Below, in pieces: positions 1 through 64,000 of a stretch of 64,000 nt of DNA. How positions within the stretch are numbered: the first letter of the stretch is position 1; every line of letters starts with the position of its first letter. The translations under genes and the position numbers were made by a program. The notes under the pieces are model-generated. The model searched no databases. It was not told the DNA's origin and saw only the letters and a list, made by a program, of their open reading frames with translations. This DNA comes from Tubiluchus corallicola (taxonomy: Eukaryota; Animalia; Priapulida), in assembly GCA_030141605.1 (NCBI GenBank), contig JAQGDQ010000018.1:1054001-1118000 (forward strand), given 5' to 3'.

Positions 1-2339
1 ATTTAGTTCATTTTGTATAAGCACAATTACTCGTGAATAGGGAATCCTGCCACTTTATTTAGACACAGTTATGATCTATATATACGCGGTCAAACGTGGG
101 ACACTGTCACACTACCTCTTTGTGTAATCACAAGTCAAGTAGTTGCACCTGTATTTCGTCCGCTGAGGCATGTTTTCACTTCGTGTAAACATTGATGGCA
201 ACGTCGTTTTCTGTAAATATTTAGTAACAAGTGCGTCACTTGTACAGATTATGATGTCACTTGTATTTGTATGATCTGTCATATGTTGTAGAAAAAAAGC
301 TGTAATATTGTGTACGGAGGAGTTTGGGCTGCAGGAGCGGGTAATAGCTACGTATCGTGGCTTGTAAATAGATTTACTATGCCAGCTTTTGATATATCAA
401 GTTTTGAAAGAATATGTAATCTATATATGTGTCGCACCAGGCCTGCCTAATCAATGATTTATATACTAGAGTATTATCGTTAACGCAACAATAGGCATTT
501 GACAAAATACTTTAAATATGATTATTCGCATGACCTTGGTGTGAAACTATATTTTATTTTAAACCATTTCGTATGACTCACGATTGGCCTAAATAACCCC
601 ATGATGAATGTTAATGTCATTGATTAATTGCTAGTCTCAAATTCCAGGGTTGTTGTTTAGTGCGCAGGACAGGTAATAAAAGCTGTAATCCCGCGTGATG
701 GATGGCTCGCCACTCTGCAAATGGAAGCCTCGTTGATGACAGAATGTCACATTTGACAAATGGTCTCTGCCTGCGCAAATGCTAAGCTTTCTGCTCACCG
801 GATGGGAATTTGATTATCATAAACGAGGGTAAAGTGCGTGCTGTTCGCAATTAACGTTCAAGTATGCACACAACAACGACAAAATTTCCAAAATCGTTAA
901 TTCCCGTTATAATAATTAATAGGGAGCGTCGTTAAGTAAACTCGAGTTTTGGAAAATTCGTTTCCAGCTATGGAAATTAGCTTTTAAGCCATTTTATAAT
1001 ACATACATTTCACCTACCGCACATATTGCAATAAACGCATGTGACTATTCCTTGATTTTATTAGTATAATAATTATTGATATTCTCGAATAATTTCCACT
1101 TTTCCTGCCGTTTACTGCAGCATCCAGTGATGCAGCAATTATATAAGCAGACTGAAATATACATAGAAGCGATATTATCAGCCTCTAACGTGTGAAAATA
1201 AAGTTAAACATCAGTTACTCGGAGCTTAATCAATATCATGTTCAAAATCATATTACAATAAAAATCTTTAGGCATTTGCAGAGCATGCTATCAGAGGCTG
1301 GCATTGGACAGCTATTAAACTAAAGTCCAGTCATTAAAGTCGCATGGGAATAATATCATAACTATGGCTAGATGGGGTTGAATAGGCTTGTATTCACACC
1401 GCTGTAGTTCACTTCAAATATAATACAGTGGATAGGCACATGCATGCAGCTGAAACTGTCACTCAAGAGGAAAGATACAATGCAAAATTTTATCTAATAT
1501 CAGGCTTTCAGAGTTTGAATGACAGCGCAGAGGATTCTGAGGTGCTTGACAAGGCAATCAGACAAAATGAACGCATGATGGCAGTTACCACATTTACAGG
1601 GGAGTACTGGAGGTGACCGTTCTGATTATAGGCGAAAAACATGTTCAACGCAACATCTAATCTGCTACTAAATAAATGCACTACATATATGCCTTGTGTC
1701 CATAATGCCTATTCTCGTTTCGTCATTTTGCAATTTACTTATACGCCCTCTTATAAAAGGATTAAACTCGCTATTGTCAATGGCGGAGTGTGCAGGACAA
1801 AAGTACTTCACATTTAAAGTGACAGATGTGCTTTTGCGTCACTTTTTCTATGAAAGAACAGTTTCAGTGCAGACATTTTAGACGCTGTCAAATGTAAAAC
1901 GGTTGTCAATAATATGACAGCGTGATGACAAGTTTAAGACTTTGAGCATGTAATAAGTTTGCGATTTCAAGTAAAAAACGCAAATCAGCAAAATTACGCT
2001 ACCTAGAGGAAACAGCAACTGATAATAAATTGATGTAAGCTTTTTTCGTCGGCATATGGCTGTCGATCACAAAAACAACAATTACAACAATAACTGCGAT
2101 TGGTCACGGTATGTGCATAACTACATAGTCAGGCAATGTCAGTCCCTATTAATATACAGATGGGTCACATCAAGAAAACTTCTTGGCGGTATTATTGTCC
2201 ATAGGCATAGTGCCACTTGCTATTTCTTTTTTTGAGGGAGGATACATACTCATTTGAATGTGCCAAGTTGGCTAACAGTGTAGCGAAGTATATAAAAAAG
2301 AAACGTGTAATTATATGCTACTGGTCATCGAACCTGTAT

Positions 2340-2748
2340 TCACTCTCTAAAAACATTTACAATGCTACACTATCTACTGCTAAGAACATTTACTTTACTA
2401 AACAATCTAAAAACATTTATAAAGCTACCCTTTCTAACGACGTTTACGATGCTACACTCTACACTCTATCAACGTTTACAGTGCTACACCCTAAGAACGT
2501 TTACAATACCACACTCTCTAAGAATGTTTAAATGCTACACTGCCTAAAAACGTTTACATTGCTGCACTCTAGGAACGTTTACAATGTCTGCTTTCCCGAA
2601 GAAAGTTTGCACTATTACCTTCTCTAAGCATGTTTAAGATGCTACACTCTCTACGACTACATTGTTGCGCTTTCTAAAAACGTTTACATTACTACACTAC
2701 CAGAAAATGTTGACAATACGCTCTCCAAGAACATGTTCATTGCTACTG
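2340..2748. repeat. Degenerate 27-bp minisatellite (about 15 copies)
   Basis: Recurring unit close to ACACTCTCTAAAAACGTTTACAATGCT; explains the repetitive ORFs 2217-2531 and 2362-2547. Confidence 0.85.
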
Positions 2749-3916
2749 TAAATGTACTTGTTGGCTAGCCACCAGGGAAGGGTGGGCAAAAATGTCATGT
2801 AGTTGTAATATATATATGTATATTAGTGCATTTAATTTATCAAAGGGTAACGATGCGGTACGATCTAGTTGCGTGTAAGCTACAAACTTCCTGAATACTT
2901 TTTACGTCTTTTTTAAATAGTTTTATAATTATGGTTACTGCTAAACTTGAACGTGGTGAAACGTTGATTTATGACAGCTAGTAACGACTCCACTGCTATC
3001 GTACTATGCACCAGGTGCCAGAAGATTTATTGCTTAATTATTCTGCCAAACACACAAATTTCATACTTGGTATTTATGCCGATCGGGCCGCCTCATAATT
3101 TCATCAAACGTGTCGCTATATAATGTAGCAAAATGTTTATTCCAAACTTAATATCGAAACGTATAAAGGACAATAAAGAATAAAAGTCTCGGTGGAGTTA
3201 AATGTTAAATGGCTCCCGATCGGAACATTGTATTTTAAGCTTCAAATAAAAGCACTAGATGCTGTCCTAGCAATTTTATAAAAATGAATTAGATTGAAAA
3301 TACGTACAAGTAAAATGTTTTGTTTGTCTAATGTTTACAGGTTTTATACAATTCCCAACTTTCCAGACTCTTAAAATGCGGTAGCTGTTTTCGCATTCAC
3401 TATGACTGCCACAAAATGTATCAAAAATGAAAAATTGCCTGACGTATGTATAAGCTTATTATGGTATGAAGGGTCGGAGACAGAGGCAAAAGTAGGCCTA
3501 ATGGTTTTATTATAGTGTAATAGTGGGTTAACGGAATATGTATTTTAAAAGCTAAATAAGATGCATATAAGGGTAAATAAATAAATATATACATGCCTGC
3601 GTCCATTGTCTTCAGGCCTACATAAAGGTGCAAGCCTTTGCTTTTTTAGAACAAATCTGTGCTTTCATTTTAGTGTAAACGTAGTGTGCCTTGAATTCTG
3701 TTTACTTATTTCGGACTTTTGTGACACTTGCAGGGTTGTGTCTTGTAGCTTAACTATTTGACTGATTTGACTTAACAGTATAGCTAAACAAACATGCAAG
3801 GTGCCTATAATACATGTAGACATGTATCATGTTTGTTTATATAAATTATAAACTGACTTATTATAAATCAGTATAAGTTACAACTAAACTATATTAGCAA
3901 GCGCGTGTTATACCTA

Positions 3917-3918
3917 CT

Positions 3919-3949
<31 letters not shown>
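3917..3949. repeat. (TA)n microsatellite
   Basis: Direct reading. Confidence 0.9.
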
Positions 3950-3953
<4 letters not shown>

Positions 3954-5172
3954 TAAACTAACGGTGCACGTTTTTATTAGAGATTGAACTCCAAGAAATG
4001 ATTAACCAAAGATGTACTTTTAGCGAAGGACTGAAATTTAATTTCAACCCGGGAGAGTTTTAGCAGCAGATGCACGAAGATAATAGTAGAAACACCATCA
4101 TCCATCACTCATGATGGCTGTTACTATACAGCTGGTGAATCTTGCACAATCAATCATGGCATGTGCGTGTGTGAGAAAGCTTCAGTTGAGGAGCCTCCTG
4201 GAACTGAAAACTAATTTAGCTGTTGGACAGTAAGACAAACGAACCCGGCAACTTTGACGTTCTTCGTTGCAGGTACTAAGGTTAAAGATGATGAGCTCAT
4301 GGTGCAGTCACCTATGTAGTGTAGTGGATGCTGGGTAGTCTGGGTATTGGATTGACCAAACGCCGAACCGGCAACGAAAAGTACCACACATTGTTTCACT
4401 CTTTAAGTTCTTAACTTGTGTGATTAAGCATCTAGATATTCGTAAAGTTGTTTTGCAGTTCAGCGCGGTCTTCAGTATTATTAGTAACAGAGATCGTTTC
4501 CATTTAAAGGGAAACAAAAGGGAATTTTGAAGTATATCCTAAAAAAACTTTCCGTACAAAGTTATGTTATTTATTACGTTTACCTGTTTGAAAAGGTTAT
4601 GTAATTCCAAAAGAAAATTCTTGATAAGTTAACCATTCGCGCCACCTGGTAAAATGTCACTACGTCACATTTCCCAGTGTGCACCACTAGTTCACCAAAA
4701 ACATTTTGTTGATCCTAACTGGCGGTATAAAGTATATTTATATAATTTACATTTTTCCATGGTTTGCGAAGAGTGCGCTACAAAAGCTCTGATTATTTTT
4801 TCAAATATTACGCAGTGTTATCTAATTTTGTTTCAAGCTTACTCTTTAAAATGGCTGCGTTTAACAGTTATTGCTGGAGTTTAATTTTACAAGTTATACA
4901 GTGTTACTCCTAACGCAAGCCCTGTACGCAATAAGACAGAATGTAAATGATATGAAATTTCAAAACAATTTTTTAAAATTGATATATGAAAAATATCTTC
5001 TTGTCCTTTAATTTTGTTGATCGCTACGATTTCTTACATCGCTCACATGAGTGACTGAGTCGCAAGCAGGTTAATACTAAGTCTTATTTTAATCTATAGT
5101 CGTAGAAGAAGTTTGAAATTAGGCTGTCTTAAAATGCTTACCGACCATTGTCAATTTTGCTAAAGGGGTAAG

Positions 5173-7100
5173 TGTTACAGCTGATAATGTAGTAAATTCC
5201 CGACAATGTAATACCAAAAACGAGACACATATTGTAATAAAATATCAACGCATAATGTGCTAAATAACCGATAAGGTAATAATGTTAACTGATGATGTAT
5301 ACGCAAAAAATACGCACAATATTAGATCCATAAAATGCATAACGTAATAATCAGACTGTTGACGCTTATTGTAGCAGCACAAAACGCATAATGTAATAAC
5401 AAAAATTCTAACCGATAACGTAATAACTAGCAAAATTAATGTACAGTTTAATTTTTATTTTTTGGAATATGAAGATGAAATGTAGGTAAAATGGTACAGG
5501 AAAAAAATGGCACAAATGGAGAAATAGGTAAAAATGGCACAGGTAAAAAGTTCACAGGAACAAGGGGACGGTGGAATGGCACAGGTAAAAAGTTCACAGG
5601 AACAAGGGGACGGTGGAATGGCACAGGTAAAAATTGCACACTTAGTAAAATATGAGTTTTGGGTTAGGGTTACTGTGGGAGATAATTATTTTAGTAATTT
5701 TTATCCCTGCCAAGAAAGTTATGCTTCAACCTTCAACACAGTTTCTTTGTTTGGTTTTTTTTGTCTTTTATAGCAGTAAGCCTAATACGCAAGAACTACA
5801 TAACAGGTATCCACGAAACTTTGTGAAGAAGACGGGTATTGGTCTTTTCGATTCTTCTTTTTTCCCAAAACTTCACCGAACACGACGTAAAAAACATCCA
5901 TGAAGCACTTGCGTGGAGGCCTGAGAGGGAATTTTTAGTACTTCTTTTTTATTATATCCACCAGGACACACAACTGCGAGTTAGTTCCAGGTTCCATTTC
6001 GAGAAATTCTCCCTTGGAAAACTCTGTAACCTTTGCTTATTAATGTGTGTAGCATTATAAGTTGACTTGGTATGTAAATACGTTTATTTGTAAGTACATT
6101 GCCATCGCCTAAATCAATGGCTAAAGAAAGGTAGAAAACATGTGGAATAATCGTGAATTCTATTTAATGAACAAAATATTTTGTGAGTCTTTTGATAGTC
6201 TATATAATCTATATATTACCAGTACAGGTATATGTTGTATGTTTGCTTGTTTATCTTTGTTTTACGTTTTTTAATCAAAAGAATCAACCGAATAAGTTTA
6301 GGATTGTTCGGCTTTGACAAAGATCTGCTCCTACTGAGGGCATTCTAGTTTAATTATAGAAATAAAAATTGCATTAGAACTTCATAGGTGCCATTTTTCC
6401 TAGATTTTTATTTGTTCCATTTTTCCTGTGCCATTTTTACCTGCGTTATTTCATCACGCACCAGGAAAGTGCAATGCATAGCAAAGCGGCATATCTTAGA
6501 AACATGCATGGGACTTGCAAAATGTCTTATCTTCAACCAAAAGATTTTGATTTGCTAGCCAAGGTCACATGATTAGACGATATGCTTCATGCAGTTTATG
6601 ATATGCTCATATGGTTCGTCAGCTAAAATGATCTATTACTTTCGAATTTAATTTCGTTCTGCATTTCAATGAAGCTAATTTAAATTTAATAAAAGGAGTT
6701 TATTTTGTTTTTGCAGTCAGTTTTACAATCAATGCATAAGGATGCAACCTGGTCAGGATATGTAATTTTACCGAAAAAAATAAAGTGTGTTGCAAACTAT
6801 GACTTATAGCACTCACATATTCAACAATAACTTGCGAAATGTCATATATTCAATTACTTTTTAACTGTTTTAACAATATGACTCATCAAAAGTTTCTAAA
6901 CATATGCAAGCAAACTCCAGGTAACCTAAAAATTATGAACTATATTTAAGTTGTCTTACTATTTTTGTGATAACAAGAAAGTTAAAATTCCTCAAAAACA
7001 GTTTTCACTTAGATATGGCATTTTGCTGGTAAGCCCCTCAATAGATGCTTACTAATTGGCAGCTGTATATCGGGCGTTTATTACATTATCAGTTGTAACA
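5173..7100. mobile_element. Non-autonomous TIR element (outer member of a nest)
   Basis: Left end TGTTACAGCTGATAATGTAGTAAATTCCCGA matches the reverse complement of the right end, TGTTACAACTGATAATGTAATAAACGCCCGA; subterminal (G/C)ATAATGTAATAA-like repeats at 5180-5430. No TSD found. Confidence 0.6.
5465..6462. mobile_element. Non-autonomous DNA transposon with about 75-bp imperfect TIRs, nested in the previous element
   Basis: AGGTAAAAATGGCACAGG motifs at 5480-5640 mirrored by CCTGTGCCATTTTTACCT at 6385-6445; two perfect 42-bp tandem copies at 5534 and 5576. Confidence 0.7.
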
Positions 7101-8074
7101 GTTGATTCATTTCTTGTAACAGTTGAGAAACATGGTCGCAGAGAATGGCGGGCGCTTTTTGTCCAAACACTCGGGTGCTGTGGCTCGCCTATTCTCAAGT
7201 CTAACTGTATATCACCTCTATTTTATATTTAGTTACAACCTTTCTTATCACTGAAGGTCTCAAAATATAAATAAAGTACAGAATTATACACCTATAGCCA
7301 GCGCGCCATGGAATATTGGTTTGCATGAGAAGCTTAGCTAGACGCCTCTCCCTACGAAATCAAATTTGACTACGTCCTCTGGGTGATCTTAGGCACATAC
7401 TTGGAGACTCAGAACCTATGGATACTCGGTATTCGCGTTATTTAAGATAGGATTTTAATCGTTAATCTTTTTGTGCTATTAGCAATCACAGCTATTTGCA
7501 CATCATCAACTGTTGAAGGAGGTGTATCACTTGTTTCAGAATGTTATTCTTATCTGAAGCACGTCAGCGTGAAGCTGACATTGGACTCTCTACGCACGCT
7601 GAAAACTCCGCACATAGTGTGTATAAAATCGAAGCAGAACGAAACAATTTTTGATCAAATCAAACAAAAGCTAACACATTTTTCACTCATGAATAATGAG
7701 TGTGTATTTCAGTGCCATCCATCAACTGTTCACTGGTTTAGTATATGTTTTGTGGCAATCAATCATAACCTACTGTCAGGTCAGTTGTTTGAATAGTCAA
7801 TGCGTTCCCGGAAACTTTACTTCTACAACTTTTCTTGATGCAAGTCACACGTGATACGCTGTTTGATTCTTCATTTCTCATGTTCATTCAATAGTAATGT
7901 CAAAATGAAGTTTAAACACCATGCAAATCAATCGTTTTGCAACATTTTTCCCTTTCGTACAAAGTACCAGGACTTTAGCAGCATCGCAGCGATAAGTAAA
8001 ATGAATAATAAGATACATGATATTTAAAATTGAGACATGTTTTGAACTCAAGCAAGTAAGTAATTTAGCGATTT

Positions 8075-8403
8075 AGGTCCGTTTCCCAAAAAAATTCACA
8101 GAAAAACCATTGTCCAGAAAAATAATTTCACAGAAAAAAATGGCCAGAAAATTTCTATTCAGAAAACTTGTTTCACTGAAAAAACGTTTTCCAGAAAGAT
8201 TTTTTACCAGAAAACTCACGATTATGTTTTTTCATTGCAAGATCTGTTGTTTTAATAGTATAAAGATTTTGATTTCCTTACCTTTTTCTCTGTAGTTCCC
8301 TCCCCTCCTACCATCTCTCTCTCTCCCTCATCCGCTCGCTCTCTTTTCTCTCCCCTCTCTTTCCCTCCACTCTATCCATCTTTCGTCCTCTCTCTCTCTC
8401 TCA

Positions 8404-8448
<45 letters not shown>

Positions 8449-8790
8449 CTCTCTCTCTTCTTCCTCGTTCTTTTGCCTCTTTCTCTTCCCTCCTTTCTCT
8501 CTTCCTCCGCTTTGCCTTTATCACTTTCTTTCTTTCTTCCTCTTCTCCCTCCTTTCTTTCACCCCTCTCGTTCTTTCTCTGTCTCTCCACCTCTCTCCCC
8601 TCCTCTCTATCCATACTTACCCTCTTCTCTCTTCTCCTCGTCGTCTTCCTCTCGCTCTCTCCCGCTTCACTCATCCTTCTCGTTCTTTCTCTTTTTTCTT
8701 CTAGTATTTTCTGGGAAAAAATTCTGCGAATTTTCTTCGGGTGACAAAATTTTTCTAGGAAAAAGCTTTTCTGGGAGCTAGTCTACCTCC
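8075..8790. mobile_element. MITE-like element with CCAGAAAA/TTTTCTGG subterminal repeats enclosing a CT-rich tract
   Basis: Repeated CCAGAAAA-like motifs at 8085-8215, inverted TTTTCTGG-like motifs at 8705-8775. Confidence 0.55.
8296..8700. repeat. About 400-bp polypyrimidine/(CT)n tract
   Basis: Almost exclusively C/T on the + strand, with a pure (CT)n core near 8407-8444. Confidence 0.95.
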
Positions 8791-10469
8791 ATTTGATTGT
8801 CAAGGTCGACATTTTTGTTGGACCTTGTCCAATCATCTATTCTATCAACCTGCTAAACGCTTTATCCAGTGTTATGTGCTTTACTCCAATAAAAGCAACT
8901 GTTTTTTATCAGTTTCTATTTTTGTTTTTCTTTAAACCGATAATTTACACCATTTTTTCACTTGCAGTTTTATATTTAGAGAAAAATTGTTACAGTGGTA
9001 CATCTAGGAAAAGTTATAACTTGAGTTAAATGTACCAGTGTAAAAAATTCAATCCTGAACTTCTCTACATACAATAAAAAAATGTACAAAAAAAGTTTAT
9101 GTGGGACAATATAGGCCACCTGCATCATGCAGGCAGCAGACCAAGCGCAGTAAATTGGTGGCAATTTGGTACGAAGGTTAATATCTTAATATCTCGGTCT
9201 TTTTGTACTAAGTCTTTGAGCAGTTCGGGAAAGCGTTCAATTGGGTTAAATTTTGGTCCGTTTGGATTAAAGCAAAAGTTACCAGAGGAGAGGAACAGCC
9301 ATGCCCGGTGTAGCACATAAAATTAAATGTTCATCGCAGGGTTTCGCAAAACTCAGCAATTGTGACACCATGTGCGGTATCTTACGTGCAGGTAAATGTG
9401 ATTGTAGGTGTACTGGGCACTTGGGTAGATTAATGGCAGAGTATTTATGGCAGATTAACCCCCCACCCCCACCCCAGGGAATGGAAGTTAGCCATGTACG
9501 TAAAGGCTTATCACAAGAAAACTGCGTTTTAATTATGCAGCTTCAGTTTTCAGCAAACCAATCAGGTGTGGTGAATAGCAAACTGATTAATTACGTTCTG
9601 ACAGTTGACATTGACAGGTAACTCGGCGACTGAGATTGCAGCGAGTGCATAATAATTATAACAGGCACACCTTCGTGATGCTTCATCTATACTAATTTTC
9701 ATGAAAGATTCATCTTTGTGCACTTTACGCGGTACTGTGATTAAACATCTTCAAGTTTGTAAAAGTGGATTGATTATACACTAGAGATTTCTTGTTATAA
9801 TCATAATCATAAATTATATACCGCACAGCGTGGACTATATTCCCGGGAGTGTGGAAAATACTGTTTGATGGTAATACTCTCAATCAAGCTCATGCGACTA
9901 TTATGCCCAAGTGATTAATGAGAATTTTTAGGCGTTAATGTCTCTATTCTTACCCTAATTTATTATTCGCTCTTAACGAGCATTCTACGTTGTGTTAGTT
10001 ATTATAAACTCCAACTCTTGTTGTAAAATGTCTGTTTAGGCAATTTGCGCTATAATGGCGTTGCCCATTATGCTGCAAAAGCCGACAAGTGTTATCCTTC
10101 TACGCAAAATAAAAAATGAACTGTATGAAAAATCTTAGTCAAACACAATGTATTTCGAGTCACAATTCTAAGAAATCTTAAAATAAAGTACTTAAGTAAA
10201 GTAAAGTACAAAAAAGGCAATTCATTGGCAGCTTGAAAAAATGCTATTCTTGCATAAATATTGCACTCCAGTTTGGTACATTGCAAGCCGGGTTCCAGCA
10301 GGTTATTGTGAAGGGGCCAGAATCTAGCTGATTGTGAACCAAATCTCATATATATTTAATCAGCAAAGATGCCTCAGCCACGATCGGCTGCAATAAATTT
10401 TCTGGTGGTCACCGATCCATTTATTGGTTAACCAGATCCAACTGTGTTTAAACACAATTTTATTTTGAC

Positions 10470-11105
10470 TAGAAGGTAAAAAAATTGAAGAAGAGGAACG
10501 TGTTAAATATCTTAGGGTTTAAATAGATAATAAAATGTTTTGGCTACATCACGTTAACTATGTCAAAACCAAACTAGCTCAAACATCAAGTATATTGTAT
10601 GAAATTAGCCATTACACTAATGCTGATACCATCATCAAAGTCTATTTTGCTATTTTATATTACGGGTTATTATGTTACGGTCCAGTTTGTTACTTCACTA
10701 ACGTCTTTACAAACCCTACAAAATAGATGTATCAGAGTAATAGTTAAATATTTATTGCTAACATATCGCAATCATATGTATACACATGTAGATTTTTAAA
10801 AATTACTGAATTGGATCATCGTGAACGTTTATTATTTATGTGTAAATATTTTCATAATCTGCTCCCTCCAATTTTTCATGATTTTTTAAATACTCGCCTA
10901 ATGAATTCATAGTTATTGAACTCGTGCTTTTTGCCAATTACTATCCTGCTGCTATCCATACTAATTATGGTTATTGTAAGCCTTCATACACTAGTATTCA
11001 GTTCTGGTATTTACGCAAACATCCACTGTTCTCAAAAACTATCCAATGCACCAGTTCAAAAATATATTATTGATCGTCTTTTGTCTCGCTATTCTACTTA
11101 AATAA
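10470..11105 (+). mobile_element. Degenerate CR1/L2-group LINE ORF2 3' fragment
   Basis: Translation VKYLRV*IDNKMFWLHHVNYVKTKL...IKVYFAILYYGLLCYG...LQTLQNRCIRVI fits the KYLG.IDxxL.W..H..LQ post-RT pattern; stops and frameshifts. Confidence 0.75.
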
Positions 11106-11699
11106 GCAAATTTTATAGTACAACATTACTAATGTCATCAGTTTGAATTTATTTGTACTTTGTATGTGCCTTAGTGCAATAATTACTCATTTTCTCATGT
11201 TTTGTTTTTTCTTTTTGACATATTTACTGATATATTTTGACATAGTATATTGACAACTTTTAGACTGCGTCTGCACTGATGAGTATCACAATCCCTGAGT
11301 GAGACACCACAGCTTACACTCCTCCTCATTCCAAGGTTGATTTGTACTAACCCTTCGTCAACGTAATATTGTTATTGCTATTATGAAATGTACGTACCTA
11401 ATTTTATGTAGGCCTATATTTGTACAAAGCGGGCAAATAAATATTTAAATCTTAAAAAACCTTAACTTTACACACAAGTATACATCTTTCTCTCTCAGCT
11501 CATATGCCCCAACAGCCAAAGTAAAGTAAAGATTTTTAGCAGTCAGAGCTGGTCAGTAAATTTGGATCAGACAGGTCTACTAGAAAGTTTAACCTTAGGG
11601 CCATTTCACAGAGGGCGCGCGGCAAAGTTCTGCGCGGAAAAATTATTCTTGGTATTCCTCACAAGTCAAAGGAAATATATTGTTTTCTTTGGCACATTC

Positions 11700-11780
11700 C
11701 ACGCACGCACACATACCCAGGCGCGCGCGCGCGCGCACCCAACCACCCACCCACACACACACACACACATACACACATGT
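11700..11780. repeat. Compound (GC)n/(CA)n microsatellite
   Basis: Direct reading. Confidence 0.85.
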
Positions 11781-13422
11781 CATAAAGCATTCTGCCGCCA
11801 GGTAGAAGCTTTGCGTCCTCTTCTCTAGGTAATTTGACAGCTTGAAAGAAATGGGTCACATTCCATTTTTGTGATCTTGCAGAATTAACATTAAATTTTA
11901 ACTGCTTAAATGCTTCTTTCTTATTTGGCGAACAACAGCCAGTGCATTTTAGTAAACAATTGTGTTTGTAATCTATCTTTTATCATTTATCATAATCATT
12001 TTTTTGTATTAAGGCAGCTTTGAGAGTTAAATTAGTGCGAGTAGTCTGAGCTCATAGAGATGATCGGACTTGTAAGTTGCCATAGAACTCGCCCTTTCAG
12101 TGACTAATTATCGAGTGAGCCCATGTTTCCGGTGTCTATTTGTCTTCACGAATTAACAACGGACAAATGTATGAACTTTTTCAAGCTCCATAGCATCAGT
12201 TGTGCATGTAATTTAAAATTGCACGTCTGCGCGCCCAATTTTTGTACATCAGTAAAATATCATGTCTCTGAGGACATAAAGCGTGTGGCCTAAAATCGTA
12301 AAGTTTTGGGTTCGAATACATTTTTCGAGCATCCTCCTAAATTTGACTGTTAATTACAAGTCAATAGTTTTTAGTAGCGTACCCCTATAGTATGCCTATC
12401 TGTGAACTGCATCGATACTGAAAGATCATCATTATGGTCATTATTAAGCACGATGAAAGTGGTTGCTATGTATGTCTTTGAAAAACAGTAATTACTGCGC
12501 ATGTCATCAATCATTTTACAAAACTTATGCACATGTGCATTTTTATTAAAGTAAATGATGCATCTGTCATGCGCCTGAAATTTATTTTCACTATTAATAT
12601 TGCTGAATAATGATCACTAGAAACGGTTTTATAATCATTTAAAAGCTTTTATGAAGCTCCATCACTCAACGTGTCATTACTGTCAGTCCGTCATGCACAG
12701 GTTATAACGATTTAGAAATTAAATCGTGAATTTTCAGCATACATCTATTTTTCAGTTCCATCACTGAAGCTGTGAGCATTTTGCAGCTATGTAGGGGTAT
12801 CCCTCCTATTATCTCTACTACTTTTTCCATCTGTTTTCTACACAGTCTGGGAACAACTCCGGGTGCAACTACACAATGGAAACGCTCTGTATTTTTCAGC
12901 GTTGTGGCCATTGCTGTCCTAATGGACTATTTCCAGAAGAGTATCAGCTGTGAGTTTCAAGCTTTCAGTTAGCTTATTCCGGTAAACCGGTATTCGGCTC
13001 AAACGTATAGACTCCGCATAGCCAGAAACAGCAATTAATTAACATATAAACTTGCAATTATTTTGCAGAAATCGCTAGAGTGAAAACATCTCTGTAATAT
13101 GTTTATTGGCTTCTGGTGAGAACCTATTGGAGTCACATAATGCAGCACGTAGGCGGAAAGAATTATGTTTCTGAACGTGAAATTGTGAAAGCGTACAATA
13201 TTGGCCCACAAATGCCGCCGCATGTAGTTTGTGAAATTTAGATGAAAAAAATGTCCTTAGCAGTTGACAGAGAAAATTCACAAATTAATGAGTCATCACC
13301 ACCATCATCATCATTGTCATCATCATTATCGTCGTCATCACCACCACGAACGAAGAACGAAAAGGTTCAATAAAGTTCACATATATAAAAATTTATGGCC
13401 TAAATCATTAAATAACGCCAAC

Positions 13423-13770
<348 letters not shown>

Positions 13771-14931
13771 TTTATTGATCATAAAATTAATAAAAATTTT
13801 ACAATCTTTAACAGAGGTAGCAAAATTGAAAATTCCACAGTAAAACTTTTGTTTGAAAAACAGGTGAAAATAGTTCACGATAACAAACTTTCATTGAGTG
13901 TCAGTAAAAAAACAAATATGATAATGACTGAGCTGAGCTTACAGAATTTTACAGAATTGTAACACTTCGTTCGGGTACTTGCAAAAATTAGTGTGTTTGC
14001 ATACTCATAAGTTTTTAAAATGACATTCAATAGAAGCTTCACTTCGATAAAAATCATATTTATCATGCTTTAAGTATCCAAAGGTCAATACAATAAATCA
14101 CCAATCACTATCACATTGTAAACGTGTACAAGTAACAAAATTATTTTAAGTGAGATAGGCATCATTTAAACAAAATGTTCTTGATTTCTCTTAATAATTC
14201 ATGCACTGGTTGAATAAAGCACTTAATTAAGAACCTAATAACTACTCGCAGTAGCCTAATTTATTAATTTATTTAATGACTTCGCATTATTACTCAATTA
14301 ACACTTGATTTTAGTTTAAGATCAGCAGCTAAGATTTGCATGGAAATTTACACCGAGCAAGTAAACATGTTACTCGGTAAGCCTAGATGTTTAAGTTTTT
14401 AGTAAGCGTCCGATCCCTTGGATTTCTGGTCATCTCTGGCATGTCATTACATATTAGAATGTCTGTCACGAGGCTGTAGTGCGTCCTGTAATCCCACTCA
14501 TTATGCCGTTGACGAACTGAAAGGCAAGTGGCAGGAATAATAATTTTGCGTCATGTTTATGTATATATTATAGATGACGTACGAGAAATGAGCATACTAC
14601 AAAACCCCTGATCGAGGTGTTTAGCAAAATCTAATTCACTGTGTCTTGGGGATTCAAAGATAGTGACTAGATGAAAATAATAAAGCGGTCTTAAAAATTG
14701 AGTGGTGTAAGTACACCTAGAAAGTGCTATTTTTTAAATAATTGTGCCACTCACTGTAATGTATATGGTAAAGAGTTCTAAACGTCAAGCCCGTCAGAAT
14801 TAACTATAGTCATGTTATAATTCCATGAGACATTCAGAGAATCAAATTACCGAGTACTTACAAGTGAATGTCACAATGCTAGACAAACCTCCATCAATTA
14901 TATGCCAAAATTATAATATGAGCACGATGAT

Positions 14932-15025
14932 GAAGATTATTAGTAAGTTAGCAGTAACAGCCAGGGCTTTTTGACAGCGAAGATTATTAGTAAGTTAGCA
15001 GTAACAGCCAGGGCTTTTTGACAGC
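14932..15025. repeat. Perfect 47-bp tandem duplication
   Basis: GAAGATTATTAGTAAGTTAGCAGTAACAGCCAGGGCTTTTTGACAGC at 14932 and 14979. Confidence 0.95.
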
Positions 15026-18000
15026 GCAATATCTTACTTTAGAAGACATTGTTAAGATGCTCATATTTTATCGTCAGTGTAAATTTGGACTTCTTAAATA
15101 TTACAAACTTGTACGTAGACCTACATACAGATCAAAACAGGGTTTAACGGGTTTTTCTTGTAGTTATCTTCAAAGTTTTGTCGGTTAGTAAAAACGTTTA
15201 AGCTACAAACTTCATAATTACATGCATTAATTTTGTCTTAACTGAAACAGATGGCACTATTACTATAACGAAAAACTTATATAACGTACACCCATGACCC
15301 TGATCCAACATAGTTGAGGAAAACAATGGGTTTATAAGAGTAATAATTTATTATAATCTTTTTCATTCACTGCAGCTGAACTTGAGTATTTTGCTTAGGT
15401 TTACAAATTTTGAGGTGACAATGTTGATTATTTTAGGTTGTCTATTTGCACCTGAAATCGGCATTAGACTTTTGATGGATATGTAGTTCTGACTATTTGA
15501 CCTTAAGAATTGATTAATGTTGCCCCTGAGTTGATTAATGTTGCACATGGAATTGCAATTAAGTTTGTCAGTGAGATGCGCTTCTTTTTTTTAATCTCAC
15601 ATTACGATCTTCAGTCATGAGTCAGCTTTGGGAGTCAACAGTATTGCATAATGAGGAAGTTATATGCCTGCGTGATGGAAAGCTTTCAATTTCTCGCGCA
15701 GATATTAATATCGATGATAATAAATCATGGCAAATAGACGAAGATATTTTCTGACAGGTACAAGCAAAATATATTTGAGTGATGGGTGTTTGATGTTTGG
15801 ATCTCCCATCAGGTATGATTGATTTGACTCGAGACAGTCCTGGCACGCATCAACTACATGTTTGCTGCATGTATTATGTAGGCCTCACGGTTCCTCGGGT
15901 CAGTGTTCTGTTATTGTCAGGCAACTTTGTCAAGAATAAATAAATAAGACTGAATTTTCTGAAGTGCACACTAATACAATGAACTGTAATTGTCTTCAAT
16001 AGTTTGTACATTACTCTAAATATACTTTTTTCTACGTAGTGGCACGACAACATAAAGTCTAATCATACCAGCCACTTAGATTGCTTCAATAAAAGTAAGC
16101 TTACCAGCATACATTCTGCCGTTGGTCCTATACATTACACATTGTGAAAAGCAGATACTGCTATACAGTGATCGGAAAAACTAGGTCCACTCAAGGTATC
16201 TAAAAGCGTGTATAATTTGATTACAAACTTAAAACATGATTAGGAGAAGCAGGTCGCAGTACATGACCTCCGAGTATATACTAAGTAAATATTAGAAGTT
16301 TTTGTGAAATAGCGTATATGGTAACTGATAAGATATCCCAATGTATACAACGAAATTTAAAGGTTCCAAAGCTTTATAAATAATACCATTTAAAATTTCC
16401 AAGAAGTTCATTACCTCGGCCTGTGGCATTTTATGGATGACTATTATAAGAAATGTAGGCCTTCCTAGCCTCTACACTGAAAACTAGACAACAAACTTAC
16501 AATAGGCTTTCCAACAGACCTAACCTTCATGATGATTCACTTTGACATTGAAGGAAAGGTGGAATCAATGATCGTATGAAACAGTTTGCAATAATTTATT
16601 ATAGCTTTGGCGAGATGGCAGTGATTCAGTGTTTCGTACACACACCTCGCTGCTATTTGCTCAAAAACAAAACCATTAGGCTTGATGGATGGCTATGAAA
16701 ACCGTACAGACGATTTGTCATGCTGTCAGTATGACTGATGAGAACGACTCCTGCCGCATAGCAACCAAAGCAGACAATCCATAATGGTGAAATTTCTCGA
16801 CGGTGGCTTAACGCGCTGAAAAATGGCTTATCGCGCCTTTGAAAGGGCTAAGGCCATATAAATGTAGTAAAGAAATTTACAAAATATTTCTCATTCTGTT
16901 ATGCTTGATTCTTATAGTTACTTCATATTTGCCATCTCCTCATGCAGTTTTATGAGCAAAAAAAACTTTGGTTAACACAGGACCATAGCTATACATCCAA
17001 AACACGCTTGCATATAAATTATAAATTTATCAGTTCATGGGGAGCGTGATAGGCACTTCCATTCTTCTCCGTAGTAAACTTCGTTTTGTTAGGACGGCCA
17101 CTCAGCTCACCAGTTTATGCTGCTTCCTCTTTTCTGGATATTATATCAGCTAAGTTATACAAAAGTTGCTTACAACGTTAGAGAATGTAATATCCGCCAC
17201 GTGCGAGTCATTTGATAAAATTATTGTTAAACAAATCAACAGAAAGAAAACAAAAACAAATACAAAATACACAATGTTAAATTTATACTGGAAATTCGTT
17301 AAAATTAAATCGCACATGCAAAATTTTTGCATAATAATGGGATTATGGACACGATTTATCCATGGTTATATATATTAAAAAAGAACTCATTCACGTGAAA
17401 GCCCTAATCATTCCGATGGTCCAAATCAGAGAGAGACAACCAAGTTGCCTACAAGTAACTTTAATGCTAAATAAATGCCTCCCAATTTCATCTAAAGAGA
17501 AGAGCAGCTTGCCATACTAGCTAGTGAAATCTTAAAAAACGATAAGTGAAAACCCAGTAAACCCCAAAACGGAGAGAAAAGACTGAGCTCGAACTGTGAT
17601 CTACATTTGCACCCGTTTTCAAATCTCTGTAAACGCATATCGTTTACATAGACATACTTGTAAATGTATGTAACCACTAAATGGGCTAACTAATCCTTAT
17701 CTTAGCCTAGGCTTCAAGTTAACTAACTCACTAGAATCATATTGCATTGAAATAGTCCTGTAGACCTAGTATGATTGCATTGTTTGCAATCCTGTCCATC
17801 TGTCACTGTGACACGATGACAAATAGCTAGGCTCAGAATGTCTGGATTTAGACGCGAAATAATTGCTTTTACCCACAGCATCGCCATCAAGCGCATTTAT
17901 TACAGCTACTAAATGATATAACCCGAACCATCTGTTACCCGCAATTCTTTCATTTCCATTTAACACGATAGAAGCGTTACAAACGAGAATTTAGTATTAT

Positions 18001-18734
18001 GACGCTGAAGAAAAATAAAACATTGCTCTACACTCTCTAGACACAATTTCAACAAAGAAGCGATTCTATTCTAGTAGAGATACCAGGCAGTACAGTTTTT
18101 ATGTGTTTCGAATTGGGGCTATGTGGAACCGCTAATGGAGTTTTAGCTTATAAAGCTTCTTCTTTTTGTCAGTGAATGGCGACAAATTCTTTGCAAACTC
18201 ATGCCACCAATGCCACGAAAAACTGCCAACCTACTGAAATTAGATAATGCACGAGACTTAAATTTGCAGATATTGCGGTCTTAAGCCTTCCTTTAGCAAC
18301 TCGAGGAATCTTGTTAGTAACCAAACAGTCAGCCAGTGAGTCAGTCAATCAATCAGTCAGCTAGGCGATTTGTTTCATTTCTTTCGCCATCGAGGAAGAT
18401 TGAGGAGCTCCCTCTGTCAGTAATCAATTAATGAGTCGGTTAGTCAATCAATCATTGATCAGTGTCTATATGAAACCGAAAATAATTTTGCAAGTTTCTG
18501 TGTCATCATTTCACAAAAATTTAGAAACACATTTTTGCGTAGCGATTTACATTAAACAAAGAAACCCTAGGAAATTTAATTACTTTTTAAGACAGATTCC
18601 ACCGCGTTTATTATTCAGGATAATAAATGATAACAAGGAACACCGGTTATTATTCAACAGTAAGTATGCTGTAGGTCTAAAATGTGGGACTGAGACCAGC
18701 AATCTTATAACACACTGTACTGTAATGACAAGCT

Positions 18735-19108
18735 TAGGTCGACTGTGATGCAATGCAACTCTCATTAACTGACGGAAAACTGTGGTATCGCGCGCAGGTC
18801 GACTGTGACTGATTTCCAGCAACTGTATGCAACAAGGAAAATACGAGTTCCTCCGAGTCGCAACACTGCTCAGGTCGACGACGACTGAGCGTACGAAAAT
18901 ATCTCTGACCAAACCATAATAATCGGGGGAAAATTTTCAAGTTGCTGAGATAGAATGGAACTGGGTGGATACCATACGCCGCGAGAACAAGAGCAACTAG
19001 CTGGAACCGAGTTGCGTTGAGTCGAGTGTTGAATGGTATACTCGGTGATAGTGACGTACCGTATGCCACCAGTTGCGTTGCGTCGCAAGGTCGATCTCAG
19101 CCTGCCTT
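18735..19108. mobile_element. MITE with imperfect TIRs
   Basis: Left GGTCGACTGTGATGCAATGCAACT versus reverse complement of right GATCGACCTTGCGACGCAACGCAACT; GC-richer than flanks; internal AGGTCGAC repeats. Confidence 0.55.
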
Positions 19109-20099
19109 AAGACAACATTCCCTGTCACTATAAATGGAGATGAAGCATCACCTTCACTTTAGGGAAAAACGACCAATTTCTGATGGAAAGCAGGTGTGTG
19201 TCAGCGTTCAATTTTTCACTTAAAAGTGACTGCAGCTGATTTTCGTTGAAATTTACAGTCATTTATCTTAATTATACTACCGTCTTATACGAACTTGAAA
19301 GCACGATTAAGGCATTGTGAGCAGCTAGAAAGGTATTGTGGCGGCCGTAGAAACAATCACGTACAGTCAGACATCATTGTTTCATAATTTACAATCAATC
19401 GAAAATACTTAAATGGTTCAAAGAAGCCTAAAATGAGTAGAAGAGCTTCATAGTTACATATCGTTAAAATATTCAAGTTTATTTTTAAAAATGTCCTTGG
19501 CGTAGGAAATTTGGCATTGACCATAAAAACTCATTAACAAGTGTTTGCAAAGTTAGCTCTGAAAAACATGCTGCACAGGTTTTAATGCCAGTTTATTAAT
19601 TTCATTCAGTAACTTCGATGGCTTATATTAATAATTAAAGTAATGCACATACATTCCTAAATAGTGCATATTTAATTAGTTAAGTATTAATTAATGAATT
19701 AATTAAATCAAATGGATTAAGTGAGCAAGAATTTTTGCACAGCAAGAAAATTGCACCTGTTTTAGAACAATAATCCCAGTTTCAGGTGCATATAAATTGC
19801 ATTTTATCTGTGCTACGCAAAACTAAACTAAAATGCAGGATTAATGGTACAGTAGCTGTATTTACAAAAACGTATAATCAATTACAACAAATATGCACAG
19901 TCACACAGTAAATAATCAAAACTACTAACCAGATAAACACATGTTGCCTTAATGTTACCTACGTAATCTTGTTACCACAGCTTTTGTTCTACCAACCAAT
20001 TAATTTGGTAGTAATTCAGCATTAAAAGCAGAGCAAGCTCGAACACTTAAATAAACAGAAAACTATCTTAACTTGACAATCTAACATGGCATAATCTCC

Positions 20100-22831
20100 C
20101 TATGCCTGAGAATTGTCAACAGTAACAGAAGCTATGTCATTTTGTGAAACTTCTGCCTGTATAATAGATCCAGTTTCGTCTACATACTGAATAATATAAG
20201 AACCTGTTTCATTATCGGTTATCATCAAGTCTTGGTCAGACTCCTGCACGATTATTGTTCCTGGCTCCATAGCATCGATCACCATGTCAGTTTCATCATT
20301 TTCAACCTTGGGTGCTCGGAGATTTACTCGATTGACGATTTGTTGCAGAAGATTAACAGTTGGTGTTGAGGCTGAACTGTCAATTGTTTGAACAAACTGG
20401 ATATTATGGCCTTGGTTTCCGATGGCAGCATCTTCAGAAGTGGCGGAGTTCTGCTCTTCTAGAACATGTTCTGGGACCTCAACAACCTGCATGACATTGT
20501 CGCTAGAATCAACAGCTTCTTCAGTGACCTGCACTTCCTCGACCCAAGAGCCATGATGACGCGAGTTTATGTGCCGTTTCAAATCAGATAGGTTGCAGAA
20601 CAAATAGTTACATGTGGAGCATTTATAAATATCAACATCGGGCGGAAGAGTATTGTTAAATGTAGGTTGTGTGTAAGTCAAACCTTTGTGCATGCGAGTG
20701 TAATGAACCTTCATGGTAGCCATAGTGTTTGTGGTGTAATCACACTCATTGCACTTAATACGACGAATGCCACTGTGTGTTTCCATGTGTCGCTTCAAAT
20801 GGCTCTTCTGTGAGCCAGCATAATCACATCGATCACATTTAAACATTTTACCATGCTCATGTGTTTTCGTATGCCAGTAAAGAGCACCAGCAGATTTATA
20901 CTTCTTGCCGCAATCTTCGCAGAGTAGAGTCTTTTCTTTGGTGTGCTTCATTTGGTGAACCTTGAGGTTATTGGAGCTTCGGCATTGATATGGACATTTT
21001 GAACAACGGAATGGCTTAATACCTTCATGCAGCCATATATGCTTCGTCAAATCTTTTTTGTTGACAAATGTCTTATCACAGTATGTACAGGCATGAGTTC
21101 TCCGTCCCAATTTACCATGTTCATGAACCTTCATGCCAAGCAGGAGTTGTTTTTCATTTATATCCATAAGCGGGTGGATTTTCTTTATATGAGCTCGCAG
21201 CACTTTCAGACTAGTAAAGTGCTTACCACAAGACGTACAGTTTTTGTCTATAGGATCAAGGTGCACATCACGCTTATGGTGCCATAGCAACATTCTGGTC
21301 CTTCCTTGAAACTCACATTTGTCACATGAAAACACTTTATTTTCATGCACAGTTTCTGTATGTCTACGTAAATTCTCTTTGTTCAAAGCTGAATATTCGC
21401 AGTTCCTATAGTGACATTCGAATGTCTGCTGCCTGGTATGAACATTAACATGTTCGTTATAATCAAGCGGCCGATGAAACCTTCGTCCACAGTATTCACA
21501 CTCTAGTTCTCCAAACGTGACCTGCAGTTGATTAAATATGTTCAGACTCAGTGCCTTGTACTGGCACTCACTAAATATGGTATCTAGTGCCAGCAAATCA
21601 TTCGTTATATTAGCTTCCTCGACATTCTGATCAGAAGTTGTATTTTTTATTGGCATATATACTCCACCAGCTCCAACTTGAACAATGGCAACAGTGCCAT
21701 CCCTCTCTGGCAGGTATAAACTACAATTGATACTATTAGAAAGCAGTTCTTGCAAAACCTGCTCATCAGAATCATGTTCAGTTAAGTGGCTCATTAGTCT
21801 AGTTGCACTGACTAACTTCGTGCCACATTTGCAGCATACATAAATAACTCGGTGTTTGCTGTGATAATGCTTTATTAGTTGGTCACGTCTCGGTGCCACA
21901 TGATTGCACAGTTCACATACCTCACTACGCTTTGTTTTTACACTATGCCTGCTAAGATGGCGCTCAACATCAGCTCGGCTCTTAAATTTACGCTTACAGA
22001 CTTCGCACTGATGGAAAACAAACACTCCACCTTTCACATTTTTTGCTCTGAATGAACTTAAAAGATCTCTGCCCTTTCTAGTGTTATGTGCTCGAAGTAT
22101 ATGGCTTCGTAAAGATTTTGCAGTCGTACATTTAGCATGGCATATTTCACAGTCAATGTTACCAGGCTGATGAGTAGCAATATGGTCCATCATATGGGCT
22201 TTAGATGAAGCTTTGGCACCGCAAGCGGCACACTTTATAAAATTTCCTGTGTGTTTTCGCATGTGTGTATATAAATTGCCTCTGAAATTTGTTGCATAAT
22301 CACACTTAGAACATTTGAAAGGACACTGCTTGTCTAGATGCCTAACACAGTGTATTCTAACTGAATTTTTGGCACTGAATATTTTCTTACAAACATTGCA
22401 GCTATAAACAAACAAATCCTTATATCGCTCAGCTGCTTTACCATGTTCATTTACATTTTGTTCAAACTTGTGAGATGAATATAGTTTATCAACGTTATCA
22501 TAATTTATCTTCCCAAAACACTCTTTTTCAAAAGCCTCCCTTTCTTCTTCCGTGTCAAAAACGGGAACGTCAAAATTTGTTTTCGCTGCAATTGCAGCCT
22601 CGTCTAGAGTGAAGTCTCTGTCAGGAAAGTTCACATTTGACTCATTAGCTTCAGCATCATTACTGCCAACAGCTTTCACTTCCAGATCATCTTCCCCAAC
22701 GTGACTGCTTTCTTCATTGCTGTTCTCTACATTTACTTTAAACACAGTGACAGCACTTCCAGTTGCACCTTCTTTACCTTCAATAGCACTCCTTGATGTA
22801 TGAATAGAAACAGACACTTTTGGAGATTTGC
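20100..22831 (-). CDS. ZFAT: ZFAT terminal exon (17 C2H2 fingers)
   Basis: 912-aa ORF; acceptor TTTCTTTGTCAG ending at 22832; TAG stop at 20102-20100. Confidence 0.95.
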
Positions 22832-25800
22832 CTGACAAAGAAAAAATAGCAAACTAAATGAATAAAATAAAACTATGTACTCAACCACGTGTATAAACAG
22901 ACACCAAAATTATCCTTGAAAGAGTTTAAAGAATGACACAAAAGTTAAAATAAACTATTTACGTAAAACAAAAATACTTTGTACTTTTTTAGGGTTATTA
23001 TAGGCATCTAGGTAACCAGAACCGGAACTCCGAGTCTCGGACCAAAACCGGGCTGGAACATGCAAAAAATTGTTTCGAGATATTAATAAACCACTAGTTT
23101 CGGTACTGGAACCGAGTCCGGTTCTGGCCCCGTAACAACCCCAACTTTTTTCTTTAATTAAAAGCCAGAATCCAGTCTTTAATAGTGTAGCTTACTACAA
23201 ATGTTCATCGTTTTTGGTGGGATTTGAATCTAATAATCATCAAGGATAGTCCTCTGGAATAAGGCACTAAACTACTTTACCCATGTTTGGATGTATATAC
23301 ATAGTCTTTTAGGTGTCCAAGAGTTTTTCTGTCAACAATTGCAAAGCAGATAAAAAGGGTTGATAAAAATTCATATTTAATTTGCCATGTTAACCAAATA
23401 TTGTTAAAAATCTTCGTTAAAACATTTTTACTATTTTTAATGTCTGCTAGACAATTTTTTTTTAAATGTTGCTGTGTTTAATGCGTTTAAACAATCAGTT
23501 ATCAGTTTAAATTCCTGTATCCTTAACTTATGTATGTGTATGTGTGACTTTTCAGTCAATATTTTCTTTTGAGACACGCAACTGCACTCTTTATATATAG
23601 TAAACAAAATATAATAAAATATAAAAAATATAGCAAAAAATAATAAAAGTTAGACACTTTACTTTTTTCAGACATGTATTCAGCTATTCTTTCTAGGTCT
23701 TCATTCCAAGGTAGGTCGTCACATTCTACAAAAAATATTAAATTCTTTGACTATAATAGATAAAATGTATGGCAGTTTGGCAATAAAAATATTACACTTT
23801 GACATAATTAAAAATATTATAGTTAAAGGAAAAACCACCCCTAACCAACATTCATTGTATTTCCATATACAATTACAAATTTTGAAATTATCATGCAATA
23901 TATGCACACAAAATTTGCATATATTTGTTGCTTAAAAGTGCACAAGAAATTCAAGTCGTTCTTAACCCCTGCCAAATGAACTTTGCCATGGGCATATATG
24001 AAAAAATCATGTAAGCTGATGGACAGATGAAGGCACGTGTAAGAAAGCTTCTGCAGTTCACTCAGAAGTTCAGTTACTGAAGCTATTCTAGCTGTTTAAA
24101 TCTTTGTGTTTAATTGTGTTTATGTAAAAATTAGTCATCTGATCAACTAGAAACAATTTCAGAGTCCTTACATACCTTTAAATCACAGAATTTTACCAAA
24201 AAATGCATATGTACTAACCATAGATCGTCTTTTGACTTTCAGTTAAGCATGCAGTTCTGTGAGCATATAACAGGTGCTAGACATGTACCTCAGTTTATAC
24301 ATTTTAGTTTTAGCACAATGAAATATATACAGTAGGCGCCGTTTATTAGACTTAGGATTGATAGAATCAGTTGCTTAACTGACTTAAAAATGCGCTACGC
24401 GCCACTCCTATTCAAATACATATAAAAACCGCCAGTAACTGATACATACGTTTATGACATGCGCTATTAAAGAGGCTTTGCTTTAAATCTGTAACCCATC
24501 GGCTGCAGTTATTGTTGTGGGTTTCTTGAAGCTAAACATGTAGTTACTTGCCCAGGGGTTTGTTTTTGAAGCTCCCACTGCTTTTCACAGGGGCAACAAG
24601 GTCATCGTCAACTGTAGCCAACTAGGTGACTAGGAGTTTGCGTGAACGTGTACAGCATACAGCAACAGAATTTCAATATTTTTATCAGTATGAAAATTTC
24701 ATAAACCAACTTCTTGCAACCGATATGGCACCAATTATTGTAATAATCATATTTGAAAGATTTTTTTCTTTTCTTTTTTATTAATTACTTATATAAATTA
24801 GTACTCTTAAATAATAACTGCACATAGGAATTTTGAATTCGTTTCTAACATTTACTTAAAGCCTCTGCAATGCATACCAAGGTGATGACTAATACTCTTA
24901 TAATAGTAATATGCTACAACTGTCAGCCAATTGACTCAGTCAGTTAATTGGGTCAAAATACTTCCATCCCAAAGCGAGTCTATTAAGTGGCGCCTACTGT
25001 ATTTCGTTACCTCGCCATAGTCTGCTTTTCCTTTAACCACACTTAAATGTTATTTTTCCCTTGTAATGTTTTTACTTTTTTCAAAACTGCACATATGATC
25101 AGGAAAAAGGGTAAGTGAAAAGAAACCTCCAAAACTGGGAAAATTTAACAATTCGCTTGCATTTTTGCAGCGAAAAACAATGCACTAGCAATATGATACA
25201 GATTTTTGAAGAGATGTTAATGTCTACAACACTATATTAGCAGCAGCTTATACTCAGGAGCTAGAGCTGTATTTGAAAGGCAAGCACTGCCTCATTTTTA
25301 ATCAGTAGACACAGCAGTAGTACTATACTTGTGCATTACAATTGTGCTTTCGGTTACGTGGGTGGTATACATAGGTTCAGGATGAAGACTTTTACTAAAC
25401 TAATCTGGAATAAAGTTGTACTGGGAAACTGTGTCAAAAAACGACAAGAAGTTAGAGCTAGTTTCAATTCTTGAGGTTTGGATGTATGTGGTTTACATAC
25501 AAATATGAGTTGAAACCTAAACTTTCTCTTTAGTAAGTGACTAAGTCAGTGGTGTGCCACCGGTGTGATGGTACGCACTTTTGCAAATGAGAAAAAGTGT
25601 GGTGCAAATGAGAATAGGAATACAGAACACAGCACAGGCCAAGCATGCGATAAAGTACAACTTCATCACTTCATGTGATATATCCTACTCCCACTTCCTA
25701 CTATCTATCCCTATCAATCTCTCTGTGGCTGCACTAGTTTGAGAAGTGTGTGCTGAACCGGTCAAATCGTCTTCCCTAGGTCTCGCAGCTCAGGAAGGTA

Positions 25801-28800
25801 CTTAATTATCATAATTAAGCAATCAACAAATAAAATTTGATACGCAAGGCTAAAGGTTCACACGCTGGCATGCGCGCATAAAAACACTCTTGTAATAATT
25901 GAGAAAGGCAGTCTGCTGAAACAGATAGTGGAAGTCAAAGCAACAATATTTCAGACAGAATTCTGAAATATATATAAAAAAACAAGGTCAGCTTACTTTG
26001 AACATCGCATAAGGTACATAAAACCTGTACCTCTATCAATACCAGTATTCTCTATCCCTCCCTTTGTTTCTCTTGTTTGTGTTTTAAGAGAACTCCCTTA
26101 TGAAACAATTTAGCTTATGTGGCAGTGTTATTCACATAATAAAAACCTGTGAAGCTCTTTAATCAGTGACTACAAAATTCTAAATTTAATTAAGGAAAGC
26201 CTGTTTTGCAAACAAACGAGTTGCATTCCAGAAGAGTCAAATTTTTTCTGCTTGAGATTAGCATTCATTTTTGCATCACCTGAGCTTCAATTTTATGAGC
26301 TAGTTCTTCAATGGCTTCACTACTTGACTTCAAGCCATAATATATAACTTGCTACAGAGTTTATCTTTCTCCGACTTATAATTCTCCGCTTTAGCATTTT
26401 ATCAAAAAGACAGTCATAGAAATAAGACAATTTCCATGTGTCACATGCGTACATAAGCTGTACTATTATTTTGTTGACTAGTATTCTGAATGGTTTACAC
26501 CTCCACTGACGGATTAGCAGGGAATACATTCATTGTACTGACAAAGTTTCTGCGTGTCCAAGATAATCAAAGCAAATACAGTGGGTTATTCGCAAATTGT
26601 TCTCTAAAATACACCAAATTTAGTGATATATGGAGCTAAAAATATGGAGTTTTGTAATTCTTTTAAGCATTAAGATATATAGGAACAATTCTGAATTACA
26701 TCGAACTGCATAATAAAAATACATAATGCTACAACAGAAAGCCACTTTGCAAACAATTATGATTGTGCTTGCTGCCATCCATTATTTGGAGTGATGCGAA
26801 TGAGATTTTGCAACACCATCAGAGTGCGAATGGGGCTGAAACGAGTTGTGCACTACTGGACTACGTGCTTATTAAGCTTAGACAAATTAAACAATTTAAT
26901 ATTTCCAGTAGTTCTGTTACCAGTACCGATTTAATCGGTAAAACAAACAGATTGTAGGCAAACTAGCTCCTAGATTTAGTATTACCAATGAACAGAAAAG
27001 TATTGTTTGCTAAGAGACTATGTTGCTAAGAACATATTATGTTTCTAAAGTTATTATTATCACAGGGGAAACAAACCGGACATCTCCAGGAAAAGTTCTT
27101 CCGTTGTCTGTGGTGCTTGTTCTTTCTTTAAAGCGGAAAGATCGTGTTCGTAGGTATTGTCAGCAGCCAGGCACTTATGACGAGAAAGTTGTCTTGCACG
27201 GCTGAAGCTCTTTCCACATTCTTTGCACTGTGCAGGGATCTGGTCATTTTCAATGGAGTCGGATGGCTTCACAAGCTTCTCAGAAAGAGGATGAAGTTCA
27301 GCTGTAGACACTGTCAGACAAAAAATAAATGTGTAATTAGTTAATAAATTTAATTAGTTAACATTATATTGCCAAAATGGGAGTGAATTTGGCCACGGAA
27401 ATGGCCAAGACGCATAAATGCGAGATGATTGCAGCTACTTAATTTAGATTTAATAGCTTCACTGAAAAACATTATTTATCGAAAAGAAGTTGAATTTTAA
27501 CTCAGGAAATTGCTAGTAGGTGGCTGCAGCCATATTGACATTCAGTTTAATACACAGATCGCAAGTGGTGGTTAGCCTCGCTCACCTTGATGTAACACAC
27601 ATTCTCACAAACACTTGCTGGCTGCAAGTCGCCACAGATTACAAACATACGTTAAAAAAAACACGGATAGCTCTTGTGTTGCCATAAAATTCAAATTCAA
27701 TTTATTTGCCAGTCTCTAGTCTAAAAATCAGTAGAAAAGAAAAAAGTTTCAAAACTGGCAGAAAGACAAGTTTATAAATAATGCATCTCTTACTGTAATC
27801 ATTATTTCTTTGCTACAGTAATTTTTTTTTGAAAAATTAGTAACATTTGAGATTTGTTTCAAATGACTAGATTGTTTATTACTATAATAATAATAATTAT
27901 TATTATTAATATTACCGTTATTATTACATTATATACAGTACTGGTATTTTTTGGTTGCACATAACAGTTTAATTTATTATCAGTAGATAAAAAAAACTAA
28001 AATGTTTAAAACATCAGCTAGTCTTTTATTTCCCAAGTTATTTTGGTAATTTTTTGTGAGTTATCAGTAGCACTAGATATTTGTTTGAATAGAGCAGATT
28101 GTTTAAGTAACATCATTTATTACTATTTAATAGCAGTGATTTTTGGTTGTTACATAATTAGTGGTTTAATTTTCTGCAATGTGAACACGAAAGTTGAATA
28201 AATTATATAAAAATTTCAAGTAAGTTAGCCGAGCTAGACTTTGTGACTATTAATAATTACAAAACGTACAGACTATATCGACTAGTGTTTGTTCATACAT
28301 GCAGTCATATGCAACGAATGAAATTTTATGTTATGCTTTACAGTATCTGAAATACTCATTCCAGTGATTAAGTATTGATATACCATGTTACATTTCTACG
28401 TGTATCCAGCACTAACAATAAAACATTAGGAAACTTTGAGGAGACAGTAGAATTTTTATTGATTTTCAATGGGGTGAGCTGATCATGTGGCTCGTGCATG
28501 CTTTGATCCATCAGTGACACTTGTCTAATTTTTTTTTTGGATTGAGGAAACTGGGTATCCAACATCCACATTACATATGTTCCCAAGCACAATGCTTCAC
28601 CATTCTATTTTCTCTTTCACAGCAATTTAATGAATTCAATAAGTAAAAGCAATCATGAACACACGCTTTCTCTGTATGTTATTATGCACTTCGCGTGCAA
28701 ATACCCCTGCACTTGTGAGCAAATGTCCAGGCGCCAATAACAGAAAAGGAGTTAAAGCCAAAATATGGTAAGGGTAAATTGTAAGCAAGTCGCTTCTAAT

Positions 28801-31800
28801 TTTCTATCTGTGCCTCAGTACAAAGACAATAGCACAATGACCAAGCATCTATAACTTAGTGACCTTAGTGACCAAGTTTTAAGCAAAGTTGCGTCGTGGT
28901 TATTAAAAGAATCAGTAACACCCTGAAAAATCATTTTGCAGAGGTTATATTGGTGATGCTGATTAAAACATCTCTGAAGGCACACCTTTAAGGTGCATCC
29001 TTGATGATAAAGTAGATATCTCAACCATTAACAATAAAAAAGACCACCTTTTATAAGTACTACCATGACACAAGGACCATAAACTCTGTGAGCACCTCAG
29101 CAAGGCAAATCTAATTTAAAACTATTTATTACAACTTCACAAAAATTCAAAACATTAAATTTGGCCCAAAAAATTAGCCAAACAAAATTTAGTTGGATAA
29201 ATAAAACATACTAGTACCACTAGGTTTCTTGAGTTTGAAGCTTCCTTTAGGACGACCTCTTCCTCTTCGCACTGGGGCAACTGGTTGAGGGATAATGGAG
29301 TCAACATCAGTGACTTCAGCAGCGATAGCAGTATCTGCAAAAAGGTTGTCAATGTTAGGGAAACATCAGCAAATTCAGGAGTTTTACTTGTTTAAAAAGC
29401 TCAAGTTATCTCAATTAACTAATTAACAAAGCGACTGCTATAAATTTTTTTGTTTTGAACCAATGACAGCCTTAAATGGGGCCTTACAGGCCTTTTTAAA
29501 GTACCATGTACATCTGCTTTTTATGATCTATCATTAAATCAAATTAAAAAATTAAACAGCTCTAATTAATTAGTTACAAAGGTACTGCTAACTTTTTTTT
29601 GTTTTGAACCAAAAACAACTACTAACTAATCATTCTACCAAATTACCTACTATTAACTCAACTGTTAACCCTACTATTAACTAACTTGGATAAATACTTT
29701 TAGAGGACAAATTGAGTGAGAGAAGGAATCATCTGTTTTTTTCTTGGAATCAGCCAACAGTCTGCCAAACCGACTCTCACGAAAAGAAAAAATTTAAGTA
29801 ATTTAAATAATTTGTGATAACAGAAGAAAAATTACCATGCTATCACAAACCCACAATCAGACTATGCATCAGTGTCTCAGAAAGATAATTCTTGTTTCTT
29901 AATCGTTACTAAGTTACTATTGGTACACTTCTGGTTTTTTTAATATCTTTTGTAAACAGTAAAAGCCCTAACAGAAAGTTATGCATCTTTTAGGTTAGTG
30001 CAAAAGTTCAAATTTTTTAATTTTACGTAACACTACTCCAAATGCAAACCAAGTGTACAACGAAATCATGTATACATAGGTGACGTAAACTTTCAAATGA
30101 GTTTATGCATTGCACTTTCACATATCTAGTTGCTAAGAATACTGCAAAGGAACAATACTTTTAGAGCTTGACCACCGGTCAGGGAACATTAAAATTCCAC
30201 ATAATCAAAAGCTGTTAGAGCCAAAATACAGAGGGTCTGATTGGCCATTGCACGGTGGACCCTCGCTGGTTGATTGACATTCTGCGATCCGGTTTTATTA
30301 CCCATTGTTTCATTAAGCGGTGACTACTGTAGTAGAACAGAAAATACATGCAGTGCACCTTTAGATCCTACAATCACTGCTTCTTCAATGATCGAATTGT
30401 TCGCTTCATTAGCTAATGATGTTTCAGAATCCACCAAAGAGACATTGTTGGTATGCTGCTTATTTTGTTTTGGAGTAAAACTAGCAGAATCCGTGAATGG
30501 TACTGTTAATGTAACAGCCTCAATCTTCGTGTCTGAGGGTAAGCAAAAAAAAAGCATTGCTACATTTTAATCAAGGAAAGGAAATTGTAATATGAAATTA
30601 ATCTCAAGTAACATCCTGCCAAACTACTGTAAATCAGCAACAGAAAAGAAAATGTTGTTAAAAGGCTATAAAAACATTAGAAAGAATTATACATGTAATA
30701 ACGAAAATTGCAATGATTTTTTTAGTTTAATTCAAAGTAAAAACTACAGATATATTTGCAATTCTGCATATTTGTGTAAGCAATTTAAGAAACATTAAAA
30801 GAGCATTAACAAAAATACCTGAATTAGCTGGCATAGGTTGTAATTTGGTCATCACTTTTTCTGGATCATTGTTATCCGGTTTGACTCCATGAATAACCAG
30901 CAGATGGTGCCACATTTCATCTTCATGAAGTGAATAGTGAGAGCAAAGTTTGCACACATATACGATCTTTTTGTTGTTTGTGGCACTCGGCCGTAGCTGT
31001 TTTGAATGCACATCTAATTTTTCTAATGTACAAAAACATTACTTTAGGAATACTTGGTAATAGACATGGACTCTCAATTAATAAATGTTTATGACAGGTG
31101 AAAATTTCAGAGTAGTACTTTGTTGTATAATAATTTTTTTATTCTTTAGTACTTTACCATTAGTTGGCTTAAGACAGCACAGAGAATGGTATGACCAGTG
31201 ATAGAAGCTGACAAAGGAAACTCTTTAACATTAGTAGGAGTATAAAGATCTGCAGCATATGGAAAGTTATAGTTCATGCGACATACTTTAGCACTCATAG
31301 TCACTGACTGCAGATTTAGTTTCACAACATGTATGACAGACTACTGTGAACAAGATTTTTGCCACACTGGTGGCTCGTCTCAATACTCATTTGCATCAAA
31401 AGTGCTAATTAATCACATTTCTCACTTACTGGGCAGCTAAATGGGAATCCTATGTACTGCAACAATTACGCAAATGAATAATGTGATACACCATTTACAC
31501 TGGATTTTGCATATAATATGGTTGGTTTACTTAAATATACACTAAGATGAATGTGTCAGGTTGGTTAATTGCTCTTATTAAAGTGTAGGTGTTTATGGCA
31601 GGGCATCTAACTCAGCTAATCAAAATTGGGTATTGGTGGGTTTGAGATGTGTCGATTAGAGATTTAATTACATATCATAAATGGAAGTACACTGCTGATA
31701 TACAACGATAAACAATATGATTGAAAGGCACCCAGGATGAAGTGTCACGCCAAATGTCGTGGAAGTGAAATTCATTGATATCTAGATCTTCTACACAGTT

Positions 31801-32189
31801 AAAGTGAGAAAGTTGAAACTAAATGTGAGAACGTACACAGCATCAACTTTACAGATTTGCATCAAAAGTGAACATTCACAAAAACAAAACCACGTAAGTT
31901 TTCAATATGGTCTTGTGTTATAACAGGTATACTATGACAACCAATTAGCGAGGAAACAAAGCCAACCATGCAGGTAAAAAATATTACACAAAGCAACCAG
32001 CATTTTATATTAAAGCAAAATTTTCTTACTGTTATGTGTCTCCTTGTGTGCCTGGAACTTGTTATAACTGTGGTACTGTATATCACAGACACCACACGTG
32101 AAAACATCATTGTTTCTTTTATGCTCCAGAAATCCATTTACGTCATCAAACAGTTCATGGCACACTGGACATTCCACAGTATCAGACAT
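20100..32189 (-). CDS. ZFAT: Zinc finger and AT-hook domain protein ZFAT (6 coding exons, about 1208 aa)
   Basis: Exons 32189-32030, 31022-30819, 30532-30359, 29334-29212, 27310-27077, 22831-20100 join through GT-AG phase-1 introns into 3627 nt of open frame. About 20 C2H2-type fingers, AT-hook RRGRGRPKG, and ZFAT-type linkers (SINCSLYL, TFGELECEYCG, GKLGRRTHACTYC, HIWLHEGIKPF) recalled from vertebrate ZFAT. Confidence 0.88.
22990..23142. mobile_element. Short hAT-like MITE remnant
   Basis: TAGGGTTATTA...TAACAACCCCA ends with internal AACCGG/CCGGTT motifs. Confidence 0.45.
24330..24999. mobile_element. Tc1/mariner (pogo/Tigger-like) MITE, 670 bp, in a ZFAT intron
   Basis: TA|CAGTAGGCGCCGTTTATTAGACT ... 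AGTCTATTAAGTGGCGCCTACTG|TA: TA TSD, CAGT termini, about 23-bp TIR. Confidence 0.85.
26250..26530 (-). mobile_element. Possible degraded LINE ORF2 fragment
   Basis: LMYACDTWKL resembles the LxYGxETW motif downstream of RT; otherwise decayed. Confidence 0.35.
27077..27310 (-). CDS. ZFAT: ZFAT exon 5 (CKECGKSFSRARQLSRHKC finger)
   Basis: Acceptor TTTGTCTGACAG, donor G|GTTTGT, 234 nt, phase 1-1. Confidence 0.85.
29212..29334 (-). CDS. ZFAT: ZFAT exon 4 (AT-hook)
   Basis: Acceptor TTTTTGCAG, donor A|GTATGT, 123 nt; encodes PVRRGRGRPKGS. Confidence 0.85.
30359..30532 (-). CDS. ZFAT: ZFAT exon 3 (linker)
   Basis: Acceptor TTACCCTCAG, weaker donor AAAG|GTGCAC, 174 nt, phase 1-1. Confidence 0.7.
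30819..31022 (-). CDS. ZFAT: ZFAT exon 2 (conserved N-terminal finger YVCKLCSHYS...HLLVIH)
   Basis: Donor CAG|GTATTT; two in-frame acceptors 9 nt apart (exon start 31022 or 31013). Confidence 0.85.
32030..32189 (-). CDS. ZFAT: ZFAT first coding exon (MSDTVECPVC...CGVC...HKETH)
   Basis: Missing from the ORF track. Acceptor ATTTACAG before 32217, ATG at 32189, two zinc-finger-like units, donor A|GTAAGA in phase 1. Confidence 0.8.
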
Positions 32190-34603
32190 TCTGTTGCAAT
32201 TACTTTTATTTACAAACCTGTAAATTCATAACAAATAAAGAATAATTACAATATGATGGCTATTTCAGTTAAGTAATGGTTTTGTAAATGGTATATTTTG
32301 TCAAATTTGTGATTTTATACAAACACCTGGACAAGTGTAAATAAAAGAATATCCAATAATAATGACACCTGCAAGACACCAAACTTAAGCTACATGTGTA
32401 ACTTATGATGGTTAAAGCACTGAAATTATGCCGGCTGAAATGTCTGAGTAGCAGCATACTTAGAATTGTGCAGCAATCTTATGGTCTCCTATAGCATTCT
32501 GTAACTACTGTAAACGCAACAGCATAAAACAGATGGTCAGGCATCATGAACTGGTCTAGTTTGCATTACAAGTCCTGGGATCATGAATCATGGGAGTTTT
32601 TTTCATTATCCGAAGTTTAAGTAATGATATACTGTCAGTATAGAAAGTATAGTCAGTATATTCTGAAAGTTCTCTTTAAAGACAATCATGATGTTTTGAA
32701 ATTAAATCTTTAAAACGTGGCAACTGGAAGGTGAGTACATTTTAATCTATTTAAGGGGGTAAAAAGTGTTTCTCTGTCTACTTGAACATCAACCATACTT
32801 GGTTTATATATGTGAGAAGTGTTTTTGATATGACTTTTACACCTCAGAAAGTTCACATTCAAGCTAAAGTATAACCTATGTTTAAAATATTGATAGTGCA
32901 ACTAGCATAACACCTTGCATAGCATAGCAAAGCAATCAAATTTTAACTCTCTCGCTCGGTCTCTTTTATGAGGTAGCTACTCAGAATTTCTTAAATAGTT
33001 TATCAATAACAAAATAAGTGCCTTTTCTGCTATATAATGCTTAATAATTGCTTATTTATTAGTAACTACCTTTCTAAAGCAAAAATACATCAAACCATGA
33101 CAGAAATGCTTTACAACTTGTGCTTTAACAGGAAATGTAACTCACTTTATACAAAATGCATGATACTGTACGTAAAATATCCTCATGAACATTGGAAAAT
33201 AAGTATAACTCTTTTGTCTTTTGCATAGTTGGAGAGCCTTATCCTTACGTACGATGCGCATTCCTTATATACTTTTCCTCTTTTGTATTTTTGATATATA
33301 AAGAGATTCCTATGGTGGATTTTTTGGTTATTTATAAATGTCATTTTTGGGAATCATTTTAGAAACAAGTGACCATAGTCAGATTGACTTTCCTACTGCA
33401 AAATGATTATATTTCATGATGGTCAAAAGGTAATAGTTATTAAGAGACTGCGCAAAGTACATTTGGCAATGAGTGTCACAAATTATGATGAAGACTAAGC
33501 TGCTCATTTTCTTTGTCAGAGTTGGGTCCTCCTCAATCAGTAATGTGCATTCGGAGTCGCCTATTGCTCCTGAATTTATTGAGCATGTTCAATATCAGAA
33601 GCAAATATATCATCCTTGAATGGACTGAAACAATCTTTATTTTCCACACTTAGAGGATTTTGAATGAAAAATTCTCCTTCATGTGTCCGAACTGCCTCCA
33701 CCCTTAAATTGTTGTGCTTCAGTACTCATAAAATAGTGCTCAAGCATGACATTTAAAAGCAGCTAATATTTCTGAAAACTAGGAGGAAATGCTAAAAAAT
33801 GATACCCAAAAACCTGCAATTATGCAAACGATACATGAAAGAAAGTAATATATGTGACATCTCCACCTTTCTTCATGGACGAGTTCATGATGCATGGCCA
33901 GATGTTAAAAGTTTTGCCACATTTTAGACTAGGTGTAGTTTATGTAATACAAGAGCAATCAGCCCGATCAAATTTACATACATATAAAATAAGCCGATGC
34001 TAACAAAAATGTTTGTTAGAACTGTTCAATGCTGCAACTGATACAAACAGGTTTTGCTAACTTTGGTACATAGCTACTCTCTTTTGCTACGTCAGTAGCT
34101 TTTTGAGTACAAATCATTTTCTTTCCTATTTATAGATTAGCGAATTTTTCACACAATAACAGTGGGAAAATAGGCAGTGCACAATACATTATCTAGTTTT
34201 GGCAAATCAAATACACAGTTTGCTCGAGATTGTGAGCAAAGTTTACTTTATACACAAATAAACTCAACAGTAAAACAGATAACTTCAGAGATAAGCATGT
34301 AAGTTTAAACATTGATGTTTGTCTTCAAAAGTAAATAACTCTGCAAAAATTGATTGGCAATGACTGTGATGTAAATTATAGAAAATTACATGTAAAATTA
34401 AAGAAAAATTCGGTCTGCAACTTAGAGTGACTGAACTAGCAAAGCTAACTTCAGGAGTGCAGGATGAGTAATTTTTCAAACTTTCAACTCAAGTCAATTA
34501 CAAATTATAAAAGAATATCAATGAAAACAAATTACTCAAAACTTACTTAATGATTAAAAGAAAGTATTTTAAAGTAACTTGCTAGCAAACCAGTTAAGAT
34601 TTG

Positions 34604-34993
34604 CTATTTCTTTCGAGACTTTCTGGAACTTAGTAATGTCTGCAGTTCATCAATTTCGTTTTGCTGTATATAACCTTGACAAGTAGTTTCAGCCAGCATA
34701 TCAAAAAGTATATCTATCTTTAGTTTTAATAAATTATTTTCTTCACTCAAGTAACGGTTTTCTTTACGAAGTTTGTCTAACTCTTTACGAGTACTACCAT
34801 CCTCACTGGTATCACACAACCACTGACCATCTTGAAACATGAACTCCTTATCTTGCAGTTTGAGTTGTATAGGCCCATAATCACGGCCAAATTCAGCTTG
34901 TTGTGAAGCACGGTCTAAATTTAGATTTGACAGTGAAGGAGATTTCCGAGGCGTTGCTTTTTTTGCAGAAAATTTATTCCCAAACAGTGGCAT
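34604..34993 (-). CDS. CBY1: Protein chibby homolog 1 (basal body protein, beta-catenin antagonist), intronless, 129 aa
   Basis: MPLFGNKFS, RKSPSLSNL, FQDGQW and coiled coil LSEENNLLKLKIDILFDMLAETT match the Chibby family over the full length. Confidence 0.95.
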   Translation of the reverse strand: MPLFGNKFSAKKATPRKSPSLSNLNLDRASQQAEFGRDYGPIQLKLQDKEFMFQDGQWLCDTSEDGSTRKELDKLRKENRYLSEENNLLKLKIDILFDMLAETTCQGYIQQNEIDELQTLLSSRKSRKK

Positions 34994-35150
34994 TGTTGTT
35001 GTGAAATACTGATGAATACAAATTTAGAGAAAGGCAGTAGTAATCTAAAAGTGTCAGTAATCTGTCAAACTGTGGTCCCAAAGACAATTTGAAAAAAATT
35101 AATCACATTCAATCAGAAATGTTTCTGATAAACAAAGTCTCTACATAAGC

Positions 35151-35444
35151 TTAATTATTTTTTCCACTTTTTAACTGTTCATCTACATGCCGTGGTAATT
35201 GTGGACTAGTGAAATAATCTGCAGCAAATGAACGAACATCATCAGGTCTTTTGAGTAACACTTCACTTAAAAAACACGAAATCATGCATTCTACTTCAGG
35301 ATGGTCCTTCAAGTACTTTTCATTTTCTAACCGAGACTGGATCTTAAATTCTTTCAGTTTCGACTGCTGTTCAGAACTTAGAGCACCTGCATCATGTTGT
35401 TCTGTACTTTGCATTTTAACAGATGTAGAATTACTTTCCGCCAT
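35151..35444 (-). CDS. RIIAD1: RIIa domain-containing protein 1, intronless, 97 aa
   Basis: DAGALSSEQ..KLKEFKIQSRLENEKYLKDHPEV...EVLLKRPDDVRSFAADYFTSPQLP matches RIIAD1 (PKA RIIa dimerisation/docking fold). Confidence 0.93.
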   Translation of the reverse strand: MAESNSTSVKMQSTEQHDAGALSSEQQSKLKEFKIQSRLENEKYLKDHPEVECMISCFLSEVLLKRPDDVRSFAADYFTSPQLPRHVDEQLKSGKNN

Positions 35445-35622
35445 TGCTTTGACAAGTTTGGAAACCAGTTCGATTTTTGTACTGTACGAACGCTTACTTT
35501 GATCAAGTCACTATGACATTATTAGTCACTAATCCGCAAGATTACCCAAGTTCACATTTAAACAAACACTTCTAATTAAAACGTTGCTGGCAATTCCAGC
35601 TCAAGCAAGCCTCTGCGTCAAC
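35445..35622 (-). other. Predicted 5' UTR exon segment ahead of RIIAD1
   Basis: Acceptor GCTTTTTTGTCAG|G (exon start 35622); internal donor AA|GTAAGC at 35497; two minimal uORFs. Confidence 0.6.
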
Positions 35623-35999
35623 CTGACAAAAAAGCAATCTGTAGCTTTCAAAGTATAAGTCACTTAAGTAAATGACTGCTAGCTGAAGCAATTAGAACTG
35701 TGCTATGCCAAGTGAATCAAAATGCATTCATTGTAAAAATAACTCCGGTTATTCAAAAGTCTTGAATTTCGTTAACAGCGATTTTTATGTTCTCAAATCT
35801 CATTGAATAATCATAGTAATAGTAAGCTTTCGTTTCGACTGCATGATTAAAATAAAAAAAACGCTGTTATAAAATTGATAAGAAGCGCTACAATCGTAAA
35901 TCATAACATCAGATACACTAGTAATAGACATGAAAATTATACTGACGTGCAATTTCTATGGTTTGCATGCAGTAAGCATTTTTGTATTTTACGACTTAC

Positions 36000-36110
36000 C
36001 TTTTCTGGTATAATCAAAATGGAGGTTGACTTCTCATCACGTGACTAAGAGGCGCCGCCTGCAACCACACAAAATATGAAACGGAACATAATATTTCACA
36101 ACTCGCTAGC
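36000..36110 (-). promoter_or_regulatory. Predicted non-coding leader exon and promoter of the RIIAD1/CBY1/ZFAT unit
   Basis: Consensus donor AAG|GTAAGT at 36000/35999; local CpG patch with TCACGTGA E-box; stops in all three frames; a possible acceptor TTGCAG precedes 36058. Confidence 0.55.
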
Positions 36111-36123
36111 TGAACGTAGTCAG

Positions 36124-36560
36124 AATGGAAAAAAGAAATAAAAAAATAAAAAAGCAGCTAGAAAGCATCTAAAATAGAAGCTGAGAAAAGTGTGTAACAT
36201 GACAAAATTAAGATTTATGACTATGAAACATAGTGTGGAAAGTTGGGAACAGGCAACAAATTATGTGAGATGAGTGTGGTGAGAAAACAGTATTACTGAA
36301 TGGAAATTAAACATGATTAAATTAAAGTGTAATTATAAAAATAAGTGTAAGGATGATTTGATGTGTCCACTGTGTGTGAAGTAGTCTGGTACGACGGAAC
36401 ATCTGTTGAAATGTGAGGCAGCTAAAACATGTTTGGAGAGCGAGCGAAAATTGCCGAAAAAGATCTATGTTCAAGAAACTTTAGTAAGAGTCATGCAATG
36501 CTTGGATCAGACTGTGATAAAACTTGGAGAAATTCTGGTGGTCAATGTAGAGGTGTAAGA
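36124..36560 (+). mobile_element. 3' fragment of a non-LTR retrotransposon related to the 53.4-55.5 kb element
   Basis: Decayed WKKEIK...TKLRF...KLNMIKLKCNYKNKCKDDLMCPLC...TTEHLLKC, colinear with 54215-54495. Confidence 0.75.
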
Positions 36561-37259
36561 ACAACAGCGCGACAAGATACAGTTTTTTGGCTTGCTCCTT
36601 TATGATGTGAATATACAGATAAAAATGTTAGTACAGCCACTGTAAATCGCCTAGCTTTTCGTATGTGATGTATCATTGTGTCTATTGCTAATGCACTGCC
36701 ATTTTTTATTAGTAAAATAACAACAAATAAACGAGCTTTGGTTGGCTTCTTTCTTTTGACAACCAACAGAAAAACTTCATGACTTGGTAGTTTTCGTTTA
36801 AACTGTCCCATGAAAGTATTGCTGCTAAAAACTGACGACTAGGTTTGAGTTTTTCGTTTTTCTTCTGCGTGGAAACACCTGATAAAATACCAATAATTAT
36901 TGTTACTGGGGAAATCGAAGTCTTATGATGAAGGTTATTTGCTTAAGTGCATGAGTTCTAGCAGTTGTTAATTAGCAGTGTCAATTTTATATAATTAAAT
37001 GGAGGTTTCATGGACTTTCTAATTGGGTATAACACGACAAGTTTTGTTGCCATGGGCGCTTGCAATAATTGCTAAAAACCATGTGCGCATTAAACCACGT
37101 TCAGACAGTAAACTCGCAAGTGTGAATTACTTCACGATTTAGGCCTACTCTCCGCAAGAGTTAATTTACCAAAAAGGTACTGTCTTATAATATAATGTGA
37201 ATTCTTAATGATGGGCGATACCTCCGATTTCAGACCTATTTTAGTATCGCAATTAAGCC

Positions 37260-37493
37260 TATCGCTTACTTTCGTAAGTAAGCGGTGAGATGGCCCGATA
37301 GTATCCGATTCCAAATTTGTATTCCCAGTGCATGTTAAAACTTACGGAAACGGGTTCTAAGTTTGAAAGCGTGACTCAGCGTGTAATTTGATTCGCGATT
37401 TGCTCATGTTGAAAATTATTTCAAACGTATTTTCGCGTCATTTTGTCACTGTAAATTCATTAATACTAGCATTACTAGCTAGAAGTAAGCGAT
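37260..37493. mobile_element. Small inverted-repeat element
   Basis: TATCGCTTACTT at 37260 and AAGTAAGCGATA at 37482; local hairpin CGCTTACTT-TCGT-AAGTAAGCG. Confidence 0.35.
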
Positions 37494-40400
37494 ACCGGAG
37501 CCTGTGGCAAGAACTACAGTTATGTGCCTTTGATACTTTTCACCGCGAATAAGAGACAAGCTTATTTTGTCGCGAACACAGCTGTAATCCATTGAAATTA
37601 CACAATAAAGACCAATACAGAAATTTAATTAGCACCATAATTTTATTTAGCTAGTTAGTTTATTTATTGACGTTGACGCAAGGAAACTGCCCTGTAAAAT
37701 TAACAATGTCCATCTTGTATGCTATAAGGTTAGAGAGTTCGTAACAAATAAAATTTTATCTACTTGATAATTTAAATAAATTCAAAACTTTGTACGAGAA
37801 ACAACGAAAAGTAATTTGCTAAGTTCATTAAACCAAACATATTATTAAAGAATTGGCTTCTAAAATGTTCAGTAAGCTGACAATCTAACAATACATGTTC
37901 CTCATCTTGAATATCTCTGCCACTTATACTGAATTAGCGACTGTTTCATTCTGTAGCGTCAAACTTATTCTATTAGAACATTTTTGTCATTTTCCTTATT
38001 TCAGTTACAGTCATTTTCCGTAAGCCTGCAGCTTGGGCACGTTGATCTAGGATCTGCCATTAGGCACTACGTTTGGGTATACCACGGCACTCATTTTCAG
38101 GTCTTTGTGAACCGTGTAAAAAAGTTTACATAGAAACACTGTAGCTCGTTTAGGTTATATTTAAAACACGTTAGTTAATCACGTCAGTACACCAAAACAA
38201 CTTGTTTACACGTTTACTCTATATAATCTTATGAACATATTAGCATACAAGTTTTCACAAATTACTTGCTGTTAAAACTAGATAGGCCCATATTTCTTTA
38301 ATTCAACTGCAGCAAAGGCACTACTCGCTCACTCAGTCATGAAGCCAAGCCCATTATATGTAGATAATGAAAACTATATTTTTATGTATTTGTTTATTTA
38401 CACCATCGTCCTTGTAAAATGCACGATAAAATATATAGAAATAAAAAAGTCATAGTGAAAGCCGATATGGCGGAATTGTAATAACTTCCAGTTGTTCCAG
38501 GATCGATGAGTGCATCATAATTGTTACCCTACAAACTGTACCCTCCAAAAATAGTGCAATCCCATTTGATAGTCAATTACATTCTTGTGTTGTACTTTTT
38601 TATTTAGAAATAACAACAGGAACATTCATATTTTCCAGAACAGTATCGTACGTAAAATCTCACCATCCCCTGAGAGTAATTTTTCTCTAGTCTTGCTCTT
38701 GCAAGTTCTGTAACTTCTGTTGCGAGTTTTGCTGAGATTCAGCTCGCACTTACTGTTCGAGAGTCACAAACTGGCAACAAATTTTGCTCTCTATCTGAAA
38801 ACGCCTGCGAGTTAGTTGACGAGAAAATTCGTTAGTCTCAGCGCGCCGTTCAACCAGACGACGGACACGGGGGCTGCCAGCTTGTGGATAATAGACGAGC
38901 TTTGCTGATTGTTACAACTACAGTTTATTTAATATTAAACGCCAGTGGCTGATATTTATATGTATACTATAGACAAAAACTCTGTCTTCGAAAACCACAG
39001 TAAACGAAGTGCCTAAATGAATTTTGTAAGAACAACAATTGGGCGTCAATGCTTACGTACGCACGGACAGCGTGCTACAAATACAAATCAACCGTTGGTT
39101 CGTAATAATGCAAAATGCCAAGCAATAAACTGTAAGGTAGACACCTAGTTGTTAAAATATGTATCAGAGCCTATATTAAATTATAAACGAGCAAAGAGTG
39201 TCAGGGCTCAATATTATTAAATGTCAAAATTATTTTAGACGTGCATAAAATTGAAAAACTGTTAAAATTGTTAATTTGCATTGTTTTAAAATGTGTATCC
39301 ACTACAAAATAAAAGCTCCCATCGAAGCTCCAATGATTCAACAGATAATAGAATGCCAGAGTGCAATTGAAACGTTATTAATAAAAAAATGTATAAAATT
39401 GGTTTTGTTATTGGATATTTGTACCAACTAATCTACTTTCCACTGCAAAATTAACAACGTTTTTTCGAGATTGTAGGAGCCATCCCACTGGCGTAATAAT
39501 TGTAGCCTAGAATCATTTGCACTCTTAGAGTGCCTTTTACAATCACAAGCTGATTGTAGATTTTTTATCGTCAATGTCAACAGTTTCTGAAAGATCTTCA
39601 GCTAAGCAGGTCAGCTGTGTCATTTCAGACACAGAATTTTCCGCTGTTTAAGTATTCAAATACGACTTTGTTTATCTGGATAAAATAGTCTGATGCACTG
39701 CTGTGCAGCATTCAACTTACATTATGCATGTTAGCTTGCATCATAATTAACTATGCTAATGGATTGTGACAGTAAATTTATAATATGGAAAAAGTGTCAC
39801 ATTTAAGTTGGGAATGTACAAGTCTGTTTAGCTGGTTAATCAAACAACTTGTTATACCTTAAATAACATCACTAACTTAATTAAGAGCTTGTTGCACATT
39901 CAATCGTTACAGCATAATTTTGGATACGAATGAGCAACACTGATCCGTGGGACTAGTTACTACAGACTTTTCTGCCTTACAAATTGGTAGCAGAAAAACG
40001 ATTTTTGTATGGTGTACTAAAATGCAAGCTCATGTTTTTATACTGCACACAAAGAAGTTTGTTGCAAGCGTACAAAGCAAAAAATCATCAGCACATCTGT
40101 TGCCTACATTTTATTTTGGCAAATGGATGAACACTGAGGTGTAAGACCACATTTATTGTAAAAATACAGTATGTATTACGGGATACTCATAAGAATGTCA
40201 CTATGACACATGCATTGATGGTAAAATAACTGACACTTTGTAAAACTAAATAAAGGTATGCAGAAGAGTTTCTTAAATGCATCTATGATGTATAGTAAAG
40301 GTCTTTGATATAGTTTTATACATGTTTTAATAAAACATATAAGGCACCAGTTGACAAAACCAATTTAACACTAAATTAGAAAAGATTAACAGAAGGACAG

Positions 40401-41407
40401 AGTCTATGTAACCAGTAACAGATTTAATAGCATAATCTTTAAACCAGTGCAAGCCTTAAACAACAATAATTACCTACTATAACAGTGGGCACCTAAATTT
40501 GTAGCACGCGCCTTTATTAGGTTAGACAAGACACTAGATTTGTAAAGCAAAAAAATGAGCAAATTTTAATCTATGCAGCAAAATACTAAAAATATCCACC
40601 CATAACCACAATCTTATTTACATTGCTTATAAAAAAACCTTTTCCTAGAGGTAAGCAACAATGGTCTTGCTAGTTACCTTATAAATTTTCATCAATAAAG
40701 CACTGTACCGCACAGAATTGAAGAATTTGTGATATTATGAACTTAAGGGCAGATGTAATTCTTTCACATCACATAACAGTTTTCTCAGATTTTAAGACAT
40801 TTTACTAGTAAATGATCTATCAAAACAGAGTAACACATGGAGAACTTTTCTTAGTCAGTTTTACTTTTCTGAATCGGCATTAGTACTTCTTTTTGTGTTA
40901 ACTATATTGTAGCAGATTTAGTTGCAATTTTTTGTCATACTACTTTATAAAATTCATGTAAGTGGCGCCATCTGTGGCAATAATGTACACCCTTTAGTTT
41001 CAAGCCAGCTTTCAGCCAGTTACCTGTCAGTCACCTCTCTGTCCTTTACTTGTGCTGTAAACAGTCAAGTTTATCCACTTAATATGAGACATTTCTGGGC
41101 TGATTTTTGCTGCAAAAAGTATTTCAGTGGTATCAACTTCAGTTGGAAACGTTTCTGTCATTACATATATGTTGACCAAATTTGTTGACTAATGAATCAC
41201 TGCAAATTCCTCAAAATTTTGTTCAAACATTAACTAGCAAGGCTGAGTGAGAAAAATTCAAAAGCAATTTTATCAGCTGACAGTTACACACAAAAATAAA
41301 CGGAAAGAAAATACAACAATATGATTCGTTATGGCAAGTGATCCACCAACGACAACAACTTGTAGGTGCTTATGATACTCAAGTCACTGTAGTGGAATGC
41401 AGCTTTC

Positions 41408-44400
41408 TTAGCTCGTGACCATACTCTGCAAACACAAAAACAATTATAAGATTAAATAAATGTTTATTATTTAATATGTCAGGACTTTCAAGCAAGGAAT
41501 AGGTGTTGAGAATCTTGAAAGAGGAAGAAAATTACCTTTTGAAACAAAATCCTTCCATAGAAATACAAATCTGTGGGCTAATTTATATTGACTAATTAAA
41601 GTTTCTAAAAGAGTGATCATAAAAGCACCACACAAACATGTGCAAATATAATTAGTTAGAGTATAACATTATTAAGCTAATTTTGACAGATTCTGATATT
41701 ATTTGATCAAATGTATATGAACTGAGAAGTATTCCTGCATGTTAAATTTGATTAGTTAAGTCAGAGAAGATCAGAAGATTTTGTCAGAAGTTACCAAATG
41801 CTTTTTTTCACTGAAACATAAGTTTTCTTTCCAAAATTTAAACAATCATAACCTCACAATATTACTCATGTTTCATTATTTTTTACATGTACTTTTCAGT
41901 TACCTTGAGTTTATTTGAGATAAACATTTTTTTTTGTTTTTTACGTTCTACCCATCTATCCCGGTTTGAATGTATTTTATTAGTGGGCTGTTGAACTAAC
42001 ATACCTTCAGAACATGAAAGTTCAAGTGATGAGTTAACGAAGATAGTACCACAACCCATCACAGCCCTTTGAAAGTTGTCTGATTTTTTATTTCTCTATT
42101 TACGGTTTTATGCACAGTCGATAGGTGAACAGTAAGATGTAGGGAACATTAAGTCAGCAAAAACGAGATACTTACGACAGGAGTACCAGGCGGAGCAACG
42201 GTAGGAGCAGCAGTGGGAACTGTTGGTGCCGCTATGTACAGTGTAACTTGATGATCAACTTGGGCATGTGACAAGAGATCCCAACTATTCTGGTAGGTTT
42301 GCTGACAGGTGGCACAGGTCAACACTGCTGGTTCATTTGCTGCAAGTAAAAGTACAAATGACAGAACTTGTCTTGATACGTGTTACCCATAACCACTCAA
42401 AACTCAATCATGTAAAATAAAAAGCAGTACTCCAATAATTTTATTCTGTCATTAATAGTATTCTCATCATTTAAATAACCATTGTATAATAAATTACTAA
42501 TGTGAGCAAATTTCTCTAACATGGAAGTGATAACCACTAATTTCCAATCATTAAAAATTATAAGTAACGGTTTAAAAATTGATTTCATCCGTCATTTCTG
42601 ACCAACAAAACTAGTAAAACCTCCAGTTACAAGACAATTAAATTGTTGTAAAATGCAGACAATCTTATAGGGTCGACGAAATTTATGCACGACATTTAGA
42701 AAGTGTGCAGAAAAGGTGTAGCAACAAATAAGTTATTGGTGATCGTGCATTACTGAAAAAGGATTCCATGAACAAAATTTCAATTTTTTACTCAAGTGCC
42801 AATTAAGCAGTTTTGTTGCAAATGATGAGCTCGAGTTGCGGGTTATTCACTTGCAAAGTAACCTATAAAAAGGTCGGCTTTACCAGGATGTTGTTGTCAT
42901 TCTTGTTCACACATTCAACGCACGTACGATAAGCTTTGAAACCTGACAGCGTGTAGTTTAGTGGCAAACATTCTTTGGTTACCCGCTTGTGAAGTAATTT
43001 TTTGAAAGAAAAATGACTGTAGCTCAGCTATTAGAGCAGTTAGGAATTTGAAATTTGGCAAAAGAATGCCCTGTCTTGGTAGCACTTCGTAACGTGAATC
43101 TGATACAAATTTCAAGGCAGAATTGGTCAAGCGATGGCCAAAAATGCAAGTTTTGAAAATTGTGATACAATAGGATAACAGATCCAGAAGAACAGAGCAG
43201 GAATGTAGTCGATGGCCATAAAAGATCAAAAGCAGAACGCTTCTCACTTCTCAGTCCATCTAGAACTCTGCTATGAACAAATTTACAAATGAATAGTTAA
43301 ATACTTAGAGAATGCATGAATTTTAGAATGAATAATGAATGAATAACATCGTGAAGCCCCATAAATATATACATTTGAACAAAGTCTATGGAATGCATCT
43401 TTTGTATCGTTTTTCTGGTTTAAAAGTCGATTGCTTCACTTACCAGCTTTCTGCTGTAGTGCAGCACATCTACAATTGAATACCAACTGGCATCCCATTT
43501 GCTTGTGCTCATTTAAAGCATAGACATCAGTAAATTGCTCCTTACAATTTCCACAAATTATAATGTCATAACCTAAAACACAACAAAGTTTGGCCAAGGT
43601 TCAATATTTTACCAAGACAATGTATGTCAGGAAACAATGTATAGAGTCAACGCATGATAAAAAGGATGTAAAATAAGGCCTACTTTCTTTTTTGTTGAAG
43701 TTACACAGTCGCACAAATTTTGTTATCCATTCCTCTTAACAAACTGACATGCACTTTGATTATTTTAATTGCCTACAATAATCACTTAAGTGCCTCTACT
43801 GCTAATGTCTTTTGCTTAGATGCCTGAGAGAAGGATGTGAAACGAGCTCAAGTCCAAGTCGAGTTCCAAGTCTTCTGGGTTCAAATCCGAGTCATTTAAA
43901 GTCATTCTGGACCCATAAAAAATCTAACCATTAATCACTTTGTTTAAAGCTAAAATAAAACATAAAAGAAAGTTTTTTAAAAAGTAATTTTTTTTGCTTG
44001 AAACTAATGAATTGGCTTTACAGTTACCATAATAGCCCTCTCCAACAGAACCAGAGGTCTGGTACACAGAACTTTCCAAAAGTTGTGGAATTGGAGCTCC
44101 ATTTTCACCCTTTCGTTTTTTGAAGCTGCAACAAGAGTTTATCAGAATTAAAAAATAGTATAGTTTTCATATTAAATAAACATGTAGGTGATGGCAGCTT
44201 ATTAATGAATAAACTTTGTAGTAATATCTAGTACTCACACCTGTTATCAAAATTTATGTCCGCTTTGTTATTTTTTTAAAGATGTGAACAATTTCGCCAA
44301 ACATGATTTGGGCAGTGTTTTGAAGGGAGATACAAATGTATAGCTTTTTTAGTTAAGTGTATTAATGTAAAGATTGACCAGCAAACCAATGTCTTGAAGA

Positions 44401-46965
44401 TAGGACAATACGACTGCTTCCAGACAGAATGAGAAAAAGGTTTTTTTCTGTTAGTTTTCAAATGCCTTAAATAATACCTGCCTGCAAATCTGTCAAATGA
44501 TATTTATAACTATGCAAATTAATAACAGTTTGTAAGCATACGGATTTGGTTCTCCAGCTTGTCCAGCCTCAAGTTTCGGAGCTTGTTGATTAGCCTTTGG
44601 TTCACATGCTATGTTACAGTCTATATGAAATAAAAGTAACAACATTACATTGCATGGTATATGGAAAGTAAGCAGTCAAAAAGACCCAAAAAAAGTTGCG
44701 CTTGTACTGATGAAAGAAAACTTATACCAAGTATCTGTCCAACAAGAGCTCTGCCATTTACATCTTGTGATGCTGCCCGTGCAACAGGAATGCTATGGTA
44801 CTGAACAAAAGCATAACCTTTGTGCATGGAAATTGCCATGATGGGGCCATAACGCTGAAATATCTTTTGCACATCTTCTCTTGTGGCCTAATAAAAACAC
44901 AACAGGGAACTAGGCTTATTTTGCTAGCACAATAAAATGTCAATTTTTACTGAAAAGCTCTCACACTATAGATTACTGGCCATAATTAAAGTTATAACTC
45001 TTTTTTGCATATGCACTAGTGCAAGTAAACTAAATGCCCACATACTTTTCCTGTATTGAGGTTTCCAACAAAAACTCTTGCTCGAGGATCACCACTTTTT
45101 GTATCTGTGCCAATTACTGCTGCGTGCTGAAAAAGAGAGCAAACTCCAACAGAAATTAATAATACATTCAAAGTAGCTACACAATGCCATCATTGTACAC
45201 CTGCACAACAATTAAAAAGAAATATTTTACACCTCAAGTTTTCATTTGTACAATTAGAGGTCTATGAAATTATAGGATAAGGAGCTGGTGAGTGGGAAAT
45301 TGCCATACCACGATTTAATAAGACTCTGCAGTTCAAGACAAAATTGCTTTCCTCCTCCAGCACTGCAATTTGAGTTTTTATTGAGTAAAGCATTTTTGTT
45401 TGGCATTAGGACATTGCAGTTCCTGCAACCATTATTAATAAGGTAGTTTACTAACAAACTGTAGTAAATTAAAACAATATTTACTGTTTAATACAAAATT
45501 TACTAGTCACTTGTTCACTTGTTTTATATTAAAAAAATACATAATCGTTGTGTTACACTGTTGCCAATATCAAATTATAAATAGAATTAGCTGATAAATC
45601 AGCAATTCTACTCTGTTATTCATATCAACTTGCATTTTTGTAGCTAGATTGGCTTATAAGTCTGTTAATTATAATCAGCTAGGCTGAATGGTAACTGCAC
45701 AAACTTTAACTTAATAGATGTCTGGATATATATATCTAAATGTATAATATAATTTATGTATATATAAATGAACATAATATATATATATATATATATATCC
45801 CTGCTAATAAGAGTTTAAGACCAGATAATTATGCAATTTAAATGCAAGAATTAAGCAAATAACCGTGTGAACAGACCACAGTAATTCTACTAATGATATC
45901 TAACCATGTCAGCTGACAGTGAAATTAAAATTAAAGGTCAGTGATGTAGTACAGGTTCAAAAATTTAGGACCTTATATTTAAGCTTAAAATGTAAAACTA
46001 CTGGATGCTTTTCACTATCTAAACAGCCACTTTTTAAGCCATCATCACCATCATCACCATTAAAGGACACCAAATGTTGACTTATTTTTCTCAAAATCTG
46101 CCAGTGTTTTCTTTTTCATGATTTTGTAGCTAATGTTCTATAAAAAAAATTGGGAGATTTAAAAATTTAAACAAATGTCTTATCACCTTGTGCAGGTAAA
46201 TATTGGCTTTTTACCAAATAAGCAGTGCCTAGAGAGAAATGACAATGTAGAAAAATTATTAGCTCATATCTATATTGTGTATCGCAAGAGTTAAAATCAT
46301 AAAAGTTTCACAAAGCATAAAAATCTACAAGTTGTGAGCAATTTTAAAGTAAAGCAGTTCTGAAATAAATTAAATCGAATTTATGGTTAATTGTACTGCA
46401 GCTTTTCTCCTTTTTCAGCAGGAGAATCTTAGTAAAAGAAACTTGTAAAAATGTAGTTTAGTTGAACAATTGTAATTTCTAAGAAACTCTCAGTAAAAAA
46501 AATCATGAAAAACCCAAGCTAAAGGTCTAGTCAAACAAGTGTAACAAAATAAAGCAAAACAAGAACAAATAAATATGCCATTCACATGTTATTATACATC
46601 TCGCTAGAACTTTCTGCTGTTTGCTGCTACATGCACTGCAGAGCAGTAACAAAAATTGTGTTTGTGTGTGCTTAACAACATCTTTTACAGTAAGAAAAAA
46701 AGAAAAGGCAAAAAAGAGTTTTTGTGAAAAAATGGAAAATGTATTACCTATGGCTAAAAAATGTTTAAAAAAAACTTCATTAATTATAATAAAAAATAAA
46801 AACGAAAGAGAAGCCCATTATGATCAACTTAATACTGACAAAAGATGGAGTGTACATGTAGTAAAAAGTAAATAAAAACGAAAAGAAAAAACTCACGATG
46901 GGGACACCCATATGTGGTGCACCCAAACGAGGTACACCCATAGGAAAACGAGGTGGTCTGTTCAT
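41408..46965 (-). CDS. hnRNP C/RALY-like RRM protein with C-terminal BCL11-type CCHC and C2H2 zinc fingers (8 coding exons, 265 aa)
   Basis: Exons 46965-46897, 45126-45046, 44887-44728, 44620-44542, 44125-44028, 43572-43444, 42339-42176, 41425-41408 join by GT-AG introns into 798 nt ending TAA. RNP2 RVFVGNLNT, RNP1 HKGYAFVQY and GQILDCNIACEPK are typical of the hnRNP C RRM. Confidence 0.88.
42176..42339 (-). CDS. hnRNP C-like gene exon 7 (C2H2 finger and P/A/T-rich tail)
   Basis: EPAVLTCATCQQTYQNSWDLLSHAQVDHQVTLY; acceptor TACTTGCAG, donor C|GTAAGT. Confidence 0.88.
43444..43572 (-). CDS. hnRNP C-like gene exon 6 (CCHC finger)
   Basis: DIIICGNCKEQFTDVYALNEHKQMGCQLVFNCRC; acceptor GTGTTTTAG, donor G|GTAAGT. 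Confidence 0.88.
44728..45126 (-). CDS. hnRNP C-like gene exons 2-3 (RRM core)
   Basis: DPRARVFVGNLNTGK|ATREDVQKIFQRYGPIMAISMHKGYAFVQY...GRALVGQIL; intron 45045-44888. Confidence 0.92.
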
Positions 46966-49061
46966 TGTTCAGAAAACCTTGAAAGAAAAATCTCACCTGT
47001 AAAAAGAGTAAAAAACTGTTTCTTTGCAAAAAACAATAAGATGAAAATTTCCAAGACAGGTAATTCTAAAACAATGTCAAAAATGAGAAAAACCGAAAAT
47101 TCAACTCTCCAGAAAAAATAGAAATTTATGCTCTTTTTCGCACGGCCTCTGCAACTCAGTGATTATGTTTTCTTGTGGCTTTTTTCTTCAAAGGTCTATA
47201 AAACAGCTGCCACAGCAACTATCACATGTAAAAACAGATTATAAAGCCAAAAATCAAATTACTACTACTGACAAACAAACAGGATTTTCTCACACTTTCC
47301 TGATATTTATAAAATTAGCATAACTTAATGCCCATTTATCTTTCCAGTCATTTGACTGCTAACTTACCAATAGTTGTGATTATTTAAAAAAAGTCGTCTT
47401 CGAGAAAAACTCAAAACAGAAAAATGGAGTGCCTATAAGTGTTATAGAGGCAAAATGATGAACTGCAATAAAAGAAAAAATTTTAGTAAAAAATAGCTGT
47501 CATTGATGTAGCAGCTAAATGGTAATGTATATACAATGAATATATTATCAAAAAAGGCATTGAGTAAATTAATGTCAAGTTTTTAATATCTATGTAGAAG
47601 AAGTTAGATTAAAAATTAAAAGGAAAAATTCAAATGGCCAAAATTACAATCAGGAAACTCTAGATTTTCCAATTATGATTGTCGCAAATACTCTTTACCT
47701 CTATTATAGCCTACATACAGTAGTGCCTCAGCTAAGGTAAAATCGGAGAAGTATTTAGCTTCAGCCAGTGCAGCAATAAATCTAATCTAGAGACTTAAAT
47801 GTGCTAAAATAATCTATAGTTTCCCTCATGACATTTGAGTAAAACTTGATCTAATTTTAAATCTGGGTTAACTGGAAGAATTCTACAAGAAATTCTGGTA
47901 ACTACAGGACGGCCTGTAAGACATCTTGTTGAAGTTCTCGCTTTGGCCTGTGGGTTCATACTACCCCACCACAAGCATTTTCACTATTCATTTGGCCTGG
48001 CTTCATTTGACACTTTTCTAATTTCTAAAACTATTGAATAACATGAGACTGTTACAAGTCAAAACAGACTAGGCTAACTGAGTGACGCCTAGAAGTAAGA
48101 ACTTTTTAATTACCTTTCATACACAATAAGGTGCACACTATACCTGGAATATGTATATAAACTCAATAAGGAAACCTTGCTAAACTTAGTAACTGGGGGA
48201 AAAGGCATTACCAAATCAGAATGTTTGACACATTAGGCCACAGAATTCTTTTGGTTGAAGCCTACACTATAGAAGACCATCAGGATTTTGCTAGCATTTC
48301 AAATAAATGTGTAGGTAGGTCAAAAATTTTAGCAAGTTGTGGTGCAACCGGTACAATATACCCTTTTCAAAGCCCAGAAAAATACCATTTTAATAGGTTA
48401 TGCTAGTCTACAAAATCAAACAGCTCTACCTACTACTAGATACTAGACTTTTGAACTTTCAATAGTTAGAGCCGTAAAAGCTTTTGACATTTCATTGTTA
48501 TTAGTGATACACAGCCTCACCACAATTAATATACTTTGTTTAAGACCACTGAGTACTGTTTTAATATCGACTAAAAATCATACTCTACTATCAAGTTTTA
48601 GGGTTAGTTAAAAACAAAATTCAAGTAAAATTATAAAAATTGCTTTGTGATTTGCAAATGTTAGTATTTTCACAAATATTTTTATTTGCTTTGCTGTAAT
48701 TAATCATCGTCTGTTGGGTAAATCTAATTAACAAAGTTAGAGCCCAATTTTCATAACGTCCCCAAGATAATTGTACAAACTGGAATGTCTAATGAATGAA
48801 TTTGTCTGTCTATTTCTAGGTGTTAATTAAACTAATAAAACCTGCTAAAAATAATAAGATGCCATATTAGTTAGCGTAAGCTGTTTAGCAACACAAATCA
48901 GCAATAATCCAAAACATAACTTGTTCTCCAAAAGTAGTCAGTTTTTGTAATGTCTTAAAAGCCTATTTGTAACAAAGGGCAAAATTCTTTTTCCGCAACC
49001 AAGAAAAGTACGGCATAAAAGATCACGAACAATAATAATTATGCATCCATAGATAACATAC

Positions 49062-49140
49062 CTGACATTAAACAGCTGACGTCATTAACAAACTACTCAA
49101 TAAAGTGCCTCAAAAAATCCTGTTTGCTGCATATGCAAAC
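49062..49140 (-). other. Candidate 5' UTR exon of the hnRNP C-like gene
   Basis: Acceptor GATTTTTTAG|G and donor CAG|GTATGT 79 nt apart, upstream of the first coding exon. Confidence 0.45.
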
Positions 49141-50317
49141 CTAAAAAATCATTCATTAAAAATTATTATAAAACTAAATTTAAAATTGCTGCTATAAAAA
49201 ATATATAAAGAGATGGGCAGGCGTTAGGCCTGGCATATATTTCAGTAGTTTTGAAAGTGGGCCAACGATTCACAAATCATTAGGTTTCTCTTCCTTTAGG
49301 GTGTGATGAAGATTTCAAAGTATTTCACATTTGGCAAAATTTTCTAGATGTTGTCGGTATCTATGTTGTGCCAAATTAAATTTTGCCAGTCCAAGTACAT
49401 AACAAAACTTTTAGCTATTCCAAATAATATTTCCAGCACTTTAATGATCTGATTTTATCCAAATTTATCTAAGAAATATTCAAGGTCAATTTGAATACAA
49501 TACAAATCAGGATGAATTTAATTTTTCAAATTAGATTATCACCAACTACTAATCAACTTTTTAATTTGATTAGTAATACCATTTCTTGATTAGCACCTTA
49601 CCATTGAATATTTCTGGCGAATATACGAGGGCTAGAAAAATTCAGTTACAATTACAAGCAAGCATAGATAATGACAAAATAAATGGTGGTAGTTCTGTTC
49701 TTCTTTCTTTATTTTAAACTCTTTAAAGTATTTCACCTTCTTTCCCCTTACATGCCACTATATAGTTATGGATATACCTTATAAATCTTGAAAATGCAGA
49801 GTGGCTTCTCAGCCAATTATACATTCATGTAGCTTGCTAGTCAGTACATTTCTTCACATTATTACATTTCAAAGCATTACTGCTAATTCCCACTATAAAT
49901 GTTGAACTAAAATGTTATCAAGGCCTTTTATTTCATCTTGGTATTACGTGCATATGTTTTTTTCACAATAGGCCTACTGTAACAGATTCATCAAGACTCA
50001 ACTACCATCATTTTCAGCTGTCTTATAATGGGTCCAGTCTTATAAAACTCAGTCTTTTTGGATACTACTTCAGGTGATTTCTATCAGTTTTGCACATAGC
50101 AGATAGTAGGCGAACTGGTTATGTTCATAAACTTTTGTTTTCCACTTTTCACTCATTGTAACAAAAGGAATAAAACAAGTTGTAAGTTCAACAAACACCA
50201 ATCAAACAAGAAATTACTATTACGCTTGTCGAGGCATTTCACAGATACTAGGGCTAATTAAAAATATATTGAAAATGGCAATTAGTTGAGGCCACTTGCA
50301 ACTACTGAAATATGTGA

Positions 50318-50600
50318 AATTCGGCTCAATTCGGTTTTAGCAAAATAAACGTGTGGAAATTCGGTTCGGAAAAAAGGTTTGAAAAATTCGGTACCGATTT
50401 GGTTTGGTAGAATCGGGTTTCGGCGCATCCCTGCCAATTTTCACTAACTTAAAACGATAAAACATTGCAAAGTTCATAATTCTTTTCATTTGGAATTATA
50501 AGAAAATTCAGTTCAGATACTGAAAAAATTCAGTTCAGCTTCGGTCCAGTATTCCAGTTTAACTTGAATAGTTTTCAGAATTCGGTTCCATAATCAGGTT
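50318..50600. mobile_element. hAT-like MITE remnant with ATTCGGTT subterminal repeats
   Basis: Clustered TTCGGTT motifs and an end-like TTCGGCGCATCCCTG at about 50419-50433. Confidence 0.45.
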
Positions 50601-53370
50601 TACGTGACTTAATAAAGAGAATAAATCAAGACTGTTTTGACATAATACACTGCAACACTGCAGGAGTATAAGGTTGAGCGGTTATTCATACAAGACGTGT
50701 GAATAGACAGCACGATTTGAGAACACCATTGTAGCAATTCCACAAAAGCCACTCTGTTTTTTCAAAGATTCCAGAAAACAAGCTAAACTATGGCAAAGCC
50801 AAAATAATAGAGAGCAAGACAGTTTTATTAAACACTATATTTCTAGGTTAAAACCAATTTTCCCCCAATTTTTCCCACACTTTGCCTCATTTATTTGTTT
50901 GTTTATTCTAATCAGTGTTTTTGCTTTATTACTTAACAAAACTTTTTGCTTATTCATTCTCTTCACTTGGTAATATACCATTTGCAACTGAATACTAATA
51001 AGTGTTAAATACTGTCTTCTTTTTTTTACAACAGGTTATAATTTATATAAGTTTAAGCCTCTATACTTGTTTCTATATCTCTTTTGAGTTAACTTCTTAT
51101 TTGACTTAAAGGAAAGGCCAAGCCTTCTAGGAGAATAGGCTTATTTCAATGTTCACAAAAAATGTTAGAAGGATTTAGTAACAAAACTGCAGTAAGCGCC
51201 TCTTGTAACTAGAAAAAATCACTTTAAAGGCACAATCACTTCATAATTGGGCGTTCCCATTTTAAAAGCCCATTCTTCTTTCAATGACGTCATTTGTTTT
51301 GAAGAAAAGTAGCATGCTGTCAATCTTCATCAAACGTTTTCATAAAAAATTAGATAGCTAATTTTGTAATATCTTTGCGTGAACATTAGGTAAGCTGCAG
51401 AAGTTTCAATTAGTCTAAGCAGTAAGCTTACGAAAAGTCACAAAATCTCCCAGTTACGACATGATTTTCAAGTGAATGGTGTCAATCACTACGCCAGAAA
51501 ATTTCTATTCATAGGTGGTATATTTTAAATTTATGCTTTATAGGCAATTTTCAGCAACACTGCACCTTATTACGGTGAGCGAGTCATGCTTTATTACTAT
51601 AGCGTAAACATAGTGTCTGCTTATTTTTGGTATGAAAGAAGAGTTTATCCCCCATTTGCATACGAAAAACAAAAGGATTAGATTAAAAAAACTTTTTTCT
51701 TATATTATGCTGAACTTTTTAATTTTTTTCTGAGATGAATATGTTTATCTTGTCAATTGAATACATATGCGTCTTCCCATTATAACAGTTTTATCTCACT
51801 AATTAGCATTGTTAGTGCTTGAACATTTGATAATGTAATACATAAGTTTTAGGGTCAGTTAATATTTCTACAGATAAATACCTTTAAAAAGAATGTGAAT
51901 ATCCTCTTACTGTGCATGCCCGTTTTAATTTTTAATAATTATAAAATGTTTTTTACTGGAGTTCTGCTGCTTAACATGATACTCTAAGGAAATTGCAACA
52001 ACAGTGAACCATTGTCTGCATAGTGACAAAATTATTAGAATTTAGTTATTCAGTTAGAACATTTTTTACAAAATGCAAAATTCTAAAACATTATTTTTGA
52101 AGTATCAAAGTGCTTTACTCCATTACTAAATGAGCATTCTACACTCATAGTGCACAATATTTTTTGACAGGGTTATCAGTTAAAAACTCTTCAAACAAAC
52201 ACTTTACGTACAGCATAATTAAACACATAATTACAGCAATAAATAGTCCTTACGTTGGGGCAATAGGCATTTGAGACCTTTAAGTGGTCAAAATACATGT
52301 AGTTCAGTAAGGAGTTTTGTAACCGTTTGTTGGCATTAAGGAAACAAAATTTAGGTTTTAATTCACAAACAGAAATTACTGCTTTCTAATCAGTGAATTA
52401 AATTAGCTTTATACGTTACACATTATAAGTCACGGCCCATTCAAACCTTTAGCTCCGAGGAATCTAAGAGAAAGTGAAGTAACTTGATGTTTTAACTCAG
52501 TATGCCAATCGAACGTAATTATACTTTTTGCAGGCTTCAGTTAAATGCAAATTTGTAAAATGGCCTTTTTATTTTTTAACAGAAATGACGTATAAAACCC
52601 TACAAAAATTGAATTGGAATATGGCAGTCATTGATTGTAATACAGCTTTGATAAGCAAAATAATAAAATAACTAATTAATATGGGACCTGGCTCACATAA
52701 AGATGCTTTAAAATGTTAACAATGACAAACAAAATAATAAACCAAGCAAGTAATAGTGGCACGTTATGATATTCATACCATAAATTATTTGGCAACAGGT
52801 GCATGTAACAGTTCAGCAACTCTTATAAAGTTTTTTGTAACAATAAACAAAATAAAGCAAAAAAACTATTAATTGGTAGCTTATGCAACACACAGCACTA
52901 TATCAAAGCTAACAATTTGCAAGACAATAAAAGGAGACCAACTAATATTTACAGTGCAATTATTATATTATGAAGAAAAATGGTACCGAAGAAAAACGGT
53001 ACGGCTACAGACTGTATAATGCCATATCACCATTTTCATAAAGTTGACATGTACTTTTCAATGATGTGCAGGGCACATGGTCAAACGTTGTATGTCGTAA
53101 AAATTGTCAAAATACGTATGTTTTGTAAATGTCATGCAAGGATCCTTATTTGTTGAAACTTAACTGATGGAGCATTGATGAAAAATAATTCTTTAACTCA
53201 CATTTGCAGCTACCTCTAATTATTTTGGCTATTTTTGGAACTTTAATTTGGGTAGCTATCGTGTAAGGAACCCAGTATTGGGTTATATTATACACTCAAT
53301 CTCTAAACAAACTTTTTTGTGGCGCTTGCACTTTAACTTACAAAGATTGTAATGATTTGCTACGTCATAT

Positions 53371-55485
53371 ATGTACGTCCAACAGGGAACAGTGCTGGGA
53401 CCATTGCTATGTTGTGCTGCAATAAACCAGATTAATGAGATGGTGATAACAGGGACTGTAATGGACAGGCATATACATGTGGGTATGTTATTATTCATTG
53501 ACGATATTGTGGGAATAGGACAAGAAACTATAATCAAACAGATGATAAAAAAGTCAAGAACCAAAAGATTATCATTCAATATACAGAAAACACAATATAT
53601 GAGAACAAACATGACACGAAAGAAAGGGATTCCAGAATTATGTGAGTCACTAAGGAATGGAGAGGTTAAGGAAGCAGAGGAATACCAATATTTGGGAGAT
53701 TGGATTAATACAAAATGTAGTTATGAAACAATGTTGGGAAAACGAACTGGGAAAAATAAAATGATAATTAGTTATATCAATACAATAGGAGGTGAGCTGA
53801 AAGTGGGAGATTGCTCAATAGGGGTTAAACTAATGCTATACGAGCTTCTTTCAGTGAGTGCAGTGCTAAATAGTTCTGAAACATGGTCAAATTTGACAAC
53901 AACTGATTGGGAGAAATTAGAAATGATTCAAGCAAATGCTTTAAAAACCTTATTTAATCTTAGCGAATCAACGCCATACTGGGGATTAGTAACTGAAACA
54001 GGCATATGGCCTCTAAAACATAAAGTGAATTATAGGAGATTGATGTTCTATCGGAATTTACTGATTAGTAAACCAAAGAGATTAGCATCAGAGGTACTCG
54101 AAATGCAAATAAACAGTGCACATGAAAGGTCAAGGTATAATGAAGTAGTTGAGGCTGCAAAAAATATACCATAGATGCTAATAAAGAAAGGGTAAAGGTC
54201 ATGAAAAAGTCTAAATGGAAAAAAGAAATAAAGAATAAGATTGAATGTTGTATAAAGAATGAATGTGCAGAAAAATGCAGGAGCAACACTAAATTAAGAT
54301 TTTTAAGGCATACCTAGTGGAAACAACAAAATTACATAGACACATGTAAGCCAGAAGAGGTTAAAGACATATTGAAAATAAGACTGAATATGATTAAAGT
54401 TAAAGGGAAATACAAGAACGAATTTAAGGATCAGTTATTATGCCCAGTGTGTGGGGAAGATGATGATACTACTAAACATATACTTAGATGTGACAGATAT
54501 GGAGAATGGAAAAAAATTTTGAACTCAGATATATTAATGAACAGTGAAAAGGATTGCTAGAAATTAGAAATCGGCGCTATTACACTTTCGCACCGCCTAG
54601 CTTTTCCTGGCCTATTGGTTGTTTTCATGCCTGCAGGCCAGAAAGCAGACCAACAGGCGTAATATACACCATATTCCCATAATATTATTGCTTCTTGCGC
54701 TTTATAAGTCCAGATTAAAATCAGATTAAAATCATGCATTACTTACCTACAGCCGCCATTAAAAGCTGCACGTGAATAACCGTGTTTACATCACTGATGC
54801 GCAATCGCTCTCGCGCAGTGACGTATGTGGCCCTTAACCTGTATTTTTGGTTTCTTCGCATAATTTATGATTATTAGGGTTGCAGCTACGGAAGTTTGTA
54901 TCGTACCGGGGGAAATTATTTTGGACCACTACAGTTATTTATCATTAATTTTATTTATTACTGTAGTATTATTACTATTAGATTATAAAAAAAGTAAAGG
55001 TTTTTTCTTTATTTCGTAAATGCGGTGAAGATGAAAGTGTGTCACGTGCCTTTTAAGCTAGGCCCTGATAATGCATAAACTAGTACGAAATTTGTCACGT
55101 GACTACACACACAAACAAGATGGCGATACGCCCTGTATAGGCGTAGAACTGTGAATACAGCGTAATTATTGGTAATTATACCTAAATATATTATTAAATT
55201 ACAATTAGATTAGCGGAAACATTCACTGATGACGTAAGAAAAATAGAATGATGACTTACGAGCCTGAAAACGAGTAATAACCTATAAAAAGCTAGGCGGT
55301 GCGAAAGTGTAATAGCGCCTTAGAAATCTAGTGAACAAAAGCATGGAATACAGGATAAAGACAAATAAAGACATTAAACTTGGAAAAGACAACTAAAAGA
55401 TCAGCGTTATAGAAGAATAGATTTTGCACCCTATAAAGGTGCCGGCCTCTGATAGGTGGAGAGAGTCGAGTATCGCAATCGCAAT
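53371..55485 (+). mobile_element. 5'-truncated non-LTR retrotransposon (RT C-terminal half and CCHC), interrupted by a MITE
   Basis: QQGTVLGPLL, LLFIDD, YQYLG, SSETW, STPYWG and CPVCGEDDDTTKHILRC; frame breaks near 54172 and 54315; the element resumes after 55319. Confidence 0.9.
54573..55319. mobile_element. Mutator/MULE-like non-autonomous element, 747 bp
   Basis: Perfect 33-bp TIR GGCGCTATTACACTTTCGCACCGCCTAGCTTTT and 9-bp TSD TTAGAAATC (54564-54572, 55320-55328). Confidence 0.92.
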
Positions 55486-57882
55486 ATATACGCATACGTA
55501 GAGTAAAAATATTCAATAGCTGAACTACGCCATAAAATTTCACAAATTCTTGATCTGCAGTAATTTGAGATATGTGGGTTCTATTTAAATACATATATAA
55601 GTCATTACGTACATCCATATAAAAGCGACACAAAGAAATTAAAACAACATCATGCTTCGAAAAACTCTACAAAATATTTGGAAAATTGGAGAAACGCAAT
55701 AAAGAATTCCTTAATGACAACTGATCCTACATCATCTTCACAAACAGCGAGTTCTGCACACACTGGCTGCTTAGTCGCGATCGGAAGTGGAAAGGTGGAA
55801 CCCACATATGCAGCACATTGGAAAAACTCATCGGTTAATTATGTTAACAGCACGATAATAATGGTGTAACGCAAATACCAGCTGAAAATAATACTAGCAG
55901 TTTTTCTTTGTAGTAACATAAAGTATACCAAATGATTTTATATTGTCCAATTGACTATTAATAATAAAATTAATTCAACTTCATCCAAAGAATGTTGATT
56001 ATTTCTCAGAATATTTATTCCAATGATGTGCCTACAAATTTCGTAAAAAAATCAATATTTCCATTTCCATAATTTGTCCTGTCAACAGTACAGTCTAAGT
56101 ACTAGCAAAATTGCTAAAAGAAACAGAAATAAAAACTATTTGTCTCTAAAGTCTACCATAATTTAGTACAGAATAGTACCAGAGTCGAATGCAGGAACTA
56201 AAGTTTTTGTTAATTAGTAATCCATTAGTAATGAAAAATAATTACGCCAAATTGTAGTTGGACTTGTCAGATGATCCAAAAGGTTTAAGATCGGCAATTC
56301 CCTCTGTCAAAGGCACTTTCTAGTTTGCAACTCACAATTATTTTGCTATAAAGAAGAAATCTTACATTTTGCGCTCACTAATGCACACTACAGCTTGTCC
56401 TCATCTAAAAACTATACAATAGGTTTGCGACTGCCAATTACTAGCACATATTCTACTTCATGGTCCCGGTTAGGCTAAGTGTCAGTCTCGCCAGTGCGTC
56501 TAAGGTACCAATTCAATGCCATACATTAGCTGTTCTATATATATCATCTATGACCATGTCGACCACTCACATCAGCTTTAACAGCTGAAGTGCCAGAGAA
56601 ATTTATATTGACAATATCGACCTTGAATGAGTATTAACTAAATCTGTTGGGGGTATGTTGGGCATTATCAATTGTATTTTGCAACTGTTTCCCGCTTCTT
56701 AATAATTATGTCATTATGATCATACGATCATCGTCACAATTATTATCACTGCTACCACACTGCCACCACCCCCAGCTACTGCCACCACCACATGTTAGCG
56801 ATTTTTTACTCTGTGATCCAGATTTATGCTATGAAAGAAAATTATAAAATTAATGTCGAGTAAAGTCAACATAATTAAGCGACTATAAGTCAATGGTTGA
56901 CTACAACTGGGAAGCAGGGGGATTCCGTCTAAGGGGAAATTTTTGCTTTTCAAGAAGGAAATTGAAACCACAGATTGACAGACTCACAAGGCAGAATTAT
57001 GTGAATATTGATCTTCTGCAAACTACAGTTCAACAGTACACAGCATATAGGACATCATACTATTAAATGCCATAGACTAATTTAAAAACAATAATTACTT
57101 CTATTCAAGCTTTAAAATCTACCAAGATTTAAATTTAAAAAGCTAAGGCTGCTTCTGTTCAACTTTTAGAATCCACCAACATTTGCCATATTCGCTATTA
57201 AGTTTGCAAAGGCCATCATGACAATAATCCAAATAAATCTCAAATGTACTAATCAAACTAGGGAAGCCTCGTAACTTCTGACATAATTATTATGGCAAAA
57301 GGCACGCAGAGGACAATGTACTAAACTAATCCAGAAGGCGAAGCAATGGGTTACTTACTTATTTAGCTTATTCGTTGTCCTTCAAAATGGTCAGCAGGAC
57401 TTGGAGGGCTTAAATCACTCTGACTTCTAACTCAAACTGCTTGCTACACTCATAGGTTTCTTTTGGTCAAAATAAAACGTTGGTGAAATTGATTGAGTAA
57501 TAATCGATCAATTCGATTACTTGCCCAAGGTTGCTCGTACCAGTTAATTTGTTAAATATGAAAAACGCAAAATATATTTGAAATGATTTTCAATAGGGAG
57601 AGAAGAGACAATTTACGTCACATATATAGCAAGTAGCAATGCAATAGCGCCATTGACTAGCAACTCGAGTTGAAGAACAGTAGATTGTAGTTCGTTCAAG
57701 CAAAAATTTTAACGTGTTTTATATTCTGAAGTCAGTAAGAACCAAGTTTGTTTGTTAGCAGCTTTATATGCTGGCCCTAATTGTCTGTATAGTAATTAGG
57801 TGTAGTGTTAATTAAGTGATATGTCAGAACTTACAGTTGCACTGTCTAGTACCCTGAATTTCTTACTGCCATGATGTCACTA

Positions 57883-58184
57883 GTATTACTACAAGTCAAG
57901 CTGCAGTCTGTCACCCGTGTCCATGTCCATGAAATACAATACTGGAGAACACGGATCTATCAGCATACCGAAAGTTATTGGCTATAAAACAAAATTATAA
58001 AACCGGATCCATATCTCTAAAGACAGTGAACAGGAAAACACGGTAGTGACTCACTACTGTGCTATAATTTTATTTTCTTGCTAATAACTTTCGGTATACT
58101 GATCAATCCGTGTTCTCCAGTATTGCATTTCGTGGACACCGAGGGTGACGGACCGCGGCCTGACACGTAGAGTCGTAGTAATAC
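57883..58184. mobile_element. Fold-back (palindromic) MITE with about 120-bp arms
   Basis: GTATTACTAC...CAATACTGGAGAACACGGAT...ATACCGAAAGTTATT mirrored by AATAACTTTCGGTAT...ATCCGTGTTCTCCAGTATTG...GTAGTAATAC. Confidence 0.85.
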
Positions 58185-59434
58185 AATATATATCTGTATA
58201 ACTATCAAAGTTCTTTGTAACTATGGCCTTAGTGCTACGTTTTCTACATTTAGATTCAGAATAAGATTTGTCGTATTGCTAAACCGGCTGCTTTTGCAAA
58301 TTTTGCGAAAGATAATGAACAATAGTTTGAAATTTTGTAAAATTATCAATTGAAGTGTCTAAATTTTAGTCATGTTTCTTGAGAGAGCATGAATGTGGTA
58401 AGTGGTTTTATCATGTATTTTTTAAGAAAATTTAACTATATGCAATTATAATGCATTGTGTATAATTAAATAGTGTACTAAAAATTCTACTAAACTATAG
58501 TCTATTACTATTAGTATTATGTATGTGGAATATCATGTTATATGTACATGATCAGACAAGCTAATTTATTCTAGTCCTAAGGGGTTAATACAACTGCTTG
58601 CGTCAAGTTATTAAACTCAGAACTGCCTCGGGTGTAACTGCCAGGTATTGGAGCACTGGAATTTCGCATTGTCTTTCCTGCAAGTCTGCAAGACACTAGT
58701 CACACTACGTGGCATGTTCACGCTTGCTCGGCAACCCCATACCGCCTTGCTTCATGTCGCAAGTTCATAGTCGAAGACAGTATAGTCTCGTGATAACGTG
58801 TCCGCTTTCAGTTTGAGAGGCCATGAGTCCAATACTGCAGCCGTTTTTTACCAAATACTTTAAAAATGGGGCTAGATTGCAGTTTAGGTGGTTGTTCTTT
58901 GAGTCGCTCTCACATCACCTAAATCAGAAATATCGCCGAAAGCAGGGCTACAATAGAAAGATGCATCTTTTATCCACCCGCTGATGTAAAGAAAAGTTGA
59001 AACATACCTCCTACTCGCAAACAATTAATTTTAAAGAACTTATTGTTAGCGACATGATAACGGACTAAGATCAAGAGATTTCATGAAATATTTTCATTTG
59101 GGAATTACCTGAGAGCAATATTTTTTATCTACTACTGTGCGCCACAGCCTAGGAGATAACAGCTCTTCACAAAAAGGAACTAAAGGGTAAACTTACTGAA
59201 AAGTTAAAAAGAGTTTTGGGCAAATTTTCTCAACGTGTGCCATTTTGCAGCGTTTGTGTGTGGCAGTAAGTGGCGTACTCTACCAACGTTAATTCATAAC
59301 TTTTGTTTCTGTTTCGAAACATGCCGCAACCAGCAAAGCAGGGTTGCGGTTTATACAATAAAATAATTAATCTTGGAACATACGATAGTTTGAGACTTCA
59401 TACCGTACAGAAAAGGTTACTGTACGAGGATTGT

Positions 59435-59800
59435 TAATTAGTTAGTTAGCTAAGCTAGTCATTTAGTCAATCAATAGTTTTGGTGAGTTTGCAGTATATC
59501 AGGTTAGGTAGGTCAGCTTGGTATTCTTGGCGGTTTGGCGATGGAGCAGGAGAGGGAGGGGAGGTTTGGAGTGGGAAGAAGATAGAGTGTTGGCAGTGGG
59601 ATTGATATAGGAAGGTAATAAGGTGTGAGGAGAACCACCTAAACTGCAAATGTGCCAAAAATGGTACCTGTTGTTGTGGTATTTAGCGTAAAAGTGGGGT
59701 AATAATAATCTTGTGTTTTGTAGGTGTAGTTTGTTACTTACAGTCGGCAATAAAATCCTCATAGTAGGCTTGTGTTGTTTGTTGAATTTAAAACTAACTT
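59435..59800 (-). mobile_element. Possible LINE 3' end with short-repeat tail
   Basis: C/A-rich minus-strand sequence ending in ATTGATTGACTAAATGACTAGCTTAGCTAACTAACT; no clear protein motif. Confidence 0.3.
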
Positions 59801-60789
59801 TAAATAAAGATTATATTATTATATCACCTTGCTGTGTTCTGCCTTCCCATGTACCGTGGTGCTGTATGCTGCTTCGCTGTTTAAGCAAATGCAAGCTTCC
59901 CACGTAAAATGCATTTTAGTGTATATGCAGTTGTTATTTAATAATAGTAACAAACAGTTATTATGAATGTCAATTACCTGCTCAAGTAGTTTTGATTTGC
60001 CATTAATATTATTTCTCTGTGACAACAGTAATCTTTTTTTGCACAATTTTACTACAAATGGTGACAGTTTCTGCGTTGTTTCTTATGGGGCTTATGCAGT
60101 CTGGGGATTTTCCGACTTTCAGTTTTATTTACTCATTTTGCTTATGTATGTAGACATAAGTGGATGTTGACATGTCAAGTTATTGTATAGTTATGAAATT
60201 ATGAAGTTTTTTTGGTGTTGTGCATGATAACTTTGGAATAATCAACGATTTTTAGCAAGAAGTTGTACAACTTTGCAACTAAACAACTATATTCGTTGTG
60301 CTAATGCTAACTAGCAGATGAGATGGGTAGGTTTTTGCTTTGCCTTTTGTGCAATAAAAAGCAGTAACTGCATGGACCTGCGCAAGACTTTTTTTGGCTC
60401 GCAGCATTACTTTTTATGTCACTTTGCTGCAGCACCCTTCACATCAATTTGACTGTAAGAGAGGAGACCAAGTAGGAAGCCAATTGTCTGCTACTTTTAT
60501 GCACTCCCTGCAGTGGTTCGAAAATTTGTTTATATGGCAAATTCGATTATTTGTATGTCTTATTAATACTTGTATTGTATTTCTAGCCTCAATTATATAT
60601 TGTAAATGTTCATGTGCGCATTACAATTCGTCATAAAACTTAGACAGTAAACAGAATTAACTGAAAACCTGTCTAGATGCTCATGCTCAGCTGACAGATA
60701 AAATAATCTAACACTTTGTAAACAATATTCTAAAATAGTTTTTATCACTTCTTTCATAGACCTGAACTGGAGCATAATAGAAGAAAATA

Positions 60790-61430
60790 ATCAGCTCGGG
60801 GAGGCTTGTAAAAATAGATACGTTTTAAGGTTTTCCCCAAGTAGGCGTAATGAAATGCAGAACGTATCTCATCTGGCAACTCGTTCCATTCTTTCGAACT
60901 GAGAATGATCTATTAGCAAAAGTTTTGGCTGTGTAAAAAGGTTCATGCAGTGCAATTCCATGCTCAGAGCGAGCACATGCTCCAGTTCGTCTAGCATAAG
61001 TTTTAGTCAACAAATTTTTATAAATATGATGGACCTAAACATGAATATATTTAAAAACAGCACAAATCAATTTAAACACTATTCTAATTTTGATTGATAA
61101 CCAGTGTAACATATAGAGAGCTTGTTGACTAGAGATATCACAGTTATACAACATTACTACTTTAGGCTAACAGTTCGATTATGTGTAGACTGTAATAGAT
61201 TTAGTGTGCAGACAGGTAGGCCATATAATGAGTTTGAAAAACCCAAGTGAAACATAAGAAGAGCATATATGTACAATAATTTTGTAGTACTCTTGAGTTG
61301 GGTATTCGCAAATTCATCATATTTGAAGTGTATTATAGTTTGCATTATTTTGCAATAATGTAAATATAACACTTTATTTAACTGTAATGTGAGTATTTAA
61401 TGACAGGTTTCTATCCTAGCAATATATTAC
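60790..61430 (-). mobile_element. L2-clade LINE ORF2 3' fragment
   Basis: NSLYGLP..LNLLQSTHN...LHWLSIKIRIVFK...KTFANRSFSV...WNELPDEIRS...LKTYLF follows the L2 C-terminal consensus; frameshifted. Confidence 0.8.
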
Positions 61431-64000
61431 AATCATGGAAGGTGGTGGGTAACTCATAAACATTAATACTGTTGCCTCTAACTGAATAACATTCTTAACA
61501 GTACAATATACATAATATATACCACAACTTTCTGCCCTTTGATATAATTCCTTACTGGAAAGGCCTACTTACAGTCAAGTCTGTGCACTAGTGTATGTTT
61601 ATTGGTTTCCCATTGTTAGGCAGCTTTGGCTGAATAATGAAAAAAACAAAAGCAGTAACTCTACATGTAACTCTAACTTATTAGTAAATATTAGGTGTTT
61701 AGGGTTTGTTAAAATCCGCTGTGGCACACTAAAAAAATATGGGTACATGACTAACATGAGAGCTGCTAGATCTCAAAGGCTCATTATGGATTAAGCTTAC
61801 AAGTAAGCTGCAGTTATATAATCACTTTAGATGTTTTGTTAGTAAATTATGAAAACTGGAGACATTTAGTTTGAATCTTTTTACTTTTCGATTATTTTTT
61901 AAATATTTGGACTGAATAAGCACAGAAGGCTCTTTACTAATTTTTGTGAGAGATGCACAAGAAATGATGATATGTCAAAAAATTGGTGGACCATGTTATA
62001 TCGGCTAACCATTCATTGGACAAATCTTGCATCCACGTCACTGGTCAGGATAATAAATCCAGCAAACTGGTTGTCAGAGAAACTGTTCACAATGAGCAGA
62101 AATTAGTTCTTAAAATGATATGAGGTTCTCCAAAAACTTATTATCATTGTGAGATACTGTATTCGCTGTAGTTGGCATAATCTGTTTTAGTTTGGGATAT
62201 AGAATCTGCAAGAAAAGCTAGATAGTCCAGAGTACCTTCAGCATAGAATGAATTTTGAATTTACTAGTTAGCTTCCCATCACTTATAAATTAAATTGCTG
62301 CATAAAAAGATGAGTCATCAGTTTCCTTTTAAAGAATTTAAATTTGAGCATTCTAGTCATGAATGATAACGCATTCGGCCTATGTTCTTTTCACAAGACT
62401 CAACTATGTATGCAAGCAACTTTGGAACTATCTAGCTAGCATTTAGACCACTTTGCCATTTATAAGTGAGCACTTAGATAATAGTGCATGTTTTGATGTT
62501 AAACTGAGTTTAGGATTTAGCTGTTAATAGCCTATTACAAGCAGCTTTTGCTTTTTGGATATGCTGTTGTGACAAGTTTGGTGATTGACATGAAAATTAA
62601 TGTGAAATGTCGACTGAATGATCCCTTGTGGACTAATGTTCTTTGTATGTAATGTTAATTGACCTAAAACACTCGTAAACTTACTTACTTATGAACATAC
62701 TGACCTTCTATTCAGATGCTGTATAGCAAGTGTCCAACTAATACAACAAAGTAACTTACCCAAACAGTCACAGAATAAAGTTCATTAGTAATTTTTGTAC
62801 ACTTCATTGCTTCTTTCCTCAAATTTTAATCTGAAATCAGGATGTTCTGTTCTTTGAAGAAAAGCATCTAGCTAAATCAAAAGTAACGATTTACTTTTAT
62901 ATCATAAGTTTGGTACACCAGTTAATGTCCTGTAAGTCTTGAAAGGCAGTATTTCCCATCATTTAATGGACAAATTCTTGTAGTTTTATACTGAACTAAA
63001 AACTATTGAAATAAAAAATACAATTGACTCTTCTTATTGCATATTTTTCACAATATGTAATCAGATCTAGTAACTTCTTTGCCAAAAATTTATTAACTTC
63101 GTGTATCACTGTGTTAATGTCAAAAAACAATTGGCATACAAAATTTCTCTTTTTTGGGGGTAAGTTATTTAAATTTAAATCTTATTTCATTAGGAAGCTG
63201 ACAACGTAGTTGGTTATGGCATGAAAAATAAAGTTCTTTATTTATATTACGAAGTGTAGGGTGATGACTGGTCCTAGCTTTTTTCATTTGTTTGACTTAG
63301 ACGCTTGTGTAACCATTTTCCCAACAAATAGGCGATTTAGACTCGTATTTTTTCTATTTACAATTTACCTACAGTTTATTAGGACTTTTGTTTACATACT
63401 GTTTGCTAATGATTTCATTATCTGCACTGAAAAACTGGTAACTGTTACATGTTTTATAGGGAAATGGGACGTTTTGTGTAATTATTATTATGCTGTTTTT
63501 GGAAAACTTTTGTGTTTTAAATAAAAATTGTGTGTTGATTAACAGTTATACATGTTTACTAATGTTTGATGTGTTTATTAAGAAAATCGCACGTTTTTAC
63601 CACTGCCACGATACCATAAGCATCTCCCTACTCTGACATGGTGCAGGTGACAGAGCGTGACAGTTCTAAACGCAGGGTTTTGAGTTGAAGTCTCTAGTGG
63701 TTCACGATTTTTCAGCATTTCCTTGCTTCTGCTCATTAGCGGCAAGGTTGTTTTTATAACATCTGGCATTCACAGTCATAATCTAATTAATGATAATGTT
63801 GACTACTGTAGAAACAATTCTTTATTAATGTTATATTTCTTTCTGTGAGAAGTTGATACATGTATACTTTGTCCAGAAAAATTGAGAAAAATTTCAATCT
63901 CAGACAGGAATCAAACTCAAGACCTTCTGCTTACAGTACCAAGATACATGTCAGAAGAGGCGTAAAAGATCTATTGGAGTGCAGTAGTTATTTGGCACCC

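What the first reader, a model, noticed from the sequence alone, without database searches (positions are those of the whole stretch)
34604..35622. Intronless RIIAD1-CBY1 ciliary gene pair arranged as a bicistron in the ZFAT 5' region
Seen: two complete, intact, intronless ORFs on the same strand, 157 nt apart (RIIAD1 stop 35151, CBY1 ATG 34993). The spacer has no AATAAA/ATTAAA on the sense strand and little room for a terminator plus promoter. Known: Chibby acts at the basal body/ciliary base, RIIa-domain proteins are typical of the axoneme, and both genes are multi-exon and unlinked in vertebrates. Inference: any RIIAD1 mRNA also carries the CBY1 ORF, giving a functionally coherent animal polycistron for ciliogenesis. 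I do not know of this arrangement being described.
Basis: partly seen in the sequence, partly recalled or inferred. Interest (0 to 1): 0.85.

Follow-up and report, generated by a model that had tools for sequence, protein, structure and literature searches.

The report
Tightly packed intronless cilium gene pair
In a likely priapulid-worm genome, two intact, expressed cilium genes (RIIAD1 and Chibby), likely old reverse-transcribed copies, sit 157 bases apart in front of the ZFAT gene; their RNAs likely overlap, but Chibby is more likely made from its own shorter RNA than from one shared two-protein message.

Summary
Both ORFs are intact, intronless and the only copies found. RNA-run contigs from a ~90% identical relative cover both, and 19 of 24 listed coding changes are silent.

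The bicistron is not shown. No contig bridges the RIIAD1 stop. A 157-nt spacer without AATAAA/ATTAAA is expected by chance (P = 0.68), and an AATAAA lies 15 nt inside CBY1. Ten internal AUGs in RIIAD1 make leaky scanning very unlikely.

In its favour, the CBY1 RNA carries at least 100 nt of unspliced spacer, which leaves RIIAD1 almost no private 3' end. Both spacer AUGs are start-stops.

The pair is not conserved: the Priapulus caudatus orthologues lie on different scaffolds.

Best reading (0.5): a Drosophila-type overlapping or dicistronic locus with a separate CBY1 mRNA. Strict bicistron: 0.3. Drosophila has 159 dicistronic pairs, so the kind is known; two-term paper search found none on this pair.

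The scan had not noted this pair. It had noted an intronless CEP290 nested in PLPBP elsewhere in this genome; I confirmed that frame and found DZIP1 and CATIP also intronless.

The parts
35151..35444 (-). RIIAD1 orthologue, 97 aa, single exon, only copy found; strong start context; 10 further AUGs inside (2 in frame, 8 out of frame)
   Evidence: RNA contig 35198-35579
34604..34993 (-). Chibby (CBY1), 129 aa, single exon, only copy found
   Evidence: RNA contig from 34741
34994..35150 (-). 157-nt spacer; no CpG (3.6 expected), no stable fold (z 0.53); at least 34994-35093 is present unspliced in CBY1-containing RNA
   Evidence: tables 7 and 8, loose end compared by eye
35141..35146 (-). start-stop element (AUG then stop), 4 nt after the RIIAD1 stop
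35103..35108 (-). second start-stop element in the spacer
35125..35150 (-). candidate splice acceptor (AG ending at 35125), best in the spacer (top 3.3% of control AGs); predicted entry point of a CBY1-only mRNA; use untested
   Evidence: the CBY1 contig would end near 35119 by its length
34973..34978 (-). AATAAA inside CBY1 codons (Asn-Lys); possible poly(A) signal for a RIIAD1-only mRNA; no clear U/GU-rich element behind it
35445..35579 (-). transcribed RIIAD1 leader, read unspliced across the GTAAGC donor-like site at 35497; holds a start-stop (35557) and a 2-codon uORF (35519)
35583..35594 (-). X-box-like (RFX) motif with zero spacer, 150 nt before the RIIAD1 start, next to where RNA cover ends; weak evidence
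   Evidence: 2 such matches in both strands of the window; PMC2375033 says an X-box alone is not predictive
35246..35259 (-). match to a published restricted X-box consensus inside the RIIAD1 ORF, 266 nt before the CBY1 start; one consensus position is changed in the RNA relative, so doubtful
   Evidence: 7 matches in both strands of the window; changes at 35247 and 35253
36000..36058 (-). predicted 59-nt non-coding exon (acceptor top 0.2%, donor top 0.1% of controls; all three frames closed by eye); candidate 5' exon of ZFAT and possibly of CBY1/RIIAD1; no RNA junction seen
   Evidence: control: 6 pairs on the + strand score higher
33575..33641 (-). first two AATAAA downstream of the CBY1 stop (33641, 33580); likely 3' end of CBY1-containing RNA
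20100..32217 (-). ZFAT-like zinc-finger gene, 6 coding exons; first coding exon opens with a strong acceptor (32218), so its 5' exon lies upstream
36118..36653 (.). dispersed repeat upstream of the pair (others at 37642-37933 and 33941-34375)

Best explanation
Two intact, expressed, single-exon ciliary genes, likely old retrocopies that replaced their spliced parents, lie in tandem in what is likely the 5' untranslated intron of ZFAT; RIIAD1 is likely translated from an RNA that runs on into CBY1, while CBY1 is likely translated from its own shorter RNA that begins near the start of the spacer. Steps: (1) shown: both ORFs are transcribed and conserved at protein level. (2) Shown: RIIAD1 RNA has an unspliced leader from at least 35579, and CBY1 RNA has at least 100 nt of unspliced spacer. 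(3) Inferred: RIIAD1 RNA starts at a promoter near 35.6-36.1 kb and ends either at the AATAAA inside CBY1 (34978) or behind CBY1 (33641), so the two units overlap. (4) Inferred: CBY1 mRNA enters at about 35125-35095, most likely by splicing of an upstream non-coding exon to the acceptor at 35125, otherwise from an internal start. Ribosomes then cross only one or two start-stop elements before the CBY1 AUG. (5) Inferred: the pair arose in this lineage, in a genome where several ciliary genes are intronless and some sit in or before same-strand host genes.
For: RNA-run contigs cover 35198-35579 and 34741-35072 plus 56 loose letters; the first 30 of these match spacer 35064-35093 at 22 of 30 by eye. 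The contig's length puts its end near 35119, next to the best spacer acceptor at 35125. Ten internal AUGs in RIIAD1 and a strong first start argue against leaky scanning. Reinitiation after long ORFs is described as very rare (PMC5972666, passages). In Drosophila only 45 of 159 dicistronic loci are exclusively dicistronic (PMC4528330, passages). CpG observed/expected is about 1.0-1.1 at 35445-39400, but 0 of 3.6 in the spacer and 16 of 46.8 at 32218-33940, like gene bodies here. That points to promoters upstream of the pair. ZFAT's first coding exon opens with a strong acceptor. Retrocopy origin: no second copy found; 10 of 20 metagenome Chibby loci are split into exons; orthologues on different scaffolds in P. 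caudatus. A similar layout occurs at CATIP-SUMF1 and CEP290-in-PLPBP.
Against: No spliced junction into the spacer and no start site was seen. The 35125 acceptor is modest: with 9 AGs in the spacer, one this good is expected about 1 time in 4 (my arithmetic), and the matrix rests on 11 donors and 12 acceptors. The 59-nt exon is outscored by 6 control pairs on the other strand. The start-stop at 35146 lies upstream of the 35125 acceptor and is not explained by this model. Contigs in this run are about 400 nt and end inside genes elsewhere too, so the gap at the junction may mean nothing. The spacer's lack of CpG argues against the internal-start variant. No poly(A) remnant or target-site duplication was evident by eye, and 6 of 20 outside Chibby loci are also single frames, so intron loss in place followed by rearrangement is possible.
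Confidence: 0.5

Rival explanations
1. Strict bicistron: one mature unspliced mRNA from about 35590 to about 33620 is the only source of both proteins, and CBY1 is made by reinitiation or internal entry across a spacer that has kept only start-stop AUGs.
For: CBY1 RNA reads unspliced through 4 spacer AGs and the AATAAA at 34978; RIIAD1 RNA reads through the donor-like site at 35497. All 4 non-coding AUGs between 35622 and 34993 are start-stop (3) or 2 codons (1), against a background of 7.6% and 13%; 2 of 2,550 runs of four successive AUGs in the window do this (post hoc). The distance of 157 nt lies in the -34 to 319 nt range of exclusively polycistronic fly loci, and small proteins are over-represented there (PMC4528330). 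No CpG in the spacer.
Against: No bridging contig; the uncovered stretch (35198 to about 35119) holds the RIIAD1 stop. Ten internal AUGs in RIIAD1. No structure in the spacer and no Rfam match there. Not conserved in P. caudatus.
Confidence: 0.3
2. Two separate, abutting genes: RIIAD1 mRNA ends at a variant poly(A) signal at its own stop, and CBY1 starts from a compact promoter inside the end of RIIAD1, so no RNA carries both.
For: Two separate contigs with a gap at the junction; variant hexamers at 35159 and 35156; an X-box consensus match at 35259.
Against: Only 31-57 nt remain for a RIIAD1 3' UTR and cleavage; one-mismatch hexamers are expected to be common in AT-rich DNA; the X-box match is altered in the expressing relative and overlaps invariant codons; no CpG in the spacer.
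Confidence: 0.13
3. Nematode-type operon: a polycistronic pre-mRNA resolved by spliced-leader trans-splicing onto CBY1.
For: The geometry resembles nematode operons (about 100-150 nt spacer, U-rich stretch, acceptor 16 nt before the AUG; geometry recalled, sequence); four same-strand genes in a row.
Against: The CBY1 contig runs unspliced through the AGs at 35009, 35045, 35062 and 35070. Two paper searches listed no report of spliced leaders in priapulids (3 of 3 listed; 15 of 288 listed, none naming Priapulus). The loose 5' end of the RIIAD1 contig is a copy of RIIAD1's own 35365-35349, not a leader.
Confidence: 0.05

Closest known systems
Drosophila dicistronic loci curated by FlyBase (PMC4528330, passages read)
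   Different: No spanning mRNA shown here; priapulid-like host; both members ciliary and intronless; sits in the 5' region of a third gene.
Cholinergic locus (ChAT/VAChT; cha-1/unc-17): one pre-mRNA, common first exon, alternative splicing (PMC2776167, figure legend passage; gene names and nesting recalled)
   Same: Predicted shared non-coding exon upstream of small intronless ORFs lying in the 5' intron of a larger same-strand gene.
   Different: Shared exon only predicted; two nested ORFs rather than one; host (ZFAT) has no known shared function; not conserved, whereas the cholinergic locus is.
Drosophila stoned and Adh-Adhr, directly translated dicistronic mRNAs (named in PMC2776167 passages)
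   Same: Would be the model if the strict bicistron holds.
   Different: Translation of both from one RNA is untested here.
Retrogenes nested in host introns, e.g. this genome's CEP290 inside PLPBP (scan note e1-10608720)
   Same: Intronless ciliary gene, same strand as a spliced housekeeping neighbour.
   Different: Here two copies in tandem, in a 5' untranslated region rather than a coding intron.

Membership tests
Chibby family (PF14645) | Full-length match above the curated cut-off | tested here: met
   124.4 bits against 24.8, positions 1-113 of 114
RIIAD1 orthologues | Closest relatives are named RIIAD1 over most of the length | tested here: met
   57.6% over 92 aa to P. caudatus RIIAD1-like; 3 of 4 hits named RIIAD1
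RIIAD1 orthologues | Pfam RIIa domain above cut-off | tested here: inconclusive
   19.3 bits against 22.4; many named RIIAD1 proteins list no Pfam domain either
Dicistronic mRNA locus (FlyBase sense) | Two intact, conserved, same-strand ORFs at a short distance | tested here: met
Dicistronic mRNA locus (FlyBase sense) | A processed mRNA spanning both ORFs | tested here: inconclusive
   Two contigs, none bridging 35198 to about 35119
Dicistronic mRNA locus (FlyBase sense) | Both proteins translated from the same isoform | not testable with these tools
   Needs ribosome profiling or reporters
Leaky-scanning bicistron | Weak first start and few or no AUGs in the first ORF | tested here: not met
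   G at -3 and +4; 10 internal AUGs
Cholinergic-type shared-first-exon locus | A common non-coding exon spliced to each gene | tested here: inconclusive
   Candidate exon 36058-36000 predicted; no RNA junction
Cholinergic-type shared-first-exon locus | Use of the donor-like site at 35497 to excise the RIIAD1 ORF | tested here: not met
   The contig is collinear across 35497; contigs can drop rare variants
Spliced-leader operon | Leader joined at an acceptor close to the downstream AUG | tested here: not met
   Unspliced through 35009, 35045, 35062, 35070; the site at 35125 remains open
Spliced-leader operon | SL RNA gene in the genome | not tested
   Only 32000-40000 was scanned with Rfam
Retrogene | Lacks introns present in orthologues | tested here: met
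   CBY1: 10 of 20 outside loci split, near residues 59-62 and 100. RIIAD1 introns in orthologues are recalled, not tested
Retrogene | Poly(A) remnant, target-site duplication or surviving spliced parent | tested here: not met
   None evident by eye; no second copy found; expected to decay in old copies

The most novel reading that the evidence does not exclude
Two ciliary retrocopies fused into a young, obligatory animal bicistron: one RFX-driven mRNA makes RIIAD1, then makes Chibby by reinitiation across a spacer purged of all but start-stop AUGs. It would be part of a lineage-wide relocation of cilium genes (CEP290, DZIP1, CBY1, CATIP, RIIAD1) as intronless copies, some of them inside or in front of housekeeping genes.
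Probability: 0.27. Interest if true: 0.62.

Novelty: new member of a known kind. Interest (0 to 1): 0.36.

Why it matters
As a gene pair it is one more lineage-specific overlapping or dicistronic locus, and mainly an annotation trap: one-ORF-per-transcript pipelines would likely drop one gene. If the strict bicistron holds, it offers a small natural test of reinitiation after a 97-codon ORF via start-stop elements, and of how an animal bicistron is born from retrocopies. The side result may matter more. Three of the four members of the CEP290-DZIP1-CBY-FAM92 module, and both RIIAD1 and CATIP, are intronless in this genome. That suggests repeated germ-line retrocopying of cilium genes, but there is no genome-wide background yet.

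Tried and rejected
No RNA holder was listed by the run search; the RNA run X2 came in only by species label. At 90% likeness it showed nothing on the pair; at 80% it did. ZFAT's first two coding exons (range; the first also) and the predicted 59-nt exon have no X2 cover; this is not used as evidence. Run X1 shows no spliced joints and looks like DNA; none of its listed pieces spans the spacer (103 pieces not shown), so it neither confirms nor questions the assembly there. Contig depths (68 and 46) were not used to rank the genes.

Loose 5' letters of the RIIAD1 contig as a spliced leader: rejected, 17 of them match RIIAD1 35365-35349 exactly.

A structured internal entry site: no support.

X-boxes as proof of promoters: weak. 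Of 6 control ciliary loci only 1 had a near match, by its first exon, and PMC2375033 warns that presence is not predictive.

Linkage elsewhere: 0 of 20 metagenome Chibby loci hold RIIAD1 (loci only 1.0-8.4 kb). In 3 of 3 fishes with both proteins and a contig length listed (Centropristis, Brachyhypopomus, Erpetoichthys) the lengths differ. A paper search for neighbouring Priapulus accessions found 0. No RIIAD1-CBY1 fusion was seen among the fetched proteins, but the homologue searches were length-limited.

No complex prediction was run, since binding is not claimed.

Genome-wide intron loss as the whole explanation: not supported, 7 of 8 ciliary genes picked beforehand are split (one weak single CFAP20-domain hit dropped; five identical MKS1-like copies counted once).

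Supplements were not read. File S1 of PMC4528330 (list of polycistronic genes) could show whether fly Cby is among them.

Full report
Observation. The minus strand holds a 97-aa ORF (35444-35151) and a 129-aa ORF (34993-34604), 157 nt apart. The second is Chibby. The first is RIIAD1 by its relatives, although its Pfam RIIa score is under the cut-off. No second copy of either was found in the own genome G000 (only the best candidates are scored); the only other RIIAD1 hit is CATIP. The closest named relatives of both proteins are from Priapulus caudatus, 60% and 58%, so the host is likely a priapulid or close kin. Upstream lies a spliced RRM/zinc-finger gene and downstream a ZFAT-like gene, all on the minus strand.

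The poly(A) argument. The spacer lacks AATAAA and ATTAAA, but this is expected 68% of the time here. An AATAAA lies at 34978 inside CBY1, and the next ones are at 33641 and 33580. So sequence alone does not force RIIAD1 mRNA to carry the whole CBY1 ORF.

Expression. Run X2 is labelled 'RNA?'. It behaves as RNA: one contig skips three GT-AG introns of the RRM gene, and its only other piece outside the pair is a 31-letter repeat match. At 80% likeness two contigs lie on the pair. One covers 35198-35579 (382 letters, 31 different, 12 gap letters). The other covers 34741-35072 (322 letters, 25 different, 10 gap letters) plus 56 loose letters. The run is therefore a relative about 90% identical, not the same individual. 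The listed indels lie outside or at the edge of the ORFs. Of 24 listed coding differences (40 rows shown, 120 not shown), 19 are silent and 5 change the protein, where about 20% of sites are silent. Both genes are live.

What the RNA says about structure. The RIIAD1 contig crosses the donor-like site at 35497 unspliced. The CBY1 contig crosses the AATAAA at 34978 and the AGs at 35009, 35045, 35062 and 35070 unspliced. Its first 30 loose letters match spacer 35064-35093 at 22 of 30 positions by eye; the other 26 were not shown and would reach about 35119. So at most 57 nt, perhaps 31, separate the RIIAD1 stop from RNA that also carries CBY1. Two tidy, non-overlapping genes hardly fit, and trans-splicing near the CBY1 AUG is not seen. 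But no contig bridges 35198 to about 35119. Contigs in this run are about 400 nt and end inside genes, so the gap decides nothing. The loose 5' end of the RIIAD1 contig is a copy of its own 35365-35349, likely a chimera.

Translation. The RIIAD1 start is strong and the ORF holds 10 more AUGs, so leaky scanning to CBY1 is very unlikely. Reinitiation after long ORFs is described as very rare (PMC5972666, passages). The spacer has no special fold and no Rfam match. One oddity favours a scanned spacer: all 4 non-coding AUGs between 35622 and 34993 are start-stops (3) or 2 codons long (1), against 7.6% and 13% in the window; 2 of 2,550 runs of four successive AUGs do the same. This was noticed after the fact. 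Three of the four would also be explained as ordinary leaders of two separate mRNAs; only the one at 35146 specifically favours the strict bicistron.

Promoters and splicing. CpG is depleted in gene bodies here (0.41 in the RRM gene, 0.50 in ZFAT) and near 1 at 35445-39400; intergenic DNA is also high (0.82), so high CpG marks 'not gene body' rather than 'promoter'. The spacer has 0 of 3.6 expected CpG and 32218-33940 has 16 of 46.8, so no promoter-like stretch lies between CBY1 and ZFAT. ZFAT's first coding exon begins with a strong acceptor, so its 5' exon likely lies upstream of the pair. A candidate 59-nt non-coding exon sits at 36058-36000, though 6 control pairs on the other strand score higher. 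The best spacer acceptor is at 35125. Two X-box-like motifs (35594, 35259) are weak evidence. Fly Cby is reported as an RFX target (PMC2375033, passages), but the same paper says an X-box alone is not predictive, and the 35259 match is altered in X2.

Conservation. In P. caudatus the two orthologues lie on scaffolds of 873,744 and 768,588 bases; an unannotated second copy there cannot be excluded. None of 20 metagenome Chibby loci holds RIIAD1; 10 are split into exons, 6 are single frames and 4 are partial. Three of three fishes with both proteins and a contig length listed have them on contigs of different length. The pair looks lineage-specific.

Intron loss in this genome. Of 8 ciliary genes picked beforehand, 7 are split (B9D2, B9D1-like, MKS1-like, two CFAP20, FAM92, CFAP91; B9 names recalled) and 1, DZIP1, is one 806-aa frame. 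CATIP, found by accident, is one 388-aa frame about 2 kb upstream of a spliced same-strand SUMF1 whose first coding exon opens with a strong acceptor. This is the same layout as here. CEP290, from scan note e1-10608720, is one 2,345-aa frame flanked on the same strand by exons that read like PLPBP by eye. That these genes are multi-exon in other animals is recalled. Retrocopying with loss of the parent is the likely source; no poly(A) remnant or parent was found.

Function. Human RIIAD1 is found in motile cilia, including the transition zone (PMC12772120, PMC13096173; passages), belongs to the PKA docking-domain superfamily (PMC8339350, passages) and is predicted in a CATIP-CFAP91-AKAP14 complex (10.1101/2024.10.01.615885, one passage). 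Chibby is tied to CEP290, DZIP1 and FAM92 at the ciliary base (titles and abstract starts only). Both are ciliary, but no shared complex was found in what I read.

Comparison and verdict. D. melanogaster has 159 dicistronic pairs, only 45 of them exclusively so, and 130 genes share a promoter and non-coding 5' exons (PMC4528330, passages). Alternative splicing from a common first exon and directly translated dicistrons are both established (PMC2776167, passages). A search for papers holding both 'RIIAD1' and 'chibby' found 0, and the scan had no note on this pair. I put overlapping units with a separate CBY1 mRNA at 0.5, a strict bicistron at 0.3, fully separate genes at 0.13 and trans-splicing at 0.05. 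It is a real, apparently undescribed, lineage-specific member of a known kind; interest 0.36.

Noticed in passing
G000:C38:67917-70334 (L052:3918-6335, minus): DZIP1 is a single 806-aa open frame, convergent with a spliced YJU2-family gene; with CEP290 and CBY1 that makes three of four members of one ciliary-base module intronless (FAM92 is split).
   Followed up: partly
G000:C1676:436915-438078 (L047:4915-6078, minus): CATIP is a single 388-aa open frame with an AG 29 nt before its first AUG, about 2 kb upstream of a spliced same-strand SUMF1 whose first coding exon opens with a strong acceptor: the same layout as RIIAD1-CBY1 before ZFAT.
   Followed up: partly
G000:C680:451631-458665 (L054-L055, plus): CEP290 is one 2,345-aa frame between same-strand exons that read like PLPBP, agreeing with scan note e1-10608720.
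   Followed up: partly
window 41400-45126, minus: Spliced gene joining an hnRNP C-like RRM to two BCL11-like zinc fingers (labels recalled); three introns confirmed by RNA contig; start codon not located.
   Followed up: partly
window 34546, minus: A GTAAGT donor-like site 57 nt after the CBY1 stop could splice the RIIAD1-CBY1 exon on to ZFAT (tricistronic RNA); no RNA evidence.
   Followed up: no
window 20100-22831, minus: The last ZFAT-like exon is 2.7 kb and holds most zinc fingers without introns; the gene also has an extra first coding exon with two zinc-finger-like motifs (32217-32030).
   Followed up: no
window 37126-38794: One X1 contig skips 1,667 bases here (23 letters on the short side); possible deletion allele or repeat artefact in the upstream CpG-rich region.
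   Followed up: no
G000 contigs C47, C2241, C2293, C2394, C2409: The MKS1-like locus matches with identical scores on five contigs, and several repeat hits recur identically, suggesting redundant contigs in the assembly.
   Followed up: no
window 37046-37059, minus: Near-palindromic X-box-like motif with a perfect 3' half in a CpG-rich stretch, 290 nt downstream of a strong donor-like site at 37345.
   Followed up: no
window 53356-54560, plus: Broken reverse-transcriptase-like reading frames (by eye), likely a decayed LINE-type element.
   Followed up: no
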